Assembly (NCBI GenBank): GCA_937887565.1
Contig: CALABS010000012.1
Coordinates: 57,400 to 121,399, forward strand
Reading direction: 5' to 3'
DNA length: 64,000 nt
From: an uncultured Rhodospirillaceae bacterium
Lineage (GTDB): Bacteria > Pseudomonadota > Alphaproteobacteria > Rhodospirillales > Magnetospirillaceae
Shown here: piece by piece, positions 1 through 64,000 of the stretch
Numbering within the stretch: position 1 is the first letter of the stretch
How the letters are laid out: every line of letters begins with the position of its first letter
Notes under the pieces: model-generated
Told to the model about the DNA's origin: nothing
Seen by the model: the letters and a program-made list of their open reading frames with translations, nothing else
Database searches by the model: none
Program-made: the position numbers and the translations under genes

Positions 1-1
1 C

Positions 2-637
2 GAGCGCTCGTGGCGCTGGAAGAATTTCTCCCCCGCCGAGATCGCCTGCCGAGGCAGCGGCTCCCTGCGGATCAACGAAGATGCGCTCGACAAGCTCCAG
101 GCGCTGCGCGATCGGCTTGGCAAGCCCCTCATCGTCCGTTCGGCCTACCGCAGTCCGGCGCACAACCGGGCCGTCGGCGGCGCGCCGCGCTCGAAGCACA
201 TGGACGGCACGGCCTTCGACATCGCCATGTCGAACCACGATCCGGTCGCCTTCGAGGCCGCTGCCCGAGCCGTCGGCTTTCTCGGCTTCGGCTACTATCC
301 CCGTTCGGGCTTCATGCACATCGACCTCGGTCCTGCTCGGCAATGGGGCGAGCGGTTCCCGGTGCAGGCGACGGCGTTCGCCGCTGAAACGGCGCCCGCG
401 CGGGCGGTTTTGGCCGACAGCCGCACGATGAAGGGCAGCGGCGCGGCAGGCGCGGCGACGCTCGGCGCCGCAGGCGTCGAGGTAGCGCAGAGCGTCCTGA
501 CGGAGACCCAGTCCACGATCCTGCCGCTCGTACCCTATCTCGACACCCTGCGCTGGGTGTTGATCGCCGTGGCGCTCGCGGGCGTTGCCGTGACGATCTA
601 CGCCCGCATCGACGACTGGAAGCGGGGGCGTCGATGA
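2..637 (+). CDS. Peptidase M15A-family cell-wall hydrolase (phage endolysin-like) with C-terminal TM anchor; 5' end lies outside the window
   Basis: The frame is open from the window edge: ...WKNFSPAEIACRGSGSLRINEDALDKLQALRDRLGKPLIVRSAYRSPAHNRAVGGAPRSKHMDGTAFDI... and GFMHIDLG are typical of M15A (DUF882/VanY-like) Zn peptidases. Hydrophobic C-terminus WVLIAVALAGVAVTIYA. The stop overlaps the next start as ATGA (634-637). Confidence 0.6.
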   Translation, partial: ERSWRWKNFSPAEIACRGSGSLRINEDALDKLQALRDRLGKPLIVRSAYRSPAHNRAVGGAPRSKHMDGTAFDIAMSNHDPVAFEAAARAVGFLGFGYYPRSGFMHIDLGPARQWGERFPVQATAFAAETAPARAVLADSRTMKGSGAAGAATLGAAGVEVAQSVLTETQSTILPLVPYLDTLRWVLIAVALAGVAVTIYARIDDWKRGRR

Positions 638-891
638 TCGCCGCTCTGTTCACCGGGATCGTCGCCAGCCCGTGGATGCGGGCGGCCTTGCGCTACAGCG
701 CCATCGCACTCGCCGTGCTTCTGTTCTTGCTGGCACTCCGGCGCTCCGGCGAGCGTGCTGGCCGCCTCGCCGAACGCCTCGAAACTTCGGAGAAGACCAA
801 TGACATCCATCGCCAGATGCTCGATGCGGCAGCTCGCCGTCCTCGTGATCGTAACGATCTCGCTGACCGGCTGCGCGACGGTCGCTTCTGA
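634..891 (+). CDS. Putative i-spanin (Rz-like), N-terminal TM helix plus charged helical tail
   Basis: 85 aa with an N-terminal hydrophobic segment (AIALAVLLFLLAL) and an Arg/Glu/Asp-rich C-terminus. It starts by ATGA overlap with the endolysin stop and contains the start of the following lipoprotein gene in another frame. Confidence 0.45.
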   Translation: MIAALFTGIVASPWMRAALRYSAIALAVLLFLLALRRSGERAGRLAERLETSEKTNDIHRQMLDAAARRPRDRNDLADRLRDGRF

Positions 892-1054
892 TCTTCGCGT
901 CACGACCATCTGCCCACCCGTTGTCGAGTATAGCCGCGAGTTCCAAGCGCGCGCAGCCGACGAGCTCGATCTGCTGCCGGAGGGGTCGGCTCTCGCCGAA
1001 ATGCTCGCCGACTATAGCGTTATGCGGGACCAAGCGCGCAGCTGCCGAGTGTGA
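800..1054 (+). CDS. Putative o-spanin (Rz1-like outer-membrane lipoprotein)
   Basis: ATG at 800 is preceded by GGAGA. Signal peptide plus lipobox: MTSIARCSMRQLAVLVIVTISLTG|C. It begins inside 634..891 in a different frame and extends past it, the overlapped spanin architecture. Confidence 0.5.
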   Translation: MTSIARCSMRQLAVLVIVTISLTGCATVASDLRVTTICPPVVEYSREFQARAADELDLLPEGSALAEMLADYSVMRDQARSCRV

Positions 1055-1056
1055 TT

Positions 1057-1818
1057 CTAGATTCTCCGAATGACCTTCGTCTCGATTAGAGCATGAAGAT
1101 GGGCACGCAGTCCTGCGGGGACGTGTCCACCGCTGATCACAACGCCGGCCTCCATATTCTTCTCCAACGCATGCCCAGTCAGGTTAGCGCTGGTCAAGAA
1201 GGCTGAATTGCCGTCGGCAACGGCCACTTTCGCGTGAACCCGTCCTTCGGCGAACGGTGCCGGCCGGTCGGTCCAGACATACAGCGCTGCCGAAGGAACA
1301 CACCGCCGCATTGTAGCAATAGGATCGACGGACAGGCTCCCGCCATGGCTCGTGGAGGTCTCCAACAGAATTCGGATGTCGATGCCGCGAGTGCTTGCAG
1401 CATTCAATGCATCGACCACCGAGGAGACGTCGTATGCAACAAAGCTAACGAGAAAGAGGTCACTTCGCGCGTGATCGATGAGATCCAGCAGCACCTGCTC
1501 CGTGCGGCGGGTGGCGACGAATGGTGTCGTCGGGCCCGTCCAAACTAGTTCGACGCTGTTCTCGCGCTGCGCCTGTTGGCGGGCGAAGGCTGCGCCGACC
1601 AAGATCCCGGCCAGAACATCGCCTGATATTTCCGTCTGTTTCCAAGCGGCGATCAAGCGATCAAGCGCTGCGCGAGCAGCCGGCGTGCTCACGAGCTGAT
1701 GCAGGCTTCCGTATCGTTCGACCGGCATCGAGCCGCGGACACGATCAGCGAGTGCTTCGATCCTCGACGGAGATAACATGGCCACGAGGTCTGTGGCCGC
1801 GACCAATATCGCTTCCAT
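1057..1818 (-). CDS. drmC: DISARM DrmC, phospholipase-D (HKD) family nuclease
   Basis: 253 aa. HKD motif RVHAKVAVADGNSAFLTSANLT near the C-terminus. The start shares one base with the drmB stop (TGATG at 1816-1820). Confidence 0.8.
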   Translation of the reverse strand: MEAILVAATDLVAMLSPSRIEALADRVRGSMPVERYGSLHQLVSTPAARAALDRLIAAWKQTEISGDVLAGILVGAAFARQQAQRENSVELVWTGPTTPFVATRRTEQVLLDLIDHARSDLFLVSFVAYDVSSVVDALNAASTRGIDIRILLETSTSHGGSLSVDPIATMRRCVPSAALYVWTDRPAPFAEGRVHAKVAVADGNSAFLTSANLTGHALEKNMEAGVVISGGHVPAGLRAHLHALIETKVIRRI

Positions 1819-3659
1819 CAGACGGTCTCGAAGAATGCCGCGTCGGGATTTTCAAGGGTGGGTACCACGAGGGAACGATCGAGATGACGATTTCCCCTCT
1901 CACAGGACGTTTCCGAGACGAATGAACAGGCGTGACATGCTGCGCCGTGAAGTGACTGGTCCTTACTCGGATCGTGTTCTGAACAGAGTGGATCGGATGC
2001 GCAAATATGGGCGCGATCCAGCGCTTGGCGCAGAAGTCGCCCAAGATTTTCAGGCTTTCCTAGCTCTACGAGACCTCCCAGAGTGCCATCGGAATCTGCT
2101 GCAGCTGTGTAGATGAGAAATCCGGCTTGATCCCTCCCGTCCTCGACGTCTGCATATATACGCTCCCGAATACTCGCGGCGTTGTAGCCGCACTCCAAGG
2201 CCAGTTCCCGGATCAGCATGTGCGCGAGCGTGTGTAGCATGACATAACGAACGCCCGGGTAACCTTGGCTTGGGTCCAGGTTCCTCTTTTGCCGCCATCC
2301 GCGATGGCCCTGCCGTAACCGAGAGTCGAGAGCCTTCACCGGATCCTTATCCGCCCAAGCCTTCAATGCATTTGCATCGAAGCGAACGAAAATTCCTTCA
2401 CCGTGAACTTGAGTGGCCGGCACCCAGTTCGGTGCTGCGCGTGCGAGCGGGGCCCGTGGGGCTGCCTCATCTCCCGTACCTTCGTCAGGAGACTCGACTC
2501 GTGTGAATCCAAGGAGGGCGTTCACCTCACGAAGCCGCTCCAGCAGCAGAACGCGTGTGATCGCCGCACCGAAGCCCGAGGGCACGCCCACCTTCTTGCT
2601 CATGAAATGCGGATAGTCGGTGGGTGGGTTCTCGGCCGTAAGCACATCCCATTCCGGCCCTTTGAGGTCGCTCTGTTCGACGCCCGGTCCGCCATTGCGA
2701 TGGGTTTCGATTGCGGACCAAATCTGCTCGTCAGTGAACTGCTCGATGCCAGGCAGCTGCGCCGTCTTCTTCAGGGTCTTGACGACGAACGCCACTTCGG
2801 CCGCCGAAGTGACGTCTTCAAAGAACGTCCAGCCATCCGCGACCAGTTGCGCCAGAGGGCTTCCCACCTGTGGGATCGCGAGAACCGAGAGTGTGACCGG
2901 GAACCAGCTATTGGTTGCGCCAAGGAGAATTGCGCGAGGTTCCTCGGTGCAATCGTCCTCAAAGCGATCCACGTGCGGATGTCGCCCTCGGCAGGCTGGA
3001 AGGTTGTCTCGACCTGCCTGACCAAAAGCCTGCGCCATGTTCTTCGATGCGCCGCAGCCATCGCATTTGACCCACAGGTTCTCGGTTTGAAGTGATGCGC
3101 CGCTCTCGAAGAACCTCAGCGTCGCACGACAGGTGCTAGATCCGCCGTGAACGAACCAGTGCCAGGCAAAGTCGTCGAGGTGGCCAGCCCGACACGCCAT
3201 GAGAAAGCGCGCCGGGACGGCATCGGCATCCCTGGCCCTTTGATCGTTATTCGATCCGCGACAGCCCTCATGGACGAAACGCGTCAGCTCGGGGCGATAC
3301 CTGTTTTCCTTCAGCTTGAACAAGCCGGCGTCATACGGCGATAGCAGGCCGCATTTGACGCAGCGCAGCCACCGCGGGAAGGGTTTGACGGGCACGCCGA
3401 TCAGCGCGGCGGCTGAAAATGGGTCTGTGATATCCCTTTCGCCCACGGGCGGCATACGCAATGATTCGACTTGGGGTCCGAGCACGCCCCGGACGTTGGC
3501 GAGCAACCGTGCCTCTTGGATCGGCTGACACCTGTCTTTCTCCCAGCGGTCGATCCCCATCGTGACCACCGACATGTTCGGGAGGTCGATCAAGGCTCCG
3601 GGGCCGTAGGTCCAAAGCAACTGGCTCGGTCGAATTTCTCCTACGGGTGTCCTGCTCAT
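1818..3659 (-). CDS. drmB: DISARM DrmB, DUF1998 (MrfA-like Zn-binding domain) protein
   Basis: C-terminal signature SLHGAACHACSFVSETSCERGNRHLDR is typical of DUF1998. Cys-rich internal clusters (CVKCG, CDGCG). Start chosen at M14 of the track ORF because it gives an ATGA overlap with the drmA stop (3656-3659); 3698 is the alternative. Confidence 0.8.
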   Translation of the reverse strand: MSRTPVGEIRPSQLLWTYGPGALIDLPNMSVVTMGIDRWEKDRCQPIQEARLLANVRGVLGPQVESLRMPPVGERDITDPFSAAALIGVPVKPFPRWLRCVKCGLLSPYDAGLFKLKENRYRPELTRFVHEGCRGSNNDQRARDADAVPARFLMACRAGHLDDFAWHWFVHGGSSTCRATLRFFESGASLQTENLWVKCDGCGASKNMAQAFGQAGRDNLPACRGRHPHVDRFEDDCTEEPRAILLGATNSWFPVTLSVLAIPQVGSPLAQLVADGWTFFEDVTSAAEVAFVVKTLKKTAQLPGIEQFTDEQIWSAIETHRNGGPGVEQSDLKGPEWDVLTAENPPTDYPHFMSKKVGVPSGFGAAITRVLLLERLREVNALLGFTRVESPDEGTGDEAAPRAPLARAAPNWVPATQVHGEGIFVRFDANALKAWADKDPVKALDSRLRQGHRGWRQKRNLDPSQGYPGVRYVMLHTLAHMLIRELALECGYNAASIRERIYADVEDGRDQAGFLIYTAAADSDGTLGGLVELGKPENLGRLLRQALDRAHICASDPLCSEHDPSKDQSLHGAACHACSFVSETSCERGNRHLDRSLVVPTLENPDAAFFETV

Positions 3660-6600
3660 TGCTGATCCTCCTGGGGCTGCGTCACCCGCGGTCTCCAAGT
3701 CGGATCACTCGTCGAACGGTCGTCCTCCATCACGAGCCTGACACCAGGCTCGACTTCGCGCATGGACATCGGGACCGTCCAATCGGTCCAAGGTTTGATG
3801 CCCGGCGCCGAAAGCAGCGGATAGGCGGTGGGGCCTGCGCCGTGCTTCTGGTAGACGAGCGTGCGGCCGCCGACGCCCGCTTCATTGGCCCAATCGTCAG
3901 CGCGGCTCTTCATCTCGGCTTCGGTCAGGGTCTTCTTCCCCGAATCTTCCGTGACTTCCCAGGTGCGAGCGGCGACGGCGCCTATCGTATCCAACATCTC
4001 TTTGCGGCTCGGACTGTTCATGGCGCCAGCGCCGTCGTTTGCGGCGAAGGGATCGTAGGTGTGACGCATGATGGAGAGCATCGCGCCGGTGAGCCCTCGG
4101 TCCAACGCCCGTGGCGAGAACGGGGTGACGGATTGAGCTTCGACGTGCTGATAGAAGGTCGCGTGGTAATGCTCGAAGGTCTCGTAATGCGACAAGTCCC
4201 GAGGCCGCGCCCAGGTCAGCACAGTGGCCACCAGTCCTGGCGGCGTTCGGCCCACACGGCTGGTCGCCTGGATGTACTCGGCCGTTCCCTTGGGTTGGCC
4301 GTTTACGACCATCACTCCGAGACGATTCACGTCAACACCGACCGACAGCATGTTCGTGGCGAGAACGGCATCGATCGGCCGGGCCTCCCCTGGTTTCCTG
4401 TTGGTCACCCATTTGCCTAGTGCCGGATCGAAGGTGCCATCGAAAGGAACCTCGAGCTGATCGAGGTATCTCGGGATGTCCTGACTGGAGACCCGCGATG
4501 TCAGTTCGCTGATTTCCTCGACCCGCCGCTGCGCGAGCCCCGGTCGGTCCACCAGGCTCATATCGACACGGAAGGAACGCGTTTGGACGTCGTCTTCGGC
4601 CAGACGCTTCATCCCTCCGAGTTCTCGTAGCGAGTTGAAGTAGCCGACGAGGGTCATATAGGGGTCGGCCACCGGGCCGAACCGATCGAACAGCGCCTGC
4701 GCTGCGGTGAGGAACGCCGTATAGGTCCTGATCAGCACCGCAGGGCGAGAGCTTCCGGGTGCGCAGATTCCGATGTACCGTCGGCCGGGTTTTTCGCGGA
4801 TGGGCCTCTGGACCGAGAAGAAATTGTCTTCGACGTCCAGGCCGGAAGGCGGAAACACGGAAATGCGGCGCATGAAGACATTGCGCACCTGGTCGTCGGC
4901 CCGCCGCACGGTCGCGGTAGAAGCCACGACCTTGGGACGAACCTTCTCGTCGCCCAGACCCCAGCTGCTCAGCTCGTCGACGGCCGTTTCGTAAAGACCC
5001 ACCATGGTGCCCAGCGGACCGCTGATGAGGTGGAACTCGTCCTGGATGATCAGGTCGGGTGGTCGGATTGCACGGACCGGCTTCACACTGGCGGCCGGAT
5101 ATGCCCCCCTCGTTCGGTGCCCCGTGCCGCAGTCGTGACTCGGCCAGAGCAAACCATGGCGTCCGCATTCCTGCTCGACGCGGCCGAAAAGGTTCCGAAC
5201 CTCGGGACGCCACGCCATCATCGCGAACTTGTCGACGGTCGCGATCATCATCGTCGGCGGGCGGTGATATATTTCCTCGTCGACGACTTTCACGGGAAGC
5301 CCCGGGTGAGGCTGCCCAGTGGATTTCGCCTTCGAGAAATCGCAGCCGCCCAGCTTGTCGCCGCAGTGGATCAGCGTTCGGCCGGCGATCCTGTCGACCT
5401 TGATGTCGCGACCACCGGAGATCTCCGAACCGCACCAAGGGCAGCTGGTCAGCTGCGCAGGCGATGCAATGCCCGCCTTGTTGCGATCGTTGTTTCGAAT
5501 GGCCTCGACAGCCTGGTGAGACGCTTCGGTCGTGCCCGGTGTCACGCGATTGCCGACCCAGAGACCGAGCGTGAAAGGTTCCTTGCCCCAGGTCTTGTCG
5601 TCTGCACGACGGATGACCTCCATCGCGCAGAGCAGCGTCGTCGCCCTCTGGAACTGCTGAAGAGTAAGCAGTCGCAGCGTGTAGCGCATGATGACGGCGA
5701 GACCGCGTGATGCGTCGAGGCCGCCGAGATCATTCTTCAGTCGGCGCATGGCCATGGCGAAGGCCGCCACACCGAGATAGGCCTCGGTTTTGCCACCACC
5801 CGTCGGGAACCAGAGGAGATCGGCGAACGCCTCGACCGGCTTCGTCCGGTCCGGGTGTGTCGGATCGGCGAGCGACGGGATCGACAGGAGCAGGAACGCA
5901 AGCTGGAACGGGCGCCACGATCTGTTCTTCGGCACGTCCAAAGTGGTCACGTCGACGGCTTCGTTCCGTCTGCGCTTCAGAGCGTAGATGCTCCGCACAC
6001 GCTGCATGGCCATGGACCGGTTGGCGAAGCGGAACGCCTCCAGCGCCTTCGGATCGGCGAAGAGCGTACCCATGCCCTCTCGGAGGCGGCGCAGGATCTC
6101 CTCGCAGCGCTGAATGACGTCCTTGCCCGGATCATCGAAGCCGGTGATCTCCGACCCCAGCCGGGCCTTCTGCTCACCGATCCAAACGGCATAGTCGTCG
6201 ACGAGGCACGAGAGAGCGTCGCGCAGCGCGTCTGGCGCCATCTCCGCCAGCCGCGTCATGTCGAGCCAGCCCTCGTCGACCATGCGCCGCATGGCAGGGC
6301 GGTCCCTGGGATCGAGGCCGGGCGTTTCGGTGACGGCGACTTCGTAGCGCGGGATGATCTCCGTTCTGACGCGATGAGCCTTCGTCGGCTCCTCGGGCGT
6401 CGTATCCGCGTGTACGGAGACCCCGTGTCCGACCGCGAACTCCAGCCTGTTGCGATAGATGAGCGCGAGACGGTCGCGTTCCGGGTCGTCGACGACCACT
6501 TCGTTGGAGGGGCGACGCCGAAAGACCGACTTGTCCCCGTGATCTTCGGGGGCCTCTACGGTGATCTCCGGCTGGAACAGCCAGGCGCGGTCCTTGTTGT

Positions 6601-7651
6601 CTTCGGGTTCCAACTGCCCGTTGACGAGGAACAACGTGACCAGGCACTCCCCCTTGTTGTTCGTCCGAACCGTCCCCTGCAGGCGGACATCCGGTTGATC
6701 GGGGTCGGGAGTGGACGGCTTGATCGGCCCATCGACGAGCGGAACCGTGACGACGCCACCGCATGGGATGCGCTGCCAGACCCTGACCTTCACCTCCTCC
6801 TGGTGACCGGTTTGGCGGTTCTTCCGTGTTTTGACGATGTCGTGTTCATCGTTCGGGACCCGCTCGTACCGTCCCCACCGTGCATCGACGGCCAGCTTCC
6901 CGACGTCGGGCGCCACGCAGAAGGTGAGGCCCATGCTGGAGGGAACCAGCGACTGGTTGTTCGTCGTGTCGATCTCGTCGAGCGCGTCGTCTTCCGGCTC
7001 CACCCGGCCCGATGCACTGGCGAACTCGGCGCCGGGCTCGTGGAGTGGCGCCGTCCGTTCATCCTCGAGGTCGCCAGCCTCCTCGGCTGCCGAGGCCGGT
7101 TCGATCCGTGCCGCCTGGTCGTCATCCGGTCGGCGCGGCGCCAGCTTGCCGACCAGGTAGCGGTCGCGGACGCTCATGTCCTTGATCAGCTCATGAGGGC
7201 CACCGGCGGGGCCGAGCAGATCGTCGCGTACGGCGAGTTCCAGGAGGTCGCGGGTGTAGACGACATCGTCGATCAGCGGCACTGCGCCGGGGGCAGAAAC
7301 GCCGAGCAGCGGCAGGATGCGGAGGAACTCGTCCCATGGGAGCCGCGCCACAGGGCCGGTCGGCGCGGTCAGGCCGAGGACGGCGAGCGGCATGGACGGT
7401 TCGACGGCCTGCCAATGGTCGAAATGGATCGTGGCGCTGTCGAGATCCGAACGAATGCGAAGGATCCGACCCACCTCGGTGACGTTGGCGCCATCGTCCA
7501 GAACGACAACCCATTGGCCTTCCTCGATCGCGCCGAGAGTGGTCGACCCCACGTCAATGCGTACAGAATAGCGCGGCGAGTTGGACGTCCTCTTGAGAAT
7601 CCAGGCGCTGACGGATGGTTCGGTGGTCGCGGTCAGATCGGCCATGGTCAA
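3656..7651 (-). CDS. drmA: DISARM DrmA, large superfamily-2 DExH helicase
   Basis: 1331 aa. Motif I WFPTGGGKTEAYLGV, motif II IIQDEFHLISGPLG, motif VI YIQATSRVGR. Sits directly upstream of the DUF1998 gene, the characteristic helicase+DUF1998 pairing. ATGA overlap with the drmMI stop. Confidence 0.85.
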   Translation of the reverse strand: MTMADLTATTEPSVSAWILKRTSNSPRYSVRIDVGSTTLGAIEEGQWVVVLDDGANVTEVGRILRIRSDLDSATIHFDHWQAVEPSMPLAVLGLTAPTGPVARLPWDEFLRILPLLGVSAPGAVPLIDDVVYTRDLLELAVRDDLLGPAGGPHELIKDMSVRDRYLVGKLAPRRPDDDQAARIEPASAAEEAGDLEDERTAPLHEPGAEFASASGRVEPEDDALDEIDTTNNQSLVPSSMGLTFCVAPDVGKLAVDARWGRYERVPNDEHDIVKTRKNRQTGHQEEVKVRVWQRIPCGGVVTVPLVDGPIKPSTPDPDQPDVRLQGTVRTNNKGECLVTLFLVNGQLEPEDNKDRAWLFQPEITVEAPEDHGDKSVFRRRPSNEVVVDDPERDRLALIYRNRLEFAVGHGVSVHADTTPEEPTKAHRVRTEIIPRYEVAVTETPGLDPRDRPAMRRMVDEGWLDMTRLAEMAPDALRDALSCLVDDYAVWIGEQKARLGSEITGFDDPGKDVIQRCEEILRRLREGMGTLFADPKALEAFRFANRSMAMQRVRSIYALKRRRNEAVDVTTLDVPKNRSWRPFQLAFLLLSIPSLADPTHPDRTKPVEAFADLLWFPTGGGKTEAYLGVAAFAMAMRRLKNDLGGLDASRGLAVIMRYTLRLLTLQQFQRATTLLCAMEVIRRADDKTWGKEPFTLGLWVGNRVTPGTTEASHQAVEAIRNNDRNKAGIASPAQLTSCPWCGSEISGGRDIKVDRIAGRTLIHCGDKLGGCDFSKAKSTGQPHPGLPVKVVDEEIYHRPPTMMIATVDKFAMMAWRPEVRNLFGRVEQECGRHGLLWPSHDCGTGHRTRGAYPAASVKPVRAIRPPDLIIQDEFHLISGPLGTMVGLYETAVDELSSWGLGDEKVRPKVVASTATVRRADDQVRNVFMRRISVFPPSGLDVEDNFFSVQRPIREKPGRRYIGICAPGSSRPAVLIRTYTAFLTAAQALFDRFGPVADPYMTLVGYFNSLRELGGMKRLAEDDVQTRSFRVDMSLVDRPGLAQRRVEEISELTSRVSSQDIPRYLDQLEVPFDGTFDPALGKWVTNRKPGEARPIDAVLATNMLSVGVDVNRLGVMVVNGQPKGTAEYIQATSRVGRTPPGLVATVLTWARPRDLSHYETFEHYHATFYQHVEAQSVTPFSPRALDRGLTGAMLSIMRHTYDPFAANDGAGAMNSPSRKEMLDTIGAVAARTWEVTEDSGKKTLTEAEMKSRADDWANEAGVGGRTLVYQKHGAGPTAYPLLSAPGIKPWTDWTVPMSMREVEPGVRLVMEDDRSTSDPTWRPRVTQPQEDQQ

Positions 7652-10600
7652 TCGCCCCCCTCAATGGTCATTGGAAGAATGTCGTCGAGGTCGAGCGTCG
7701 GCTCGGACGCAGAAGTAGCGCGAGATCTGCGTCCACGCGCCTTAGCTGGGCCTGCGGTCCCGCCATGTAGACCCTGGTCGACCTCTTCCTGGTAACGCAG
7801 ACGATTGAGTTCAGCTAACCGACGCAGCACTTCTAGACGCGCCGACTCTGAGATCGTGAAGCGGGTTCGGTCGTTCTCGGGAAGGTAGGAAACCTCATGG
7901 AAACCATGACCGAGATCCACATCATCCCATCCGTATGCTTGAACAACGGCAACGTCGATTTGATAGTGCAATTCTCGAAGCTCTTTGACCTCTTCGTCTT
8001 GGTCCTCCGCATCGTGCAGTCGGTTGAATACGCCCGTCAATCCAATCTGCCTTGACACACTTATTCTGCGACGGAGATCTATAATACTCCTCACAATTTC
8101 TCTTTGCGAAACGCCTAGAGCCGGAGCTGGAAATGTTTCGAATGAGTCGCCCGGGGTATATAGAAGCCGTGTCTCAAGGGTAGAAGCGTGCTTCCTAACC
8201 CATACTTCGTGGATTTGGCTGAGCAAAGCACCAAGTAGATTTAGATCCTCAGATGCAAATACAGTTATCCGGTCAGACCATATTATGTTCGATGGCACCA
8301 AAGATGGCGCCAGATACTTAGAGACTCGCGATAGGCATATAACATTCTGCAGGGCAGACGCATCTTCTCGCCACCCTTCGACATGCCTTTCGAAATGGTG
8401 ACCTTGCCCCACGGCGTGATAAAGGCCGTGGCGCTCATTCCAATGCAGCCACCACCTCTGCATGATATTCCGGTATGCTCGTTGCTTGCTCTGTTCGAGG
8501 CGTTTTGGGTACACCTCTCGCTCAACGTGCTTCCAAGGCAGCGTGTATGTTTTTGCGCGCTCTTCGGGCCAGTCCCAAAAGTTGACGACCCATCTGCTCG
8601 GACACTGCTCAGGGTCCGAATTCAAGTCCTCGCCGTTCATGTAAGGAAATAGAACTTCAGCGTTCTTCGGGTCAGCATCAAGCATGTCGGCCGCTTCCCT
8701 AGGGGTAAGCGTGAAGCCGATCGCGTTAAGCTTCGATCCCTCAAATGCAATTCCCTTATTGGCGCGAAGCTGCTTAGGGCTCCACTCTTCTTGATCCGAA
8801 AGGAACGCGGAAATGTACCTGACAGGCTGTCCAGAGAGTGTTCGCTGTCCCCGCCAATCCCCCTTGTACACATGTACCTGACTGGTAACTACGGCCGCGG
8901 ATCCAGGCCAGGGTTCGTTTGGATATGCAGAATGTACTGCAGACCCATTGTGCAATAGCCATTCTAGACCGCACTGGCGGGTATCTCCCTCGGAGATAGT
9001 ATTTGTTGCAAGTAGTCCGAAATTCCCCCCTTCTCTCAACAAAGAAAATGCGCGCCGGAAAAAGTGCGCCGAGAGGTCTACATTCCTGTTGGTTCCTGCG
9101 TGAATATTCACCAGCCATGTGTTGAATGCTGGGCCCAAGATCGTACTGATTCTCTTGCCGCCTAGAAACGGTGGGTTGCCGATAAACGCGTCAAAGCCCG
9201 CACTTTTGCGAAGAAAAACTTCTGGGAATTCTAGGGGCCAATGGAAAGGCCGTCGCACCGCTCCGTCGGGCGCATCTTTGGCCAAATCATTCTGAGCGTC
9301 ATGCAGGAGTCGTCTTTTTGCCGGTGTGTCGCCATCTGCGGCGGCGTCGGCGAAAGCCGCCAACGTCTCGATCCGTGCGGTGCGCTCTCCCGAACGCTGT
9401 TCTGCCAGAACGATGCCGATGAAAGCATCGGCGATGAGCGTCGGCAGCGCCAGTTCACCGCGCGATTGCGCATCAAGTGCTGCCATCGCCCCGACATCAT
9501 GAATATCGCGAATTGGGATCTCCCGCAGACGAGCGCGGAGTTCGAGCGCCTTGTCGACCGCTGATCGAATGGTCCGTCCAAACAATCGGAGCTGAGCCTT
9601 CCCCTTCGGATTCATGTCGAGCTCGACCAGCTGACCGAGATCGTGAATCCCGAGAAGGCTGTCACCACTACGCAGATTGTGGTCGAGGAAGCCGAAGGGC
9701 CGTCCCTTCGACATGGTGGTGAGCCAGAGCGACAGCTTGGCCAGCTCCACGGCCAGAGGGTTCTTGTCTACGCCGTAGAGGCATCGCTCCGCCACGAGGC
9801 GACGGGCGACGATCGCGCGTTCCTCCGCGTCCTGTGAGAGGGGATCGAAGCCCTCGGCGGTATCGCCTTCGACGATGCGCCCCTCGCTGTCGATCTGCTT
9901 GCCGGTCTTCTCCGTTGCCGACCAAGCCTCGACCAGACGATCCGAGAGCCATCGGCACGCCTGCACGAGGAAGGCTCCAGACCCCATGGCAGGATCGCAG
10001 ATCTTCAGGTCGAGCAGCTCCTCGGCGCTTTTCAGCTCCCAGTCCTCGGGCGCTTTGCCTTCGGCCGGGCCGCGGTAGGCGACTGGAGTCAGCGTTTCCG
10101 CGACGATCTTCTCCGTCAGGCTCTTCGGCGTGTAGTGCGTGCCGCTCTCGCGCCGGTCGGCGCCGAGCACGACGACAAAGGCGCCCTTGTGGTGGACGAG
10201 CGGATAGCCCCAGGGATCGGTCCGCAGGAGGGACGCGGAGGGCAGGATGCGATCGCGCAGACCGATATCGCCGCGGCAAACGGTGAGGAGGCGCGCGGCG
10301 AGACGATCGTCGGCTGGCCGCTCGAGGGCGTTACGGATGGCGGACTCTGAGCGCTCGCTCCGTTCCTTCAGCAGTTCAGCAACCCTCGCCGGACCATCCA
10401 GGCGCGCCGACTCCAACTCGCCAAGCGTCACGCGCGGGCTCTTCGCCTTCGCGCCGCTGTCGAGTTCCAGCGTGACATCGTCGACGCGCTTCACCGTGCG
10501 TTCGAGGAGGCCCTCGTAGACGTGCCCGATCTGCTCCACGTCGAGCGCGCGGTAGGACAGCGTGCGGCCTTCGAAAGTCTGGATCGCTTCCAACAACAGC

Positions 10601-11769
10601 AGAACGGTGCGGTCGTCGATCGGCAGCGGTTCGGCTGGATCGCTCCGCCAGCTCGTGCCCTTCTTTCGCCCTTCGAGGAACGGATAGCGATCGGGGTCGA
10701 ACAACGAACCACCGAGCGCTGGAAGGCGCAGCGTCGGATGATCGATACCACCATACACGCCACGAAACAGGGCGAGCAGCCGCGACCAGGCGGATCGGCG
10801 GCGCTCGAGGATCTCTTCGGAATCCGCACGCAACTGCATTCGCAGGCTGGAGATGGCGTAGAAGGAGTCGTAGCGGGGATCGCCGAGCAGTAGCAGGGCG
10901 CGTTCCTCGGCCGATAGTAGGAAGACGAGCCGCATCATGACCGTTAGACCGGCCTCGTAGAGTTCTCGCGGATCGACATCGCGCAGGAGCTCGCGATTGC
11001 GATCCTGGTCGGCGCGGTCGAGCGCCTGGACGAGCACTTCGACGGCGCGCCGGACCTGTTCTCCGAGCGCCTCGGTCACGTCGTCCTGGTGCTTCAAGGA
11101 CCTCTCATAGAGCGCCGGTAGCTTTCCTTCGTCGGGTCCGAAGAAGCGGCGGATGCCTAAAAGGCTGACGAAGGCGCGCAGCGTTTCTGGTTCCTGGCCC
11201 CAGAGCCGCGCATACCAGCTCGCGAAGCCTGCCACGACGCCGACGGGCGCGTGGACGAGCATCCAGCGCTCGCCATTGGTGACGATGCCGGTGGGGCATC
11301 CTGTCGACCTGAGCAGAGCGACCATCCGGTCGGCCGGGGTGATCGCGAGGCCATCGAAACGGCGCGTCGCATCCAGATCGGTGTCGGGCTCGTAGATGTG
11401 GATGAGCAGAAGCGGTTCGTCGGAGTTCGTTGGATTTACGACCGCCAGATCGGGCGCGACCGTGACTCCGTGTTCGGGCATCGAGACAGTCAGCTTCTCA
11501 GGCAGTCTCGCGCCCCCGCGCAGCACCGTCTCATCCATTTCCAGCGCGGTGACCAGCACGTCGTCGATCCAGGCCGCGTGCAGCGCTGGAAGGTCGAGGT
11601 CGTCCATGTCGACGGCATCGCGCCATTCCTCATAGGTCCGACGAAGCCGCTGAGGCCGCCCGGAAGGCAGGGCTTCAAGGCCTTGCGGGAAGACTTCCCG
11701 CAGCACGGGCACCGCCAGAAAGGGCCCAGAGACTTCGATGAGGTTCAGCCACTCGTGATCGTTGCTCAT
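7648..11769 (-). CDS. drmMI: DISARM DrmMI, large N6-adenine DNA methyltransferase (Eco57I/type IIG-like)
   Basis: 1373 aa. SAM motif I ICDPAMGSGAFLVQA and catalytic motif IV FDAFIGNPPFLGG. ATGA overlap with the drmD stop (11766-11769). Confidence 0.8.
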   Translation of the reverse strand: MSNDHEWLNLIEVSGPFLAVPVLREVFPQGLEALPSGRPQRLRRTYEEWRDAVDMDDLDLPALHAAWIDDVLVTALEMDETVLRGGARLPEKLTVSMPEHGVTVAPDLAVVNPTNSDEPLLLIHIYEPDTDLDATRRFDGLAITPADRMVALLRSTGCPTGIVTNGERWMLVHAPVGVVAGFASWYARLWGQEPETLRAFVSLLGIRRFFGPDEGKLPALYERSLKHQDDVTEALGEQVRRAVEVLVQALDRADQDRNRELLRDVDPRELYEAGLTVMMRLVFLLSAEERALLLLGDPRYDSFYAISSLRMQLRADSEEILERRRSAWSRLLALFRGVYGGIDHPTLRLPALGGSLFDPDRYPFLEGRKKGTSWRSDPAEPLPIDDRTVLLLLEAIQTFEGRTLSYRALDVEQIGHVYEGLLERTVKRVDDVTLELDSGAKAKSPRVTLGELESARLDGPARVAELLKERSERSESAIRNALERPADDRLAARLLTVCRGDIGLRDRILPSASLLRTDPWGYPLVHHKGAFVVVLGADRRESGTHYTPKSLTEKIVAETLTPVAYRGPAEGKAPEDWELKSAEELLDLKICDPAMGSGAFLVQACRWLSDRLVEAWSATEKTGKQIDSEGRIVEGDTAEGFDPLSQDAEERAIVARRLVAERCLYGVDKNPLAVELAKLSLWLTTMSKGRPFGFLDHNLRSGDSLLGIHDLGQLVELDMNPKGKAQLRLFGRTIRSAVDKALELRARLREIPIRDIHDVGAMAALDAQSRGELALPTLIADAFIGIVLAEQRSGERTARIETLAAFADAAADGDTPAKRRLLHDAQNDLAKDAPDGAVRRPFHWPLEFPEVFLRKSAGFDAFIGNPPFLGGKRISTILGPAFNTWLVNIHAGTNRNVDLSAHFFRRAFSLLREGGNFGLLATNTISEGDTRQCGLEWLLHNGSAVHSAYPNEPWPGSAAVVTSQVHVYKGDWRGQRTLSGQPVRYISAFLSDQEEWSPKQLRANKGIAFEGSKLNAIGFTLTPREAADMLDADPKNAEVLFPYMNGEDLNSDPEQCPSRWVVNFWDWPEERAKTYTLPWKHVEREVYPKRLEQSKQRAYRNIMQRWWLHWNERHGLYHAVGQGHHFERHVEGWREDASALQNVICLSRVSKYLAPSLVPSNIIWSDRITVFASEDLNLLGALLSQIHEVWVRKHASTLETRLLYTPGDSFETFPAPALGVSQREIVRSIIDLRRRISVSRQIGLTGVFNRLHDAEDQDEEVKELRELHYQIDVAVVQAYGWDDVDLGHGFHEVSYLPENDRTRFTISESARLEVLRRLAELNRLRYQEEVDQGLHGGTAGPAKARGRRSRATSASEPTLDLDDILPMTIEGGD

Positions 11770-14700
11770 CCGCGCTTCTCCGTCGCGAGGGAGTTCGGAA
11801 CCAGCAGCACCACGGCCACGGGGAAGGTATGCTCGACGGCATTGGAGTGCCGTTCCTCGATCGCGCGTAGCTCTTGCTCGCGCTCCTTCGGGATCCGGGC
11901 CAGGCGTGCTTCGAGGGCCGCTCGGTCACGCTTGAGCTGAGTGCGTTCGTCCTCGGAGAAAAGAGAGAGCTGCACGGGTTGCTGTTCCGCCGCGATCTCG
12001 GTCTTCAGCGCTCGTTCGAGATCGTCCAGGACTTGGCGGATGTCCTCGGCCTCCTTGCGCTTCCGGGTCTCGATCGTGTTCACGAGGAAGCGTAGCCGGT
12101 CTTTCGAGCGTGCCTCGACGGCTGCCAGAACGGAATCACGCTGTTTGTCGAAGCGCGTCCTCAAGGCCTCAAACGTCGCATCCGGCAGGGCCGCGGGGTG
12201 CGACTCCTCCAGCCATCGTCGGACCTCCGTGACCCGTTCCTCCCGCCGGAAACCGGCATCGCGCAGATAGCCGCCAGCCTCCGTGAGCTCCTCGTGCAGA
12301 CGATGATGGTTCCCGCCGGTCACGACGAGCCGCGACATCACCACCACGGCCGGTCCCTCGATCCGCCCATCCGGAAGCGAGCGCACGGTCACGCGGTGAA
12401 GCTTCTTCACGTCGTCACGGGCCCAGATCTCCGCGCGCAGGAGCCGCAGACTCATCTGGACGAGCCGGTGGTTCAGGTGGACGAGGACCACGTCGTCACG
12501 GCCCTTGGCGACCTCGTGGTCGAAGGTGATCGGGCGAACCTTCTGCGTGTAGGGGTGTTCTAGACCCTCGAGGCATCGGGACCAGGAACCCGAGAGCGGC
12601 GGCATTCGGAAAACCGTGCCATCTGGTGCACCGGCCAGAGAAACGGGCTCCAAGTCGGGTTTGTCCGCAAGACGCAACGCCGTGCGTACCGCCCGCTCGA
12701 TGTGGTCGGGCACGAGGCTCTGTTCGTGCCGGGTCTCGTTCAGCCGCTCATGGAGTTTGGCCACACGTTCGCGAAGGTCGCGCTCCGCCTTCACGAAGCG
12801 GCGGGATTTCTCCATCCGGGCTTCGGCTTGTCTCGTGTCGAGATCGCGGCGGCGCCCCTCGAGGAGGTCTGGCAGTTGAGGCGCGATGACCGGGTTCACG
12901 CTCCCCATGTCGGCGCGCATCGCATCCAGTTTGCGAAGCGCACGGAGGATATCGTCACCGTGGCCTCCTTCAGGATCCACCGGATGCCAAATGACGACCT
13001 CGCTCGCGCGTTGACCATGACGGTCGATGCGCCCGTTCCGCTGTTCCATCACATTCGGGTTGTACGGAATTTCGAGATGGATCATCAGATGACAGTGGTT
13101 CTGGAGATCGATGCCCTCGGAGGCGGCATCGGTCGCCAGCAGTATCCTCACCGGGGATTCCGAAGGGTTGGCCTGGAACGCGGCTTTCACGCCCTCGCGT
13201 TCTTTCGGGTCCATGCCACCATAGATGAGAGCCAATCGCTCGCCCCCGAAGCCGTGGGATGCGAGGATCTCCTGCATCCATTGCTGAGTGGCGCGATACT
13301 CGGTGAACAGGATCACCCGCTCGTTCGTCCACCTGTCACCGTCCTTCAGGTGACTGGCCAGCCAATCCAGCACGGCGGTGGCCTTGGCGTCGGTTCGACG
13401 AGCCGCCTGCTGGGCCCAGGACCGCAACCGGTCGAGCATCCGGCGTTCTTCGTCGGTCGGTGGCCGGACGTGCTTGCCCGCTTCCTCGATCGCTTCAGCC
13501 TCGGCGGCATCCCGCTGGGCGTCGTCTGCGTAGTCTTCCTCGGTCTTCGCTATCGCCCGCCGAAGGATGCGGTCATCGAATTTCTTCTGGCTGCGATCGC
13601 TAGCCGCCCGACCTTCGATCGTCGCGATATGCCGCTCCAGTGTCGCTGCAAAGGCTGCAGGTGACGATGACAGGCGCTTGCGCAGCAACTGGTGCACGAA
13701 GTGATCGACGGCCCGCTCTCCATCAGCACCGCCTTCGCGGCTCTTGATGTATGCTTCCAGCTGCCGCCGGGCATCCCTCTCGTCTTCGCTATACTCCACC
13801 GGCAGCGCTTCGAGCCGTCGCTCGGGGTAAATTCGCTTGCCATTCGCATCGACCAGATCGCTCTTCAGCCGACGGACCATCACCCGGGCGAGTTGGGGAT
13901 CACTTGGGAGGACGTTTCTCGCGAACCGCTGATCATCAAGGAGTTCGAGGAGTGCGGTGAAGGATTCGGTGTAACCGTCGTGCGGCGTGGCTGTGAGAAA
14001 CAGTTTGTGCTGGAAGTGTGGCGCGGCCAGACGAACCAGACGGGTCCTGAGGCTTTCGACAGCGTAGCGGCCGACGGTCGGCGCGACGTTGTGAGCCTCG
14101 TCGATGATCAGCAGGTCGAACTTCCTGGGATGGCTGACGTGCGGGGGCAATGCGTCCCGTAGAAGACGCAAGCCTTCACCCTGCTTGGCCCAGTCCATCG
14201 ACGTGATGAGACGGGGAAAAGACGTCCAGGGATTCGCGTGCAGGCCTCGCTCGCGGCGCAGACGCTTGACGTATTCCGTATCGACGATCCGGAACTCCAG
14301 CCCGAACTTCTCCTGCATCTCGACGCGCCATTTTTCCTGCAAAGAGGCAGGGCAAAGCACGAGAACGGTACGGGCACGGTGCCGCAACAGCATCTCTTGA
14401 ACGACGAGTCCCGCCTCGATGGTCTTCCCGAGGCCGACGTCGTCGGCGATCAGCAGATTGGTGCGCGCCATGTCGATCGCGCGCACGAGCGGATCCAGCT
14501 GGTAATCCTCGATGCTGACGCCACTGCGGAATGGCGCCTGCAGATAGCCGCGATCCGCGTTCGTCGCTGCGCCCCAAACCACCGCATCCAAGAAGGCTTG
14601 AAGCGTGGATGGGTCATCCAGCCCGGTCATGCGCGGTAGTCCGGCCCGCTCGATCACATGCGCTCCGGGCTCCAGCTCCCAGAGCACTTCGATCTCTTCA

Positions 14701-14885
14701 CCCAGCGCATCCTCGTCGATTGAGGCCAGCCGAACGAGATGCCGCTTAGGAAGTCCAGGGGCAACCGAACCGCCTTCGACCTCGGAGACGATCCATTGTC
14801 GGCGCCGAGCCTCGACCAGCTGGCCCGGCTCGGGCGCAGTGGCGTGAGCCACCTCGGCCACTATTTCATCTGCGGTCATCGGCAT
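11766..14885 (-). CDS. drmD: DISARM DrmD, SNF2-family helicase/ATPase
   Basis: 1039 aa. Motif I LIADDVGLGKTIEAG, motif II LLIIDEAHNV, motif V LLATDAASEGIDLQ, motif VI YNPNVMEQRNGRIDRHGQ. Confidence 0.85.
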   Translation of the reverse strand: MPMTADEIVAEVAHATAPEPGQLVEARRRQWIVSEVEGGSVAPGLPKRHLVRLASIDEDALGEEIEVLWELEPGAHVIERAGLPRMTGLDDPSTLQAFLDAVVWGAATNADRGYLQAPFRSGVSIEDYQLDPLVRAIDMARTNLLIADDVGLGKTIEAGLVVQEMLLRHRARTVLVLCPASLQEKWRVEMQEKFGLEFRIVDTEYVKRLRRERGLHANPWTSFPRLITSMDWAKQGEGLRLLRDALPPHVSHPRKFDLLIIDEAHNVAPTVGRYAVESLRTRLVRLAAPHFQHKLFLTATPHDGYTESFTALLELLDDQRFARNVLPSDPQLARVMVRRLKSDLVDANGKRIYPERRLEALPVEYSEDERDARRQLEAYIKSREGGADGERAVDHFVHQLLRKRLSSSPAAFAATLERHIATIEGRAASDRSQKKFDDRILRRAIAKTEEDYADDAQRDAAEAEAIEEAGKHVRPPTDEERRMLDRLRSWAQQAARRTDAKATAVLDWLASHLKDGDRWTNERVILFTEYRATQQWMQEILASHGFGGERLALIYGGMDPKEREGVKAAFQANPSESPVRILLATDAASEGIDLQNHCHLMIHLEIPYNPNVMEQRNGRIDRHGQRASEVVIWHPVDPEGGHGDDILRALRKLDAMRADMGSVNPVIAPQLPDLLEGRRRDLDTRQAEARMEKSRRFVKAERDLRERVAKLHERLNETRHEQSLVPDHIERAVRTALRLADKPDLEPVSLAGAPDGTVFRMPPLSGSWSRCLEGLEHPYTQKVRPITFDHEVAKGRDDVVLVHLNHRLVQMSLRLLRAEIWARDDVKKLHRVTVRSLPDGRIEGPAVVVMSRLVVTGGNHHRLHEELTEAGGYLRDAGFRREERVTEVRRWLEESHPAALPDATFEALRTRFDKQRDSVLAAVEARSKDRLRFLVNTIETRKRKEAEDIRQVLDDLERALKTEIAAEQQPVQLSLFSEDERTQLKRDRAALEARLARIPKEREQELRAIEERHSNAVEHTFPVAVVLLVPNSLATEKRG

Positions 14886-15316
14886 AGATGGGCCCCGTTC
14901 CTTCTGCGAGCGTCGACAAATTCGGCGATGCGGTTTGCGGCTTGGATGGCGTCTTCGTGTTCCCAGATCCGGACCGTCTCCCAGCCGAGAGCAGCCAGCC
15001 GCTGATCAGTATCGGCATCCCTAAATCGATTGGTTTCGATCTTCTCCCGCCAGAAATCGGCGTTGCTCTTCGGCCAGGAAGCGTGCTCGGGGCAGCCGTG
15101 CCAAAAGCATCCGTCGACGAACACGGCCAATCTCGCGCTAGGGAAAACGATATCGGCAACGCGCCTGGGCTTAGTCAGGAGCGGAACGTGGAGGCGATAA
15201 CGCAGCCCCTTGGCATGCAGAGCCTTGCGGAGATTTATCTCCGCACGCGTGCCCTTCTGTCGCACGCGAGCCATGCGACGACTGGCGTCATGCGACGAGG
15301 GACTTACGCGCGTCAT
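14876..15316 (-). CDS. vsr: Very-short-patch repair endonuclease
   Basis: 146 aa with SRRMARVRQKGTRAEINLRKALHAKGLRYRLH and FVDGCFWHGCPEH, hallmark Vsr motifs. Overlaps the 3' end of dcm (15288-15316) and the 5' end of drmD (14876-14885). Confidence 0.85.
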   Translation of the reverse strand: MTRVSPSSHDASRRMARVRQKGTRAEINLRKALHAKGLRYRLHVPLLTKPRRVADIVFPSARLAVFVDGCFWHGCPEHASWPKSNADFWREKIETNRFRDADTDQRLAALGWETVRIWEHEDAIQAANRIAEFVDARRRNGAHLCR

Positions 15317-16385
15317 CCGCCACGGCTCCCTTCTTCTTTCTCTTCGCCTTCTGGACCTCGATCCCCAGATGGACAGCGATGCTCCGGCCGATCACCTCGC
15401 CCAGAGTGACCGGAACGGCGTTTCCAATCATCCGACCCAAGGCCTTGAAATGAACGGGGGCCCCGTCGGGTATGAAGGAATAGGACTTGGGGAAGCCTTG
15501 AAGAATTGCGCCTTCTCGCAGAGAGATGGCTCGGTCCTGCTCGGGGTGTCCAAACCGACCGTTCCCGAATCCGTAGAACTGGGTGGTCAAGGTCGGAGCG
15601 GGTTCATCCCATACCATCCGGCCATAGACGCCCGGATAGGTACGCCCCGTCTCACGCCGGTGGCAGTCGGCAATGAGATGTTTTGGCCAGTCTCGCCATG
15701 TTCCACCCGGTCGAGAGGCGCGAATTCTTTGAAGATTTAGGTCAGAGAGCTTTGATGCGGCATGCAGCACATCCTTGGGATGGGCTTCTCCCTGAGCGAT
15801 CGGCGCAAGGACGCCGATCGCCTCGCGCACGGTCTTCGGGCGACTGTGTGTCGGGGCGAACAGCTCAATTGGCCCGAGTCTAGAGGCCAATAGCACCATG
15901 CGCCGCCGGTTCTGCGGCAATCCGTAAAGGGAGCAATCGACTATCGCTTGGTGGACGTGGTACCCCGATTTCTGGAGAGTCTCGACGAAGTCATCGAACA
16001 CAGTGTGTTTGGCCACCGAAGGCACATTCTCCATAGTGACCAGGTCGGGACGCGTAGCTTTGATCAGCCGCCCGAACTGATAGAGAAGACCCCATCGAGG
16101 GCTTCCAACGACATCGTAGCGCTGGGCGTAGGTGGAAAATGGCTGGCAGGGGGCGCACCCGGCCAGCACCCGGATTTCGGCGTCGCCGAACAACTCGTTG
16201 AGGCGCTTGGGAGCAAGGCGACCCACGTCTTCCTTGATGAAGCGCGCTGCGTTATTGGCTTCAAATGGGTGGCGGCAGGCTTCATCGACGTCAATGCCCG
16301 CGACGACCCGAACGCCCTCCGAGATCAGGCCATGCGTAAGCCCGCCGGCTCCACAGAACAAGTCGACGCACGCGACATCAGCCAT
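15288..16385 (-). CDS. dcm: DNA cytosine-5 methyltransferase
   Basis: C5-MTase motifs I DLFCGAGG, IV GCAPCQPFS, VI MENVPS, VIII QNRRR, X GNAVP. Start taken at MADVACVDLF (ATG 16385); the track start is 16406. Confidence 0.85.
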   Translation of the reverse strand: MADVACVDLFCGAGGLTHGLISEGVRVVAGIDVDEACRHPFEANNAARFIKEDVGRLAPKRLNELFGDAEIRVLAGCAPCQPFSTYAQRYDVVGSPRWGLLYQFGRLIKATRPDLVTMENVPSVAKHTVFDDFVETLQKSGYHVHQAIVDCSLYGLPQNRRRMVLLASRLGPIELFAPTHSRPKTVREAIGVLAPIAQGEAHPKDVLHAASKLSDLNLQRIRASRPGGTWRDWPKHLIADCHRRETGRTYPGVYGRMVWDEPAPTLTTQFYGFGNGRFGHPEQDRAISLREGAILQGFPKSYSFIPDGAPVHFKALGRMIGNAVPVTLGEVIGRSIAVHLGIEVQKAKRKKKGAVADDARKSLVA

Positions 16386-16644
16386 CAGCTTTCTCTCCCC
16401 CCGCATTCGCCCCCTTCTGTGAATCGGCCTCGGCCGCCTCGCCTTCCTTTTGATCGTCCGATGCTTTCCCGTGCCTCACCCAGTCATCAACTTCGTCGGT
16501 TTTGAACTTCCAAAGCCTCCCGACCTTGTGGGCCGGCATGTCCTTCTTCGCGATCCAGCCGTAAACCGTGTCTTTGCTGACACCGAGATATTCAGCGATC
16601 TCCTCCACGGAGACCCAGCGATCGGACATGGTGCGGCCCTTCAT
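16378..16644 (-). CDS. Small helix-turn-helix DNA-binding protein (excisionase/AlpA/MerR-like HTH)
   Basis: VSVEEIAEYLGVSKDTVYGWIAKKDMPAHKVGRLWKFKTDEVDDWV matches the excisionase-family HTH pattern, with an acidic/Gly-rich tail. The 3' end overlaps the dcm start by 8 nt. Start uncertain (16644 or 16629). Confidence 0.6.
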   Translation of the reverse strand: MKGRTMSDRWVSVEEIAEYLGVSKDTVYGWIAKKDMPAHKVGRLWKFKTDEVDDWVRHGKASDDQKEGEAAEADSQKGANAGGEKADG

Positions 16645-16889
16645 CAGCCAACCTGTTTCAAGGCTCAAGCATCGCACCCGGTCGGTCAAAAGTAAACCAA
16701 ATATAAGCCCGTTTCATCGGGTCTAATCGGATTTGGTCGGATAAAGAAGGCGGGGGGCGCGAGGCTGAGCCGATCAAGGGGTACCTCGACCTCTTGGTCC
16801 GAAGATCGGTTCTGACGCAGAGATATGCGAGAAATGAGCGCGCCCATTCCCCACGGCGCGCCTCGTGGCCGCTCCCGGCGCCATAAGGC

Positions 16890-17744
16890 CTATTTTTGAG
16901 GGTACTCAACCCGATACCACTCAGTCTGCGCGTTTCTAAGTATTTCTGATAATTCCGACTCATCCATCATCAAATCCAGAATCTCTGTTCGGGGCTTTTC
17001 GATGAACCGATAGGCGGCAATCAATCGGAATGCGCAGTACCATAGCTGATCTGAAATTACCCGGGCTGCATGCGCATGGTGAGTGGCGACACGTCGGTTC
17101 TCAGGCCGGTGCTCGCGCTCCACTACCATTCCAATACCCAGGTAATCCGCATGAGCCACATGGCTCGCCATTGCGTAACCGTGAAGGAGCCCGGCAGCGA
17201 GTTCACCAAGTCCTTCCCCATTACGCACCATCTGTTCGATGATGCCGCTAAACCCCCATGCTGCCTGGATCCGCCTCCGCTCTTGCCGCGGATATTTGGC
17301 AGCAAACTCGGCTCGCTTCTCCTCGGTCAGAATGAGCTCTTGAAGGACCGCTACCATGTCGTCTCTTGGGTCCGGTGCGATCTCGATCAGACGTCGGGCC
17401 TTCTCATGGTCGGCGAGAGAGGCGATATCGCTCAGGGAAATTTCGTACTCATCAAAGCGCGATGCGGCATTCTTCGGATCTCCCAATAGATGGCAGAACT
17501 TTACAGTACCCTCAAAGACGGACCGGGACAGAATTTCCGCGTCCCATACGCGTTCGAAACCGGCTAGCAACAGAGCGCTGCCACTCGCCCGAATGCATGC
17601 GGTAGATAGCCAGCTTATCGTTTGGCGCTGACCAGTAGTAAGTCTGTCTGACGCCATCACCGGCTTCATAAGGCCGACGAGTTCGTAAAGCCTTGCATCG
17701 GCCAGGTCGACCAGACGCTGCATACTCGTTGGTGTTTTAGGCAT
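16890..17744 (-). CDS. Hypothetical protein (helical, AT-richer island cargo)
   Basis: Long ORF in the lowest-GC part of the island with no recognisable motif. Start chosen at MPKTPTSMQRLVDL (ATG 17744); the track ORF runs to 17921. Confidence 0.45.
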   Translation of the reverse strand: MPKTPTSMQRLVDLADARLYELVGLMKPVMASDRLTTGQRQTISWLSTACIRASGSALLLAGFERVWDAEILSRSVFEGTVKFCHLLGDPKNAASRFDEYEISLSDIASLADHEKARRLIEIAPDPRDDMVAVLQELILTEEKRAEFAAKYPRQERRRIQAAWGFSGIIEQMVRNGEGLGELAAGLLHGYAMASHVAHADYLGIGMVVEREHRPENRRVATHHAHAARVISDQLWYCAFRLIAAYRFIEKPRTEILDLMMDESELSEILRNAQTEWYRVEYPQK

Positions 17745-18133
17745 TGCTGCACTCTCTCGACGGGTCTGGTCTTTGCTTTGCCTGTCAAAGGACGTCATCA
17801 CTAGACAGGCGGCAAGCGGAAAGCTGCGCAATTGCTGTTTTTGCAGATTTTCTCGGACGCACTTTTCGGCAAGCGGGCCCGCTAACAGAGAGTTGGTGGT
17901 CGGTTCCACTCCCTCCGCCAATATTCCTTACGAAATCAATTCTCCGCATTCGAGCGCCTGGGTGAAGCCCTGGCGGGCTGCGCCGTTCATGGCACCAAGC
18001 CGTGGACCGAGTGTGACCTGCTCCCCGACTTCCTGCCGGTTATGAGTAGAGTCCCGTCCGATTGTGATGCCCGAAGCGGGCGGTGATGGCAAGCAGGCCC
18101 GGGGCATGCTTGCTTCGCGGCGAGGCCTCCCTT

Positions 18134-20329
18134 TCACGCCGCCTTGGGCGCATAGCCCAGGCGCTCGTTCAGCTTCCCGATCAGGCCCTCGGCCGCCTCG
18201 CTGATCACCGTGCCGGGCGGGAAGATGGCGGTGGCGCCGGCGGCGTAGAGTTCGTCCCAGTCCTGGGGCGGGATGACGCCGCCGACCACGATCATCATGT
18301 CCTCGGCGCCCAGCTTCTTCAGTTCCTCCTTGAGCTGCGGCACCAGGGTCAGGTGGCCGGCGGCCAGCGAGCTGGCGCCGATGATGTGGCAGTCGTTCTC
18401 AACCGCCTGGCGGGCGGCCTCGGCCGGGGTCTGGAACAGCGGACCGACGTCCACGTCGAAGCCCAGATCGGCGAAGGCGGTGGCGATCACCTTCTGGCCG
18501 CGATCGTGGCCGTCCTGGCCCATCTTGGCGACCATGATGCGCGGGCGACGGCCATCGCGTTCGCGGAACGCCTCGACCAGCGCCTGGACCTTGGCCATCT
18601 TGTCCGAGGACCGCGCCACCTCACCGGCGTAGACGCCGGTGATGGTGCGGATCTCCGCCTTGTGGCGGCCATAGACCGTTTCCAGTGCGAAGGAGATCTC
18701 GCCGACGCTGGCCCGCGCGCGGATGGCGTCCACGGCCAGGCCCAGCAGATTGCCCTCGCCGGTCTCGGCGGCCTTGGTGAGCGCGTCCAGACTCTGCCGG
18801 CAGCCCTCGGCATCGCGCTCGGCCCGCAATCGTTCCAACTGGGCGATCTGCTTGGCGCGCACGGTGGTGTTGTCGACCTTCAGCACCTCGATGGGCTGTT
18901 CGTCCTCGACCTGGTACTTGTTGACGCCGACCACGGTCTGGCGCCCGGAATCGATGCGGGCCTGGGTGCGGGCGGCGGCTTCCTCGATGCGCATCTTGGG
19001 GATGCCGGTCTCGATGGCCTTGGCCATGCCGCCCTTTTGCTCCACTTCGTGGATGTGTTCCCAGGCGCACGCCGCCAGGTCTCGGGTCAGGCGCTCGACG
19101 TAGTAGGAGCCGCCCCACGGGTCGATCACCCGGCAGGTGCCGCTTTCCTGTTGCAGGAACAACTGGGTGTTCCGCGCGATGCGGGCCGAGAAGTCGGTGG
19201 GCAGGGCCAGCGCCTCGTCCAGCGCGTTGGTGTGCAGCGACTGGGTATGGCCTTGGGTCGAGGCCATGGCCTCGATGCAGGTGCGGGTAACGTTGTTGAA
19301 CACGTCCTGGGCGGTCAGACTCCAGCCCGAGGTCTGGGAATGGGTGCGCAAAGATAGCGACTTGTCGCTTCTGGGATCGAACTGCTTTATCAGCTTGGCC
19401 CACAGCATGCGCCCGGCGCGCATCTTGGCCACCTCCATGAAGAAGTTCATGCCGATGGCCCAGAAGAACGACAGGCGCGGGGCGAACTGGTCGATGCTCA
19501 TCCCCGTCGCCATGCCGGCACGGGCGTATTCGACGCCGTCGGCCAGCGTATAGGCCAGTTCCAGGTCGGCGGTGGCGCCGGCCTCCTGCAGATGGTAGCC
19601 GGAGATGGAGATGGAGTTGAACTTGGGCATGTGCTCCGCCGTGTAGGCGAAGATGTCCGAGATGATCCGCATGCTGGGCTTGGGCGGGTAGATATAGGTG
19701 TTGCGGACCATGAACTCCTTGAGGATGTCGTTCTGGATGGTCCCCGACAGCTTGTCGGCCGAGACGCCCTGCTCCTCGGCGGCGACGATATAGCCGGCCA
19801 GCACCGGCAGCACCGCGCCGTTCATGGTCATGGAGACGGACATCTGGTCGAGCGGGATGCCGTCGAACAGCACCTTCATGTCCAGGATGGAATCGATGGC
19901 GACCCCGGCCATGCCCACGTCGCCGGCCACACGGGGATGATCGCTGTCATAGCCGCGATGGGTGGCGAGGTCGAAGGCCACCGACAGGCCCTTCTGCCCC
20001 GCCGCCAGGTTGCGGCGATAGAAGGCGTTGGATTCCTCGGCGGTGGAGAAGCCGGCGTACTGGCGCACCGTCCACGGCTGGTTGACGTACATGGTGGGGT
20101 ACGGCCCGCGCAGGAACGGCGCCAGCCCCGGCAAGGTGTCGAGATGGTCCAGCCCGGCCAGGTCGGCGGCGGTGTAGAGCGGCTTGACCTCCAGCATTTC
20201 CGGGGTCAGCCAAAGGGAATCTTCCGGCGCCCGCCCGGTCTCGGCCAGGAAGCTGGTCCGCCACGCCTCCATGTCGGTGGTGGCGCGGGCGTCCAGGGCG
20301 ATCCTGGTGAAATCGGGAAAGGCGGGCAT
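18134..20329 (-). CDS. mutB: Methylmalonyl-CoA mutase large (alpha, catalytic, B12-binding) subunit
   Basis: From [13 protein letters not shown]... with [59 protein letters not shown] and the C-terminal B12 motif [24 protein letters not shown]. The ATG shares one base with the mutA stop. The upstream 473 codons of the track ORF are spurious. Confidence 0.9.
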
Positions 20330-22230
20330 CACACGGACACTCCCAGGTCGGCCAGGGTGGAACGCAGGATGGACAGCACGTCGCCGCCCACCGCGATGAA
20401 GCAATCGACGCCCGCTGCTGCATAGGCGTCGCGCTTCTCGCCGGGATTGCCGGCCAGGAACAAGGTTCCCACGCCCACCGCCTTCAGCGCGCGGGCGAAG
20501 GCTTCGGCCATGTCCTCGTACTGGGCGTCGCCGCCGCACAGCACGGCGATGCGGGCGCCGCTGTCGCGGAATGCCTGGGCACAGGTTTCCGCGTCCTGGA
20601 AACCGTTGTTGCCCAGTGCCTGGATGCCGCCGGCCTCGAAGAAGTTCTTGGCATAGGTGGCCCGCGCGGTGTGCTGGGCGACGCAGCCCAGATTGGCAAG
20701 GAAGACCGCCGGCCACGCGCCCGTCGCCGCCTTGTGAGCATCGGCGGCGTCGCGCAACGCCTCGAAGCTCTCGCCATGGCGGTGGCGCGGCAGGGGAGGA
20801 ATGGAACAGCCCGAGGTTTCGGCTTCCACAGAATCGGCAAAAGCCGGCGACGGACGCTCCACCGGGTGTTCCAGGATGTCGGGGAATTCGTTGATGCCGG
20901 TCAGCGAATCCCTGCGCCGGGCGATGTTCTTTTCGCGTGCCGCCCACGATTCGGCCAGTTGCCCGGCCCACCAGCCGTCCACCAGCACGGCGGCCATGCC
21001 GCCCCTGCCCTCGATGTCCTGGAACAGGGTCCAGGCCGCCTCGGCCAGCTGGCGGGTCAGGGTCTCCACGTACCACGAGCCGCCGGCCGGGTCGGCCACC
21101 TTGGCCAGCGAGGATTCCTCCTTCAGCAGGATTTGGCTGTTCCGCGCGATGCGGCGGGCGAAATCGTCCGACGGTCCCAGCGCCGCGTCGAACGGCGCCA
21201 CCGCCACCGAATTCGCGCCGCCGACGCCTGCGGCGAAGGCGGCGACCGTGGTCCGCAGCATGTTCACCCACGGATCGCGGCGCGACAGGATGCGCCGCGC
21301 CGTGCGAGCGTGGATGCGCATGGCGCGGGCCTCCGGCGAGGCACCGCAGGCTTCCGTCACCCGCGCCCACAGCATCCGCGCGGCGCGCAGCTTGGCGATG
21401 GACAGGAACTGGTCGCAGCCCACCGAGAAGGTGAAGGCGATCTGCCGGCAGGCGGCATGCATGCCGAGGCCGCCGCCGACCAGCGCGCGCAAATAGGCCA
21501 GCCCGGTGGCGAGCGCGGCGGCCAGGTCCTGCGCCTCGGTGGCGCCGGCATCGTAATACGGGCTGGTATCCACCCCCACCGCCGTCACGTTGGGCCAGTT
21601 TCCCGCCGTCCGCGTCGCCAGGGCCGCCATCCGCGCCAGGGCCTCGTCCAGCGGCAGCGGCAAGGCGCCCGTGGCCGCCAGCGTGCCCAGGGGGTCGGCG
21701 TTGAAGGCGCCGCGCGCCTGGGCCGGCGCGATGCCGCGATCGCGCCACAGCGCCGCCAGCATGGCGGTGGCCGGTTCGGCCCGGGCACCCGCCTCCAAGG
21801 CGACGGGCGCGAGATCCAGCAGCACGTCCTTCAGCGCCCGGTCCAGATCGTCGATGGACCGGATCAGGACGCCGTCGACGCGGATCAGCAGGGTGGTGGC
21901 GCCGCGCATCAGATCGGTGAGAATGGCGTCGTTGACCGCCTTGGGGTCGGCGGCATCATGCTCGGTGCAGATGTCCCAGCCGTCGGGACCCGCGCCCGCC
22001 GCCAGCGCACCGCGCGCATAAGGCGCCTGCCCCGGCAGGCCCGACGGGTCGCCTTCCGCCGGCCAGTCCTGGCGGGTATAGAGCGGCTGCACGGCAATGC
22101 CCTCGTACAGAGGGGTCACCAGCTTCTTGTCGAACGGTGCCCCCTTCAGCGCCTTGTCCACCGCCGCCAGCCACTGCTCGCGCGTGGGAGTGGGGAAGTC
22201 GGCGGCAAAAGACGGAGCCGGTTCGGTCAT
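20329..22230 (-). CDS. mutA: Methylmalonyl-CoA mutase small (beta) subunit
   Basis: 633 aa from [23 protein letters not shown]-fold similarity ([30 protein letters not shown]) but no DxHxxG motif. Immediately upstream of and overlapping mutB, as in known mutAB operons. Confidence 0.8.
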
Positions 22231-22397
22231 CTCTGGGTCTCGGCAAAGCTGCGACGATCTTCGCAAGATACGCAGGCCGTCCGCGCCGCGCAGGCAAAAA
22301 AGGGCGAAGAATTGCCAACCGGGCGGAGGCATTCTGCGAATCCTGCGAATCCCCGGCGCGCTTGACTTGCCCAGGCCGCGGCCCTACCGTCCATGGC

Positions 22398-22590
22398 GGT
22401 TACGGTCCCCGGAAGGGGCCAAGAGGGAAGCCGGTGCGAAGCCGGCGCTGCCCCCGCAGCTGTCAGCGGCGAGCCGCCGTCCATCATGCCACTGGGATAT
22501 CCCGGGAAGGCCGGACGGCAGCCGGGACCCGCGAGCCAGGAGACCTGCCGTGACCCCTGTCTAACGTCCTCGGGCGGGGTGTCCCGGTGG
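22398..22590 (+). promoter_or_regulatory. Cobalamin (B12) riboswitch, copy 1
   Basis: Conserved core AAGAGGGAAGCCGGTGCGAAGCCGGCGCTGCCCCCGCAGCTGT, GCCACTGGG, and B12 box GAGCCAGGAGACCTGCCG on the + strand, in the divergent region between mutA and the 22660 gene. Confidence 0.85.
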
Positions 22591-22659
22591 GGTGAGCGTG
22601 GGCCGACCCGGGCCTCGCCTGCTCGGATGCCCGCCTTGTCCGCCCGGAAAGAGGTGCGC

Positions 22660-23034
22660 ATGCCGGCCCCCGTCAACGGCGATGAAGCCGACAACGTCAT
22701 CCGCCTGGATTTCGCCACCCGGCCGGTCGCCCCGCATCCCCAGTCGGTGCCGCCGTTCCTGTTGGAGGCCCGCTCCGACGGCTGGAAACTGCATACGGGC
22801 GGACGCCTCCTGGACGCCCAGGATCTGGCCGATGCCGCCGATCTGCTGCGCGACGTCGCCCGCAGCCTGACCGAACAGGCGCGGCGAGCCGCCGGCCAGC
22901 GGGTGGAACGTTGCATCGCCGAATTCGTCCTTTACGAGACCGGCGGCATCGACCACTGGGTGGCCGAGGACGCCGACCGCAATCGCCTGCGCATCGGTCT
23001 GCGCACGGCGCTGGGCACCATACGCGAACCATGA
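22660..23034 (+). CDS. Hypothetical protein (124 aa)
   Basis: ATG at 22660 is preceded by AAGAGG. It is the first ORF downstream of riboswitch copy 1. No recognisable motif. Confidence 0.45.
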   Translation: MPAPVNGDEADNVIRLDFATRPVAPHPQSVPPFLLEARSDGWKLHTGGRLLDAQDLADAADLLRDVARSLTEQARRAAGQRVERCIAEFVLYETGGIDHWVAEDADRNRLRIGLRTALGTIREP

Positions 23035-23047
23035 CGGGCCGCGACCC

Positions 23048-23668
23048 ATGACCGGCCGTGCCTGGGTGTTGTTGCGGTCCGGACGCCGCTTCGATCTGCT
23101 CAGCCCCACATCGCTGGATTGGGAACTGGCCGATCTTGCCGAAGGCGCGGCGCGCACCTTCCGCTGGGGCGGCAGCTCGATGTGGGACTGGCCGCTGTCG
23201 GTCGCCCAGCACAGCCTGCTGACGCTGGAGATCCACCGCTCGGCCGCCCCACGGGGGCTCGCCCCGGCGCTGGAACTCGCCAATCTGGTCCATGACGGCT
23301 CGGAGGCCCTGGGGGTGCGCTGGGATCCGATCACCCCGGTCAAGCCCATCCTGGGCGAGGGGTTCCACCGCATGGACCGCGCCATCCAGCGGGCCATCCA
23401 CCTGCGCCTGCGCCTGCCGGCCGATCTTCCCGCCGATTGGAAAAAGGCGATCAAGGATGCCGACCGCCGGGCCGCCGCCAGCGAGGCCCTGCACGTGGCC
23501 GGATGGAGCCGGACCGAGATCCGCTCCGCCCTCGGCATTCGCCTCGCCCCCCTGGCCGAGGACCCCCTGGTCCGCCGCCACGGCGGGGTTCCGTGGGAGC
23601 CGTGGCCGATCCGCGTGGCCGAGGCGCGCTTCCTGGCGGAAATGGAGAAACTGCTCGGCCGGATGTGA
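23048..23668 (+). CDS. HD-domain phosphohydrolase (YfbR-like 5'-nucleotidase fold suspected)
   Basis: 206 aa with H...HD spacing: WPLSVAQHSLL ... ANLVHDGSEALG ... followed by further acidic/His residues, as in HD-superfamily hydrolases. Confidence 0.5.
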   Translation: MTGRAWVLLRSGRRFDLLSPTSLDWELADLAEGAARTFRWGGSSMWDWPLSVAQHSLLTLEIHRSAAPRGLAPALELANLVHDGSEALGVRWDPITPVKPILGEGFHRMDRAIQRAIHLRLRLPADLPADWKKAIKDADRRAAASEALHVAGWSRTEIRSALGIRLAPLAEDPLVRRHGGVPWEPWPIRVAEARFLAEMEKLLGRM

Positions 23669-23809
23669 TGGCACGTCCGAATGATCGATTCGGAGTTGAT
23701 GTTCGGCGCCCATCGCGGGCGCGGCCAAGCCGGCTGAGCTGGTGCCCGGCGAGGGCAACGAAATCCAGATGGACCATTCGGATTTCTTATGATGGCGAAG
23801 GGGAATGCG

Positions 23810-25228
23810 ATGCGAAAGGCCTTCATGGGGGCGCGGCTGCAGCGCCTGCGCGAGGAGCGCGGGCTGACCCAGGCCGCCCTGGCCAAGATGCTGAACCTGT
23901 CGCCCAGCTACCTGAATCAGCTGGAGCGCAACCAGCGGCCGCTGACGGTGCCGGTGCTGCTGCGCATCAACGCGGTGTTCGGCGTCGACGTGCAGATGTT
24001 CTCGGAAGACGAGGAAACCCGCCTGATCGCCGACCTGCGCGAGGCTGTTGACGAATCGGGAACCGGAATCGGGGTGTCGCTGTCCGAGATCAAGGGCCTG
24101 GCCGCCAACATGCCCATGGTGGGGCGTGCGCTGGTGGCATTGCACCGCCGGGCGCGGGCCGGCGACGAGCGGCTGGAAGCGCTGGCGGCCACCCTGGGCG
24201 CCCCGGTGGAAAGCCTGGCGATGGCGCCGCCGCTGATGCCCTATGAGGAGGTGCGCGATTTCTTCTATGCCCACCACAACCACATACCGGAGCTGGACGA
24301 GGCGGCCGAGAGCCTGTTCCTGGGGAAACGTCTGGAAATCGGCGCCATGGAGACCGGGCTGGAACGGCTGCTCCGCGATCGCCACCACGTCGTGGTGCGG
24401 CTGGAGAACGGGGCGGAGGTGGCCGGGAATCGCCAGTTCGAGAGCGACAGCCGGACGCTGCGCCTGTCGCGCGCCCTGGCCCCCGGCCAACGCGCCTTCC
24501 AGATGGCGACGCAACTGGCCTTCCTGGACCATTCCCGCACGCTGGACACCCTGGTGGACTCGCCCCGCCTCGCCGGCGCCGAATCCCGCGCGCTCGCCCG
24601 CATCGGCCTGGCCAACTACTATGCTGGCGCGCTGATCCTGCCCTATGGCGAGTTCCTGGCGGCGGCGGAGAACCTTCACTACGACATCGACCTGCTGGGT
24701 GAACGGTTCGGCGTCGGCTTCGAGACCGTGTGCCACCGCCTGTCCACCCTGCAACGAACCGGCGCGCGCGGCGTGCCGTTCTTCTTCGTCCGCGTCGACC
24801 GCGCCGGCAACATCTCGAAGCGGCAATCGGCCACCGACTTCCACTTCTCCCGGGTCGGCGGCACCTGCCCCCTGTGGAACGTCTACGAGGCCTTCGCCAG
24901 CCCCGGCCGCATCCTGACCCAGATGGCCCAGATGCCCGACGGCCGCACCTATCTGTGGGTGGCCCGCGCGATCACCCACGGCCGCGGCGGCTTCGGGGCG
25001 CCGGGCAAGACCTTCGCCATCGGCCTGGGCTGCGACCTGCGCCATGCCGGGCAACTGGTCTATGCGCGCGGCCTCGACCTCGGCGATCCGTCCTCGGCCA
25101 CCCCCATCGGCGCCGGCTGCAAGGTGTGCGAACGCCCCGCCTGCCCGCAGCGCGCCTTCCCGCCCATCGGCCGCAGGCTGCTGGTCGACGAGCGGCGCAG
25201 CCGGTTCGAACCCTATCCCGCCACCTGA
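23810..25228 (+). CDS. XRE-HTH / degenerate ImmA-IrrE peptidase-like / C-terminal Cys-cluster regulator (short-chain fatty acyl-CoA regulator, ScfR/PrpR/RamB family)
   Basis: N-terminal HTH ERGLTQAALAKMLNLSPSYLNQLERNQRPLT; central FQMATQLAFLDH (degenerate HExxH region); C-terminal cysteines GGTCPLW, GLGCDL, GAGCKVCERPACPQRAF. Start at 23810 (AAGGGGA SD); the track start is 23789. Confidence 0.7.
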   Translation: MRKAFMGARLQRLREERGLTQAALAKMLNLSPSYLNQLERNQRPLTVPVLLRINAVFGVDVQMFSEDEETRLIADLREAVDESGTGIGVSLSEIKGLAANMPMVGRALVALHRRARAGDERLEALAATLGAPVESLAMAPPLMPYEEVRDFFYAHHNHIPELDEAAESLFLGKRLEIGAMETGLERLLRDRHHVVVRLENGAEVAGNRQFESDSRTLRLSRALAPGQRAFQMATQLAFLDHSRTLDTLVDSPRLAGAESRALARIGLANYYAGALILPYGEFLAAAENLHYDIDLLGERFGVGFETVCHRLSTLQRTGARGVPFFFVRVDRAGNISKRQSATDFHFSRVGGTCPLWNVYEAFASPGRILTQMAQMPDGRTYLWVARAITHGRGGFGAPGKTFAIGLGCDLRHAGQLVYARGLDLGDPSSATPIGAGCKVCERPACPQRAFPPIGRRLLVDERRSRFEPYPAT

Positions 25229-25267
25229 GACTTGACACCCTTCGGGCGCATCACTACGGTATCTTGC

Positions 25268-25470
25268 GTTACGGTTCCCCGGACACCACAACATCCGGGG
25301 CTAAGAGGGAAGCCGGTGCGAAGCCGGCGCTGCCCCCGCAACTGTCAGCGGCGAGCTTTCGTCCATCATGCCACTGGGGAATCCCGGGAAGGCGGACGAG
25401 AGCGACGACCCGCGAGCCAGGAGACCTGCCGTGACACTCGAAACGTCCACGGGCGGGGTGTCCTGGGTGG
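25268..25470 (+). promoter_or_regulatory. Cobalamin (B12) riboswitch, copy 2 (leader of nrdD)
   Basis: Same core as copy 1: AAGAGGGAAGCCGGTGCGAAGCCGGCGCTGCCCCCGCAACTGT, GCCACTGGG, B12 box GAGCCAGGAGACCTGCCG. It ends about 70 nt before the nrdD ATG. Confidence 0.85.
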
Positions 25471-25537
25471 TCGCTTGTAGGCATCCGCCAGCATCGCGCC
25501 CGACCGTTCCCCGCTCCCATCCCGGAGGGGATCGCCG

Positions 25538-27559
25538 ATGCCCGTTCATGCTCTTGCCGCCCATCCGCACGGAATCGTCAAACGCAGCGGCGAGGTCGCC
25601 GCCTTCGACGGCGACAAGATCCGCGTCGCCATCGAGCGCGCCGGCAAGGCGACAGGAGAGTTCGACGGCCCCGAGGCCCAGCTGCTCGCCATCCAGGCGG
25701 TGAAGGTGATCGCCCACCGTTTCCGGGACGGGCCGCCCCATATCGAGCAGGTCCAGGACGTGGTCGAGCAGGTGCTGATCTCGGCCAACCATTTTGCCAC
25801 CGCGCGCGCCTACATCGTCTATCGCGAGCAGCGGGCGCGGCTGCGCGCCGACCGCAAGACGATGGTCAACGTCGAGACCTCGATCAACGAATACCTCGAC
25901 CGCGCCGACTGGCGGGTCAACGCCAACGCCAACCAGGGCTATTCGCTGGGCGGGCTGATCCTCAACGTCTCGGGCAAGGTGGTGGCCAATTACTGGCTGT
26001 CGCACGTCTATCCGCCCGAGGTCGGCCGCGCCCACCGCGAGGGTGACGTCCACATCCATGACCTCGACATGCTGGCCGGCTATTGCGCCGGCTGGTCGCT
26101 GCGCACCCTGCTGACCGAGGGGCTGAACGGCGTGCCCGGCAAGGTCGAGGCGGCGCCGCCCAAGCACCTGTCCAGCGCCGTCGGCCAGATCGTCAACTTC
26201 CTCGGCACGCTGCAGAACGAATGGGCCGGCGCCCAGGCCTTCAGTTCCTTCGACACTTACATGGCGCCGTTCATCCGCAAGGACTCCTTGAGCTACGGCG
26301 ACGTCCTGCAATCCATCCAGGAGCTGGTCTACAACCTCAACGTGCCGTCGCGCTGGGGCACCCAGACACCGTTCACCAACCTGACCTTCGACTGGACCTG
26401 CCCCGACGACCTGAAGGATCAGGTGCCGGTGATCGGCGGCGAGGAGATGGACTTCACCTACGGCGAGCTTCAGGCCGAGATGGACCTGATCAACCGCGCC
26501 TACATGGAGGTGATGACCCGGGGCGACGCCAAGGGCCGCGTCTTCACCTTCCCCATCCCCACCTACAACATCACGCCCGACTTCCCGTGGGAGAGCGAGA
26601 ACGCCGAACTTCTGTTCGAGATGACGGCCAAGTACGGACTCCCCTATTTCCAGAACTTCGTCAATTCCGAGCTGAAGCCGAACATGGTGCGCTCCATGTG
26701 CTGCCGCCTGCAGCTCGACCTGACCGAGCTCCTGAAGCGCGGCAACGGCCTGTTCGGCAGCGCCGAGCAGACCGGCTCGCTGGGCGTGGTGACGATCAAC
26801 TGCGCCCGTCTGGGATATCTGCACAAGGGCGATGAGGCCGGCCTGCTGGCCCGCCTCGACGAGTTGTTGGAGATCGGCCGCACCAGCCTGGAAATCAAGC
26901 GCAAGGTCATCCAGCACCACATGGACAACGGCCTGTTCCCCTACACCAAGCGCTATCTCGGCACGCTCAGGAACCATTTCGCCACGCTGGGCGTCAACGG
27001 CGTCAACGAGATGATCCGCAACTTCACCGACGATGCCGAGGACATCACCACCACCCGGGGCCATGCCTTCGCCGTGCGCCTGCTCGACCATGTCCGCACC
27101 CGCATCGTCCATTTCCAGGAGGAGACCGGGCACCTCTACAATCTGGAGGCCACGCCGGCCGAGGGCACCACCTATCGGTTCGCCAAGGAGGATCGGAGGC
27201 GCTTCCCCGGCATCCTCCAGGCCGGAACGCCGGATCAGCCCTACTACACCAATTCCAGCCAGTTGCCGGTGGGCTTCACCGACGACCCGTTCGAGGCGCT
27301 GGGCCGGCAGGAAGAATTGCAACGCAAATACACCGGCGGCACCGTCCTGCACCTCTACATGGGCGAGCGCATCTCGTCGGCCGCCGCCTGCCGCAAGCTG
27401 GTCAAGCGGGCGCTGGAGAACTTCCGCCTGCCCTACGTCACCGTCACCCCCACCTTCTCCATCTGCCCCAAGCACGGCTACATCGCGGGCGAGCACGCCT
27501 TCTGCCCGAAATGCGACGCCGAGCTGATCGCCCGCAAGCGGCAATGCGCCGCCGAATAA
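25538..27559 (+). CDS. nrdD: Anaerobic (class III) ribonucleoside-triphosphate reductase, large polypeptide lacking the glycyl-radical segment
   Basis: 673 aa. N-terminal ATP-cone (VKRSGEVAAFDGDKIRVAIERA), NrdD core, and a C-terminal Zn-ribbon-like CPKHG...CPKC. It terminates at TAA 27557-27559 before any RVxGY motif. GGAGGGG SD before the ATG. Confidence 0.85.
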   Translation: MPVHALAAHPHGIVKRSGEVAAFDGDKIRVAIERAGKATGEFDGPEAQLLAIQAVKVIAHRFRDGPPHIEQVQDVVEQVLISANHFATARAYIVYREQRARLRADRKTMVNVETSINEYLDRADWRVNANANQGYSLGGLILNVSGKVVANYWLSHVYPPEVGRAHREGDVHIHDLDMLAGYCAGWSLRTLLTEGLNGVPGKVEAAPPKHLSSAVGQIVNFLGTLQNEWAGAQAFSSFDTYMAPFIRKDSLSYGDVLQSIQELVYNLNVPSRWGTQTPFTNLTFDWTCPDDLKDQVPVIGGEEMDFTYGELQAEMDLINRAYMEVMTRGDAKGRVFTFPIPTYNITPDFPWESENAELLFEMTAKYGLPYFQNFVNSELKPNMVRSMCCRLQLDLTELLKRGNGLFGSAEQTGSLGVVTINCARLGYLHKGDEAGLLARLDELLEIGRTSLEIKRKVIQHHMDNGLFPYTKRYLGTLRNHFATLGVNGVNEMIRNFTDDAEDITTTRGHAFAVRLLDHVRTRIVHFQEETGHLYNLEATPAEGTTYRFAKEDRRRFPGILQAGTPDQPYYTNSSQLPVGFTDDPFEALGRQEELQRKYTGGTVLHLYMGERISSAAACRKLVKRALENFRLPYVTVTPTFSICPKHGYIAGEHAFCPKCDAELIARKRQCAAE

Positions 27560-27571
27560 CAGGAGGAACAC

Positions 27572-27754
27572 TTGAACCATATCGTCTCTCCCGCCGCCGA
27601 CCTTGTCGTCCTCAAGGACGAGGAGCGCCAGCCCTGCGAGATCTGGACCCGTGTCATGGGCTATCACCGCCCCATGTCGTCATTCAATTGCGGCAAGAAG
27701 GGCGAATTCAACGAGCGCCAGTACTTCGCCGAAAGCCGTGCCAAGCTCGGCTGA
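27572..27754 (+). CDS. Small glycyl-radical domain protein (detached NrdD C-terminus)
   Basis: 60 aa with CEIWTRVMGYHRP (the RVxGY glycyl-radical motif). Same reading frame as nrdD, 12 nt after its TAA. Has its own AGGAGGA SD plus a TTG start. Confidence 0.7.
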   Translation: MNHIVSPAADLVVLKDEERQPCEIWTRVMGYHRPMSSFNCGKKGEFNERQYFAESRAKLG

Positions 27755-28349
27755 ACTGCGCGTCGGCGGGCTGGCCCGGCTGTCCACCTGCGACTGGCCG
27801 GGTGAGCTTGCCGCCACCATCTTCTGCCAGGGCTGCCCGTGGTCCTGCCCCTATTGCCACAACCCGCATCTGCTGCCCGTCCGTGGCGCGGACGAACTGG
27901 CCTGGGCCGACGTGCTGGCTTTCCTGGACGGCCGGCGTGGCTTGCTGGACGGGGTGGTGTTCTCGGGCGGCGAGGCCACCCTGCAGGCCGCCTTGCCCGA
28001 GGCGGTGCGCGAGGTGCGCGCGCTGGGCTTCCGCATCGGCCTGCACACCGCCGGACCATACCCGGACCGGCTGGGGGCGGTATTGCCGTGGGTTGATTGG
28101 GTGGGATTCGACGTCAAGGCGCCGTTCGCCGAGTACGACCGCGTCAGCGGCGTGCCCGGCAGCGGCGCCAAGGCGCTGGAAAGCCTGCGCGTCGTCATCG
28201 CCAGCGGGGTCACCGTCGAGACGAGGACCACCATCGATCCCGCATTCCTCGGCGACGATTCGGTGGCGCGGCTGCAGGCCGAGCTGGCGGCCATGGGGGC
28301 GCGCCCCTCCGTCCTGCAGGACTGTCGTCCGGTTCCACCCCGACCATGA
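27738..28349 (+). CDS. nrdG: Anaerobic ribonucleotide reductase activating protein (radical SAM)
   Basis: CQGCPWSCPYCHNP radical-SAM cluster (CX3CX2C) and GVVFSGGEATLQ. Start uncertain; GTG 27738 chosen, overlapping the end of the small ORF. The track ORF starts at 27603. Confidence 0.75.
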   Translation: MPSSAELRVGGLARLSTCDWPGELAATIFCQGCPWSCPYCHNPHLLPVRGADELAWADVLAFLDGRRGLLDGVVFSGGEATLQAALPEAVREVRALGFRIGLHTAGPYPDRLGAVLPWVDWVGFDVKAPFAEYDRVSGVPGSGAKALESLRVVIASGVTVETRTTIDPAFLGDDSVARLQAELAAMGARPSVLQDCRPVPPRP

Positions 28350-28419
28350 AGAGGATTCCGCAAGCCCGGCATCGGCTTGGCGGACCACGGGCGTGATTTC
28401 CGGCATGGGAGACCCGATA

Positions 28420-28600
28420 TCCACCCATTCGGGATCAGGGCGGATCTGGGCTACGGCGTCGTGCTCTACGCCAACGCCACCCTGTAAGGGGCGCGGTGGC
28501 CGGCATGCAGAAGGCGCTGAGCGTGCTGCGCGACGAGAAATCCAGCGGCCCCGTCACCCCTTCGCCGAGCGCCAGCGCCTGGTCGGCTAGCCCGCCCCAT
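28420..28600 (+). pseudogene. 3' remnant of an isocitrate-lyase/PEP-mutase superfamily gene (PrpB-like), disrupted
   Basis: Reads ...ADLGYGVVLYANATL*GAVAGMQKALSVLRDEKSSGP, then after a frame shift ...PFAERQRLVG. This resembles the C-terminal helices of methylisocitrate lyase-type enzymes. It has an in-frame stop and a frameshift, and no N-terminal part. Confidence 0.35.
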
Positions 28601-29040
28601 TCGAGGCGGCGGCGACGATGTCGAGCGCCGCCGATCGGCCGGGACGGGGCCGCCGCCGCAGGTGGCAGTCCATCACCCACCCCTTGCGCGCCCGCTGGGC
28701 GGCTAGCGCCGCATCAATGCGATCGGCGACCTCGGCCAGCGGGCCGGCGATCAGCACCTCGTCCGGCCCGCCGAGATCGGCGCCCCAGACGATTTCGACC
28801 GGGCCGGCGCCGATCCTGCGGCGGAAGGCCGAACGGGAATCGAGCATCACCACCACGTCGCCAAAATGTCCAGGTGCGGTCTGCTTGATCTGCTGCCCAG
28901 TTGCGACGGTGGGAGTCTACGGACAGGCGCCCCCGCAGTCATCCACCAAACGCCCTCGGCCGTGGACGGTGATGTGGGCACGGCCCAGCACCGCCTCGGC
29001 CTGCTTGCCGGTGATCTGCTCGACGGTGTGGCGGCTTCGG

Positions 29041-29440
29041 TCAAGCTTTGGGCGAAGCCCCCGACGGAACGCTGGCGCGCAGGGTCTTCGCGACGCTGAC
29101 CATGCTGGTCAGGGCCGGGATGACCTCGTTCCACTGGCGGGTCTTGAGGCCGCAATCCGGGTTGACCCGCAGGCGGTCGGCGGGAATGCGCTCGGCCGCC
29201 TTCTTCATCAGGATCAGGTCGACGATGTGGGCCTCGGTCGGAATATTCGGCGAATGGATGTCGTAGACGCCGGGACCGATCCGGTTGGGGGACTTGAAGT
29301 CGTCGAAGGCGTCGAGCAGCCCCATGTCCGACCGCGAGGTCTCGATGGTGATGACGTCGGCGTCCATGGCGGTGATCGACGCGATGATGTCGTTGAATTT
29401 CGAATAGCAGATGGGGGTGAAATAGGCCGTCGGCGCGCGG
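29041..29440 (-). pseudogene. metE: 3' remnant of cobalamin-independent methionine synthase
   Basis: [94 protein letters not shown] matches the last ~125 residues of MetE. The ~630 upstream residues are absent. Confidence 0.75.
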
Positions 29441-29610
29441 CTGGAAACCTATTACGACCGCCCATGGAAAAGCGGCGAGGACCGCAAGGGGCTGGATATC
29501 ACGGCCATCACGTTATCTCTCGGGTTACGCTGACAGTACGCCCAATGCCAAAATTCACGACCGCGCAACGCGCCGAATTTCAACGAGAGAAGGTTCGCCG
29601 CCAGCCCGTA

Positions 29611-29655
29611 CCACTCCACTCCACTCCACTCCACTCCACTCCACTCCACTCCACT
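29611..29655. repeat. Pentanucleotide microsatellite (CCACT)x9
   Basis: Nine perfect tandem CCACT units read directly from the sequence, in non-coding or degenerate DNA. Confidence 0.95.
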
Positions 29656-29743
29656 CCTCCCCTCGGCCGACACCGGGCCGACGGCGTGACCGCGCCTCCG
29701 TCCCGCGAGGGCCGGATCGCCATGCGCCGCCGCCGGAATGCGG

Positions 29744-29986
29744 CTAATGCACCTTCGCTCCGCCGCCGGCCATTTCCAGGGCGCCGGGGACGTGTTCCAG
29801 GACGGCGGGCGGCAGCGCCCTGAGCGCCTCGATGGCGCATTCGTCGTCGGCGTGGGTGGCCAGGTGGCGCATCAGGCGGCGGGCCTGGTTGATCTCGGCA
29901 TGAAGATCGCCGTGATAGGCGGCATGCTGGTGGGCATGGTGCTCGTGTTGCCGGAGGCGGATCTCGTTGGTCTGCTGCTTGGTCAT
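29744..29986 (-). CDS. Small His-rich hypothetical protein (80 aa)
   Basis: ATG at 29986 is preceded by [54 protein letters not shown]... is unusually rich in His. Confidence 0.5.
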
Positions 29987-30202
29987 GACAAGCCTCCATC
30001 CTCGGAGGGGATTCTTGCCATCATCGCGCCGGGGCGCGGGTTGGCGCCATCGCTCCGATCGCATGGCAACCGGCCGATTTTCGCACGTGCCGCCTGCATT
30101 CCCCTCACCCAAGGCGGGACCAGAATCCTGTTGCGCGCCTCGCGCTCCGATGGTGTCCTGGCAAGACAAGCAGGTTCGTTCCGGGGGCAGGGGGAGACAG
30201 CC

Positions 30203-31882
30203 ATGGCAAGGCATTCCGGTATCGCGACCAAGCTGATGTCCACGGCCGTGCTGGCGGCGACGGGATTCCTGATCCTGGCCGCCGTCGCCTTGGTGAACGT
30301 CCGCAACCAGATGATCGACGACCGCATCGCGGCGCTCCGCAACCAGGTGCAAACCGTCCACGACGTCATCAAGGCGGTGCGCGAGCGCTCCCAGGCCGGC
30401 GAGTTCGACGACGGCACCGCCCGCCTGATGGCCAAGGAGCAACTGCGCGGCGTGCGCTATGCCGGCACCGAGTACTACTTCGTCTACGACACCGCCGGCA
30501 CCAACATCCTATTGCCCCCGCGCCCGGAACGCGAGGGCACGGTGATGATGGACGCGGCCGACGCCAACGGCGTGCCGTTCATCCGCGAGATGATCGACAA
30601 GGCCAAGGCCGGCGGCGGGCACGTCTTCTACGACTTTCCCCGCCCGGGCTCCGACGTCCCCGAGCCCAAGGTCTCCTATGCCGTCCTGTTCGAACCCTGG
30701 GGCTGGATGATCGGCACCGGCGTCTACATCGACGACATCAACGCCGAATTTCGCGCCGACACCATCCGCTACGGGCTGATCGTGCTGGCGGTGACGGTGG
30801 CGGCGGTGGTCCTGGTGGTCGGCCTGTCGCGCAGCATCGGCGGCGGCATCGTCCGCCTCGCCGAGGTGACCGAGCGGCTGGCCGCCCACGACCTGGCGGT
30901 CGCGGTGCCGGGACAGGAACGCCGCGACGAGATCGGCCATTTGGCCAAGGCCATCACGGTCCTGCGCGACGGCGTCGCCGAGGCCGACCGGCTCAAGGCC
31001 GAGCAGGAGGAGACCAAGGCCCGCGCGGAGGCGGAACGCCGGACCGGGCTGATGCGGGTGGCCGACGATTTCGAAGGCAGCATCCAGCGCGCCGCCGGCA
31101 CCATCACCACCACCGCCGGCCAGCTGGACAGCGCCGCCGACATCGTCTCGCGGTCGGTGGAGGCCGCCAACGGCCGCGCCGCCTCGGTGGCGGCGGCGGC
31201 CGAGCAGGCCTCGGCCAACGTGGCCACCGTGGCCACCGCCGCCGAGGAGCTGTCCTCCTCGATCCACGAGATCAGCCGCCAGGTCCAGCAGTCCTCGACC
31301 ATCTCGTCCGACGCGGCGCAGGAAGCCGAGCACACCAACGACCTGGTGCAGGGCCTGGCCGATTCCGCCAGCCGCATCGGCGAGGTGGTGAAGATGATCA
31401 ACGACATCGCCTCGCAGACCAACCTCTTGGCGCTCAACGCCACCATCGAGGCGGCGCGGGCCGGCGACGCCGGCAAGGGCTTCGCCGTGGTCGCCGGCGA
31501 GGTCAAGAGCCTGGCCAACCAGACCGCCAAGGCCACCGACGAGATCGCCAGCCAGATCGGCGCCGTGCAGACCGCCACCCAGGAGGCGGTGGGCGCCATC
31601 AAGGCGATCGTCGGGACCATCCAGCGGATCAACGAGATCGCCGGCGGCATCGCGGCGGCGGTCGAGCAGCAGGGCGCCGCCACCCAAGAGATCGCCCGCA
31701 ACGTCACCCAGGCGGCGGCGGGCACCGCCGAGGTCACCGCCAACCTGAACCAGCTGACCATGGCCACCGCCGAGGCCGGCACCGCCGCCACCGGCATGCT
31801 GACGGCCACCCGGATGCTGTCGGACGAGGCCGCCGCCCTGACCCGCGAGGCGGAGGCGTTCCTGGTCCGCATGCGCGCCTGA
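30203..31882 (+). CDS. Methyl-accepting chemotaxis protein with periplasmic single-Cache sensor
   Basis: TM1 ([17 protein letters not shown]); Cache-like [22 protein letters not shown]...[14 protein letters not shown]; TM2; HAMP; signalling domain [44 protein letters not shown]. Start at ATG 30203. Confidence 0.85.
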
Positions 31883-32113
31883 AGCGGCCCGCCGGGTGAC
31901 GCAAACGGCGATATCCAGGGGCTTCCCGTTGCGGCGCGGCATGGCGCCGTGATAAGATTTGTCCCTGGTCGGCAGTTCACCAAGGCGTCGCCGCCCCGCG
32001 AGGGGTGCTAAACCTGCCACTCCTCCTCTCGACCGACACCTTATCCCGTGCCGAGTCGGAAGACGGCGACCACCGACATTCCTTTCCGGGACGGCACATC
32101 GTGAGGATAAGCG

Positions 32114-32677
32114 ATGTCCAGATCAGCCTTGCCATTCGTCGCCGACGACGTGTCGGCCCTCGCCCGATCCCTGAGGGAGCAGTTGGGGCGGAACGACGGG
32201 ACGCCCGGCCACGTCGAACTCCTGAACATGCTGGCCCGCTCGGTCGGGTTCCGCAATTTCCAGCATTTCCGCGCCCAGCGGCCCGAGGCGGCGGCGGCCG
32301 CCGCCCCACCCGTGGCGACGCCGGCGTCGCCCCCGGAGGCCGTCGATCCGGCGCGGGTGATGCGCATGCTGCGCTATTTCGACGCCGAGATGCGGCTCTT
32401 GCGCTGGCCGCCCAAGCTCAGCCACCGGCGGGCCTGCCTGTGGGTGGTGTGGTCGCAGCTGCCGCGTCGCACCGTGTTCACCGAAAAGACGATCAGCGAG
32501 CGCCTGCGGGAACTGCACGCCTTCGGCGACCACGCCCTGTTGCGGCGGTGGCTGTGCGACTACGGCATGGTCACGCGGACGGTCGACGGCAGCCGGTACC
32601 GGCGGATCGAGACCCGGCCGCCGGCCGAGGCGCGGATGTTGATCCGCCTCCTGCACGGACGGGCCGGGACGGGGTGA
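32114..32677 (+). CDS. Hypothetical protein (DUF2087-like C-terminal domain suspected)
   Basis: 187 aa. C-terminal RLLRWPPKLSHRRACLWVVWSQLP...FTEKTISERL...DHALLRRWLCDYGMVTR resembles DUF2087 proteins. GAGGA SD. Confidence 0.5.
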   Translation: MSRSALPFVADDVSALARSLREQLGRNDGTPGHVELLNMLARSVGFRNFQHFRAQRPEAAAAAAPPVATPASPPEAVDPARVMRMLRYFDAEMRLLRWPPKLSHRRACLWVVWSQLPRRTVFTEKTISERLRELHAFGDHALLRRWLCDYGMVTRTVDGSRYRRIETRPPAEARMLIRLLHGRAGTG

Positions 32678-32684
32678 GCCCCGG

Positions 32685-33119
32685 CTACTCGCAGACCGCC
32701 GCGCCGCCTTCGGCGCGGCAGGTCTGGCGGGTGCGGATCGACAGGCGCAGGCCGTTGTCGTAGCTGCAGGTCACCCGGGTCATGGTGCCGGCGCGGTCGA
32801 CCGTCACGCCGGCGGCCTTCGATGCCTTGACCGTCGCGGCCGGCAGCGAGCAGCTGAGATAGCCCTGGAACTCGCCCGCCTCCCACAGCGCCACGTCCTT
32901 GAGCGCCTTGTAGTTCTCGAGGCTGACGCAGGTGTCGCCGTCCTTGTCGTACATGCGGGCGTTGTCGCTGCAATAGCCGGTATAGCCCCATTTCAGTTCC
33001 TGCTCGGTCGGACACGAGCCGACCTGGGCGGCCGACGACAGATCGGGGCAGGCGATGGTCTCGGCGGCGGCCGGGGCGGCGACGGCGGCGAGCAGGGCGG
33101 CAAGCAGGGCTCTGGTCAT
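32685..33119 (-). CDS. Secreted Cys-rich protein (8 Cys)
   Basis: Signal peptide MTRALLAALLAAVAAPAAA|E, with eight cysteines in the mature part. Confidence 0.5.
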   Translation of the reverse strand: MTRALLAALLAAVAAPAAAETIACPDLSSAAQVGSCPTEQELKWGYTGYCSDNARMYDKDGDTCVSLENYKALKDVALWEAGEFQGYLSCSLPAATVKASKAAGVTVDRAGTMTRVTCSYDNGLRLSIRTRQTCRAEGGAAVCE

Positions 33120-33236
33120 GGGGCTCCCCCCGAAGGATAAGGAACCGGCAGCCTAGGCCGCCCAGCCACGCCGCGACCTGACAACGGTCAAGCTTCCGGT
33201 TAGAATGGCCGCAAAATCAAACCCCGGGAGGACGCC

Positions 33237-34103
33237 ATGGACGACCAATTGAGGAGCCTTCTCGCCCAAACCCCGCTGTCGCGCCGGGCCTTCGTCGGCA
33301 CCGCCCTGGCCGCCACCGGCTTCGCGGTCGCCGCCGGCCCGGCCCAGGCCTCGGCCATCGCCACCGACAGCGACGGGCTGAGCGCCGGTCCGGTGACGAT
33401 TCCCGCCCGCGACCGCGAGATCCCGGCCTATGCCGCGCGACCGGCCGCCGCCGGGCCGGCGCCGGTGGTGCTGGTGGTCCAGGAGATCTTCGGCGTCCAC
33501 GAATACATCCAGGACATCTGCCGCCGGCTTGCCAAGCGGGGCTATCTGGCCGTCGCCCCCGAACTCTATGTGCGCCAGGGCGACCCGTCGGCGGTGGCGG
33601 ACATCCCCACCCTGCTCAAGACCATCGTCGCCAAGGTCCCCGACGAGCAGGTGATGGCCGACCTGGACGCCGCCGCCGCCTGGGCGGCCAAGAGCGCCGG
33701 CGGCGACCCGGCCCGACTGGGCATCACCGGTTTCTGCTGGGGCGGGCGCATCGCCTGGCTGTACGCGGCCCACGCTCCCGCCCTCAAGGCCGCCGTGGCG
33801 TGGTACGGCCGACTGGAGGGCGAGGCCTCGGCGACCACGCCGCGCCACCCCATCGCCGTCGCCGGCAGCCTCAAGGCGCCGGTGCTCGGGCTCTATGGCG
33901 GCGCCGACCAGGGCATTCCGCCCGAGAGCGTCGAGCGCATGCGGGCCGCCCTCAAGACGGCGCCGGTCGCGACCGAGATCGTGGTCTACGAGGGTGCCCC
34001 CCACGCCTTCCACGCCGATTACCGCCCCAGCTACCGCGAGGAACCGGCCAAGGACGGCTGGGCCCGCATGCTGGCCTGGTTCGACAAGCACGGAGTGAAG
34101 TGA
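33237..34103 (+). CDS. Dienelactone hydrolase family protein, Tat-exported
   Basis: Twin-arginine signal [60 protein letters not shown] and GITGFCWGG are typical DLH motifs. Confidence 0.8.
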
Positions 34104-34105
34104 CC

Positions 34106-34489
34106 ATGGGCTGCGGTTGCCATCCCGACATCCGCGGCCTGCTGGACGCGGCGCTGTTCGACATCGACCAGTTGAAGCGGGCCATCGCCGGGCTGGCGGA
34201 CGTCGCCGCCATCGAGATCATCGACGACCAGACGCCGCTGCCCTTCAAGTCCGACGTCGAGAAAGCCATCGCCGCCGGCCGCCTGGTCCGGGTCGACAGC
34301 CCCGGGCCGGGCAGCGTGGCGGTCTATCTGGACGAGGACCGCCGGATCATCCATATCGGCCTGATCGGCGAGGGCGACCGCGTCACCTCGCGCTGGGCCG
34401 GCGGGCTGGTCTGCCGCCACGGCCTGTTCGACCTGCCCCGCAGCCACGGCGAGATGGCCCAGTTCTACGCGCCCGCCGGGCCTAGCTGA
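34106..34489 (+). CDS. Hypothetical protein (127 aa)
   Basis: ATG lies 3 nt after the previous stop. Coding-like composition, no motif recognised. Confidence 0.4.
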   Translation: MGCGCHPDIRGLLDAALFDIDQLKRAIAGLADVAAIEIIDDQTPLPFKSDVEKAIAAGRLVRVDSPGPGSVAVYLDEDRRIIHIGLIGEGDRVTSRWAGGLVCRHGLFDLPRSHGEMAQFYAPAGPS

Positions 34490-35855
34490 CAACAAGCCCG
34501 AGCCGTTCGCGCCACGCCCAGCGCGACACCATCAGGGCGGCCACCACGCCGAGGCCGACCGCCAGGCCGATCCAGATGCCCAGACCGTCCAGGCCGCCGG
34601 CGAAGGCCAGGGCGGCCCCCAGGGGAATGGCGATCCCCCAGTAGCCGAGCCCGGCGAACAGCATCGGCACCCGGGTGTCCTTGAGCCCGCGCAGGGCGCC
34701 CGCCCCCACCGTCTGGGCGCCGTCGGCGACCTGGAAGACGCCGGCCACGGCCAGGAAGGCCACCGCCTGCGCCGCCACCGCCGGAACGTCGGCGCGGTCG
34801 AGGTCGAGGAACAGCCCGACGATGGGCAGCGGCAAACCCACCAGCACCACCGCCATGGCCGCCATGAAGCCGACGCCCAGGACCAGCGCCACCCAGCCGG
34901 CGCGACGGATGCCGTCGCGGTCGGCCGCCCCGGCGGCCAGCCCGACCCGCACCGTCGCCGCCTGGCCGATGCCCAGCGGCACCATGAAGGTGGCCGAGGC
35001 CACCTGCAGGGCGATGGCATGGGCGGCGAGCGCGGCGGCGCCGATCACGCCCATCAGGAAGGCGGCGGCGTTGAAGCCGGTGACCTCGAACCCCAATGCC
35101 AGCCCGAGCGGAACGCCGATGCGCAGCAACTCGCGCATCTTGGGCCAATCGGATCGCCAGAAATGACCGAGCAGGTGGAAGCGGCGGAAGCGGCGGTCCC
35201 ACAGGATGAAGCCCAGCAGGACCGCAAACATGAACAGGTTGGACAGCGACGAGGCCACGCCCGCCCCCACCACGCCCAGGGCCGGCGCCCCCCAGTTGCC
35301 GAACATCAGCAGCCAGTTGACGAAGGCGTTGACCGCCACGGCGGCCAGCGTCACCACCAGGCCGGCCTTGGGCCGTTCCAGCGCCGCGATGAAGGAGCGC
35401 AGCACCACCACCCCCAGCCCCGGCAAAAGCCCCCATTGCACCGTCCGCACGTAGTCGGCGGCGAGGCCGGACAGGGCGGGGTCCTGCCCCAGCAGCGCCA
35501 GCAGGGCGGGGGCCTGCCACAGCACCGCCCACACGGGAAGGCTGAACAGGACGCAAAGCCACAGCCCCTGGCGCACGATCCGGCGGCATTCGCGCACCGA
35601 GTGGCGGCGCCGGCCCAGGGTCTGGGCCAGCATGGGGGCGGTGGCCATGACCAGGCCGATGCCCAGGATGAAGAAGGCGAAGAAGAGGTTGGCGCCCAGG
35701 CTCCCCGCCGCCAGGTCGGCCGGCCCCAGCCACCCCATCATCAGGGTGTCGGTTGTGCCGATGGCGATCTGGGCGAGATTGGTCAGCACGATCGGCCATG
35801 CCAGGGCGGCGGTGGCGCGCAGCTCGGCGGACCAGGAGGATGGCGAAAGCGTCAT
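34482..35855 (-). CDS. MATE family multidrug efflux transporter
   Basis: 457 aa with about 12 hydrophobic segments. The N-terminal ELRATAALAWPIVLTNLAQIAIGTTDTLMMGWLG pattern is typical of NorM/DinF-type MATE proteins. Confidence 0.8.
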   Translation of the reverse strand: MTLSPSSWSAELRATAALAWPIVLTNLAQIAIGTTDTLMMGWLGPADLAAGSLGANLFFAFFILGIGLVMATAPMLAQTLGRRRHSVRECRRIVRQGLWLCVLFSLPVWAVLWQAPALLALLGQDPALSGLAADYVRTVQWGLLPGLGVVVLRSFIAALERPKAGLVVTLAAVAVNAFVNWLLMFGNWGAPALGVVGAGVASSLSNLFMFAVLLGFILWDRRFRRFHLLGHFWRSDWPKMRELLRIGVPLGLALGFEVTGFNAAAFLMGVIGAAALAAHAIALQVASATFMVPLGIGQAATVRVGLAAGAADRDGIRRAGWVALVLGVGFMAAMAVVLVGLPLPIVGLFLDLDRADVPAVAAQAVAFLAVAGVFQVADGAQTVGAGALRGLKDTRVPMLFAGLGYWGIAIPLGAALAFAGGLDGLGIWIGLAVGLGVVAALMVSRWAWRERLGLVVS

Positions 35856-35902
35856 GGGGCGAGGTTATAGCAGCCCCGCCCCGCGACGTCGCGCCCCGGC
35901 CG

Positions 35903-36415
35903 CTATTGGTGATAGAACCCGGCGCCGACCACGTAGTCGCCGACCTTGACCACATAGGAGGTCTTGTTCTGGCTCTTGCCGGTGGCGGGGTTCTTCCACA
36001 GATAGTCCACCAGCGCCTCGCCGTCGCGGCGAGCCTTCTTGACGATTTCGCGCACCACGTACAACTGGCCGGTGGCGTCCTTCATGTCCCAGGCGTTGGA
36101 GCCGGTGCGCTCGGGGCGGAAGCCGGTGGCCTTGTAGACGCCCTTCATGTCGAAGACGAAGATGTAGAGATCGTCCTCGATCCATTTGCCCGACGGATCA
36201 TTGAAGTCGGCGAAGGCCTTTTCCGGCCCCACCTTCTTCATATGGGCGACGGCCCGATCGACGAACTTCTTGGTCTGCTCATAGGTGGCGGCGGGCGCCG
36301 GCTTCGCCGGGGGGGCCGGATCGGCCGCCACGACCGGCCCCGTCAGCACCAGCGCCCCCAGCAGGGCAGCGAGAAAAGTCTTCGGCCACATCGTATCCCC
36401 CTTCCGCATATGCAT
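35903..36415 (-). CDS. Periplasmic Cache-domain protein
   Basis: Signal peptide. DDLYIFVFDMKGVYKATG...VDYLWKNPATGKSQNKTSYVVKVGDYVVGAGFY is typical of single-Cache (sCache_2) modules. Start uncertain (36415 or 36391). Confidence 0.6.
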   Translation of the reverse strand: MHMRKGDTMWPKTFLAALLGALVLTGPVVAADPAPPAKPAPAATYEQTKKFVDRAVAHMKKVGPEKAFADFNDPSGKWIEDDLYIFVFDMKGVYKATGFRPERTGSNAWDMKDATGQLYVVREIVKKARRDGEALVDYLWKNPATGKSQNKTSYVVKVGDYVVGAGFYHQ

Positions 36416-36460
36416 GGGTTGTTTCTAATATAACCGCCCCCGATTTGGAAGGTCCGCCGC

Positions 36461-37657
36461 GTGCAGCCGTTTCCCGCCTTCACCCTTTCCCCCCTGCCCC
36501 GCATCCTGTTCGGCGCCGGCCGCCTGGCGGACCTGCCGGCCGAGACGGCGCGGCTGGGCCGCCGCGCGCTGCTGGTCACCGGCGCCCGCTCGTTGCGGGA
36601 CGGGCCGCGCTGGCGGCCGCTGATGGACGGATTCGCGGCCGCCGGCGTGACGGTGGCGACCATGGCGGTGGCCGGCGAGCCCACCCCCGAGCTGGTGGAC
36701 GGCGCCGTCGCCGAGTTCGCGGGCACGGGACTCGAGGTGGTGGTGGCGGTCGGCGGCGGCAGCGCGCTGGACGCCGCCAAGGCGATCGCCGGCCTGCTGC
36801 CCACCGGCGCCTCGGTGATGGACCACCTGGAATATGTGGGACGCGGGATACCCTATGCCGGCCCGGCGCTGCCGCTGGTGGCGGTGCCCACCACCGCCGG
36901 CACCGGTGCCGAGGCGACCAGGAACGCGGTGATCTCGCGGACCGGCCCCGACGGCTTCAAGCGCAGCTTCCGCGACGACCGGCTGATGCCGGCCGTGGCC
37001 GTGGTCGATCCCGGGCTGCTGGAGGGCTGCCCGCGCGAGGTGATGGCCGCCAACGGCATGGACGCCTTCACCCAATTGCTGGAGGCCTATGTCTCGACCC
37101 GCGCCAACCCGCTGACCGACGCCCTGGCGTGGTCGGGCCTGGAGGCGTTCCGCGACGGCTTCTTCGCCGCGCTGGAGGGAGGCGGCGACGAGGCCGCCAA
37201 CGGCCGCGCGCGGCTGGCCTACGCGGCGCTGGCCTCGGGCATCTGCCTGGCTCAGACCGGCCTGGGCGCGGTGCACGGAATGGCCTCGCCGCTGGGCGCG
37301 TATTTCCCCATCCCCCATGGCGTGGTGTGCGGCACCCTGGTGGCCGAGACCACCCACGCCAACATCGAGGCGCTGCTGGACCGCGACCCGTTCGGCCCGG
37401 CGCTTCCCAAATACGGCAAGGTCGGCGGCATGTTGTCGGGCCACGCCCGCGTCTGCGGCGGCGACGGGCTGATCATGCTGACCGACGTGCTGGATGCCTG
37501 GACCGAGCGGCTGGCCCTGCCGCGCCTGGGCGCGTTCGGCGTCACCGCCGCCGATGTCCCGCGCATCGTCGCCGCCTCGGGCGGCAACAGCATGAAGACC
37601 AATCCCGTCGTGCTGGAACCGGCGGAGATCGCCGCCATCGTGACGAGGCGATTGTAA
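36461..37657 (+). CDS. Iron-containing (group III) alcohol dehydrogenase
   Basis: 398 aa with GGGSALDAAKAIA, VAVPTTAGTGAEATRNAVI and the His cluster GAVHGMASPLG...PHGVVCG. Confidence 0.8.
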   Translation: MQPFPAFTLSPLPRILFGAGRLADLPAETARLGRRALLVTGARSLRDGPRWRPLMDGFAAAGVTVATMAVAGEPTPELVDGAVAEFAGTGLEVVVAVGGGSALDAAKAIAGLLPTGASVMDHLEYVGRGIPYAGPALPLVAVPTTAGTGAEATRNAVISRTGPDGFKRSFRDDRLMPAVAVVDPGLLEGCPREVMAANGMDAFTQLLEAYVSTRANPLTDALAWSGLEAFRDGFFAALEGGGDEAANGRARLAYAALASGICLAQTGLGAVHGMASPLGAYFPIPHGVVCGTLVAETTHANIEALLDRDPFGPALPKYGKVGGMLSGHARVCGGDGLIMLTDVLDAWTERLALPRLGAFGVTAADVPRIVAASGGNSMKTNPVVLEPAEIAAIVTRRL

Positions 37658-37660
37658 GGC

Positions 37661-38419
37661 TCAGTCGGTCACGCCGCGTTCGGCGCCAAACCGCTTCTTG
37701 ATGTCGGCGACCAGCTTCCTGTTGTCGGCCAGCCAGGCGTCGAACTCGGCCACCAAGTCGGGACGGGACACGCTGGAAAGGTGGTAGCTGTCGCGGGAAT
37801 GGGGCAGGCCGGGGTCGAAGACCAGGGCCCCCGGCATGGCCAGCACGCGGTCGAGGTAGTGGTGGGCCACCGCCACGCTGGCATAGGCGCCGTCGATGCG
37901 CTTGAGCGCCGCCTGCTTGAGCAGCAGCTCCAGCTTCGGGTTCTCGCGCAGGTGAACGGCGCCGTCCTTGACCCGACCCAGCCAGGCGTAGGGCGTGAAA
38001 CCCGACACCGTGCCCAGGACCTGGATCGCCTCGACGCCGGCGCCCACCGCGCCCGGCGGCACCATCACGCCGTCCACATAGGCGATCACCGGCTGGCTGT
38101 AGACCACATGGTGGCCCTGCTTCTGGTCGGCGGCCCAATAGGAATTGTCGGGAAACTTGATGTCGACGCCGCCGCCCAGCAGTTCGGCGAACAGGCGCTT
38201 CACCGGCAGGGCGCGATAGGTGACCTTGTAGCCCCTGGCCTTGGCGAAGGCGTCCAGGATGTCGCGGGCGGCCCCCACGTATTCCTTGTCCATCATCGCG
38301 TAGACCGGATAGTAGTCGAGGTCCTCGACACCGACCACGATCTCCCGCTCGGCCGCCTGCCCGGCCCCACCGAGCAGCAGGACCGCGGCGACCGCGGCAA
38401 CCAATCCCAAACGCTTCAT
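37661..38419 (-). CDS. Periplasmic solute-binding protein (family 3 / amino-acid ABC-type fold)
   Basis: Signal peptide MKRLGLVAAVAAVLLLGGAGQA, then an SBP_bac_3-like pattern (IVVGVEDLDYYPVY...). The upstream part of the track ORF is spurious. Confidence 0.6.
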   Translation of the reverse strand: MKRLGLVAAVAAVLLLGGAGQAAEREIVVGVEDLDYYPVYAMMDKEYVGAARDILDAFAKARGYKVTYRALPVKRLFAELLGGGVDIKFPDNSYWAADQKQGHHVVYSQPVIAYVDGVMVPPGAVGAGVEAIQVLGTVSGFTPYAWLGRVKDGAVHLRENPKLELLLKQAALKRIDGAYASVAVAHHYLDRVLAMPGALVFDPGLPHSRDSYHLSSVSRPDLVAEFDAWLADNRKLVADIKKRFGAERGVTD

Positions 38420-38472
38420 CCGTTTCGGCTCCCCCGAACCCTGAGCACGCGGGACGATACCACCCCCGAAAA

Positions 38473-39057
38473 TCAAATGCACGCGATGCGTTCCACTCGG
38501 CCGGCGGCCAAACGGTAAACGGCATCCTGGGGGCTGTCGGCGGCCAGGGCCTCGGCCGGATCGAGCCTGGCATAAAGCCCGCGCAGCATCTTGCCGGCCA
38601 CCCCGTGGCTGACCACCACCAGCCGTTCGCCGGCCCGGCGCTCGGCCAACCAGGCCGACAGCCGAGCGGTCAGGGCGGCATGGGTCTCGCATCCCGGGCA
38701 GCGGAAATACCAGGCGTCGAGGCCACTGCCGAACAGTTCGGGATGCGCCGCCTGCATCTCGGCGCGCAGCCGGCCCGAGAAGGTGCCGGTGCCCACCTCC
38801 TGCAGCCGTTCGTCCTTTTCCACCGCCGCAAAGGACAGTCCGGCGGTCTCGCACAGGATGGCGGCGGTCTGGACGCAACGGCCCAGCGGGCTGGTCACCA
38901 CCCGCCAGCCGGCATCCACCAGCGGCGCGAGGGTGCGGCCATAGGCCTGGGCCTGGGCGATGCCCTTCAGGGTCAAGGGCGAATCGGCATGCCCTTGCAG
39001 CCGCTTCTCGCGGTTCCAGTGGGTCTCGCCGTGGCGGATGAGGAGGATGGTGGGCAT
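38473..39057 (-). CDS. Histidine phosphatase (phosphoglycerate-mutase-like) family protein
   Basis: [29 protein letters not shown] carries the RHG catalytic motif, and ...VVVSHG is also present. The ATG shares one base with the pheT stop. The 929-aa track ORF is mostly a spurious extension. Confidence 0.8.
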   Translation of the reverse strand: MPTILLIRHGETHWNREKRLQGHADSPLTLKGIAQAQAYGRTLAPLVDAGWRVVTSPLGRCVQTAAILCETAGLSFAAVEKDERLQEVGTGTFSGRLRAEMQAAHPELFGSGLDAWYFRCPGCETHAALTARLSAWLAERRAGERLVVVSHGVAGKMLRGLYARLDPAEALAADSPQDAVYRLAAGRVERIACI

Positions 39058-41453
39058 CACCCGCGCAGCACGCCGCCGGTGGCCTTGACCACTGCGTCGA
39101 CGATGCGCTTGGCCACCGCCTCGATCTCGTCGTCGGTCAGGGTCTTCTCGACCGGCTGCAGCGTCACCGAGACGGCGATGGACTTCTTGCCCTCGCCCAC
39201 GTTGGGCCCCTCGTAGAGGTCGAAGACCGCCACGTCGGTCACCAGCGCCTTGTCGGCATTCCGCGCCGCCCGCGCCACGGCGTCGGCGGGAATGCCGGCA
39301 TCCAGCACGAAGGCGAAGTCGCGGTCCAGCGGCTGGAACGGCGACAGCTTGAGCAGGGGCCTGGCCTTGGTCGCCTTGGCCTTGGGCTGCGGGATGGCGT
39401 CGAGGAACACCTCGAAGCCGGCCACCGGCCCCTTGACGTCCATCTTCGCCAGAACGCCGGGATGCAGCTCGCCGAAAAAGCCGACCGGCTTGTTGCCGAG
39501 CTTCAACACGCCCGACCGGCCCGGGTGGTACCAGGCCGGCGCCTCGGCGGCGACCTGGAACGAGTCGGGGTTGCCGCCCACGGCGGCGATCACCGCCAGG
39601 GCGTCGGCCTTGGCGTCGAACACGTCCACCGGCCGGCTCTTCTCGGACCAGTGGCGGGGCACCGCGCGCCCCGGGCGGATGCCGGCGGCGACGGCCCGCT
39701 GCTGGCCGGGCTCGGGGCCGTCGAACTGCGGCCCGATCTCGAACAGGCCGGCGTCCTTCATGCCGCGATCGGCATTGCGGCCCGAAGCGGCGACCAGGTT
39801 GGGCAGCACGCTGGGGCGCATGCAGTCGAGGTCGGCCGAGATCGGGTTGGCCAGATGCATCTCGGGGGCGCCGCCGCCGAACAGCCTGGCGGTGGCCGAC
39901 GGCAGGAACGACCAGGTCACCGTCTCGACCAGCCCCCGCCCGGCCAGGGCACGCCGGGTCCATCCGGCCCGCCGCTGGGCCGGGGTCAGCACCGGCTTGG
40001 GCATGCTGGGCCGGGGCAGCGGCACCATCGGCAGCTCGTCGTAGCCGTTGATGCGGATGACCTCTTCCACCAGATCGTGCTCGGCGGTGATGTCGCCGCG
40101 CCACGACGGCGGCACCACCAGCAGGGCGTCGCCGTGCTCCGAGACCTCGCAGCCCAGGGCGCGCAGGATATCCTCCTGCTTCTGCCGCGACACGTCCACG
40201 CCGCCCAGTTCCACCACCCGCTCGGGCCGCAGGACGATGGACAGGCGCCAATCCGGCTCGTCGCCGGCGACCACCAGTTCCGAGGCCTCGCCGCCGCACA
40301 GGTCGAGGATCATGCGGGTGGCCAGTTCGGCCGCGTCGCGCAGGAACGCGGGGTCGACGCCGCGCTCGAAGCGGAAGCGGGCATCCGACAGGATGTCGAG
40401 GCGGCGGCCGGTGGCGGCGGTGCGAATGGGGTCGAAATAGGCCACTTCCAGGAACACGTCGGTGGTGTCGCCGGTGCAGCCGGAATGTTCGCCGCCCATG
40501 ACGCCGGCGATGCCCTCGGGGCCGGCCTCGTCGGCGATCACCGTCATGGTGGCGTCGAGGGTGTATTCCTTGCCGTTGAGCGCCAGCAGGGTCTCGCCGT
40601 CGCAGGCCAGGCGGGCGCGGATGTCGCCCGTGACCTTGGCGGCGTCGAACACGTGCAGCGGCCGGGCGCGGTCGTAGGTGACGTAATTGGTGATGTCCAC
40701 CAGCGCCGAGATCGGCCTGAGCCCGATGGCCTCGAGCCGCGCCTTCAGCCAGGCGGGACTGTCGCCGTTCCTGACTCCCCGGATCATCCGGCCGACGAAA
40801 TAGGGGCAGGCCGGGCGGGTCTCGGGGGTGAAGTCCAGCCGCACGCCGATGGGGCTCTTGAAGGCGCCGGGCACCGGTTCGACGGGCGCCGGCCGGAGCG
40901 CCCCCAACCCCGAGGCGGCGAGGTCGCGGGCGACGCCGCGCACGCCCAGGCAGTCGGCGCGGTTGGGGGTGATGGAAATGTCGATCACCGGATCGAAGCT
41001 CATCACCTCGACCAGAGGCGCGCCCACCGGCGAGTCGGAGGGCAACTCGGCGATGCCCTCGTGGTCCTCGCCCAATTTGAGTTCGCGCCACGAGCACATC
41101 ATGCCCTGGCTTTCGACGCCGCGCACCTTGCCGGCCTTCAGCCTGTCGCCGGTGGCGGGGATGTAGGTGCCGGGCTGAGCCAGGATGACCTTGAGGCCGG
41201 CCCGCGCGTTGGGGGCGCCGCACACCACCTGCAGCACGTCCTTGCCGTTGGACACCTTGCACAGCTTCAGCTTGTCGGCGTCGGGGTGTTTGTCGGCCTC
41301 CAGAACATGGCCGACCACGAAGCCGCCCAGATCGCGGGCGGGATCGTGGATGTCTTCGACCTCGAGGCCGAGCATGGTCAGCCGCTCGCCGATCTCGTCC
41401 AGCGAGGCGTCGGTGTCCAGATGGTCCTTGAGCCAGGAGAGGGTGAATTTCAT
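39057..41453 (-). CDS. pheT: Phenylalanine-tRNA ligase beta subunit
   Basis: 798 aa from [14 protein letters not shown]. tRNA-binding domain [24 protein letters not shown], plus B3/4, B5 and FDX-ACB regions. The ATG overlaps the pheS stop. Confidence 0.92.
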
Positions 41454-42526
41454 CGGGTCAGCCCTCCGGACAGGGTCGGCACGTCGAGCGGCAGGAAACC
41501 GTAGTGCCTGAGCCAGCGGATGTCGGAATCGAAGAAGGTGCGCAAGTCGGGGATGCCGTATTTCAGCATCGCCATGCGCTCGACGCCCATGCCGAAGGCG
41601 AAGCCCTGGTACTCCTCGGGGTCCAGGCCGCAGGCCTTCAGCACGTTGGGATGCACCATGCCCGAGCCGCCGATCTCGAGCCAGCCCTTGCCGGGGCCGA
41701 TCTTCAGCTCGCCGCCCTCGCGCGAGCAGCCGATGTCGATCTCGGCCGAGGGCTCGGTGAAGGGGAAGAAGCTGGGCCGGAACCGCACCGGGACGTCGTC
41801 GACCTCGAAGAAGGTGCGCACGAATTCGATCAGCGTGCCCTTGAGATGGCCCATATGGGTCGAGCGGTCGATGACCAGCCCCTCGATCTGGTGGAACATC
41901 GGCGTGTGGGTCATGTCGCTGTCGCAGCGATAGGTGCGGCCCGGCGCGGTGATGCGGATGGGCGGCTTGTTGGCCAGCATGGTGCGGATCTGCACCGGGC
42001 TGGTGTGGGTGCGCAACAGGTTGCGGCCGCCGTCCGCCTTCTCGCCGAAATAGAAGGTGTCGTGCATCTGCCGGGCCGGGTGCTCGGCCGGGATGTTGAG
42101 GGCGGTGAAATTGTGGAAGTCGTCCTCTATGTCCGGGCCCTCGGCCACCTCGAAGCCCATCTGGGCGAAGATGGCGGCCATTTCCTCCATCACCTGGCTG
42201 ATGGGATGGATGCGCCCCATGGCCTCGGGGCGCGGCGGCAGGGTGACGTCGACGCGCTCGCGGGCCAGGCGCTCGTCCAGCGCGGCGGCCTCGAGGTCGA
42301 CCTTGCGGGCGGCGATGGCGGCGGCGACCTCGTCCTTGACCGCGTTCAGGCGCGCCCCGGCGGCCTTGCGCTCCTCGGGGTCCATCTTGCCCAAGGTCGC
42401 CATCAGGCCCGAGACCGAGCCCTTCTTGCCCAGGGCGGCGACGCGGGCCGCTTCCAGCTGGTCGAGGCCGGCGGCCTCGGCGACGGCCGTCATGGCGGCG
42501 GCGCGGATCTTCTCGAGTTCGTCCAT
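41450..42526 (-). CDS. pheS: Phenylalanine-tRNA ligase alpha subunit
   Basis: From [11 protein letters not shown]. Class II motifs [44 protein letters not shown] and [14 protein letters not shown]. Confidence 0.92.
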
Positions 42527-42602
42527 CTGATTCCCCATCAAGACGCGAAAGGGGCCGCCCAATACGGGCAGCCCCTCCGTGAAAACCGGCTCGGATCAAG
42601 CC

Positions 42603-42959
42603 TTACTGGAGGGCCGCCTGGGCCTTCTGAACCAGCGACTTGAAGGCCTCGGGCTCGCGCGCGGCGATGTCGGACAGGACCTTGCGGTCCAGCGCGACCC
42701 CGGCCTTCTTCAGGCCGTCCATGAAGCGCGAATAGGTCAGGCCGTTGGCGCGGGCGCCGGCGTTGATGCGCTGGATCCACAGGGCGCGGAAGTTGCGCTT
42801 CTTGGCCCGGCGGTCGCGATACGCATAGCGCAGCGCCTTCTCGACCTTCTCGATGGCGACGCGGAAGCAGGTGCTGGCGCGGCCGCGATAGCCCTTGGCG
42901 AGCTTGAGAATCTTCTTGTGACGGGCGTGGGTGGTCACGCCCCGCTTGACACGCGACAT
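42603..42959 (-). CDS. rplT: 50S ribosomal protein L20
   Basis: [27 protein letters not shown]... is the canonical L20 N-terminus. Confidence 0.95.
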
Positions 42960-42962
42960 GGA

Positions 42963-43166
42963 TCAGCCTCCGTTCGGAAGATAGTACTGCTTGACCTTCT
43001 CACCATCGGCCTTGAACAGGACGAAGGTGCCACGGGCCTGACGCTTCATCTTCTGCGGCTTGGCGGTCAGGCAGTGGCGCTTGTTGGCCACGTTCCCCTT
43101 GACCTTGCCGGAGGCGGTGAGCTTGAACCGCTTCTTGGCGGCGCTCTTGGTCTTCATCTTGGGCAT
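42963..43166 (-). CDS. rpmI: 50S ribosomal protein L35
   Basis: [23 protein letters not shown]... is the canonical L35. It lies 3 nt upstream of rplT. Confidence 0.95.
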
Positions 43167-43365
43167 TTTTCGCTTTCCTTAGTCGAAACGTTAGCGATTC
43201 GGAACGGCCGGGCATGCCCTCACAGGCCCGGTCCATTCGAGGAAGCGACGCTTATAGCCCCACTCGCCAGCGAATGCAACACCGCGCCCCATCTCGACGA
43301 TGGCGTTCGGCCGGCAACTCCATTAGCCTTGGCACGGGGACGCATCCAGGGGGAGCATCGGTCGC

Positions 43366-45069
43366 ATGAGCGGCCCGGACGATCTTGACCAATCGCGCGA
43401 GGTCTATGTGGCCTTCGCCTTCGCCGGCGGCGACCTGCTGGTGGAGGTGGCCGACGACGGCCACGTGGTGTTCGCCGTCGGCGCCGCCATGGCGCTGGTG
43501 TCGCGGCCGGCCCGCATGCTGGCCGGCAAGCGCTTCGCCAGCCTGTTCCAGCCGCAGGACCGCCCCCGCATCCACCGCGCCTTCAGCCGCATGCGCAACG
43601 GCCAGCGGGTCCGTCACCTGCTGCTCTACGCGCTCCGGGGCGAGCATGGGCGGGTGCCGGTGTCGCTGTCAGGCTACCGCCACCCCGATCGCGGCGGCCG
43701 CTTCCTGCTGACGCTGGCCCACGGCGCCGCCCTGGTCCCCGCCGAGGTCCGCCGCGCGCCTCGCACCGGCCTGCTGGAGGCCGAGCCGTTCGAGCACCTG
43801 GCCGAGCGCATGATGACGGAAGGCGCCGGCGCCGACGACGGCGCCTACCGCCTGACCATGGTCGAGCTGCCCGGCCTCGACACCTTCGGCACCGAGGCCG
43901 GCCCCGAGGCCATGGAAGACTTCATGACCGGACTGGGCAACACCCTGCGCGACGCTTCGGTGGGCGGCGATTCGGCGACCCAGCTGGCCGACAACCGCTA
44001 CGGCGTCATCCATTCCGCCGATCTCGCCGCCACCTCCATCGAGGAGGCCATCACCAACCTCGCCCGCGCCATCGCGCCGGGGGTCGACCTGGCCACCCGC
44101 ACCGCCACCGTGGTGCTGGATTCCCACGAGCTGACCGGCGAGGACGCCGTCAACGCCCTGGCCTACACCCTCAACCGTTTCGCCCGCGAGGGCCGCGCCT
44201 CGTCGTCGCCGTCGCTGGGGGCGGCGGTCGAGGCGTCGCTGACCGCCACGGTGGACCGCATGCGCTCGGTGAAAGGGCTGATCGAACGCGGCGACTTCGA
44301 CCTCGCCTTCCAGCCGGTGGTCGACCTGTGGACCTCCAACGTCCACCACTTCGAATGCCTGGTCCGCTTCGCCGGCAGCGACGAATCGCCCTATCAAACG
44401 GTGTCCTTCGCCGAGGATGTCGGCATGGTGGGCGAACTCGACCGCGCCATCTGCGAACGCGCCATCGCCTTCATCCGCTCGCCGGCGGCGGCGGTGGACG
44501 GGCTGCGGTTCGCGGTCAACCTGTCGGGCCGGTCGCTGAGCCACCCGCCCACTGCCAAGAAGCTGCTGGACACCATTTCCGAAGCCTGGGACCTGAAGCG
44601 GCGCCTGCTGTTCGAGATCACCGAATCGGCCGAGATCACCGACCTCTCCTTCGCCAACGCCATCGTCCAGGAAATCCGCGGCCAGGGGCATCCGGTGTGC
44701 CTAGACGACTTCGGGGCCGGCTCGGCCGCCTTCCACTATTTGCGGGCGCTGAAGGTGGACTACGTCAAGATCGACGGCTCCTACGTCAAGGAATGCGCCT
44801 GCTCGGGCGAGAGCATGCCCTATCTGCGCGCCATCACCCAGCTGTGCGGCGAACTCAAGATCGGCACCATCGCCGAGTTCGTCGAGGACGAGGAGACCGC
44901 CTCGCTGCTGCGGGTCCTCAAGGTCCGCTACGGGCAGGGCTGGCATTTCGGCCGCCCGGTCAAGGTGCACCCCATGACCGCGCCCAGGAACGCCTGGACC
45001 ACGCCCACCATGGGCTGGCGCAAGGGGCTGCTGGTCTGCTCGGCCAGGCTCGGGCAGGCGGCGCAATAG
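43366..45069 (+). CDS. Signalling protein: N-terminal PAS-like, degenerate GGDEF-like and EAL (c-di-GMP phosphodiesterase) domains
   Basis: EAL-domain motifs FECLVRF, FEITESAEI, DDFGAGSAAFHYLRALKVDYVKIDGSYV, IAEFVEDEETASLL, YGQGWHFGRP. The central region has no GGDEF/GGEEF motif (NRYGVIHSAD). Confidence 0.8.
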   Translation: MSGPDDLDQSREVYVAFAFAGGDLLVEVADDGHVVFAVGAAMALVSRPARMLAGKRFASLFQPQDRPRIHRAFSRMRNGQRVRHLLLYALRGEHGRVPVSLSGYRHPDRGGRFLLTLAHGAALVPAEVRRAPRTGLLEAEPFEHLAERMMTEGAGADDGAYRLTMVELPGLDTFGTEAGPEAMEDFMTGLGNTLRDASVGGDSATQLADNRYGVIHSADLAATSIEEAITNLARAIAPGVDLATRTATVVLDSHELTGEDAVNALAYTLNRFAREGRASSSPSLGAAVEASLTATVDRMRSVKGLIERGDFDLAFQPVVDLWTSNVHHFECLVRFAGSDESPYQTVSFAEDVGMVGELDRAICERAIAFIRSPAAAVDGLRFAVNLSGRSLSHPPTAKKLLDTISEAWDLKRRLLFEITESAEITDLSFANAIVQEIRGQGHPVCLDDFGAGSAAFHYLRALKVDYVKIDGSYVKECACSGESMPYLRAITQLCGELKIGTIAEFVEDEETASLLRVLKVRYGQGWHFGRPVKVHPMTAPRNAWTTPTMGWRKGLLVCSARLGQAAQ

Positions 45070-45116
45070 CGGCCAACTTGCCTTTCACCAAGGAGTCGGG
45101 CCATCCTTCGTAAGGG

Positions 45117-46817
45117 GTGGTGTTGGGAAGGTTCGTCCGCGTGTCGACGCAAGCGCTCAAGAGTTCCAGCGATCTTTATGTCTCCCTGGCCTTCGCCGCC
45201 GCCGACGTGCTGTTCGAGCTCAGCGCCGACGGCCGCGTCGAATTCGCCGTCGGCGCCGCCATGTCGCTTCTGGGCCGCCCCGCCCGTGCCCTGACGGGGG
45301 CCAGCCTCGCCGAGCTGGTCTGCCCCAGCGACCACGACCGCCTGGGCCGCGCCCTGGCCGCCATGGGCCGCTGCGAGCGGGTCCGCAACGTCATCCTGAC
45401 GGTGGCGCGGCCGGACGGCACCACCACCCAGGTGTCGCTGTCGGGATACGGCCACCCCGACCGCAAGGGCGCGCTGATGACGGTGATGGCCCATGCCAGC
45501 GGCTTCCTGCCGGCGGAACCACGCCGCGACACGCCGAGCGGCCTGCTGGGCCGCGAGGAATTCGCCGCCAAGGCGCGAACGCTGCTGCACGATCCCGCCT
45601 CCGACGACGACCGCTACCGGCTGACCCTGCTGGAACTGCCCGAGATGGACGCCCTGCGCCAGCGGGCCGGGGCCGAGGCCGCCGAGGACTTCGTCACCCG
45701 CCTGGGCGAGCGCCTGCGGGCGCTGTCGGTGGGCGGCGACGCCGCCGGCCAGTTGTCGGACAGCAAGTACGGCGTCATCCATGCCGGCACCGTCGATGAG
45801 ACGCTGATCGAGAGCGTGGTGGCCGAGGCGGCCGAGGGCCGCGACGATCTGGCCGTCACCCCCCGGGCGGCGACGCTGGTCCTGGACGTCACCGACATCC
45901 CCGCCGCCGACGCCGCCCGCGCCCTGGCCTACACGCTCAACAGCTTCGCCGACGGCGATGAGGCCGGCCTGGACATCGATTCGCTGCGGGCCCAGGTCCA
46001 GCCCCGGCTGTCGGCAACCGTCAAGGAAATGAAGGCGGTCCGGCACGTCATCGACACCGGCGAGTTCGAGATCGTCTTCCAGCCCATCGTCGACCTGTGG
46101 AACAACGTGGTCCACCATTTCGAGGTGCTGGTGCGGTTCGGCGACGGCACCCGCTCGCCCTACGACACCGTCACCTTCGCCGAGGACACCGGCCTGGTCG
46201 GCGATCTCGACATGGCGGTGCTGGACCGCACCGTGCGGATCATCCGCTCCCATGCCGGCTCCAGCCCCGCCCTGCGCTTCGCCGTCAATCTGTCCGGCCG
46301 CTCGCTGTCCGACGGCCGGGTGATCGACCGTCTGCGCGCCCGCGTCCACGACGCCCGCGATCTCTCCAACCGGCTGCTGTTCGAGATCACCGAAAGCTCG
46401 GCCATCTCCGACCTGGCCTCGGTCAACGCCGTGGTCCAGGACATCCGCCGCCAGGGTTTCCATGTGTGCCTCGACGATTTCGGCGCCGGCCATGCCGCCT
46501 TCCACTATTTGCGGGCCCTGAAGGTCGACCACGTCAAGATCGACGGCTCGTATGTCCGCGACTGCATGAAGAGCAAGGAAAACGTCGCCTTCATCAAGGC
46601 GATGGTCAATCTCTGCGCCGAGCTGGGCATCACCACCATCGCCGAATATGTCGAGGACGCCGCCACCGCCGCCCTGCTGAAGGTGCTGAAGGTCCGCTAC
46701 GGCCAGGGATGGCTGTTCGGCAAGCCCATGGCGGTGCCGGGCGACGCCTCGGACCCCCGGGCCTGGACCAGCCCGGCCACCGAGTGGCGCCGGGGCCTGC
46801 TCCATTTCAAGGGGTGA
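45117..46817 (+). CDS. Paralogous PAS-like / degenerate GGDEF-like / EAL protein
   Basis: Colinear with the previous gene: FEVLVRF, FEITESSAI, DDFGAGHAAFHYLRALKVDHVKIDGSYV, IAEYVEDAATAALL, YGQGWLFGKP. Start uncertain (45117 or GTG 45141). Confidence 0.8.
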   Translation: MVLGRFVRVSTQALKSSSDLYVSLAFAAADVLFELSADGRVEFAVGAAMSLLGRPARALTGASLAELVCPSDHDRLGRALAAMGRCERVRNVILTVARPDGTTTQVSLSGYGHPDRKGALMTVMAHASGFLPAEPRRDTPSGLLGREEFAAKARTLLHDPASDDDRYRLTLLELPEMDALRQRAGAEAAEDFVTRLGERLRALSVGGDAAGQLSDSKYGVIHAGTVDETLIESVVAEAAEGRDDLAVTPRAATLVLDVTDIPAADAARALAYTLNSFADGDEAGLDIDSLRAQVQPRLSATVKEMKAVRHVIDTGEFEIVFQPIVDLWNNVVHHFEVLVRFGDGTRSPYDTVTFAEDTGLVGDLDMAVLDRTVRIIRSHAGSSPALRFAVNLSGRSLSDGRVIDRLRARVHDARDLSNRLLFEITESSAISDLASVNAVVQDIRRQGFHVCLDDFGAGHAAFHYLRALKVDHVKIDGSYVRDCMKSKENVAFIKAMVNLCAELGITTIAEYVEDAATAALLKVLKVRYGQGWLFGKPMAVPGDASDPRAWTSPATEWRRGLLHFKG

Positions 46818-46851
46818 AGACAGCCGGCGCCGTTTCGGCTATCCATGCGGC

Positions 46852-47754
46852 ATGAAACTGCACGGCGACATACCGGTCGGGAACTGGATCGACCGCTGGG
46901 TTCCGGCCCCGGCGCGGCCCTATCTGCGCCTGATGCGCCTGGACCGGCCCATCGGCACCTGGCTCCTGCTGTTCCCCTGCTGGTGGAGCGCCGCCCTGGC
47001 CGCCGACGGCTGGCCCGATCCGTGGCTGATGGCGCTGTTCGCCGTTGGCGCGGTGGTGATGCGCGGCGCCGGCTGCACCGTCAACGACATCGCCGACCAC
47101 AAGTTCGACGCCCAGGTCGCCCGCACCAGGGGCCGGCCCATCCCGTCGGGCGCGGTCAGCGTCGGGCAGGCGGCCGCCTTCCTGGCGTTCCAGTTGGCGG
47201 TCGGGCTGCTGGTGCTGGTCCAGCTCGACACCTTCGCCATCGCGGTCGGCGCCGCCTCGCTGCTGCTGGTCTTCCCTTATCCGTTCATGAAGCGCATCAC
47301 CTATTGGCCTCAGGCCTGGCTGGGGCTGACCTTCAACTGGGGAGCGCTGGTGGGCTGGGCGGCGGTGCGCGGCGAGCTGGGCGCGGCGCCCCTGCTACTC
47401 TATGCCGCCGGCCTGTTCTGGACGCTGGGCTACGACACCATCTACGCCCACCAGGACAAGGAGGACGACGCCCTGGTCGGCGTCAAGTCCACCGCCCTGC
47501 GCCTGGGCGACGCCACCCCGGCCTGGCTGGTCGGGTTCTACGCCGCCGCGCTGGCCTTGATCGCCGCCGCCGGCTGGACGGGCGGCCTGTCGTGGCCGTT
47601 CTGGCCGCTGCTGGCGGTTTCCGGCCTGCACCTGGCGTGGCAGGCGCGGAGGGTGGACATCCACGATTCCGCCGACTGCCTGTCCAAGTTCAAGTCCAAC
47701 CAGGCCTTCGGCTGGCTGCTGCTGGCGGCGATCGTCGCCGGGCGGGTGATCTGA
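46852..47754 (+). CDS. ubiA: 4-hydroxybenzoate polyprenyltransferase
   Basis: 300 aa, multi-TM, with the UbiA motif GCTVNDIADHKFDAQVARTRGRPIPSG and a second Asp-rich YAHQDKEDD. Confidence 0.88.
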   Translation: MKLHGDIPVGNWIDRWVPAPARPYLRLMRLDRPIGTWLLLFPCWWSAALAADGWPDPWLMALFAVGAVVMRGAGCTVNDIADHKFDAQVARTRGRPIPSGAVSVGQAAAFLAFQLAVGLLVLVQLDTFAIAVGAASLLLVFPYPFMKRITYWPQAWLGLTFNWGALVGWAAVRGELGAAPLLLYAAGLFWTLGYDTIYAHQDKEDDALVGVKSTALRLGDATPAWLVGFYAAALALIAAAGWTGGLSWPFWPLLAVSGLHLAWQARRVDIHDSADCLSKFKSNQAFGWLLLAAIVAGRVI

Positions 47755-48404
47755 TGGGCGCCGCCGACCCCAAGGCCTTCATCCGCGAGAACACCGAACT
47801 GGCGTCGCCGCCGGCTTGCCCCGAGATCGTGCTGTGGACCGCCACCGAGGTGACGCCCCTGTGGGAGGCCACCGAGGCGGCGCTGCTTCGGGTCAACCTG
47901 CCGCCGCCCTACTGGGCCTTCTGCTGGGCCGGCGGCCAGGCGCTGACCCGCTACGTGCTGGACAATCCCGGCCTGGTGGAGGGCAAGCGGGTGCTGGACT
48001 TCGCCGCCGGCTCGGGGGCGACGGCCATCGCCGCCGCCCTTCGCGGCGCCGCCCGCGTCGAGGCCGCCGACATCGACCGCATCGCCTGCGCCGCCATCGC
48101 GCTGAACGCCGAGGCCAACGGCGTCGCCGTCGAGGTGCTGGCCGAGGACGTGGTCGGCGGCCCCTGCCGCTGGGACGTGGTGGTGGCCGGCGACGTCTGC
48201 TACGAGGCGCCCATGACCGCCCATATCTGGCCGTGGCTGGTGTCCCTGGCCGCCCAGGGCGCCGTCGTGATCATGGCCGATCCCGGCCGCGCCTACCTGC
48301 CCAGGCACGGCCTGCTGGAGGTGGCGCGCGCCACCGTGGCCACCAGCCTGGAACTGGAGGATCGCACCCGGCGCGAGGTGGTCGTATATAAGATCGTGGG
48401 GTGA
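47754..48404 (+). CDS. Class I SAM-dependent methyltransferase (small, protein-lysine/L11 MTase-like)
   Basis: The ATG overlaps the ubiA TGA. SAM motif I is GKRVLDFAAGSGATAIAAALRGA, and motif post-I is VEAADID. Confidence 0.65.
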   Translation: MGAADPKAFIRENTELASPPACPEIVLWTATEVTPLWEATEAALLRVNLPPPYWAFCWAGGQALTRYVLDNPGLVEGKRVLDFAAGSGATAIAAALRGAARVEAADIDRIACAAIALNAEANGVAVEVLAEDVVGGPCRWDVVVAGDVCYEAPMTAHIWPWLVSLAAQGAVVIMADPGRAYLPRHGLLEVARATVATSLELEDRTRREVVVYKIVG

Positions 48405-48421
48405 GGGTGAAGGAGACGGCC

Positions 48422-49201
48422 ATGGCCGAACTGACCATCGAACCCGTCGCGGTCCTGGCCGACAACTATGTCTGGCTGATCCACGACGCCAAGACCGGCG
48501 CCACCGCCGCCGTCGACCCGTCCGTGGCCGGCCCGGTGCTGGAGGCGGTGGCGCGGCGGGGCTGGACGCTCACCCACGTGCTCAACACCCACCACCACCA
48601 CGACCACACCGGCGGCAATATCGAGTTGAAACGCGCCACCGGCTGCACGGTGGTAGGCGCGCGCGGCGACGCGCCGCGCATCCCGGCCCTCGACGTCGAG
48701 GTTGCCGAGGGCGAGCACTTCCTGCTGGGCAGCGCCGCCGGGCTGGTGTTCGAGACCCCCGGCCACACGCTCGGACACATCTCGTTCTGGTTCCCCGAGG
48801 CGCATGCGCTGTTCTGCGGCGACACCCTGTTCTCGCTGGGTTGCGGCCGGCTGTTCGAGGGCACGCCCGAGCAGATGTGGGCCTCGCTGTGCAAACTGCG
48901 CGACCTGCCGCCCGAGACCAAGGTCTACTGCGCCCACGAATACACCCAGTCCAACGGCCGCTTCGCCCGCGTCACCGAGCGCGACAACCCGGCCGTGGCC
49001 GCCCTGCTGGACAAGGTGGACGGGCTGAGGGCGCGGGGGCTGCCGTCGCTGCCGTCCACCCTTGGCGAGGAGCGCGCCGCCAACCCGTTCCTGCGCGCCG
49101 ACCAGCCGCCGGTCGCCCGCGCGGTGGGCATGGCGCCGGGCGCCGACCCGGTGCTGGTGTTCGCCGAGCTGCGGCGGCGCAAGGATGCGTTCCGGGCATG
49201 A
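48422..49201 (+). CDS. gloB: Hydroxyacylglutathione hydrolase (glyoxalase II)
   Basis: VLADNYVWLIHD, THHHHDHTGGN (HxHxDH), GHTLGHISFW, CAHEYTQSN and ANPFLR. Start at MAELTIEP. Confidence 0.88.
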   Translation: MAELTIEPVAVLADNYVWLIHDAKTGATAAVDPSVAGPVLEAVARRGWTLTHVLNTHHHHDHTGGNIELKRATGCTVVGARGDAPRIPALDVEVAEGEHFLLGSAAGLVFETPGHTLGHISFWFPEAHALFCGDTLFSLGCGRLFEGTPEQMWASLCKLRDLPPETKVYCAHEYTQSNGRFARVTERDNPAVAALLDKVDGLRARGLPSLPSTLGEERAANPFLRADQPPVARAVGMAPGADPVLVFAELRRRKDAFRA

Positions 49202-50184
49202 GCGAGGAAATGGGATGCTGGTCGGTGGGCACCGTGTGGAGCGGCACGCCGCTGTTGTCGGCGCGGCTGAGGCTGCGGCCGTTCGCCGAGGCCGACGTCG
49301 CCCGGGTGGCGTCGCTGCTCGACGACTGGGAGATGGTCCGCCTGACCGCCAACATCCCCCACCCCTTCACCGAGGATGACGCCCGCGGCTTCTTCGCGCT
49401 GATGGACGGCAAGCGCCGCGCCCGCACCGGCGCCGTGATGGCCATGGAGCGCACGGTGGACGGGGCGGTGATCGGCGCCATCGGCTTCGGCACCGAGCAT
49501 GACGGCACCCCCGAAGTCGGTTACTGGGTGGCGCGCGACGCCTGGGGCCAGGGCTACGCCACCGAGGCGGTGCGCCGGCTGGTCCGCCACCTGTTCCGCG
49601 ACCTCGGCTTTCCCCGCGTCTGGGCCTCGGCCCATCCCGACAATGCCGCCTCGCGCCGCGTGCTGCGAAAGGCCGGCCTGGTCCCCGAGGGCCACGAGAT
49701 GGTCGGCATGCCGGCGCGCGGCCAAAGCGTGGTGATGCCGGTCCTCGGCCTCGGCCGGCCGGCCTGGGATGCCGCCTGGGCGGCCCGGCCCATGGTGCTG
49801 GTGGCCGCCGCCGCGCTCATCGACACCGACGGCCGCGTGCTGATGGCCAGCCGGCCGCCGGGCAAGCTGATGGCCGGGCTGTGGGAATTCCCCGGCGGCA
49901 AGGTCGATCCCGGCGAGACCCCCGAGGCGGCGCTGGTGCGCGAGATGCGCGAGGAGCTGGGCATCGACGTCGGCGAAAGCTGCCTGGCGCCGCTGGCCTT
50001 CGCCTCGCACGACTACGACACCTTCCATCTGCTGATGCCGCTCTACGCGGTGCGGCAGTGGAAGGGCGCCCCCTCCCCGCGCGAGGGCCAGCAGTTGCGG
50101 TGGGTGCGACCGTCGCGCCTGGCGGAACTGCCGATGCCCCCCGCCGATATCCCTCTGGTGGCGATCCTTCGCGATTGGATATGA
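49198..50184 (+). CDS. Fusion protein: GNAT N-acetyltransferase (RimJ/RimL-like) + Nudix (MutT-like) hydrolase
   Basis: N-terminal half: LRLRPFAEADV...GYWVARDAWGQGYATEAVRRLVRHLF...HPDNAASRRVLRKAGL. C-terminal half carries the Nudix box GLWEFPGGKVDPGETPEAALVREMREELGI. The ATG overlaps the gloB stop. Confidence 0.8.
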   Translation: MSEEMGCWSVGTVWSGTPLLSARLRLRPFAEADVARVASLLDDWEMVRLTANIPHPFTEDDARGFFALMDGKRRARTGAVMAMERTVDGAVIGAIGFGTEHDGTPEVGYWVARDAWGQGYATEAVRRLVRHLFRDLGFPRVWASAHPDNAASRRVLRKAGLVPEGHEMVGMPARGQSVVMPVLGLGRPAWDAAWAARPMVLVAAAALIDTDGRVLMASRPPGKLMAGLWEFPGGKVDPGETPEAALVREMREELGIDVGESCLAPLAFASHDYDTFHLLMPLYAVRQWKGAPSPREGQQLRWVRPSRLAELPMPPADIPLVAILRDWI

Positions 50185-50216
50185 TTGCGCCGGCAACCAT
50201 CGCCGGGAGGGAGAGG

Positions 50217-50963
50217 ATGGAGGGCGCGAGCGTGACCGCCGCCATGCTGGTGGTCGGCAACGAGATTCTGTCGGGGCGGACCCGCGACGCCAACGTCCAG
50301 TATCTCGGCGCCGCCCTGGGGGAACTGGGCATCCGCCTCGTCGAGGTCCGCGTCGTCGAGGACGACGTCGCCGCCATCGTCGAGGCCCTCGACCAATTGC
50401 GCGAGCGCCATGCCTATGTCTTCACCACCGGCGGCATCGGCCCCACCCATGACGACGTGACCGCCGCCGCGGTGGCGCGCGCCTTCGGCCGCGGCCTGGG
50501 CCGCCACCCCGAGGCGGTGCGGCGGCTGGAGCGGTTCTACGGCGCCGAGATCAACGCGGCCCGCCTCAAGATGGCCGAGATTCCCGACGGCGCCGAGCTG
50601 ATCGACAACCCCATCAGTGCCGCGCCGGGATTCCGGCTCGGCAACGTCCATGTGTTCGCGGGGGTCCCGCGAATAATGCAGGCCATGTTCGAGGGCATCC
50701 GCCATAGCCTGAAGGGCGGTCCTCGCATGTTATCCGAGACCGTCACCATCTCCATCCCCGAGGGCCGGCTGGCGGCGGGGCTCGCCGAGGCGCAGACCCG
50801 CAACCCGCGGGTGGAGATCGGCAGCTATCCCTTCAGCCACGGCGAGCGCAAGGGCGTCCGCGTGGTGGTGCGGGGCCATGGCGCCGGGGATGTCGCCGCC
50901 GCCGTGGCCGACGTCAAGATCGTGGCCGCCGACCTGGGAGGCCGGGTGGAAGAGGAGGGGTGA
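50217..50963 (+). CDS. CinA-like molybdopterin-binding (MoCF_biosynth) domain protein
   Basis: AAMLVVGNEILSGRTRDANVQYLGAALGELGI...VFTTGGIGPTHDDVT is typical of the CinA N-terminal/MoaB-fold family. GGGAGGGAGAGG precedes ATG 50217. Confidence 0.75.
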   Translation: MEGASVTAAMLVVGNEILSGRTRDANVQYLGAALGELGIRLVEVRVVEDDVAAIVEALDQLRERHAYVFTTGGIGPTHDDVTAAAVARAFGRGLGRHPEAVRRLERFYGAEINAARLKMAEIPDGAELIDNPISAAPGFRLGNVHVFAGVPRIMQAMFEGIRHSLKGGPRMLSETVTISIPEGRLAAGLAEAQTRNPRVEIGSYPFSHGERKGVRVVVRGHGAGDVAAAVADVKIVAADLGGRVEEEG

Positions 50964-51220
50964 TGCCCCTGGGAGCGAAGGAAAAGGAAGCGCTGAAGTT
51001 CCTGGGCACCCACCTGGTCTACGGCCTGGTGGCGGGGCTGACCTTCGGCGTCGCCGTGCTGGCGACCAATCTCGGCAATCTCCGCACCCTGGCCTTCGAA
51101 TCCAACCACACCGCCCTGGTGCTGCTCCTGTTCTTCTTCGGCCTGTTCGTCACCTTCGGCAGCGTCAGCATGGGAGTCGGGGTGATGAGCCTCGCCCGCT
51201 ACGACGAGGACGAGGACTGA
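50960..51220 (+). CDS. Small membrane protein (two TM helices)
   Basis: 86 aa with two hydrophobic stretches (VYGLVAGLTFGVAVLA; ALVLLLFFFGLFVTFG) and an acidic tail. SD GAGGAGGGG. Overlaps the previous stop. Confidence 0.5.
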   Translation: MMPLGAKEKEALKFLGTHLVYGLVAGLTFGVAVLATNLGNLRTLAFESNHTALVLLLFFFGLFVTFGSVSMGVGVMSLARYDEDED

Positions 51221-51328
51221 CGCCATCCCGGCAGCTCTTGCCAGCGTCCCGGCAAGTTTTTCCCCTTCCCCCATCGGCACCCCAACGTCAACGGCGCCAA
51301 TCCGTTGATTTTCCACGACACGCGCGTC

Positions 51329-51343
51329 TGGCACGGCGTTTGA
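51329..51343 (+). promoter_or_regulatory. Candidate sigma-54 (-24/-12) promoter upstream of fliK
   Basis: TGGCAC-GGCGT-TTGA has correct GG-N10 spacing against the TGGCAC-N5-TTGC consensus, with one mismatch at the -12 C. It ends 42 nt before the fliK ATG. The sigma-54 activator gene flbD is in the same cluster. Confidence 0.4.
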
Positions 51344-51384
51344 AGGAATGACCGCGCCAAAAGGTTCCAAACGGGGATCCGACC

Positions 51385-53100
51385 ATGACCGTGTATTCGA
51401 TCAACAAGCGGGCGTTCGAGCAGGCCAACATGACCTCGGCCGCCGCGAGCAAGTCCGCCACCTCGGCCGAGGCCGCCTTCGCGGCCGCGCTGCAGTCCGC
51501 CTCGTCGGCGTTCGGCCGCGGGACCAAGGTTTCGGCCGGCTCGGCGCTGAAGGAAAGCCTCGATCGCCCGGTCCAGGAAACCCGCGAGACCCAGCCCGCC
51601 GACCGGCCCGAACGCGCCGAGCGCCGCTCCGACCGCGACACCGGGGCCAAGCCCGCCCGCGAGGACGACCACGCCGCCGCCAAGCCGGCCGAGAAGGCGG
51701 ATCGCCCGGCCAAGACGCGCGAGGACGGCGACGCCCCGGCCGAGGGGGCCCCGACGGCCGAGAAGCCGGCCGCAGAGACCGCCGAGACCGCCGCCACCGA
51801 CCAAGGTGACGCCCAGGCGGCCGACGATTCCGCCGCCGCCGCCCAGCCGGCCGCCGAGGCCGCCGCCCAGCCGCAGCAGCAGGCGGCCCAGGCCGCCGCC
51901 GTTCCCGCCGCCCAGCTTCTGGCCGAGACCGGCGAGACCGAGACCGCCGCCGCCGACGCCGACGGCACCGCCGGCGACCAGACGGGGCAGGCCGCCGACG
52001 GCGGCGACCAGGCCGATCCCGGCCTGATGCTGACCGATGATGGCGCCGCCGACGCCGATGCCGCCGAGCCCGAGACCCAGGGCGCCGCCACCACCGGCAA
52101 GCCGCAGGCCGCCACCACCCAGGCCCAGACCGCCGCCCAGGCCCCGGTCAAGGCCAAGGCCGACGGTGGCGAACAGGTCTCCGACGAGGCCCGCCGCCAG
52201 GCCGACGACCTTGCTGAGACCCTGGCCGACACCGGCGCGACCGTGAAGGTCAAGGTCAGCGTCGAGACCGCCTCCACCAACGGCTCGGCCGACGCGAGCG
52301 CCGAGACCGGCCTGGCCGACGACCTGCTGGCCGTCGACCCGGTGGTCGAGACCGCCGGCCCCCAGACCGGCTCGGGCCAGACCGGCCAGCGGGGCACCGC
52401 CGGCCAGGGCCAGGCCAATGCCGCCCAGCAGATGGCCGCCACCGCCCAGGACGCCGCCCAGGCGGCCCAGGGCCGGGCCGCCGACACCCGTCCCTTCGCG
52501 GCGGCGCTGGCCGCCCAGGTCGACGGCGCCGGTCCCGCCCAGGGCGGCCAGACTTCCGGCGGCCAGACCCAGGCGGTCGCCGGCCTCAACGCCGCCTCGA
52601 ACACCCAGGGCGCCCAGAAGGCCGCCGCCGCCCAGGCCGCCCAGCAGCCGCAGCAGGCCCGCCAGCCCGAGGCCAAGCAGGTCATCGACCAGATCAGCGT
52701 GCAGATCGCCAAGCAGGCCAAGGACGGCGGCGACACCATCAAGGTGCAGTTGAAGCCGGTCGACCTGGGCCGCATCGAGATCAAGCTGGAGGTCCAGGAC
52801 GGCCGCGTGCACACCCACGTCACCGCCGACAACAAGGACACCCTGGCCATGTTGCAGCGCGACTCCCGCGGGCTCGAGAAGGCGCTCCAGGACGCCGGCC
52901 TCAAGACCGAGGGGTCGATGACCTTCTCGCTGGCCGGCGACGGCCAGCAGGCCCAGGGCGGCAACGAGGCCAACCAGCAGCGCGGCGGCCGCCGCCGCTC
53001 GCGCCTGTCCGCCGCCGCCGCGTCCACCGAGGCCGGAACCACCGCCGCCGCCGAAACGCCCCGCACCGGCCGCCGCGCCGGCGTGGACATCAAGGTCTAG
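51385..53100 (+). CDS. fliK: Flagellar hook-length control protein
   Basis: 571 aa. A long Ala/Gln/Pro/Thr/Asp-rich low-complexity ruler region, then the C-terminal Flg_hook domain VIDQISVQIAKQAKDGGDTIKVQLKPVDLGRIEIKLEVQDGRVHTHVTADNKDTLAMLQRDSRGLEKALQDAGL. Lies upstream of flgD-flgE. Confidence 0.8.
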   Translation: MTVYSINKRAFEQANMTSAAASKSATSAEAAFAAALQSASSAFGRGTKVSAGSALKESLDRPVQETRETQPADRPERAERRSDRDTGAKPAREDDHAAAKPAEKADRPAKTREDGDAPAEGAPTAEKPAAETAETAATDQGDAQAADDSAAAAQPAAEAAAQPQQQAAQAAAVPAAQLLAETGETETAAADADGTAGDQTGQAADGGDQADPGLMLTDDGAADADAAEPETQGAATTGKPQAATTQAQTAAQAPVKAKADGGEQVSDEARRQADDLAETLADTGATVKVKVSVETASTNGSADASAETGLADDLLAVDPVVETAGPQTGSGQTGQRGTAGQGQANAAQQMAATAQDAAQAAQGRAADTRPFAAALAAQVDGAGPAQGGQTSGGQTQAVAGLNAASNTQGAQKAAAAQAAQQPQQARQPEAKQVIDQISVQIAKQAKDGGDTIKVQLKPVDLGRIEIKLEVQDGRVHTHVTADNKDTLAMLQRDSRGLEKALQDAGLKTEGSMTFSLAGDGQQAQGGNEANQQRGGRRRSRLSAAAASTEAGTTAAAETPRTGRRAGVDIKV

Positions 53101-53111
53101 GAGAACCCGCC

Positions 53112-54077
53112 ATGTCGATCACCGGCATCGAATCGACCATCAGCCAGACCTCCAAGGCGGCCACCAGCCAGACCAAGCTGGCGCAGAACTTCGACACCTT
53201 CCTGGTGATGCTGACCACCCAGCTCAAGCACCAGGACCCGCTGTCGCCCATGGACTCCACCGAGTTCACCAACCAGCTGGTGCAGTTCGCCAACGTCGAG
53301 CAGCAGATCGCCGCCAACGCCAACCTGGAGACGCTGATCGGCGTCAACATGATGGGGCAGAAGGCCACCGCCATCAGCTATATCGGCCACACCGTCGAGG
53401 CGGCGTCCAGCTACCTGCCGTTGCAGGGCACCGTCGAGACCGAGGGCGACCAGCTCAAGCTGCTGGGCGGCAAGGCCTATTTCACCTACACGCTGCCCGC
53501 GACCGCCAAGTCGGTCAGCCTGATCGTCAAGGACGCGGACGGCAACACCATCCGCACCATGTCCGGGCTGGTCGGCGCCGGCAGCCATGCCGGCGAATGG
53601 GACGGCACCAACGCCGACGGCGAGACGGTGCCCGACGGCGACTACACCATCCACGTCGAGGCCACGGCCTCGGACGGTTCGCCCATCACCGCCTCCACCA
53701 TGGTGCGCACGCAATCGGGCACGGCGGCGTTCAGCTACACCCTGGCCGAGGACGCCCGCACCACCTCGCTGGTCATCAAGGACAGCAGCGGCAAGATCGT
53801 GCGCACGCTGACCGGCCGCACCGAGGCCGGCCGCCACGAGGCCGCCTGGGACGGCAAGGACAAGGACGGCAACATCCTGCCCGACGGCGCCTACAGCCTC
53901 GAGGTCGTGGCCGTCGACGGCGAGAACAATCCCGTCGAGACCATCAGCACGGTCTACGGCCGCGTCACCGACGTGTCGGCCGACGAAAGCGAAGTTTTGC
54001 TCAACCTGGGTGGAGTGGTCACCACGCTCGAAAACGTGCTGACCGTCCGGGACACCGCCTCGGTCCGGTCCAACTGA
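53112..54077 (+). CDS. flgD: Flagellar hook assembly (capping) protein FlgD with two tandem Ig-like domains
   Basis: N-terminal LAQNFDTFLVMLTTQLKHQDPLSPMDSTEFTNQLVQFANVEQ is the canonical FlgD motif, followed by two similar ~75-aa modules (SLIVKDADGNTIRT...WDGTNADGETVPDGDYT and SLVIKDSSGKIVRT...WDGKDKDGNILPDGAYS). Confidence 0.88.
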   Translation: MSITGIESTISQTSKAATSQTKLAQNFDTFLVMLTTQLKHQDPLSPMDSTEFTNQLVQFANVEQQIAANANLETLIGVNMMGQKATAISYIGHTVEAASSYLPLQGTVETEGDQLKLLGGKAYFTYTLPATAKSVSLIVKDADGNTIRTMSGLVGAGSHAGEWDGTNADGETVPDGDYTIHVEATASDGSPITASTMVRTQSGTAAFSYTLAEDARTTSLVIKDSSGKIVRTLTGRTEAGRHEAAWDGKDKDGNILPDGAYSLEVVAVDGENNPVETISTVYGRVTDVSADESEVLLNLGGVVTTLENVLTVRDTASVRSN

Positions 54078-54109
54078 CCGGCCGGGCCGATAGCGGATAG
54101 GAGGATATC

Positions 54110-56479
54110 ATGAGCTTGTATGGCGCTCTCTTCTCGGGTGTGTCCGGCCTGGCGGCCCAGTCGTCGGCCATGGGCGCGATCTCGGACAACATCACCAACG
54201 TCAACACCATCGGCTACAAGGGCGCGAAGGTGAACTTCAAGACCCTGGTGACCAAGCAGGTGTCCCTGACCAACTACGCCCCGGGCGGCGTGCAGTCGGC
54301 CGTGCGCAAGGGCATCGACGTCCAGGGCCTGCTGCAGGCCACCAACTCGTCCACCGACGTGTCGCTGTCGGGCCAGGGCTTCTTCATCGTCAACGAGGCC
54401 GCCAATCCCCAGGAAGGCGACATGTTCGCCTATACCCGCGCCGGCTCGTTCAAGGTGGACAAGGAAGGCTATCTGCAGAACGTGTCGGGCTGGTACATGC
54501 AGGGCTGGCCGCTGATGGGCTGGGACAACGCCGCCCAGGCCTCCACCGTCCAGGTGGGCAACAACACCTTCATGAAGGCCTACAAGGACGACACCGGCAA
54601 CACCGTCTACATCAACGACAACATCGTCTCCCAGACCCACCTGCAGCCCCTCAACCTCAACGAGGTGGGCGGCACCGCCGCGCAGACCCGCAACCTGCGC
54701 ATGGGCGCCAACCTGCCCAACGGCGCCGACGTCGGCAAGATCTACAAGCAGCCGGTCACCATCTACGACTCCCTGGGCGGCGACTCGACCGTGCAGTTCA
54801 GCTGGAACAAGGTCGCCCAGAACCGCTGGGACATCGAGGCGGTCCCGCCGCTGGGCGCCAAGAGCCTGACGCTCAAGAACAGCGCCGGCCTCGTCTACGG
54901 CGCCATGGGCCGCCTGGACTTCCAGGGCAAGCCCAAGACCACCGGCGCCATGACCATGACGGTCGGCGGCACCACCTGGACCGTCAACACCAAGAGCGGC
55001 ACCAGCGGCCAGATCGCCAACAGCGTCTATGTGGATCCCGCCTCGGCGAGCTCGACCGGCGCCTTCGTCAGCAGCATGGCGACCGAGATCGACAAGCTGA
55101 TGCGCATCCAGTCGGAAGGGCAAAGCAACGCGCTGGCCCCCGCCGGCGCCAACGCCGCCAATTTCGGCCACGGCACCTCGCTGACCGTCACCGACCCGGC
55201 CACCGGCAACACCAGCACCTTCACCTTCGACCCGTCGGCCGGCGTCGCCGGCCAGTTGGCGGCCGCCGAGAGCCAGATCGAGACGGCGCTGGGCTTCGCC
55301 GCCGGCGAGTTCTCGCTGTCCTACGCCGCCGGTGTGTTCACCGTGACCAACGGTCATGCGACCAAGCAGATCACCGCCCAGGGAACCGGCGACATCTGGG
55401 AGGTGTCGGGAACGCTCGACGTGGTCGGCGCCGCCCCCGCCAACGCCGACGCCACCACGGCCATCAACACCTATTCCGCCGGCACCGACATCCTCATCGA
55501 CTCGACCTCGCCGTCGACCACCATCAGCCTGGACGGCCTGACCAAGGCCGAGGCGGTCTACCTGATCAACCAGCAGGCGGGGACGACCGGCGTCAGCGCC
55601 ATGCAGAACGGCGGCAACGTCGCCTTCTACACGCCCAACGCCAGCACCATCCACATCACCGGCACCACCGACCTGGCGGCCGTCAACCTGACCCTGAACG
55701 GCACCGGACGGACCTATTGCGAACGCCTGGCCGGCACCGACTCGCTGATCTTCCGCCAGTATGACGAGGGCGCCACCGCCGCCGACAACCTGGTCATCGG
55801 CGGCCTCGACACCCTCGACCTGTCCAACGGCAATCCCGCCACCCTGCAGGGCATGGATCCCGGCGACGCCACCGGCTTCACCATTTCCGGCATCAGCATC
55901 GGCAACGGCAACGGCGAGGACGCCATCGAGTTCAACGGCGACGGCACGCCGAAGGAGATCAACATCTCCAGCTTCGCCATCGACTGGGCCAACGGCTCCA
56001 AGGACATGACCGGCGCCGACGAGATCGGCATGTTCCTGGGCAACCTCAACATCCGCGACGGCATGACCCAGCTGGACGGCGACTACCAGTTGGCCTACTG
56101 GAGCCAGAACGGCGCCAAGTTCGGCAACTTCGCCGGCGTGTCCATCGGCGCCGACGGCATCGTCACCGCCCTGTTCGACAACGGCGTCACCCGCCCCGTC
56201 TTCCAGATCCCGGTGGCCACCTTCACCAACCCCAACGGCATGGAAAGCCTGTCGGGCAACGTGTTCATCTCGACCGACAACTCGGGCGAGCCGACGCTGC
56301 GCACCGCCGGCGCCGCCGGTGCCGGCCAGGTGGCTGCGGCCTCGCTGGAAGCCTCGACCGTCGACATCGGCGAGGAGTTCACCACCATGATCGTCACCCA
56401 GCGCGCCTATTCGGCGGCGGCCAAGATCATCACCACCTCGGACGAGATGCTCGACGAACTGGTGCGCATCAAGCGTTAA
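54110..56479 (+). CDS. flgE: Flagellar hook protein FlgE (large, 789 aa)
   Basis: N-terminal MSLYGALFSGVSGLAAQSSAMGAISDNITNVNTIGYK and C-terminal TVDIGEEFTTMIVTQRAYSAAAKIITTSDEMLDELVRIKR, both conserved rod/hook segments. TAGGAGG SD. Confidence 0.92.
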   Translation: MSLYGALFSGVSGLAAQSSAMGAISDNITNVNTIGYKGAKVNFKTLVTKQVSLTNYAPGGVQSAVRKGIDVQGLLQATNSSTDVSLSGQGFFIVNEAANPQEGDMFAYTRAGSFKVDKEGYLQNVSGWYMQGWPLMGWDNAAQASTVQVGNNTFMKAYKDDTGNTVYINDNIVSQTHLQPLNLNEVGGTAAQTRNLRMGANLPNGADVGKIYKQPVTIYDSLGGDSTVQFSWNKVAQNRWDIEAVPPLGAKSLTLKNSAGLVYGAMGRLDFQGKPKTTGAMTMTVGGTTWTVNTKSGTSGQIANSVYVDPASASSTGAFVSSMATEIDKLMRIQSEGQSNALAPAGANAANFGHGTSLTVTDPATGNTSTFTFDPSAGVAGQLAAAESQIETALGFAAGEFSLSYAAGVFTVTNGHATKQITAQGTGDIWEVSGTLDVVGAAPANADATTAINTYSAGTDILIDSTSPSTTISLDGLTKAEAVYLINQQAGTTGVSAMQNGGNVAFYTPNASTIHITGTTDLAAVNLTLNGTGRTYCERLAGTDSLIFRQYDEGATAADNLVIGGLDTLDLSNGNPATLQGMDPGDATGFTISGISIGNGNGEDAIEFNGDGTPKEINISSFAIDWANGSKDMTGADEIGMFLGNLNIRDGMTQLDGDYQLAYWSQNGAKFGNFAGVSIGADGIVTALFDNGVTRPVFQIPVATFTNPNGMESLSGNVFISTDNSGEPTLRTAGAAGAGQVAAASLEASTVDIGEEFTTMIVTQRAYSAAAKIITTSDEMLDELVRIKR

Positions 56480-56499
56480 CCTTTCGCGCTGAAACTGGC

Positions 56500-56540
56500 G
56501 GGGCCGGGACCCGGAAGGGGACCGGCCCCTTTCCTTTTCC
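56500..56540 (+). terminator. Rho-independent terminator after flgE
   Basis: GGGGCCGG-(loop)-CCGGCCCC inverted repeat followed by the T-rich TTTCCTTTTCC, about 20 nt after the flgE stop. Confidence 0.55.
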
Positions 56541-56699
56541 CCTCCGCCGGCACGCCGGGCGAGGGAGGCACGGAAGACACACCCGGCAAGATTTGCCGGG
56601 TCGTTAACCAAGCTTCAATCTTATGGGCAATAGCTTGGCACCGGTGGGCTTACGCCTTTCGCGCCCTTGCGGGCAGGCTCGAGGTCGGGACCAAAGCAC

Positions 56700-58358
56700 G
56701 TGAATGCGTTCCTGCAGATGATGCGCGGCCTGGGGCCGATGCGGTTGGCGGCCATCGCGGGCGCCGGCGTTTCCATCCTGGGCTTCTTCATCTACCTGAT
56801 CAGCCGGGTCTCGTCGCCGCAGATGGAGCTGTTGTACGGCGAGCTGGACATGGCCGATTCCAAGGTCATCGTCGACAAGCTGGCGGCCGAGAAGGTGCCG
56901 TTCGAGATCCGCCGCGACGGCGCCGAGATCTGGGTGCCCAAGGACAAGAAGAACGAGCTTAGGGTGCGCATGGCCGAACAGGCGATGCCGTCCACCGGAC
57001 GCGTCGCCGGCTACGAGCTGTTCGACAACCAGGATGCCCTGGGCTCGACCAGCTTCCAGCAGAACATCAACTACGTCCGCGCGCTGGAAGGCGAGCTGGC
57101 GCGCACCATCCGCGCCATCGACAAGGTGAAGAGCGCCCGCGTCCACCTGGTGCTGCCCAAGCGCGAGGCCTTCGCCCGCGAGGCCAACGAGCCGTCGGCC
57201 TCGGTGATCCTCAAGATGCAGGGCGCCGCCCGGCTGGAGCGCGGCCAGGTGCTGGCCATCCAGCACCTGATCGCCGCCGCCGTGCCCAAGATGAAGCCGA
57301 CCCGCATCTCCATCGTCGACGACCGCGGCACCCTGCTCGCCAAGGGCATGGACAGCGACCAGGAGGTGGCGGCCCAGACCGCCGAGGAACTGAAGCTCAA
57401 CACCGAAAGCCGCCTCAGCCGCACCATCGAGGAACTGCTGGAGCGCTCGCTGGGCCCGGGCCGCGTCCGCGCCGAGGTCACCGTCGAGATGGACCTCTCG
57501 CGCGCGGTGATGACCGAGGAGACCTACGACCCCGAAAGCCGCGTGGTGCGCAGCCAGGTCACCGTCACCGAGGACGAGCAGTCGAGCGAGGGCGAGCCGC
57601 CGCCGGTGTCGGTGGGCCAGAACCTGCCCGACCCCAACGCGGCGCTGAACAGCAACACCCGCTCGTCGTCCAGCGCCAACAAGACGCAGGAGACGGTCAA
57701 CTACGAGATCTCGAAGAAGACCCGCAACATCGTGCGCGAGATGGGCGAGATCAGGAAGATCTCGGCCGCCGTGCTGGTGGACGTGATCCGCGAGAAGGGC
57801 GACGATGGCAATTTCAGCCAGCGTGAGCGCACCCCCGAGGAGCTGGCCCAGATCGAGGCGCTGGTGAAGTCGGCCATCGGCTTCTCCAGGGACCGCGAGG
57901 ACCAGGTCAAGGTCGCCCAGATGTCGTTCTACAAGGGCGACGAGATCGCCGACGACACCGAGCCGGGCGAATTCATCTTCGGCATGCGCCGCGACTTCGT
58001 CGAGAAGGTGGCCTCGAACCTGGGCCTGTCCATCGTCGCCATCCTGTTCCTGCTGCTGGTTCTTCGGCCGCTCATCAGCCGCGCCATCGAGAGCATGCAG
58101 GGCCAGGTCGGCCCCGACGGCCGCCGCATGATCACCGGCGAGGGCGGCGTGCCGCAACTGGCCGGCCCGGGCGGCATGCCCATGCCGGCCCCGGCGCTGG
58201 GCGGCGAGGAGGAGGTCATCGCCGACGAACTGATCGACATCGACAAGGTCGAGGGCCGCGTGAAGGCGTCGTCGATCCGCAAGATCGGCGAGATCGTCGA
58301 CAAGCACCCGGAAGAGGCGCTGTCCATCATCCGCAACTGGCTCTACCAAGAGAGCTGA
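56700..58358 (+). CDS. fliF: Flagellar MS-ring protein
   Basis: VNAFLQMMRGLGPMRLAAIAGAGVSILGFFIYL resembles alphaproteobacterial FliF N-termini, with YscJ/FliF family regions (LYGELDMADSKVIVDKLAAEKVPFEI) and a C-terminal TM. Start GTG 56700 preferred; the track start is TTG 56667. Confidence 0.85.
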   Translation: MNAFLQMMRGLGPMRLAAIAGAGVSILGFFIYLISRVSSPQMELLYGELDMADSKVIVDKLAAEKVPFEIRRDGAEIWVPKDKKNELRVRMAEQAMPSTGRVAGYELFDNQDALGSTSFQQNINYVRALEGELARTIRAIDKVKSARVHLVLPKREAFAREANEPSASVILKMQGAARLERGQVLAIQHLIAAAVPKMKPTRISIVDDRGTLLAKGMDSDQEVAAQTAEELKLNTESRLSRTIEELLERSLGPGRVRAEVTVEMDLSRAVMTEETYDPESRVVRSQVTVTEDEQSSEGEPPPVSVGQNLPDPNAALNSNTRSSSSANKTQETVNYEISKKTRNIVREMGEIRKISAAVLVDVIREKGDDGNFSQRERTPEELAQIEALVKSAIGFSRDREDQVKVAQMSFYKGDEIADDTEPGEFIFGMRRDFVEKVASNLGLSIVAILFLLLVLRPLISRAIESMQGQVGPDGRRMITGEGGVPQLAGPGGMPMPAPALGGEEEVIADELIDIDKVEGRVKASSIRKIGEIVDKHPEEALSIIRNWLYQES

Positions 58359-58379
58359 GGGGAGCGATAGGAAGGCACC

Positions 58380-59399
58380 ATGGCGCGCGTCAAGGAAGAC
58401 TATCGCAGCCTGACCGGTCCCCAGAAGGCGGCCATGATGATGCTGTCGTTGGGCGAGGAGCACTCGTCCAAGCTGTTCGGCATGATGGGCGACGACGAGA
58501 TCAAGGAACTGTCCCAGATCATGGCCAATCTGGGCACGGTGTCGTCCAACCTGGTCGAGCGCCTGTTCATCGAGTTCGCCGACCAGATTTCCTCCACTGG
58601 TTCGCTGGTCGGCTCGTTCGAGAGCACCGAGCGCCTGCTGATGAAGAGCCTGTCCAAGGACCGCGTCTCCTCCATCATGGAGGAAATCCGCGGTCCCGCC
58701 GGCCGCACCATGTGGGACAAGCTGGGCAACGTCAACGAGGCGGTGCTGGCCAACTACCTGAAGAACGAGTACCCGCAGACGGTGGCGGTGGTGCTGTCCA
58801 AGATCAAGGCCGACCACGGCGCCCGCGTGCTGTCGCAACTGCCCGAGAACTTCGCCATGGAAGTCATCATGCGCATGCTGCGCATGGAGGCGGTGCAGAA
58901 GGAGGTGCTGGACGGCGTCGAGAAGACGCTGCGCACCGAGTTCATGAGCAACCTGGCCCGCACCCAGCGCCGCGACGCCCACGAGATGATGGCCGACATC
59001 TTCAACAACCTGGACCGCAACGCCGAAAACCGCTTCATGTCCGCCCTCGAGGAGCGCAACCGCGAATCCGCCGAGCGCATCAAGAGCCTGATGTTCACCT
59101 TCGAGGACCTGGTCCGCATCGACGCCGCCGGCATCCAGACCCTGCTGCGCCAGGTCGAGAAGGACAAGCTGGGCATGGCCCTCAAGGGCTCGTCGGACGC
59201 CATCAAGGACCTGTTCTTCAAGAATATGTCCGAACGCGCCGGCAAGATGCTGCGCGAGGACATGGAGGCCATGGGCCCCGTCCGCCTGCGCGACGTCGAC
59301 CAGGCCCAGTCGGCCATCGTCGCCATCGCCAAGGAACTGGCCGCCTCGGGCCAGATCGTCATCTCCGAGGGCCGCGAGGAAGACGAGCTGGTGTACTGA
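58380..59399 (+). CDS. fliG: Flagellar motor switch protein FliG
   Basis: 339 aa with [40 protein letters not shown] and the C-terminal [25 protein letters not shown]. Confidence 0.92.
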
Positions 59400-59400
59400 T

Positions 59401-60066
59401 ATGGCCAAACCGCAGAAATACATGTTCGACCTCGATTTCGACCACCCGACCCCCGCCGAGCCGCGGGCGACGGAGGCCGAGGTGGAACCGGAGGCGCCCG
59501 AGGAGCCGGAACCGCCGCCGCCGCCCACCTTCACCGAGGAGGAGCTGGCCATCGCCCGCGATTCCGCCTATGCCGAAGGCCGCGACTCCGGGCGCGCCGA
59601 GGCCATGGAGACGCTGGAGCAGGCGACCGCCGCGGCGCTGACCGCCATCACCGGCCACATGGATGCCCTATTCCGGCGCCAGGAAGAGGCCAACGACGCC
59701 AACGCCCGCAACGCCGTTCGCGTCGCCATGGCCGTCCTGCGCAAGATCCTGCCGGCGGCCTGCGAGAAGCACGCCTTCGACGAGGTGGCGAAGGTGATCG
59801 AGGAGGTCGTCGGCCACATCCTCGACGAACCGCGCATCATCGTCCGCCTGGCGGCGGCGCTGGTGGACCCGGTCCGCGACCGGCTGGAGGCGGTGGCCCA
59901 GGCCCACGGCTTCGAGGGGCGCGTGGTGGTGCAGGCCGACCCGCGTCTGGCGGCGGGCGACTGCCGGGTGGAATGGACCGACGGCGGCGCCGAACGCGAC
60001 CAGGCGCGGCTGATGCAGGAGATCGAGGCGGTGGTGGCCCGGGCGCTGGACCACGCCGCCGATTGA
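59401..60066 (+). CDS. fliH: Flagellar assembly protein FliH (export ATPase regulator)
   Basis: 221 aa lying between fliG and fliN. Acidic/Pro-rich N-terminus, helical centre, and a C-terminal domain with ...DCRVEWTDGGAERD. The call rests mostly on position and size. Confidence 0.6.
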   Translation: MAKPQKYMFDLDFDHPTPAEPRATEAEVEPEAPEEPEPPPPPTFTEEELAIARDSAYAEGRDSGRAEAMETLEQATAAALTAITGHMDALFRRQEEANDANARNAVRVAMAVLRKILPAACEKHAFDEVAKVIEEVVGHILDEPRIIVRLAAALVDPVRDRLEAVAQAHGFEGRVVVQADPRLAAGDCRVEWTDGGAERDQARLMQEIEAVVARALDHAAD

Positions 60067-60103
60067 GGTTCGTCGGCCCGGAAACGGGCCTTGGGAGGAT
60101 GAC

Positions 60104-60427
60104 ATGGGCGACTTCGAGCTGAACGACTTCAAGGCGGACGACGACGAGCCCCGGGACGACATTCCCGAGGCGCCGCGATCCGCCCGCGACCTCGAGGCGG
60201 TCTACGACATCCCCGTGCAGGTGTCGGCGGTGCTCGGCAAGGCCAGCATGCAGGTCAACCAGTTGCTCAAGCTGGGGCGCGGCGCGGTGGTGGAACTGGA
60301 CCGCAAGGTCGGCGAGGCCATCGACATCTACGTCAACAACCGGCTGGTGGCGCGCGGCGAGGTGGTGGTGGTCGAGGACCGCCTGGGCGTGACCATGACC
60401 GAGATCATCAAGACCGACCGCGGCTGA
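60104..60427 (+). CDS. fliN: Flagellar motor switch protein FliN
   Basis: IPVQVSAVLGKASMQVNQLLKLGRGAVVELDRKVGEAIDIYVNNRLVARGEVVVVEDRLGVTMTEI is the SpoA/FliN domain. Confidence 0.9.
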   Translation: MGDFELNDFKADDDEPRDDIPEAPRSARDLEAVYDIPVQVSAVLGKASMQVNQLLKLGRGAVVELDRKVGEAIDIYVNNRLVARGEVVVVEDRLGVTMTEIIKTDRG

Positions 60428-60458
60428 GCGTGAACCAGGGACGACGGGAGAGGGCAGG

Positions 60459-61835
<1,377 letters not shown>

Positions 61836-61868
61836 CCCGCCCCCACCCCAAGCGACGGATAGACAGCG

Positions 61869-63980
61869 ATGGCGGAAGGCGGACAGGCCACCAGGGACAC
61901 GGCGCAGGCGGCGCTCGGCCGCTTCACGACCGCCATGCGGCGGGGCGACGTGATCCTGGCCTTGGGCATCGTCGCAGTGCTGATGGTCCTCATCCTGCCC
62001 ATGCCGGCCTGGCTGCTGGACATGGGTCTGGCAGTGTCGATCACGTTCTCGGTGCTGGTGCTGATGGTCTCGATCTTCATCGAGAAGCCGCTCCAGTTCT
62101 CGTCGTTCCCCACCGTCATCCTGCTCGCCACCCTGATCCGGCTGGCGCTCAACCTGGCCTCGACCCGCCTGATCCTCGGCCACGGCCACGAGGGCGAGAC
62201 CGGCGCCGGCCAGGTGATCGCCGCCTTCGCCGGCTTCATCATGGAGGGCAACTTCGTCATCGGCCTGATCGTGTTCGCGATCCTGGTGATCGTGAACTTC
62301 GTGGTCATCACCAAGGGCTCGACCCGTATCGCCGAGGTGGCCGCCCGCTTCACCCTCGATGCCCTGCCCGGCAAGCAGATGGCCATCGACGCCGACCTGT
62401 CGTCGGGCCTGATCGACGAGGACTCGGCCAAGCGCCGCCGCTTGGAACTGGAGCTGGAAAGCAAGTTCTTCGGCGCCATGGACGGCGCTTCGAAATTCGT
62501 GCGCGGCGACGCCGTGGCCGGCCTGTTGATCACCTTCATCAACGTGATCGGCGGCATGATCGTCGGCATGGTCCAAAACGACCTCAGCTTCTTCCAGGCC
62601 GCCGACATCTACACCAAGCTGACCGTCGGCGACGGCCTGGTCAGCCAGGTGCCGGCCCTGCTGGTGTCGGTGGCGGCCGGCATCCTGGTCACCAAGGCCG
62701 GCGTCGAGGACAGCGTCGACAAGGCGCTGTACGTCCAGCTGGCCGGCTATCCCCGCGCCGTCGGCACCGCCGCCTTCCTGATCGGCTCCATGGCGGTGGT
62801 ACCGTCGATGCCGTTCCTGCCCTTCTTCCTCCTGGGCGGCGGCATGGGCGTGGCGGCCTATCTGCTGGACAAGGGGCAGCGGGCGCGGGCCGAGCGCGAG
62901 GTGCTGGAACAGCAGGAAAAAGCCAAGCAGGAGGCGCCGGTCGCCGAGGAGCCGATCTCGACGGCGCTCAGGATCGACAATGTCCGCCTGGAACTGGGCT
63001 ACGGCCTGCTGCAGATGATCAACAACCCCAAGGGAGTCAAGCTCACCGACCAGATCAAGTCGCTTCGCCGCGCCATGGCGTCCGACATCGGCTTCGTCAT
63101 GCCCAGCGTGCGCATCCAGGACAACATGCAGCTGCCGGCCAACACCTATGTCATCTTCGTCAAGGAGGTGGAATCCGGCCGCGGCGACCTGCGCCCCAAC
63201 ATGCTGCTGATCATGGACCCGCGCGGCGAGGAGATCACCTTGCCCGGCGAGAAGACCAAGGAGCCGACCTTCGGACTGCCGGCCATGTGGGTGGACGCGC
63301 AGAACCGCGAGGAGGCGCTGTTCCGGGGCTATACCGTGGTCGACCCGCCCACCGTGGTCACCACCCACCTGACCGAGGTCATCAAGGACAACATGTCCGA
63401 GCTGTTGTCCCATGCCGAGACCCAGAAGCTGCTGGACGAGCTGGACAAGGAGCACCAGAAGCTGGTGGCCGAGCTGATCCCGTCGCAGATCACCGTCGGC
63501 GGCCTGCAGCGGGTGCTGCAGAACCTGCTGTCCGAACGCATCTCGATCCGCGACCTCGCCACCATCCTGGAAGGCATCGCCGAGGCCTGCGCCCATACCC
63601 GCAACGTCACCATGATCACCGAGCACGTCAGGGCCCGGCTGGCGCGGCAGATCTCGGACGGCAACACCGGGCCGCAAGGCTACATCCCGCTGATCACCCT
63701 GTCGCCGGAATGGGAGCAAGCCTTCGCCGAATCCCTGGTCGGCCAGGGCGAGGAGAAGCAGCTGACCATGTCGCCCTCGGCCTTGCAGGAATTCATCACC
63801 CGGGTGCGCCAGACCTTCGAGCGCTTCGCCATGCAGGGCGAGACGCCGGTGCTGCTGACCAGCCCCGGCATCCGCCCCTATGTCCGGTCGATCATCGAGC
63901 GCTTCCGGCCCGTCACCGTGGTGATGAGCCAGTCCGAGATCCACCCGAAGGCCAAGATCAAGACGCTGGGGCAGATCTAA
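61869..63980 (+). CDS. flhA: Flagellar type III export apparatus protein FlhA
   Basis: 703 aa. N-terminal TM domain with FPTVILLATLIRLALNLASTRLIL and GNFVIGLIVFAILVIVNFVVITKGSTRIAEVAARFTLDALPGKQMAIDADL, plus the cytoplasmic C-terminal domain. Confidence 0.93.
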   Translation: MAEGGQATRDTAQAALGRFTTAMRRGDVILALGIVAVLMVLILPMPAWLLDMGLAVSITFSVLVLMVSIFIEKPLQFSSFPTVILLATLIRLALNLASTRLILGHGHEGETGAGQVIAAFAGFIMEGNFVIGLIVFAILVIVNFVVITKGSTRIAEVAARFTLDALPGKQMAIDADLSSGLIDEDSAKRRRLELELESKFFGAMDGASKFVRGDAVAGLLITFINVIGGMIVGMVQNDLSFFQAADIYTKLTVGDGLVSQVPALLVSVAAGILVTKAGVEDSVDKALYVQLAGYPRAVGTAAFLIGSMAVVPSMPFLPFFLLGGGMGVAAYLLDKGQRARAEREVLEQQEKAKQEAPVAEEPISTALRIDNVRLELGYGLLQMINNPKGVKLTDQIKSLRRAMASDIGFVMPSVRIQDNMQLPANTYVIFVKEVESGRGDLRPNMLLIMDPRGEEITLPGEKTKEPTFGLPAMWVDAQNREEALFRGYTVVDPPTVVTTHLTEVIKDNMSELLSHAETQKLLDELDKEHQKLVAELIPSQITVGGLQRVLQNLLSERISIRDLATILEGIAEACAHTRNVTMITEHVRARLARQISDGNTGPQGYIPLITLSPEWEQAFAESLVGQGEEKQLTMSPSALQEFITRVRQTFERFAMQGETPVLLTSPGIRPYVRSIIERFRPVTVVMSQSEIHPKAKIKTLGQI

Positions 63981-64000
63981 ATGAGGCTCAAATCCTTCAC

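Follow-up and report, generated by a model that had tools for sequence, protein, structure and literature searches.

Systems related to the locus described here have been reported from several directions. P2-like phages and P4-like satellites have defence hotspots that hold short systems (Rousset et al., 2022; PMC9122126), and the absence on prophages of systems such as DISARM could, it has been proposed, be explained by their large size (Tesson et al., 2022; PMC9090908). Surveys have likewise suggested that DISARM, BREX and Dnd are too large for prophage carriage (PMC9090908; PMC9122126). Among alphaproteobacterial phages, serine-recombinase prophages have been described from Paracoccus; their integration sites were not identified and no cargo slot was described, and one predicted prophage in that study carries a copper ATPase together with a multicopper oxidase (Decewicz et al., 2019; PMC6536676).

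We analyzed a 64,000-nt stretch of an alphaproteobacterial contig, hereafter the window, together with the part of the contig (C12) that precedes it; coordinates are those of the window unless prefixed with C12. Our results suggest that positions 1–1054 are very probably the lysis cassette that ends the core of a prophage integrated at a tRNA-Ser gene, and that the adjoining DISARM system is cargo within the attachment sites of this prophage, which would be excised and packaged whole. The prophage resembles those of Paracoccus in being alphaproteobacterial, siphophage-type and equipped with a serine recombinase (PMC6536676). As in the P2/P4 hotspots (PMC9122126), the cargo occupies a fixed slot of a temperate phage, with conserved flanks and anti-phage systems that vary between copies, expressed from the prophage. 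Unlike those hotspots, the slot measures 9–17 kb, holds DISARM, BREX, Hma, type I and III restriction-modification (RM) systems and copper resistance, and lies between the o-spanin gene and attP in an alphaproteobacterial siphophage type with a serine integrase.

The lysis cassette

The window opens within the gene of an M15 zinc peptidase (1–637, plus strand), which appears as a frame-2 ORF (2–637). Its ATG lies 38 nt upstream of the window (C12:57362), and the window carries residues 14–224 of a full-length product of 224 aa. This endolysin matched Peptidase_M15_3 (PF08291, E 9e-28) and, over its full length, phrog_17373 (E 5e-112). Its single hydrophobic segment, a predicted transmembrane (TM) anchor, is C-terminal (about residues 198–217; KD19 2.06 at residues 198–216), in agreement with the original prediction of a TM-anchored M15 endolysin running in from the left edge. 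The endolysin TGA (635–637) overlaps, as ATGA, the ATG (634–636) of a candidate i-spanin gene (634–891, plus strand). The 85-aa product matched phrog_27122 (E 3e-31) and combines a lone N-terminal hydrophobic segment, predicted to span the membrane (residues 15–36; KD19 2.23 at 17–35), with a charged helical tail.

The candidate o-spanin gene (800–1054, plus strand) begins inside the i-spanin gene in a different frame and runs past its end, from an ATG at 800, with GGAG 8 nt upstream, to a TGA at 1052–1054. It encodes an 84-aa lipoprotein whose residues 1–25 are MTSIARCSMRQLAVLVIVTISLTG followed by C, giving a lipobox L-T-G-C with Cys25 at 872–874. The product also has a CPPVVEY motif and a conserved C-terminal Cys, and matched phrog_26778 (E 1.5e-22). 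Every coordinate that had been predicted for the ATGA overlap and the nested lipobox gene held. Of 115 related loci, at least 100 retain the lipobox ORF with its CPPVVEY motif, so the ORF is not a product of chance.

Two-component spanins of the overlapped class reportedly include P2 LysB/LysC, the classification being ascribed to Summer et al. 2007 and Kongari et al. 2018. The window pair is like LysB/LysC in its N-terminal-TM i-spanin, in a lipoprotein gene that starts within the first gene, shifted to the +1 frame, and reaches past its end, and in its place directly after the endolysin. It differs in that neither LysC nor Rz1 gave a significant sequence match, both proteins are short, and the o-spanin candidate is proline-poor and probably partly helical. 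The proposal of Rz/Rz1-like overlapped spanins thus stood as far as architecture goes, with a small N-terminal-TM i-spanin candidate, a lipobox o-spanin candidate with predicted lipidation and an out-of-frame nested start. It did not extend to sequence families: neither protein belonged to a curated spanin family (Rz, Rz1, LysB, LysC) by Pfam, NCBIfam or PHROG. Pfam LysC scored below its cut-off against the o-spanin candidate (E 0.097, 13 bits, cut-off 27), NCBIfam returned nothing for either candidate, and their PHROG families are unannotated. We infer the spanin roles, and that of a holin candidate (a DUF6127 TM protein encoded upstream of the endolysin), from gene architecture only. Lysis would proceed through this holin candidate, the membrane-anchored endolysin and the overlapped two-component spanin.

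It is also conceivable, if rather unlikely, that the two small genes have roles other than those of spanins, with the 85-aa TM protein acting as a holin or antiholin and the lipoprotein as a Cor-like superinfection-exclusion protein or another envelope protein. The lack of curated family matches would fit such roles, as would a weak phrog Cor match (E 0.048), the shortness of the i-spanin candidate (about 48 periplasmic residues) and a mature lipoprotein with only about 7% proline. However, the pair directly follows the endolysin with ATGA coupling and out-of-frame overlap, and a protein with one N-terminal TM segment is followed by a lipobox protein with a conserved C-terminal Cys. This entire layout (coupling, overlap, TM segment, lipobox, Cys) is kept in at least 100 of the 115 loci, and DUF6127 offers a separate upstream TM protein as holin. 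We thus retain the reading as an overlapped spanin pair.

A serine-integrase prophage at tRNA-Ser

Upstream on contig C12 we found a complete siphophage-type prophage with all structural, lysis and integration ORFs intact. The phage genes anticipated upstream of position 1 were present: genes for terminase (TerL), portal, capsid-protease, tape measure, tail and fibre lie directly upstream of the window, in addition to the holin candidate. The prophage also encodes a large serine recombinase, an ImmA/HTH immunity module, a helicase, a primase and a methylase. The serine recombinase, a protein of 498 aa, is encoded at the left end of the element and is the only recombinase on the contig. A tyrosine integrase, considered because of the tRNA target, was ruled out, as none was found on contig C12.

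With a length of 59.7 kb (C12:15639–75319), the element sits at the 3′ end of tRNA-Ser(GGA), whose final 12 nt form attL (C12:15627–15638). In G002, the closest relative, the same tRNA is present and the sequence diverges immediately after GCCATT. At the right end, attR (17886–17920, plus strand) consists of the phage P arm (CAGAGAGTTGGTGGTCGGTTCCA) and the core CTCCCTCCGCCA (17909–17920), an exact 12-nt repeat of the tRNA-Ser(GGA) end. Direct att repeats of the kind envisaged beforehand thus flank a region that takes in the lysis genes and DISARM, and the predicted attP would read …GAGTCCTTTCCCTCCGCCA joined to TTATCTTG…. Beyond the core lies the native chromosomal flank of tRNA-Ser(GGA) on the B′ side (17921–18133), which aligns with the post-tRNA-Ser sequence of G009, G012 and G002 and provides an alignable empty-site flank in each of these relatives. 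Since attR lies beyond them and is followed by native tRNA flank, DISARM, Dcm/Vsr, the HTH gene and the DUF5677 gene are inside the 59.7-kb element.

The attR core came to light only when the empty site of G002 was used as query in a short-word blast. A comparison of the left and right zones for exact repeats of 12–13 nt or more returned nothing beyond chance-like matches, and a 26-mer fuzzy search for the tRNA end gave nothing. Synteny with relatives did not place the right flank: the genus lacks conservation both in the post-tRNA-Ser region and in window 21700–29400, and contigs end at the tRNA. A single long match joined the downstream regions of G269 and of the genome analyzed here (G000); it came from cobalamin riboswitches and was ruled out as an att site.

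The same layout of tRNA-Ser, phage, cargo and repeat was found in G157 (17-nt repeat), G269, G406, G407, G411, G414 and G421 (14-nt repeat). Homologues of the P arm precede the host flanks in G269, G406, G407, G408, G411 and G414, and G269, which carries type I RM cargo, shares at least 110 nt of conserved arm with G406, which carries DISARM. Repeats of 8–9 nt in G409, G412 and G417 lie inside coding-like sequence and were not accepted as attR. G000 has a diverged version of the P arm, with an exact repeat of no more than 12 nt.

Both a tRNA target and att repeats of such length are unusual for serine integrases. The large serine integrase phages reportedly include phiC31, Bxb1, A118 and TP901-1, and the present element is like these in having a Resolvase+Recombinase protein of about 450–500 aa as sole recombinase, near one prophage end. 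It differs from them in its target, the extreme 3′ end of tRNA-Ser genes (GGA, CGA and GCT isoacceptors), and in an attP with an 8–17-nt mimic of the tRNA end, a habit typical of tyrosine integrases.

The cargo slot and its DISARM system

Judged by blastn end points, the conserved phage core ends and the cargo slot begins at 1035–1056. Homology with all relatives ends at about 1033–1039, after the conserved Cys codon of the o-spanin; end points fell at C12:58434–58438 in five genomes, and at query positions 1064–1077 in 69 of 80 genome loci and likewise in IMG/VR loci. Across about 150 related loci, homology is lost about 15 nt ahead of the o-spanin stop, and the C-terminal tails of the o-spanins are variable. 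The last two o-spanin codons and the 2-nt spacer fall on the cargo side. Because the slot edge falls just after the C-terminal Cys codon, drmC ends only 2 nt from the o-spanin stop: TT (1055–1056) separates the latter from the drmC stop (1057–1059, minus strand). No terminator-like hairpin was found at this junction, where the fold was unexceptional (z 0.72), and sigma-70 promoter and terminator scans there yielded nothing useful, so that the 2-nt gap between convergent stops without a terminator was confirmed as predicted.

Of the two origins initially envisaged for the island, insertion exactly at a prophage boundary gains no support from the position of attR beyond DISARM or from the junction itself, where no tRNA-end core or other att remnant was found (1035–1060). 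Cargo at the end of a prophage is the supported reading. In addition to the position of attR (core 17909–17920), no recombinase or integrase of the island's own was found within 1057–17921, sister phages have other cargo ahead of the conserved P arm, and a circular relative, described below, includes its cargo.

All that lies from the o-spanin gene to the P arm is cargo, 16.9 kb in total, which comprises class 1 DISARM, Dcm/DrmMII, Vsr, a MAD1-like HTH protein and DUF5677, all encoded on the minus strand. The last cargo gene encodes DUF5677 (16890–17921; PF18928, E 6e-6, just below cut-off). The operon is headed by an excisionase-family HTH gene (MAD1-like; 16378–16689; NCBIfam NF047737, 80.6 bits; TIGR01764), followed by a C5-cytosine methyltransferase, a DrmMII-like Dcm (15288–16406; PADLOC DrmMII, E 2e-92; PF00145, E 9e-54), and vsr, encoding a very-short-patch repair endonuclease (14876–15316; NCBIfam TIGR00632, E 2e-33, above cut-off). 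Next come drmD, a SNF2 helicase gene (11766–14885; PADLOC DrmD PDLC02621, 1463 bits), drmMI, encoding a type IIG-like N6-adenine methyltransferase with Eco57I/MmeI domains (7648–11769; PADLOC DrmMI, 1842 bits), and the helicase gene drmA (3656–7651; PADLOC DrmA, 1520 bits). They are followed by drmB, with a DUF1998/MZB domain (1818–3698, likely start ATG at 3659; PADLOC DrmB, E 2e-80; PF09369), and drmC (1057–1818). The latter encodes a PLD-family nuclease (PADLOC DrmC PDLC02585, E 2e-110, residues 1–252 of 253; also PLDc_2) and closes the DISARM operon, facing the lysis genes in convergent orientation.

By PADLOC, drmA, drmB and drmC are contiguous and overlapping and are accompanied by drmD and drmMI, which identifies the system as class 1 DISARM, and the DISARM proteins match the PADLOC models over their full length. 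The arrangement is like that of class 1 systems (Ofir et al., 2018; for example Serratia sp. SCBI with drmMII), in which drmD-drmMI-drmA-drmB-drmC form one operon accompanied by a C5 methylase. Unlike the systems of Ofir et al. (2018), the one in the window is inside a prophage and has Vsr and a MAD1-like HTH protein attached. In a lysogen, a promoter of the cargo operon's own, located upstream of the HTH gene, would drive its transcription in antisense orientation to the late genes. The products of the operon would methylate host and prophage DNA and restrict unmethylated incoming phages, and may provide superinfection exclusion. As the junction has no terminator, late transcripts made after induction would continue into DISARM in antisense and could dampen it.

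In related phages, the slot after the o-spanin gene is filled differently, with type I and III RM, BREX, Hma, PDC-S68, GajB-like helicases or copper resistance, and 67 loci showed 54 distinct three-gene signatures. Copper resistance was present in at least 12 loci; the cargo is thus not all defence. With the o-spanin gene as left flank, the P arm as right flank, variable content and many PADLOC systems, the slot has the properties of a defence hotspot. A tblastx comparison of the high-GC cargo with the element gave compositional noise and was ignored.

Transfer, size and packaging

The same phage–DISARM junction was found at 94–96% nucleotide identity in Amphiplicatus (Parvularculales), Blastomonas ursincola (Sphingomonadales) and one MAG, and adjoins different tRNA-Ser genes in these three genomes. 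The identity extends without a break from the tail genes across drmC as far as drmA, and recurs over Dcm/Vsr/HTH, where a 96%-identical stretch (query 1–2743) passes the HTH gene by about 50 nt, to about 16742; the DUF5677 gene is absent from the three sister DISARM phages. Such identity across orders implies recent mobility of the whole phage–DISARM unit and supports the horizontal transfer suggested in the original prediction. In a relative, a circular IMG/VR metagenomic contig of 58,736 bp, the P arm is joined to the P′ arm (attP) and 13 kb of cargo is included. Excision of the window element by attL x attR recombination would give a circle of about 60 kb that would be packaged whole, in which case the phage would carry the defence system from one alphaproteobacterial order to another.

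Ten elements measured 56.3–64.1 kb despite carrying 9–17 kb of right cargo. Core length and right-cargo length were inversely related in the same elements (r about −0.8, calculated by hand, with related copies included and no phylogenetic correction).

We consider it improbable that the cargo is inside the att sites of a prophage that is domesticated or defective and too large to package, as perhaps all cargo-rich copies might be, with DISARM retained by the host and spread by transduction, recombination or GTA. Cultured phages with the most similar capsid protein (43% identity) do have genomes of 37–42 kb, decayed relatives occur (an IS66-like insertion in the i-spanin gene of G269; a truncated, partly lost core in G410), and CheckV rated the circular contig only 68% complete. 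Nevertheless, the structural, lysis and integration ORFs of G000 are all intact, the ten elements cluster at 56–64 kb alongside a 58.7-kb circular genome, and the near-identity across orders points to recent movement of the unit as a whole. The capsid-protease class, moreover, also matched records of Stx2a-converting phages, whose genomes are about 60 kb.

Far less probable, and largely refuted, is a tandem arrangement in which an integrase-less DISARM island sat at tRNA-Ser and a phage later inserted between tRNA and island, which would make them neighbours only by the chance use of one hotspot. Relatives do vary at their tRNA-Ser loci, with several contigs ending immediately behind the tRNA, and phage genes and DISARM are not quite alike in GC3. 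Against this reading, the junction bears no att remnant, the cargo contains no recombinase, three genomes of other orders have the identical junction beside different tRNA-Ser genes, and a phage-type P arm follows the cargo, which in the circular relative is part of the circle.

Returning to the preferred reading of a cargo-bearing, excisable prophage, DISARM lies inside the phage ends and sister slots hold BREX and other systems; very large defence systems therefore do sit on phage genomes. That phages of a common family have them within their attachment sites is contrary to the suggested size limit. We lean, with some reserve, towards a broader view in which a very widespread temperate phage family of 500 or more members, found across alphaproteobacterial orders, packages about 60 kb, and a dedicated terminal bay of 10–17 kb between o-spanin and attP ferries the largest known defence systems and metal-resistance islands between hosts. 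Prophage predictors would usually cut such phages at the lysis cassette, and the published "absence" of DISARM and BREX would be partly a boundary artefact. If experiments bear this out, temperate phages would prove to be carriers of large methylation-based immunity, and a natural 10–17-kb cargo site and a tRNA-Ser-targeting serine integrase would be at hand for Alphaproteobacteria. As a warning for surveys, provirus boundaries based on gene content may undercount phage-borne defence; 45 of 80 IMG/VR records end within 45 nt of the lysis cassette.

Prophage genes and the lysis junction

The window covers C12:57400-121399 (contig C12, CALABS010000012.1), and the 57 kb readable upstream of it carry the phage structural genes on which the original prediction depended. 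Directly upstream, on the forward strand, lie genes for a large terminase, a portal and a capsid-protease fusion, for the tape measure, tail proteins and tail fibre, and for a 96-aa DUF6127 protein with a C-terminal transmembrane (TM) segment, our holin candidate. Further left are genes for an AAA_24 protein, a helicase, a PD-(D/E)XK nuclease, a primase-type AAA_25 protein and a methylase, a reverse-strand ImmA/HTH immunity pair, a large serine recombinase (C12:17315-18811) and a tRNA-Ser(GGA) gene (C12:15548-15638). No tyrosine integrase was found on C12.

The lysis cassette predicted next to drmC was re-found in the sequence with its coordinates, overlaps, lipobox and 2-nt gap. The endolysin gene is a forward, frame-2 ORF that enters the window at its left edge and stops at the TGA at 635-637; with the ATG, found 38 nt before the window starts, it encodes 224 aa. 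The protein matches Peptidase_M15_3 (E 9e-28) and, over its full length, phrog_17373 ("peptidase", E 5e-112), and its C-terminus has one hydrophobic segment. In place of an N-terminal signal-anchor-release domain, the endolysin has a Gly/Ala-rich segment and a C-terminal TM anchor (window 1-637, residues ~140-224). The endolysin stop overlaps the ATG (634) of the i-spanin candidate (634-891, forward), which encodes 85 aa with one N-terminal TM segment (phrog_27122, E 3e-31). The o-spanin candidate (800-1054, forward), in a different frame and with GGAG upstream of its ATG at 800, encodes 84 aa with a signal peptide and the lipobox LTG|C (phrog_26778, E 1.5e-22). The stop of drmC (1057-1818, reverse) is 2 nt from the o-spanin stop; a terminator-like hairpin was sought at this junction and none was found, the predicted fold being unexceptional.

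Because the lipoprotein ORF, its lipobox and a CPPVVEY motif are kept in at least 100 of 115 related loci, we regard the overlapped ORF pair as a real, selected feature. Its architecture points to an overlapped two-component spanin; searches of curated spanin families returned no match for either protein. A strong hairpin resembling a terminator (CCCGCCCTCGTCGAGGAGCGGGC and then TTTTTT, L002:19917-19948) separates the DUF6127 gene from the start of the endolysin gene, suggesting that the lysis genes need antitermination or a separate promoter. In the otherwise near-identical prophage of Caenispirillum salinarum (G269), the i-spanin gene is interrupted by a 2.5-kb insertion (L041/L040, equivalent to window 669-675), whose ORF we take, by eye from sequence, to be transposase-like and IS66-like.

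Prophage ends and the position of the island

The original prediction allowed the DISARM island to be either cargo at the end of the prophage or an insertion exactly at its boundary. The closest relative, of the same genus (G002), has the same tRNA-Ser gene and parts from the genome under study (G000) right after ...CTCCCTCCGCCATT, so that attL falls at the 3' end of the tRNA gene. An exact repeat of that gene's last 12 nt (CTCCCTCCGCCA) lies at window 17909-17920 (attR), within the 213 bp that separate the last island gene from a chromosomal mutase gene, and the sequence right of this repeat aligns with that directly 3' of tRNA-Ser in G009, G012 and G002. Relative to the ancestral site, the insertion spans C12:15639-75319 (59,681 bp), with phage and DISARM block both lying inside it. 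Window 1057-17921 contains no recombinase, its only genes being drmC, drmB, drmA, drmMI, drmD, vsr, a C5 methylase, a MAD1-like HTH gene and a DUF5677 gene.

Similar ends were observed in related elements. A tRNA-Ser gene (CGA, GGA or GCT) adjoins the integrase in nine of nine further members examined, and on the far side of the cargo the tRNA end is repeated in G157 (17 nt), G421 (14 nt), G414 (12 nt), G269, G406, G407 and G411. A conserved phage arm (...GAGCGAGTTTGTCGAAGAGTCCTTTCCCTCCGCCA) precedes the repeat, with at least 110 nt common to G269, G406 and G408, and host-specific sequence follows the repeat; these three phages differ in cargo, which is type I restriction-modification (RM) in G269 and DISARM in G406 and G408. 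G000 and G407 have a variant arm, CAGAGAGTT.G.GG...TCCCTCCGCCA.

Further support comes from IMG/VR contig 3300007289_000250 (58,736 bp, classed under direct terminal repeats). At its end the conserved arm is fused directly to TTATCTTGTAGCGAAC..., the arm at attL, with which the contig also begins (22-nt overlap). Judged from its sequence, this contig is a circular attP form, and it contains 13 kb of cargo including a type I restriction enzyme.

In essentially all related phages, homology to G000 stops at window ~1033-1039, just past the codon for the o-spanin's conserved C-terminal Cys; the last few codons are variable. Three other genomes share both this DISARM cargo and its junction, those of Amphiplicatus metriothermophilus (Parvularculales), Blastomonas (Sphingomonas) ursincola (Sphingomonadales) and a MAG, with the drmC stop 18 nt past the homology end in each. 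Nucleotide identity of 94-96% continues unbroken from the tail genes via the lysis genes to drmC, drmB and drmA, and picks up again over Dcm/Vsr/HTH. Since this junction recurs at such identity beside tRNA-Ser genes that differ, we conclude that phage and DISARM moved as one unit. Together, the attR beyond DISARM, the P arm, the circular relative with cargo and the co-transferred junction support the first placement, with the cargo lying within the phage. Insertion exactly at the prophage boundary is not supported, as a tRNA-end core was looked for at the o-spanin/drmC junction and is absent.

Among these phage-DISARM copies, window 7939-9151 (the 3' part of drmMI) is unaligned and is followed by 83-87% identity. 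It looks like a swapped target-recognition region, in which case methylation specificity would differ.

Several minor features were observed near the ends. A motif, ~CGAA(A/C)..(G)TTCTCC, ~10-20 nt after the CCA end, is common to phage P' arms and native host flanks, and could be half of the integrase site or a scar left by past integrations. Just left of tRNA-Ser, a ~100-nt intergenic REP-like repeat (L004:14965-15066) recurs on C10, C11, C24, C42 and C58 and in related genomes. Next to attR, the methylmalonyl-CoA mutase gene (window 18134-21748) is a second copy that has diverged: its identity to relatives does not exceed 79%, and the copy on C36 is about as similar to it (78%). Same-genus relatives lack window 21700-29400, and two stretches (22433-22590 and 25315-25465), ~87% identical to each other and with similar copies on C74, C44 and C77, are presumably cobalamin-riboswitch-like, judged by eye from sequence.

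Cargo, size and spread of the phage family

Content after the o-spanin varies by phage, with 71% of residues encoded on the opposite strand; three-gene signatures numbered 54 distinct among 67 genome loci. Using PADLOC and Pfam, we identified type I RM (G269, L056, L061, L124), BREX (PglZ-BrxHI-PglXI-BrxC in G381; BrxL in L087), Hma (L060), type III RM (L145), PDC-S68 (L062), and GajB-like helicases and a CARF-kinase protein (G178, L121). The commonest cargo is copper resistance, not defence: an island of DUF411, CopA-type ATPase, permease, DUF302 and multicopper oxidase genes, common to phages of many genera, occurs within the 10 kb that follow the o-spanin in at least 12 loci (L190, L195-L197, L200, L201, L203, L205, L209-L212). 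A second, left-hand slot lies between attL and the integrase operon (L004:15969-16898, C12); in G000 it holds a 309-aa Lit phage-exclusion protease homologue (NCBIfam E 4.5e-27, below cut-off) and in G269 7.8 kb of other DNA.

Ten elements whose ends were mapped total 56.3-64.1 kb (standard deviation ~2.5 kb by hand calculation), that of G000 being 59.7 kb; the circular contig is 58.7 kb. The span from tRNA to o-spanin (41.5-54.5 kb) varies inversely with the right cargo (8.8-16.9 kb; r ~ -0.8 by hand calculation, in a sample that is not phylogenetically independent). A packaging limit near 60 kb fits these sizes, which are only suggestive. Judged by capsid protein, the closest cultured phages (43% identity) carry genomes of 37-42 kb. 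Matches to this capsid-protease class also included records of Stx2a-converting phages, whose genomes are ~60 kb.

The same prophage, at 91-97% identity over C12:15610-58438, is carried by C. salinarum, and other genomes of the order carry it too. The endolysin has 304 matches in IMG/VR and more than 526 in genomes; the best 80 of the latter (83-99% amino-acid identity) come from Rhodospirillales, Hyphomicrobiales, Sphingomonadales, Rhodobacterales and Parvularculales. Across orders, 94-99% identity was seen in a Parvibaculaceae MAG, Chelativorans, Chelatococcus, Brucella pseudintermedia and Blastomonas, an unusually broad spread for one phage lineage.

Proposed working and known systems

These comparisons establish which genes are present and in what order, where the att sites lie, that the slot varies, that phage and cargo moved together and that a relative exists in circular form; a working model may be proposed. 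The DUF6127 protein would act as holin, the membrane-anchored M15 peptidase would cut peptidoglycan, and the 85-aa/84-aa pair would act as the spanin. In the lysogen, the cargo operon would have its own promoter, ahead of the HTH gene, and be transcribed antisense to the late operon; its products would methylate host and prophage DNA and restrict unmodified invaders. After induction, with no terminator at the 2-nt junction, we speculate that late transcription would pass antisense into drmC and upstream genes, and could reduce DISARM expression while unmethylated phage DNA is made. The serine recombinase would excise the whole 59.7 kb.

Prophage defence hotspots are known in P2 and P4, where they hold short systems without BREX or type I RM (PMC9122126), whereas the slot of this family routinely holds such systems. 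It is a phage-borne defence hotspot of a known kind, differing in its unusually large size, its position at the o-spanin/attP end and its tRNA-Ser-targeting serine integrase. In the open-access literature searched, we found neither this cargo slot nor a prophage-borne DISARM described. Among IMG/VR records L056-L135, 45 of 80 end inside the lysis cassette or at most 45 nt past it; such provirus boundaries exclude the slot and would hide its cargo. A survey of Paracoccus prophages reported serine-recombinase prophages to which no integration site could be assigned, and one predicted prophage with copper-resistance genes (PMC6536676); these may be relatives of the family described here.

What the first reader, a model, noticed from the sequence alone, without database searches (positions are those of the whole stretch)
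1057..14885. Complete five-gene DISARM class 1 anti-phage system (drmD-drmMI-drmA-drmB-drmC)
Seen in sequence: five co-directional minus-strand genes with no intergenic space. There are ATGA overlaps at 11766-11769, 7648-7651 and 3656-3659, and a TGATG overlap at 1816-1820. In order they encode: an SNF2 ATPase (GLGKT, DEAH, QRNGRIDRHGQ); a 1373-aa N6-adenine methyltransferase (DPAMGSGAFL, NPPF); a 1331-aa DExH helicase (GGGKTEAY, DEFH, QATSRVGR); a protein with the DUF1998 C-terminal Zn signature (HGAACHACSF...SCERGN); and a single-HKD phospholipase-D nuclease (HAKVAVADGNSAFLTSANL). Established knowledge: this gene content, with a helicase+DUF1998+PLD core plus an SNF2 helicase and an adenine methylase, defines class 1 DISARM (Ofir et al. 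2018). That system acts like a restriction-modification system against diverse dsDNA phages. Inference: the locus is intact (no frameshifts or internal stops) and probably functional. Its mechanism is still poorly resolved, which makes it the most notable system in the window.
Basis: partly seen in the sequence, partly recalled or inferred. Interest (0 to 1): 0.9.

Follow-up and report, generated by a model that had tools for sequence, protein, structure and literature searches.

The report
Eight-gene class 1 DISARM operon

Summary
The five minus-strand genes exist exactly as described. They are DrmD, DrmMI, DrmA, DrmB and DrmC. Four pass NCBI's curated DISARM equivalog cut-offs (NCBIfam has no DrmMI model; PADLOC's DrmMI model scores 1842 bits). 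DrmA and DrmB match the cryo-EM chains of the Serratia sp. SCBI class 1 system along their whole length. One detail is wrong: the 7648-7651 junction reads TTGA, not ATGA.

The system is larger than reported. Three overlapping genes sit directly upstream on the same strand: an HTH protein (16378-16629), a C5-cytosine methylase whose best match is DrmMII (15288-16385), and a Vsr mismatch endonuclease (14876-15316). This order is conserved in every related locus where the fetched flank reaches far enough, except that five gammaproteobacterial-type loci lack Vsr. A conserved promoter-like leader lies upstream of the HTH gene. The real unit is therefore about 15.7 kb (1057-16742). It is a low-GC island and is 100% identical to a public metagenome contig.

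The C-terminal half of DrmMI, which holds the target-recognition region, is a swapped module. The rest of the cassette is 95-99% identical in DNA to its closest relative, Sphingomonas ursincola, but this part does not align at all.

Verdict: a new member of a known, experimentally characterised kind. Interest is low to moderate.

The parts
16630..16742 (-). Conserved leader with a promoter-like element: TTTACT at 16696-16691, a 17-nt spacer ending in TGc, and GATGCT at 16673-16668. A GAAGGG ribosome-binding site lies before the HTH start.
   Evidence: Homology with related cassettes ends at about 16742. GGTTTAC and GTGnnAT are conserved across 24 loci from alpha- and gammaproteobacteria. That this is a promoter or operator is inferred, not shown.
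16378..16629 (-). HTH gene (83 aa; excisionase/MerR-type HTH_17, MAD1-like). First gene of the operon and a probable transcriptional regulator.
   Evidence: Pfam HTH_17 at 61.7 bits. NCBIfam MAD1 at 81.1 bits against a cut-off of 80, and TIGR01764 at 68.9 bits. The ATG at 16629 is conserved in relatives, while the upstream ATG at 16644 is not. The gene overlaps the drmMII start by 8 nt.
15288..16385 (-). drmMII: C5-cytosine DNA methyltransferase (365 aa).
   Evidence: Pfam DNA_methylase at 183 bits. The best PADLOC model is DrmMII PDLC02651 at 308 bits, covering 2-365 of 371 profile positions. Motifs I (FCGAGG), IV (PCQ), VI (ENV), VIII (QNRRR) and X (GNAV) are all present. It is syntenic in related loci.
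14876..15316 (-). vsr: very-short-patch T:G mismatch endonuclease (146 aa).
   Evidence: NCBIfam TIGR00632 at 115 bits against 97.85. It aligns to E. coli Vsr (1cw0) with the catalytic Asp and GCFWH conserved. It overlaps drmMII by 29 nt, and its stop overlaps the drmD start (ATGA if drmD starts at 14879).
11766..14885 (-). drmD: SNF2/RapA-like ATPase (1039 aa, or 1037 aa if it starts at 14879).
   Evidence: NCBIfam DISARM_DrmD equivalog at 1376 bits against 610. Pfam SNF2-rel_dom plus Helicase_C. The nearest solved structure is RapA.
7648..11769 (-). drmMI: MmeI/Eco57I-like N6-adenine methyltransferase (1373 aa).
   Evidence: PADLOC DrmMI at 1842 bits, end to end. Pfam Eco57I, MmeI_Mtase and MmeI_TRD. 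Motif I DPAMGSGAFL at residue 592 and motif IV NPPF at residue 865.
7869..9219 (-). Swapped, hypervariable C-terminal module of DrmMI (about residues 850-1300), which includes the target-recognition domain.
   Evidence: Identity to the closest cassettes falls from 90-100% in residues 1-800 to 10-60% here. DNA homology to L001 breaks between 7698 and 9167. GC drops to 0.51-0.56. Identity in this module is decoupled from cassette relatedness across about 75 loci with a DrmMI hit (of the 80 fetched). The best database relative is only 63% identical.
3656..7645 (-). drmA: SF2 (YprA-family) DExH helicase (1329 aa from the ATG at 7645; the longest ORF starts at the TTG at 7651).
   Evidence: NCBIfam DISARM_DrmAS at 1465 bits against 950. 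PDB 7s9v_A at 1774 bits over residues 34-1327. The tested Serratia residues K803, R810, R1294 and V1296 are conserved.
6950..7135 (-). Region of DrmA that corresponds to the autoinhibitory trigger loop (about residues 171-232; acidic and low in complexity).
   Evidence: It aligns with Serratia DrmA residues 176-232. Length and acidic character are similar, but sequence conservation is weak. The loop is defined in PMC9142583.
1818..3659 (-). drmB: DUF1998/MZB zinc-binding partner of DrmA (613 aa).
   Evidence: Pfam MZB at 45.5 bits against 24.2. NCBIfam DrmB_fam at 761 bits against 240. PDB 7s9v_B at 1035 bits over residues 2-611. A strong AGGAGGA ribosome-binding site lies 6 nt before the ATG at 3659.
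1057..1818 (-). drmC: single-HKD phospholipase-D-family nuclease (253 aa).
   Evidence: NCBIfam DISARM_DrmC_I at 257 bits against 133. Pfam PLDc_2 at 62.7 bits. PADLOC DrmC at 366 bits, covering 1-252 of 253 profile positions. The HxK(x)4D motif is at residue 195.

Best explanation
The locus is an intact class 1 DISARM anti-phage system of the Serratia type, meaning it also carries the cytosine methylase DrmMII. It is organised as one eight-gene operon: HTH, drmMII, vsr, drmD, drmMI, drmA, drmB, drmC. It occupies window positions 16742 to 1057 on the minus strand and is a horizontally acquired, low-GC cassette.

Proposed mechanism:
1. Transcription starts from a conserved promoter-like leader upstream of the HTH gene. 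The HTH protein probably regulates the operon. This step is inferred.
2. DrmMI marks host DNA with m6A at an asymmetric motif set by its C-terminal recognition module. DrmMII marks host DNA with 5mC. Both are inferred by homology, and the motifs are unknown. The DrmMI motif probably differs from Serratia's ACACAG, because the recognition module is not conserved.
3. Vsr repairs the T:G mismatches that arise when 5mC deaminates at DrmMII sites. This is the canonical role of a Dcm-Vsr pair and is inferred.
4. DrmA and DrmB form a helicase complex that is autoinhibited by the acidic trigger loop of DrmA. A 5' single-stranded overhang on incoming unmethylated DNA displaces the loop and switches on ATP-driven translocation, and methylated DNA damps the ATPase. 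This was shown for the Serratia orthologue. It is inferred here from 62-73% identity and conservation of the tested residues.
5. DrmD (an SNF2 ATPase) and DrmC (a PLD nuclease) add to interference. DrmC is dispensable in the systems tested so far.

Among otherwise near-identical cassettes, the C-terminal half of DrmMI has been exchanged by recombination. This most likely changes methylation specificity.
For: Curated models pass their cut-offs for DrmD, DrmA, DrmB, DrmC, Vsr and Dcm, and PADLOC gives DrmMI 1842 bits and DrmMII 308 bits. DrmA and DrmB align end to end with the cryo-EM chains 7s9v_A and 7s9v_B, with K803, R810, R1294 and V1296 conserved and a trigger-loop counterpart present. All eight genes overlap or abut: 8, 29, 4 or 10, and 4 nt overlaps, then a 2-nt gap, then 4 and 1 nt overlaps. 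The order HTH-Dcm-Vsr-DrmD-DrmMI-DrmA-DrmB-DrmC recurs in every related locus whose flank reaches far enough, from alpha- to gammaproteobacteria, and on a Microvirga plasmid. The conserved leader is shown. Cassette GC is 0.51-0.66 against about 0.70 for the host, and homology with relatives ends at about 1067 and about 16742. The DrmMI mosaic is shown. Function of the Serratia orthologue is reported in bioRxiv 10.1101/2021.12.28.474362 and PMC9142583.
Against: Nothing here measures activity, so methylation motifs, expression and protection are all inferred. The consensus scan found no sigma-70 promoter at the leader and no terminator after drmC. The promoter call rests on cross-locus conservation of a weak match. 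Vsr is absent from five gammaproteobacterial-type loci, and the HTH gene was not detected in some loci, so these two genes are accessory rather than core. In Serratia the system tolerated deletion of individual genes and methylated its sites only partially, so the restriction-modification-like self/non-self logic is incomplete even in the reference system.
Confidence: 0.9

Rival explanations
1. There are two adjacent but independent units. One is a stand-alone HTH-Dcm-Vsr methylation and repair module (an orphan or type II-like methylase). The other is a five-gene DISARM system. They happen to be neighbours and are not one system.
For: Dcm-Vsr pairs exist outside defence systems, as in the E. 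coli dcm-vsr pair (established knowledge). Five related loci have Dcm without Vsr, and some loci show no HTH hit. The canonical definition of class 1 lists only five genes (introduction of the preprint).
Against: The vsr stop overlaps the drmD start, and there is no intergenic space anywhere in the eight genes. Synteny holds across loci whose DrmA is only 63% identical. The only conserved non-coding leader lies upstream of the HTH gene. In Serratia, DrmMII contributes to defence and its 5mC damps the DrmAB ATPase.
Confidence: 0.08
2. The large methylase is a genuine type IIG/IIL (MmeI-like) restriction-modification enzyme that cuts DNA itself. The helicases would then be unrelated neighbours.
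For: The PADLOC REase_MTase_IIG model PDLC03618 matches at 1649 bits, end to end. RefSeq names the Microvirga orthologue 'type IIL restriction-modification enzyme MmeI'. There are weak hits to Pfam MmeI_N (22 bits, below the cut-off of 27) and to the MmeI structure 5hr4.
Against: The DrmMI model scores higher, at 1842 bits. The protein is embedded between curated DrmD and DrmA equivalogs. Across 73 orthologues the N-terminal domain keeps an acidic PD/PE and an invariant TNGERW, but it has no conserved (D/E)xK, and the position where that would fall is H, Q, M or F. The hit to MmeI covers only the TRD.
Confidence: 0.03
3. The locus is a decaying or silent relic that no longer defends the cell.
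For: No expression or activity data exist. No consensus promoter or terminator was found.
Against: There are no frameshifts or internal stops in 15.6 kb. All catalytic motifs and tested functional residues are intact. Orthologues are full length. Identical copies lie on 14 independent metagenome contigs.
Confidence: 0.05

Closest known systems
Class 1 DISARM of Serratia sp. SCBI (drmMII, drmD, drmMI, drmA, drmB, drmC; Aparicio-Maldonado et al. 2021 preprint; Bravo et al. 2022; PDB 7S9V and 7S9W)
   Same: It has the same six defence genes. DrmA (1774 bits) and DrmB (1035 bits) align end to end with the solved chains. A trigger-loop counterpart and the DNA-binding and methyl-sensing residues are conserved.
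   Different: This cassette adds a vsr gene between drmMII and drmD and an HTH gene at the front. The Serratia work moved 'six genes' and never mentions Vsr, and the gammaproteobacterial-type loci L063, L064, L065, L072 and L077 lack vsr. The DrmMI recognition module differs, so its motif is probably not ACACAG. The host is an alphaproteobacterium-like organism with about 70% GC.
Class 2 DISARM of Bacillus paralicheniformis (drmE, drmA, drmB, drmC, drmMII; Ofir et al. 2018, as summarised)
   Same: It shares the DrmA, DrmB and DrmC core and a C5-cytosine methylase.
   Different: Class 2 lacks DrmD and DrmMI and may carry DrmE. Here DrmD and DrmMI are present, and none of the operon or flanking ORFs scanned (not every ORF in the window) matched a DrmE model.
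ARMADA types I and II, and Druantia III (YprA-family relatives; bioRxiv 10.1101/2025.09.15.676423; PMC13463889)
   Same: They share an SNF2/RapA-like ATPase, a PglX/MmeI-like adenine methylase and a YprA-family helicase with DUF1998. A Vsr-type nuclease fold also appears in ARMADA.
   Different: In ARMADA and Druantia the helicase and DUF1998 are fused and carry C-terminal Vsr or PLD nuclease domains, and ARMADA II adds the UvrD-like ArmD. Here DrmA and DrmB are separate genes, the nuclease is a separate PLD protein, and Vsr is a small stand-alone protein paired with Dcm.
MmeI-family type IIL enzymes and BREX PglX
   Same: They share the Eco57I/MmeI methyltransferase core followed by a C-terminal TRD, and modular variation of specificity.
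   Different: Similarity to the MmeI structure is weak (25.7 bits, TRD only) and similarity to PglX is far below cut-off (34 bits against 500). No conserved nuclease triad was found.
E. coli dcm-vsr overlapping gene pair
   Same: A C5 methylase gene overlaps a downstream Vsr endonuclease gene, here by 29 nt. The Vsr catalytic Asp and the FWH wedge are conserved.
   Different: Here the pair is embedded in a defence operon and is translationally linked to drmD.

Membership tests
DISARM class 1 | DrmA: SF2 DExH helicase of the DISARM clade | tested here: met
   NCBIfam NF038325 equivalog at 1465 bits against a cut-off of 950. PDB 7s9v_A at 1774 bits, full length. Motifs GGGKTEAY, DEFH and QATSRVGR are present.
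DISARM class 1 | DrmB: a separate DUF1998/MZB zinc-binding protein encoded immediately after DrmA | tested here: met
   Pfam PF09369 at 45.5 bits against 24.2. NF038324 at 761 bits against 240. 7s9v_B at 1035 bits. There is an ATGA overlap with drmA.
DISARM class 1 | DrmC: PLD-family (HKD) protein | tested here: met
   NF038319 DISARM_DrmC_I at 257 bits against 133. PF13091 at 62.7 bits against 27. The motif is H195xK(x)4D.
DISARM class 1 | DrmD: SNF2-like helicase preceding the core genes | tested here: met
   NF038317 equivalog at 1376 bits against 610. PF00176 plus PF00271.
DISARM class 1 | DrmMI: N6-adenine DNA methyltransferase between DrmD and DrmA | tested here: met
   PADLOC DrmMI PDLC02643 at 1842 bits, covering 8-1340 of 1347 profile positions. 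Pfam Eco57I at 70.5 bits. Motif I and NPPF are present. NCBIfam has no DrmMI model.
DISARM class 1 | Co-directional operon in the order drmD-drmMI-drmA-drmB-drmC | tested here: met
   The order, strand and junctions are shown. The same order is found in the related loci whose fetched DNA covers all five genes (most of the 80).
DISARM class 1 | Autoinhibitory trigger loop and DNA-contact and methyl-sensor residues of DrmA (Bravo et al. 2022) | tested here: met
   An acidic loop counterpart aligns to Serratia residues 176-232. K803, R810, R1294 and V1296 are conserved.
DISARM class 1 | Protects against phage and conjugation; methylates host DNA | not testable with these tools
   This needs plaque and conjugation assays and a methylome. 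It has been shown only for the Serratia orthologue.
Class 1 DISARM with accessory DrmMII (Serratia sub-type) | C5-cytosine methyltransferase in the same operon | tested here: met
   PF00145 at 183 bits. The best PADLOC model is DrmMII at 308 bits. All C5-MTase motifs are present. The gene is syntenic and overlapping.
DISARM class 2 | DrmABC plus DrmMII (with or without DrmE), and no DrmD or DrmMI | tested here: not met
   DrmD and DrmMI are present. None of the operon or flanking ORFs scanned (not every ORF in the window) matched a DrmE model.
ARMADA / Druantia III | Single fused YprA helicase-DUF1998 protein with C-terminal Vsr-type or PLD nuclease domains (plus ArmD or DruH) | tested here: not met
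   The helicase and DUF1998 are separate genes and match the DrmA and DrmB equivalogs.
Type IIG/IIL restriction-modification enzyme (MmeI-like) | N-terminal PD-(D/E)xK endonuclease catalytic triad | tested here: inconclusive
   MmeI_N scores 22 bits, below the cut-off of 27. In 73 orthologues an acidic PD/PE is conserved, but no (D/E)xK is. No structure-based test was run.
Dcm-Vsr very-short-patch repair pair | Vsr endonuclease gene overlapping the 3' end of a C5-MTase gene, with catalytic residues intact | tested here: met
   TIGR00632 at 115 bits against 97.85. The alignment to 1cw0 shows the catalytic Asp and GCFWH conserved. The overlap is 29 nt.

The most novel reading that the evidence does not exclude
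The stand-alone Vsr-type nuclease may be more than a housekeeping partner of DrmMII. It is translationally coupled to drmD and conserved in most alphaproteobacterial cassettes, so it could be a second nuclease arm of DISARM. This would parallel the Vsr-type effector domain fused to the helicase in ARMADA, and it could help explain why the PLD nuclease DrmC is dispensable. Separately, and much more likely (about 0.6), the swapped C-terminal module of DrmMI reprograms the m6A motif between otherwise near-identical cassettes.
Probability: 0.05. Interest if true: 0.6.

Novelty: new member of a known kind. Interest (0 to 1): 0.25.

Why it matters
The finding mainly matters as a correct annotation: an intact, probably active class 1 DISARM island in a high-GC alphaproteobacterium-like genome. 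Three details could be useful to the DISARM field. First, the natural operon in this clade has eight genes. It includes a leading HTH gene with a conserved leader and a Vsr gene, and neither is mentioned in the Serratia study, which describes transplanting six genes. Second, near-identical cassettes that differ only in the DrmMI C-terminal module form a natural swap series. That series could be used to map how DrmMI chooses its motif and to test whether DISARM defence depends on that motif. Third, public annotation calls DrmMI an 'MmeI restriction-modification enzyme', which can cause such loci to be misclassified.

Tried and rejected
- Island boundaries: no tRNA genes occur anywhere in the window. 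A search of 1-18300 for direct and inverted repeats gave only short, low-identity pairs consistent with chance. No integrase was found next to the cassette.
- Promoters and terminators: the consensus scan found fewer sites than in shuffled sequence, with none at the operon ends. The promoter proposal therefore rests only on cross-locus conservation.
- Plasmid vehicle: a near-identity search found just one plasmid with the cassette, Microvirga terrae pR24_2, at 80% identity over 49% of the query. No plasmid origin is shown for this copy.
- Source of the DrmMI C-terminal module: the database search gave at best 63% identity, and most hits were fragments with the same Eco57I plus MmeI_TRD domains. 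It gave no evidence that the module came from a non-DISARM enzyme.
- Nuclease motif in the DrmMI N-terminus: no conserved (D/E)xK was found. This is inconclusive without a structure.
- ARMADA, Dpd, BREX and Druantia assignments: rejected on model scores and on the split DrmA/DrmB architecture.
- Host organism: I did not try to name it beyond noting 100% identity to metagenome contig ERZ724087 NODE_208 and a left flank 91% identical to Sphingomonas ursincola.

Full report
**Observation.** None has an internal stop, and every quoted motif is present at a single position. Three of the four junctions are as described: ATGA at 11766-11769 and at 3656-3659, and TGATG at 1816-1820. The fourth, at 7648-7651, reads TTGA on the coding strand. 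drmA therefore starts either at that TTG or at the ATG at 7645, 2 nt after the drmMI stop. I prefer the ATG for two reasons. Gene calls on identical metagenome contigs give a 1329-aa DrmA, and related loci show the same 2-nt spacing. For drmB, the ATG at 3659 is preceded by AGGAGGA at a 6-nt spacing, so it is the real start rather than the longer TTG ORF.

**Identity of the five genes.** PADLOC models give DrmD 1463 bits, DrmMI 1842, DrmA 1520, DrmB 270 and DrmC 366. One PADLOC model labelled DrmA scores 1590 bits on the SNF2 protein; it is evidently a mislabelled DrmD model. Pfam gives SNF2-rel_dom plus Helicase_C; Eco57I, MmeI_Mtase and MmeI_TRD; Helicase_C; MZB/DUF1998 (45.5 bits against 24.2); and PLDc_2 (62.7 bits against 27). 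NCBI's curated equivalogs all pass their cut-offs: DrmD 1376 against 610, DrmA 1465 against 950, DrmB 761 against 240 and DrmC 257 against 133. DrmA and DrmB align end to end with chains A and B of PDB 7S9V, the Serratia sp. SCBI DrmAB cryo-EM structure, at 1774 and 1035 bits.

Three more genes lie directly upstream on the same strand:
- A Vsr endonuclease at 14876-15316. It scores 115 bits against TIGR00632 (cut-off 97.85), and its alignment to E. coli Vsr (1cw0) conserves the catalytic Asp and GCFWH.
- A C5-cytosine methyltransferase at 15288-16385. It scores 183 bits against PF00145, its best PADLOC model is DrmMII at 308 bits, and motifs I, IV, VI, VIII and X are all present.
- A small HTH_17/excisionase-type protein at 16378-16629 that just passes the MAD1 equivalog, at 81.1 bits against 80.

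These genes overlap one another and drmD. The HTH gene and drmMII overlap by 8 nt, and drmMII and vsr by 29 nt. The vsr stop overlaps the drmD start, by ATGA if drmD starts at 14879, as called on contig L081.

**Synteny and boundaries.** The order HTH-Dcm-Vsr-DrmD-DrmMI-DrmA-DrmB-DrmC recurs wherever the 10-kb flank reaches far enough. This includes Massilia and Pseudomonas loci whose DrmA is only 63% identical, and plasmid pR24_2 of Microvirga terrae, where RefSeq annotates the genes by name. Five gammaproteobacterial-type loci have Dcm directly before DrmD, with no room for vsr. That fits the 'six genes' transplanted from Serratia. Homology among cassettes ends just after the drmC stop (about 1067) and about 100 nt upstream of the HTH gene (about 16742). 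That leader contains the only conserved non-coding block: TTTACT, a 17-nt spacer ending in TGc, then GATGCT, followed by a GAAGGG ribosome-binding site. The conserved HTH start is the ATG at 16629. The cassette has a GC fraction of 0.51-0.66, against about 0.70 for the rest of the window. It sits between methylmalonyl-CoA mutase genes and a region with a peptidase gene and GTA-like or prophage tail genes. The window is 100% identical over 21,769 nt to ENA contig ERZ724087 NODE_208.

**Mosaic DrmMI.** In the closest relative, Sphingomonas ursincola (L001), DNA identity is 97% for drmC, 98% for drmB, 96% for drmA, 96% for drmD, 99% for dcm and 99% for the HTH gene. The C-terminal part of drmMI does not align at all. 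At the protein level, DrmMI residues 1-800 are 90-100% identical to the nearest cassettes, while residues 850-1300 are only 10-60% identical. Across about 75 loci with a DrmMI hit (of the 80 fetched), N-terminal identity tracks cassette relatedness (96% down to 63%). The C-terminal module falls into discrete similarity classes that do not depend on relatedness, and the TRD part never exceeds 49%. The segment coincides with a GC trough of 0.51-0.56. A search of 5.8 billion proteins found no relative of the module above 63% identity. The simplest reading is that the specificity-determining half of DrmMI has been replaced by recombination, as is known for other MmeI-like and type I enzymes. I infer from this that the m6A motif differs from Serratia's ACACAG.

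**Mechanism.** I rely on the Serratia work for the mechanism. There, DrmMI makes m6A at ACACAG and DrmMII makes 5mC at MTCGAK. Defence is broad and also acts against conjugation, drmC is dispensable, and losing the methylases causes no autoimmunity. DrmAB is autoinhibited by a trigger loop (DrmA residues 176-232) and is activated by 5' single-stranded overhangs. Its ATPase is reduced by 5mC-containing DNA, and K803, R810, R1294 and V1296 are functionally important. In the window's DrmA, all four of those residues are conserved and an acidic loop of similar length occupies the trigger-loop position. A recent survey describes the class 1 DrmA architecture and distinguishes DISARM, with its split DrmA and DrmB and a separate PLD nuclease, from ARMADA and Druantia, which have a fused helicase-DUF1998 protein with Vsr or PLD domains. 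This locus has the DISARM arrangement. The roles I assign to Vsr (repair of deaminated 5mC at DrmMII sites) and to the HTH protein (operon regulator) are inferences from family knowledge and gene position.

**Rivals.**
- Two independent neighbouring units. This is unlikely given the overlaps, the deep synteny and the single conserved leader.
- A genuine type IIG restriction enzyme. A type IIG model does match DrmMI end to end at 1649 bits, and RefSeq uses the MmeI name. Against this, the DrmMI model scores higher, the genomic context is DISARM, and 73 orthologues share no (D/E)xK triad in the N-terminal domain.
- A dead relic. Intact motifs, full-length orthologues and 14 identical contigs argue against it.

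**Verdict.** It belongs to a sub-type that has already been characterised genetically and structurally, and whose core genes drmD, drmA and drmC RefSeq names (DrmB is labelled only as a DUF1998 protein and DrmMI as MmeI). It is a new member of a known kind. The modest points of interest are the conserved HTH-DrmMII-Vsr leader module and the swapped DrmMI specificity module.

Noticed in passing
L086 (Microvirga terrae plasmid pR24_2) 17975-20389; also L014 about 7404-9980 and L019 7526-9979: Some otherwise syntenic cassettes carry two extra genes between drmMI and drmA: an 'ATP-binding protein' of about 470-530 aa and an O-methyltransferase of about 331 aa. The window lacks them.
   Followed up: partly
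window 16890-17921 (-): A DUF5677-family ORF with low GC (0.55-0.57) lies between the cassette and the host mutase genes. The Pfam hit is 26.9 bits, just under the cut-off of 27.1. It is absent from all 80 related loci but present on the identical metagenome contigs. It may be separate cargo of unknown function.
   Followed up: partly
window 1-1056, and L081 20716-24122: The left flank holds small ORFs and the 3' part of a Peptidase_M15 gene. On contig L081 this continues beyond the window edge into DUF6127, a 426-aa gene and a protein with Phage-tail_3 plus Rcc01698_C domains, which looks like GTA-like or prophage tail genes. This flank is 91% identical in DNA to S. ursincola, so the cassette sits at the same site in both genomes.
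   Followed up: partly
window 18134-22332 (-): Two methylmalonyl-CoA mutase genes (the large subunit carries a B12-binding domain) at host-like GC mark the right edge of the island. The 1204-aa ORF listed at 18134-21748 is an over-extension of the 731-aa gene.
   Followed up: no
window 11766-14885 and 7648-11769 (database labels): There are two annotation pitfalls. PADLOC model PDLC02572 is labelled DrmA but matches DrmD end to end. RefSeq labels the DrmMI orthologue 'type IIL restriction-modification enzyme MmeI'.
   Followed up: yes
window 16378-16629 (-): The leading HTH protein just passes NCBI's equivalog for MAD1 of the methylation-associated defence system MADS (81.1 bits against 80). 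The same small HTH family may therefore head two different methylation-based defence operons.
   Followed up: no
L001-L013 compared with the window: DrmA is 90-97% identical across different alphaproteobacterial orders and families (Sphingomonas, Methylobacterium, Chelativorans, Prosthecomicrobium, Caulobacter, Paracoccus). This points to recent horizontal spread of the cassette.
   Followed up: partly

Follow-up and report, generated by a model that had tools for sequence, protein, structure and literature searches.

The window, by which we mean the whole 64-kb stretch of DNA analysed here, carries on its minus strand eight genes in the order HTH, drmMII, vsr, drmD, drmMI, drmA, drmB and drmC, headed by a putative promoter and an array of short repeats (Table 1). 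Profile searches bore out the gene calls of an earlier note on this DNA, which had placed an HTH gene, a C5 methylase gene and a Vsr gene ahead of drmD on the same strand, and which had stated that an adenine and a cytosine methylase are both present at the locus (DrmMI and DrmMII, respectively). The 5 class 1 DISARM genes all match PADLOC models and exceed the curated NCBIfam cutoffs. DrmD, which also has a PADLOC match, scored 1376 bits with its NCBIfam profile (cutoff 610); the PADLOC model for DrmMI gave 1842 bits; DrmA and DrmB scored 1465 and 760 bits, each above the curated cutoff; and DrmC scored 257 bits (cutoff 133), with a PF13091 match at 4e-17. DrmA and DrmB aligned over their full lengths with the corresponding chains of the Serratia structure 7S9V (1774 bits for DrmA; 1036 bits for DrmB, which is approximately 72% identical to 7S9V_B as counted from the printed alignment), and DrmD was 66% identical to Serratia-type DrmD. 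The locus is of class 1 in its composition, namely a DrmA/DrmB/DrmC triplet preceded by contiguous DrmD and DrmMI. An Rfam search of the region gave no known RNA element, and a search of the window for tRNA genes was likewise negative.

Table 1. Features of the eight-gene locus, with positions counted along the window
Feature	Position	Strand	Remarks
Promoter-proximal repeat array, five tandem 10-nt units: CCGACCAAAT CCGATTAGAC CCGATGAAAC GGGCTTATAT TTGGTTTACT	16691..16740	(-)	-35 element within the last unit; putative operator of the HTH protein
Predicted sigma-70-type promoter, extended -10	16668..16696	(-)	-35 TTTACT 16696-16691; 17-nt spacer; TG 16676-16675; -10 GATGCT 16673-16668
HTH gene, excisionase-family, MAD1-like, 83 aa	16378..16629	(-)	First gene; putative autoregulator
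drmMII, C5-cytosine DNA methyltransferase, 365 aa	15288..16385	(-)	Alternative upstream ATG at 16406
vsr, very-short-patch-repair T:G mismatch endonuclease by family, 146 aa	14876..15316	(-)	PF03852, TIGR00632
drmD, SNF2-like helicase of class 1 DISARM	11766..14885	(-)	NF038317 DISARM_DrmD
drmMI, MmeI/Eco57I-like N6-adenine methyltransferase	7648..11769	(-)	PADLOC DrmMI PDLC02643; Pfam Eco57I, MmeI_Mtase, MmeI_TRD
drmA, helicase	3656..7651	(-)	NF038325; PDB 7S9V chain A
drmB, DUF1998/MZB protein	1818..3698	(-)	NF038324; PDB 7S9V chain B
drmC, PLD-family nuclease	1057..1818	(-)	NF038319 DISARM_DrmC_I; PF13091

The C5-cytosine methyltransferase matched PF00145 over 322 of the 324 profile positions (9.4e-54), and motifs I (FCGAGG), IV (PCQ), VI (ENV), VIII (QNRRR) and X (GNAVP) can be read in its translation. 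Its top PADLOC model was DrmMII (PDLC02651, 2.1e-92, full length), and it was 65% identical, target-recognition region included, to the methylase encoded immediately ahead of drmD in loci of the Serratia type. With intact PF00145 catalytic motifs, a place within a DISARM operon and orthology to a characterised DrmMII, the C5 methylase of the window is, as judged from its sequence, the already-described DrmMII. The earlier note had known of no described class with both methylases. That view does not hold in the light of the literature: Ofir et al., as cited in Aparicio-Maldonado et al. 2021 (bioRxiv 10.1101/2021.12.28.474362), and likewise Bravo et al. 2022 (PMC9142583), state that class 1 DISARM may carry drmMII, and such a system has been characterised from Serratia sp. 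SCBI, with m6A at ACACAG and 5mC at MTCGAK (bioRxiv 10.1101/2021.12.28.474362). Because the target-recognition region of the window's enzyme is about as conserved as its catalytic core, at the 65% identity given above, its motif is probably TCGA-like as well. TCGA occurs 530 times in the window, so that a methylase of this type would create many deamination-prone sites.

Three roles had been suggested for this methylase. The first, that of a second self-marking activity for DISARM, is the one backed by experiments, done on the Serratia orthologue, in which DrmMII methylation raises plasmid escape and 5mC-containing DNA lowers the DrmAB ATPase (bioRxiv 10.1101/2021.12.28.474362; PMC9142583). 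Descent from a restriction-modification (R-M) system is plausible as an account of evolutionary origin, and of nothing beyond origin. The suggestion of anti-restriction cargo found no support and was set aside, because the module, which lies on a chromosome or an island, has a fixed place at the start of a defence operon and shows no tie to entry into a new host.

The Vsr protein passed the TIGR00632 model (115 bits, cutoff 97.85) and matched PF03852 at 2.3e-17. Alignment with E. coli Vsr 1CW0 (5e-12) showed that the catalytic Asp, the GCFWH core and the FW wedge residues are kept, and that the zinc ligands carry Cys/His substitutions relative to the E. coli enzyme. Membership in the family, core residues included, is accompanied by genetic pairing with a C5 methylase. 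In E. coli, too, dcm and vsr overlap, with the 3' end of the methylase gene running over the start of vsr, and the catalytic and DNA-wedge residues are common to both proteins. The window differs in that the pair sits in a defence operon, in that vsr overlaps drmD as well, and in that the methylase specificity is probably TCGA-like, by the reasoning given above, rather than CCWGG. From its family membership, and from the tracking of the methylase by Vsr that we describe below, we infer a role in repair: Vsr would nick 5' of the T in T:G mismatches arising from 5mC deamination, leading to restoration of C:G, and would thereby limit the mutational cost of DrmMII in a GC-rich genome.

The small HTH protein matched Pfam HTH_17 (PF12728, 5.5e-17) and the excisionase-family domain TIGR01764 (3e-19). 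Its score with NF047737 (MAD1) was marginal, at 81.3 bits for a cutoff of 80, and the PADLOC mad1 model matched at 7e-13. The earlier note had begun this gene at 16644; the ATG there is absent from close relatives, and we have moved the start to the ATG at 16629 (MSDRW...), which, together with a GAAGGG ribosome-binding site, is common to 45 loci. At a constant distance from this start, 43 loci from many genera carry the arrangement TTTAC(T)-N17-(TGn)GATACT/AATAGT/AAAGAT, which we take as a predicted sigma-70-type promoter with an extended -10 element; the same architecture is retained in Serratia-type loci. A generic promoter scan missed it, since the -10 hexamer fits the consensus at only 3 of 6 positions.

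Upstream of the -35 element, 43 HTH-bearing loci have phased repeats of the type CCGryyWAAW. The junction motif of these repeats occurred 2.26 times per 66 nt versus 0.27 in shuffled sequences, and 2 or more copies were present in 36 of 45 HTH-bearing loci versus 2 of 25 HTH-less loci; as the regular expression was derived from the very loci that were counted, independence can be claimed only for the comparison of HTH-bearing with HTH-less loci. The degenerate 10-bp units rest on comparison across species and were left unresolved by a generic repeat finder. DNA homology with close relatives begins at approximately position 16742, at the edge of the array, and a search of 16620-16800 for inverted repeats yielded a single weak one. 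The conserved promoter with its tandem 10-bp repeats was seen upstream only at loci that have the HTH gene, an observation which suggests that the HTH protein probably binds the repeats, which abut and include the -35 element, and that autoregulation through them would set the expression of the operon.

The earlier note had likened the HTH protein to the controller (C) proteins of type II R-M systems. The likeness holds insofar as a small DNA-binding protein is encoded by the first gene and has candidate sites over the promoter, with which its gene co-occurs. It fails with regard to the fold and the sites: C proteins are of the Xre/HTH_3 type and act at palindromic C-boxes in their own promoters, whereas the HTH protein is of the HTH_17/excisionase, MAD1-like type, gave no HTH_3 match at E values up to 0.01 in the profile search, and is associated with 4-5 tandem direct 10-bp repeats. 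A role in autoregulatory timing like that of C proteins is possible by analogy. The protein also resembles MAD1 of the MADS system (bioRxiv 10.1101/2023.03.30.534895) in being a small excisionase-type HTH protein encoded by gene 1 of a methylation-based defence operon, although its MAD1 score is barely over the cutoff and, by PADLOC, the downstream genes mad2-mad8 are absent from the locus. Deletion of mad1 had little effect on defence by MADS (same source), as might be expected of an accessory or regulatory gene.

Coordinates of the gene ends confirmed the statement of the earlier note that every junction in the 5' part of the locus overlaps: the HTH stop (16378) and the drmMII ATG (16385) by 8 nt, the drmMII stop (15288) and the vsr ATG (15316) by 29 nt, and the vsr stop (14876) and the drmD ATG (14885) by 10 nt, or by 4 nt if drmD starts at the ATG at 14879. 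Further downstream, there are overlaps of 4 nt at both drmD/drmMI and drmMI/drmA, one of up to 43 nt at drmA/drmB (given the TTG at 3698 as the drmB start), and one of 1 nt at drmB/drmC. Overlaps were kept across related loci in 66 of 71 cases for drmMII/vsr, 69 of 72 for vsr/drmD and 68 of 74 for drmD/drmMI. Because the overlaps recur in this way, the arrangement is not due to chance. The generic scan found no promoter or terminator signal at the junctions, vsr/drmD included; it is weak evidence either way, since the predicted promoter upstream of the HTH gene also escaped it. With overlaps conserved across approximately 70 species, one conserved promoter, and a vsr/drmD junction free of such signals, the single eight-gene transcription unit proposed earlier appears to be the best reading of the sequence. 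Most likely, all 8 genes are transcribed together from the extended -10 promoter that precedes the HTH gene, and translation would be coupled across their overlapping junctions.

The earlier note had proposed that class 1 DISARM loci be surveyed for adjacent dcm and vsr genes. We ran this survey on genomes representative of their species in which DrmD was 66% or more identical to that of the window, and 73 loci were informative. Adjacency proved to be common: in 72 of these loci a methylase gene immediately preceded drmD, and Vsr was encoded between the methylase and drmD in 68, never without a methylase. An HTH gene was found in 48 of the 73. Loci that have lost vsr still have drmMII and drmD. 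The upstream neighbours of the HTH gene vary from locus to locus, and the HTH gene, repeats and promoter stay with drmMII. Approached from the methylase, 6 of 7 sampled homologues at 72-79% identity were in the same DISARM context, and on a Microvirga plasmid the HTH, dcm, vsr and drmD genes had already been annotated by PGAP. The more distant class 1 systems of Oscillatoria and Rhodococcus had neither dcm nor vsr. In E. coli genomes, blastn turned up no DISARM; its only yield was an unrelated methylase of a P2 prophage, accompanied by a type II enzyme.

A close relative of the system in the window is the Serratia sp. SCBI class 1 DISARM (7S9V/7S9W), here represented by Serratia-type loci from metagenome contigs, which stand in for the SCBI genome and encode a DrmB 98% identical to the PDB chain. 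These loci have the same 5 core genes in the same order, a C5 methylase gene upstream of drmD and the same promoter architecture. They differ from the window in having a 49-nt gap in place of vsr between drmMII and drmD, an HTH gene reduced to a 13-codon stump, and a short KAP-NTPase ORF between drmMI and drmA. The supplement of the Serratia paper mentions neither gene order nor vsr. In E. coli, the Serratia system defends with six genes, vsr and HTH not among them (bioRxiv 10.1101/2021.12.28.474362), so that defence does not require either gene. From its gene content, the Serratia model appears to be a reduced form, from which vsr is gone and in which the HTH gene survives as a stump. Since it has apparently been trimmed in this way, its reported behaviour, including partial methylation and the lack of autoimmunity without methylases, may not represent the regulated full form. 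The class 2 DISARM of Bacillus paralicheniformis (drmMII, drmE, drmABC) shares with the window the C5 methylase DrmMII, which in class 2 recognises CCWGG (bioRxiv 10.1101/2021.12.28.474362), as well as DrmA, DrmB and DrmC; it lacks DrmD and DrmMI, both of which are present in the window.

Taking these observations in the aggregate, we consider it likely that the window holds a class 1 DISARM operon of a DrmMII subtype that moves horizontally, forming one unit from the HTH gene to drmC, in which DrmMII serves as a self-mark, Vsr in repair and the HTH protein in autoregulation. DrmMII would place 5-methylcytosine, and DrmMI N6-methyladenine, on host DNA, and both marks would damp DISARM on self DNA by analogy with the Serratia orthologues. 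Protection against phage and plasmids is known for the Serratia orthologue (bioRxiv 10.1101/2021.12.28.474362), and an anti-phage role may be expected of the operon in the window by the same analogy.

A different account would make the HTH-dcm-vsr segment the leftover of a type II R-M system, an orphan methylase and its repair partner hitch-hiking beside DISARM and having no function in it. Methylase relatives at 50-59% identity do occur outside DISARM; a Deinococcus plasmid has, next to drmC on its downstream side, a complete R-M system of its own made up of dcm, vsr and a REase_II-like ATPase; and at one locus (L106) a methylase 75-78% identical is paired with Vsr, in a cassette with a GHKL ATPase and a PF20553 protein, in the absence of DrmD, DrmMI, DrmA, DrmB and DrmC. 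In Rhodobacterales, moreover, the 5' module recombines independently of drmD (Dcm approximately 70% identical versus 94-97% for DrmD), but an exchanged module is always replaced by a homologous one. Conservation of position and overlaps in 68-72 of 73 species, drawn from several phyla, is not what is expected of a passenger, and the effects of Serratia DrmMII methylation on plasmid escape and on the DrmAB ATPase are likewise at odds with a lack of function. We therefore regard this account as improbable.

Two further alternatives reassign single genes. In most proteobacterial class 1 DISARM systems, Vsr might be, beyond its part in repair, a working nuclease of DISARM that nicks invader DNA, or unmethylated DrmMII sites, and so provides single-stranded 5'-overhang entry for DrmAB; it would then supply a nuclease activity that the dispensable DrmC does not explain. 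DrmC is indeed dispensable, and the DISARM nuclease is given as unknown in the literature (bioRxiv 10.1101/2021.12.28.474362; PMC9142583). In related YprA-helicase systems, ARMADA and some Druantia, the helicase is itself fused to a nuclease domain of the Vsr type (PMC12458937), and the apparent translational coupling of vsr to drmD in 69 of 72 loci fits such a role. Yet Vsr is never found apart from the methylase in the 73 loci, it passes the canonical model with its mismatch-wedge residues kept, and both the loci that lost vsr while keeping drmMII and drmD and the activity of the transplanted Serratia system speak against it; we consider a nickase of this kind very unlikely. The chances appear slimmer still that the HTH protein is an excisionase (recombination directionality factor) of a DISARM-bearing island and not a regulator of the operon, as its TIGR01764 match, the direct repetition of its candidate sites (as for Xis-type proteins) and a tyrosine integrase two genes upstream in Bradyrhizobium loci would suggest. 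The window and most loci have no adjacent integrase, and the HTH gene, repeats and promoter remain with drmMII amid changing upstream neighbours. The repeats overlap the -35 element of the operon, the HTH gene itself overlaps drmMII, and the closest curated family, MAD1, likewise heads a defence operon based on methylation.

The combination of adenine and cytosine methylation in one DISARM operon has already been published and experimentally tested, so that this headline point of the earlier note changes nothing: DISARM operons of this kind are ordinary and widespread, and the additional cytosine methylase is DrmMII. What the comparison adds is that the common architecture in this clade has eight genes and not six, including a canonical Vsr and a MAD1-like HTH protein with its own promoter and repeats. 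Vsr and the MAD1-like HTH protein were not found as parts of a majority architecture in the searchable DISARM literature, in which 'very short patch' was linked with DISARM or drmD only by way of the Vsr-domain fusions of the YprA paper (PMC12458937). Nor did that literature yield the promoter with tandem repeats confined to HTH-bearing loci, or the apparent reduction of the Serratia model. The presence of Vsr would point to a mutational cost of DrmMII that selection has offset.

The 2 methylases of the operon differ in their variability. The target-recognition part of DrmMI, at approximately 7940-9150, is hypervariable, and homology to relatives breaks there; the median identity of DrmMI is 70%, as compared with 92-96% for the neighbouring genes. 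With recognition by DrmMI hypervariable and DrmMII stable, the two marks may divide the work between them, one of them changing and the other constant.

The minus strand of the window carries eight closely packed genes between 1057 and 16740. Profile matches and translations bore out the earlier note's claim of an HTH gene, dcm and vsr directly 5' of drmD in the same orientation, and the coordinates confirmed overlaps of 8, 29 and 10 nt for HTH/dcm, dcm/vsr and vsr/drmD, respectively; the junctions downstream of drmD overlap too. The HTH gene starts at 16629 rather than at the proposed 16644, judging from a start codon and ribosome-binding site kept across relatives. When aligned to E. coli Vsr (1CW0), the window Vsr retains the catalytic Asp, the GCFWH core and the Phe/Trp wedge.

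Positions of features in the window and the matches on which they are based
Feature	Position	Strand	Basis
Predicted promoter	-35 16696-16691; -10 16673-16668	-	Form conserved in 43 loci
HTH protein, 83 aa	16629-16378	-	Pfam HTH_17 5.5e-17; excisionase-family domain TIGR01764; NCBIfam MAD1 81.3 bits (cutoff 80)
C5-cytosine methyltransferase (DrmMII), complete	16385-15288	-	PF00145 9.4e-54; every catalytic motif present in translation
Vsr, canonical	15316-14876	-	TIGR00632 115 bits (cutoff 97.85)
DrmD, DrmMI, DrmA, DrmB, DrmC (last five genes of unit)		-	Each passes curated NCBIfam or PADLOC models
Cobalamin riboswitch	22386-22566	+	121 bits
Cobalamin riboswitch	25255-25447	+	150 bits
COG3860 RNA motif	31966-32019	+	76 bits

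The view that this composition was undescribed did not hold, since class 1 DISARM with DrmMII has been published and the Serratia-type methylase is 65% identical at the same position. As Ofir et al. are quoted by Aparicio-Maldonado et al. 2021 (bioRxiv 10.1101/2021.12.28.474362), class 1 DISARM may also carry drmMII, and the latter authors characterised one from Serratia sp. SCBI, in which DrmMI produces m6A at ACACAG and DrmMII 5mC at MTCGAK; plasmids carrying the methylation escape DISARM there, and autoimmunity is avoided even without the methylases. Bravo et al. 2022 (PMC9142583) describe an operon holding "DrmMI and/or DrmMII", and DrmAB ATPase activity that is reduced by 5mC DNA. By protein alignment, the window system is a close relative of this Serratia model: its DrmA scored 1774 bits against PDB 7S9V_A and its DrmB is ~72% identical to 7S9V_B (counted by hand from the alignment). 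Serratia-type loci were found with the PDB DrmB sequence, and are metagenome contigs with DrmB 98% identical to the PDB chain rather than the SCBI genome. Because in these loci, as in the window, a 350-aa C5 methylase (65% identical) immediately adjoins DrmD (66% identical) on its 5' side, we assign the window dcm as DrmMII. The locus is a class 1 DISARM with DrmMII, plus two common, undiscussed accessory genes of well-known families; in the papers searchable to us, we found none linking Vsr or an HTH gene to DISARM operons.

A DrmD search restricted to one genome per species gave 80 loci (66–99% identity), 73 of which had enough upstream DNA to judge. The methylase was the immediate 5' neighbour of drmD, in the same orientation, in 72/73, Vsr was between the two in 68 and the HTH gene was ahead of the methylase in 48, with no case of Vsr without methylase. 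The overlaps were kept as well: dcm/vsr in 66/71 loci, vsr/drmD in 69/72 and drmD/drmMI in 68/74. The loci occur in gammaproteobacteria, Myxococcota and other phyla, and in many alphaproteobacterial orders, where DrmD identities of 93–99% point to recent horizontal spread. In a reverse search with the methylase as query, 6 of 7 sampled homologues (72–79% identity) were in the same DISARM context, the exception being locus L106. A Microvirga plasmid is annotated in RefSeq as [quoted passage not shown].

Serratia-type loci differ from the window in having a 49-nt spacer in place of vsr, and their HTH gene is a 13-codon stump (MGLSSLDRWSSVE, then stop) 5' of drmMII (L099 7933-8060; also L098, L100, L066); ahead of the stump is a promoter with the same layout (TTTACC, 17 nt, GATCAT). 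For these reasons the Serratia model seems to derive by reduction from the eight-gene form that predominates in the clade. In six Rhodobacterales loci (L005, L010, L011, L015, L016, L073), DrmD is 94–97% identical to that of the window and the methylase only 69–70%; recombination has swapped the 5' module for a homologous one. In Sinorhizobium meliloti L104 (7486-10606) drmD is broken into ORFs of 436 and 595 aa and is probably frameshifted or a pseudogene; it is intact in the near-identical L105. More distant class 1 systems from Oscillatoria (L094) and Rhodococcus (L095) have neither dcm nor vsr.

The promoter form shared by these loci, TTTAC(T), 17 nt and a TG-n-GATACT-like element, lies ~45 nt ahead of the HTH start codon and spans many genera. 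Four or five 10-bp direct repeats, in phase, directly adjoin it on the 5' side and extend into the -35 element (window 16740-16691). The window and its closest relatives become homologous at the DNA level near 16742, where the array has its edge. Per 66 nt there are 2.26 copies of the motif that marks the repeat-unit junctions, compared with 0.27 in shuffles, and at least two copies are present in 36/45 HTH-bearing loci but in only 2/25 HTH-less loci. The pattern is consistent with a DNA-binding protein that would bind there and regulate its own operon. The suggested C-protein-like controller gains support from the co-occurring repeats at the promoter; in logic the HTH would resemble R-M controllers, but it differs from them in family and operator type. 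Its closest curated family is MAD1, whose gene also leads a methylation-based defence operon, MADS, in which mad1 deletion has little effect on defence (bioRxiv 10.1101/2023.03.30.534895).

We propose that the eight genes are most likely read as one transcript, with translation coupled across the junctions, and that host DNA would be marked by DrmMII and DrmMI, a role borrowed from experiments on orthologues. The DrmMII motif is likely TCGA-like, because, relative to the Serratia-type enzyme, its target-recognition region shows about the same conservation as the catalytic core. This probable core site is over-represented in the window, not depleted (530 copies, versus 321 +/- 16 in dinucleotide-preserving shuffles), so that many deamination-prone 5mC sites would exist. 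In E. coli, Vsr, working with dcm, restores C:G at T:G mismatches, and by analogy this is most likely what the window Vsr does. Support comes from the observations that Vsr follows the methylase rather than DrmD, that some loci lost Vsr yet retain the methylase, and that the Serratia-type system is without Vsr, with the Serratia system still defending when transplanted without it.

The association of Vsr with the methylase also argues against its being a DISARM nickase, which would be interesting and has a parallel in Vsr-type domains fused to related helicases (PMC12458937), but which we consider very improbable. It is unlikely that the HTH is the excisionase of the island, as it remains with drmMII though upstream flanks vary between loci. 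That HTH-dcm-vsr is a passenger, the remnant of an R-M system, is plausible as to origin: methylase relatives at 50–59% identity are found in other contexts, a complete dcm-vsr-REase system adjoins DISARM on a Deinococcus plasmid, and Dcm-Vsr (75% identity) occurs in L106 with none of the DISARM core genes. As a present function, however, the remnant that the earlier note had considered for the methylase is contradicted by conservation and by the Serratia experiments. The plasmid, from Deinococcus sp. AJ005 (L093 29160-32869), carries class 1 DISARM with DrmD 58% identical; a type II R-M system, complete and separate from DISARM, lies just 3' of drmC and comprises vsr, dcm and a REase_II-like GHKL ATPase.

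The sole hypervariable stretch of the operon is at 7940-9150, inside drmMI. Across the loci in which DrmD is at least 90% identical, the median identity of DrmMI is 70%, versus 92–96% for DrmD, DrmA and DrmB. The break in DNA homology falls exactly on this stretch, which matches the MmeI-type target-recognition region; this suggests that DrmMI specificity is often swapped beside a stable DrmMII. In many related loci, two genes lie between drmMI and drmA (L013 17618-20032; also L025, L030, L045, L050, L057, L075, L081, L085, L089); they encode a GHKL ATPase (HATPase_c_3, ~471 aa by our own ORF calls) and a PF20553 "Methyltransf_35" protein (~331 aa). Neither is in PADLOC and both are absent from the window; the corresponding position in Serratia-type loci is taken by a short KAP-NTPase ORF. 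In L106 (6001-10009), Dcm and Vsr (each 75% identical) stand with a GHKL ATPase and PF20553 protein 68% and 62% identical to those of L013, inserted among ABC-transporter genes, and DrmD, DrmMI, DrmA, DrmB and DrmC are all absent from the group. The accessory genes of DISARM can thus exist as their own cassette, which may reflect either decay or an independent system.

At the other end of the unit, 200-1054 on the plus strand, convergent with the drmC end, encodes the C-terminus of a Peptidase_M15 protein, followed by two small ORFs, of which one has a lipoprotein-like LTGC motif; this looks like a phage-type lysis cassette bordering the island. Between the DISARM unit and a methylmalonyl-CoA mutase gene is a weak DUF5677 gene (16890-17921, minus strand; 26.9 bits, slightly below cutoff) in low-GC DNA (0.56–0.58). 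None of the 80 DrmD-anchored loci has an equivalent, and the gene is probably a separate piece of island cargo. The two cobalamin riboswitches and the COG3860 RNA motif lie outside the island.
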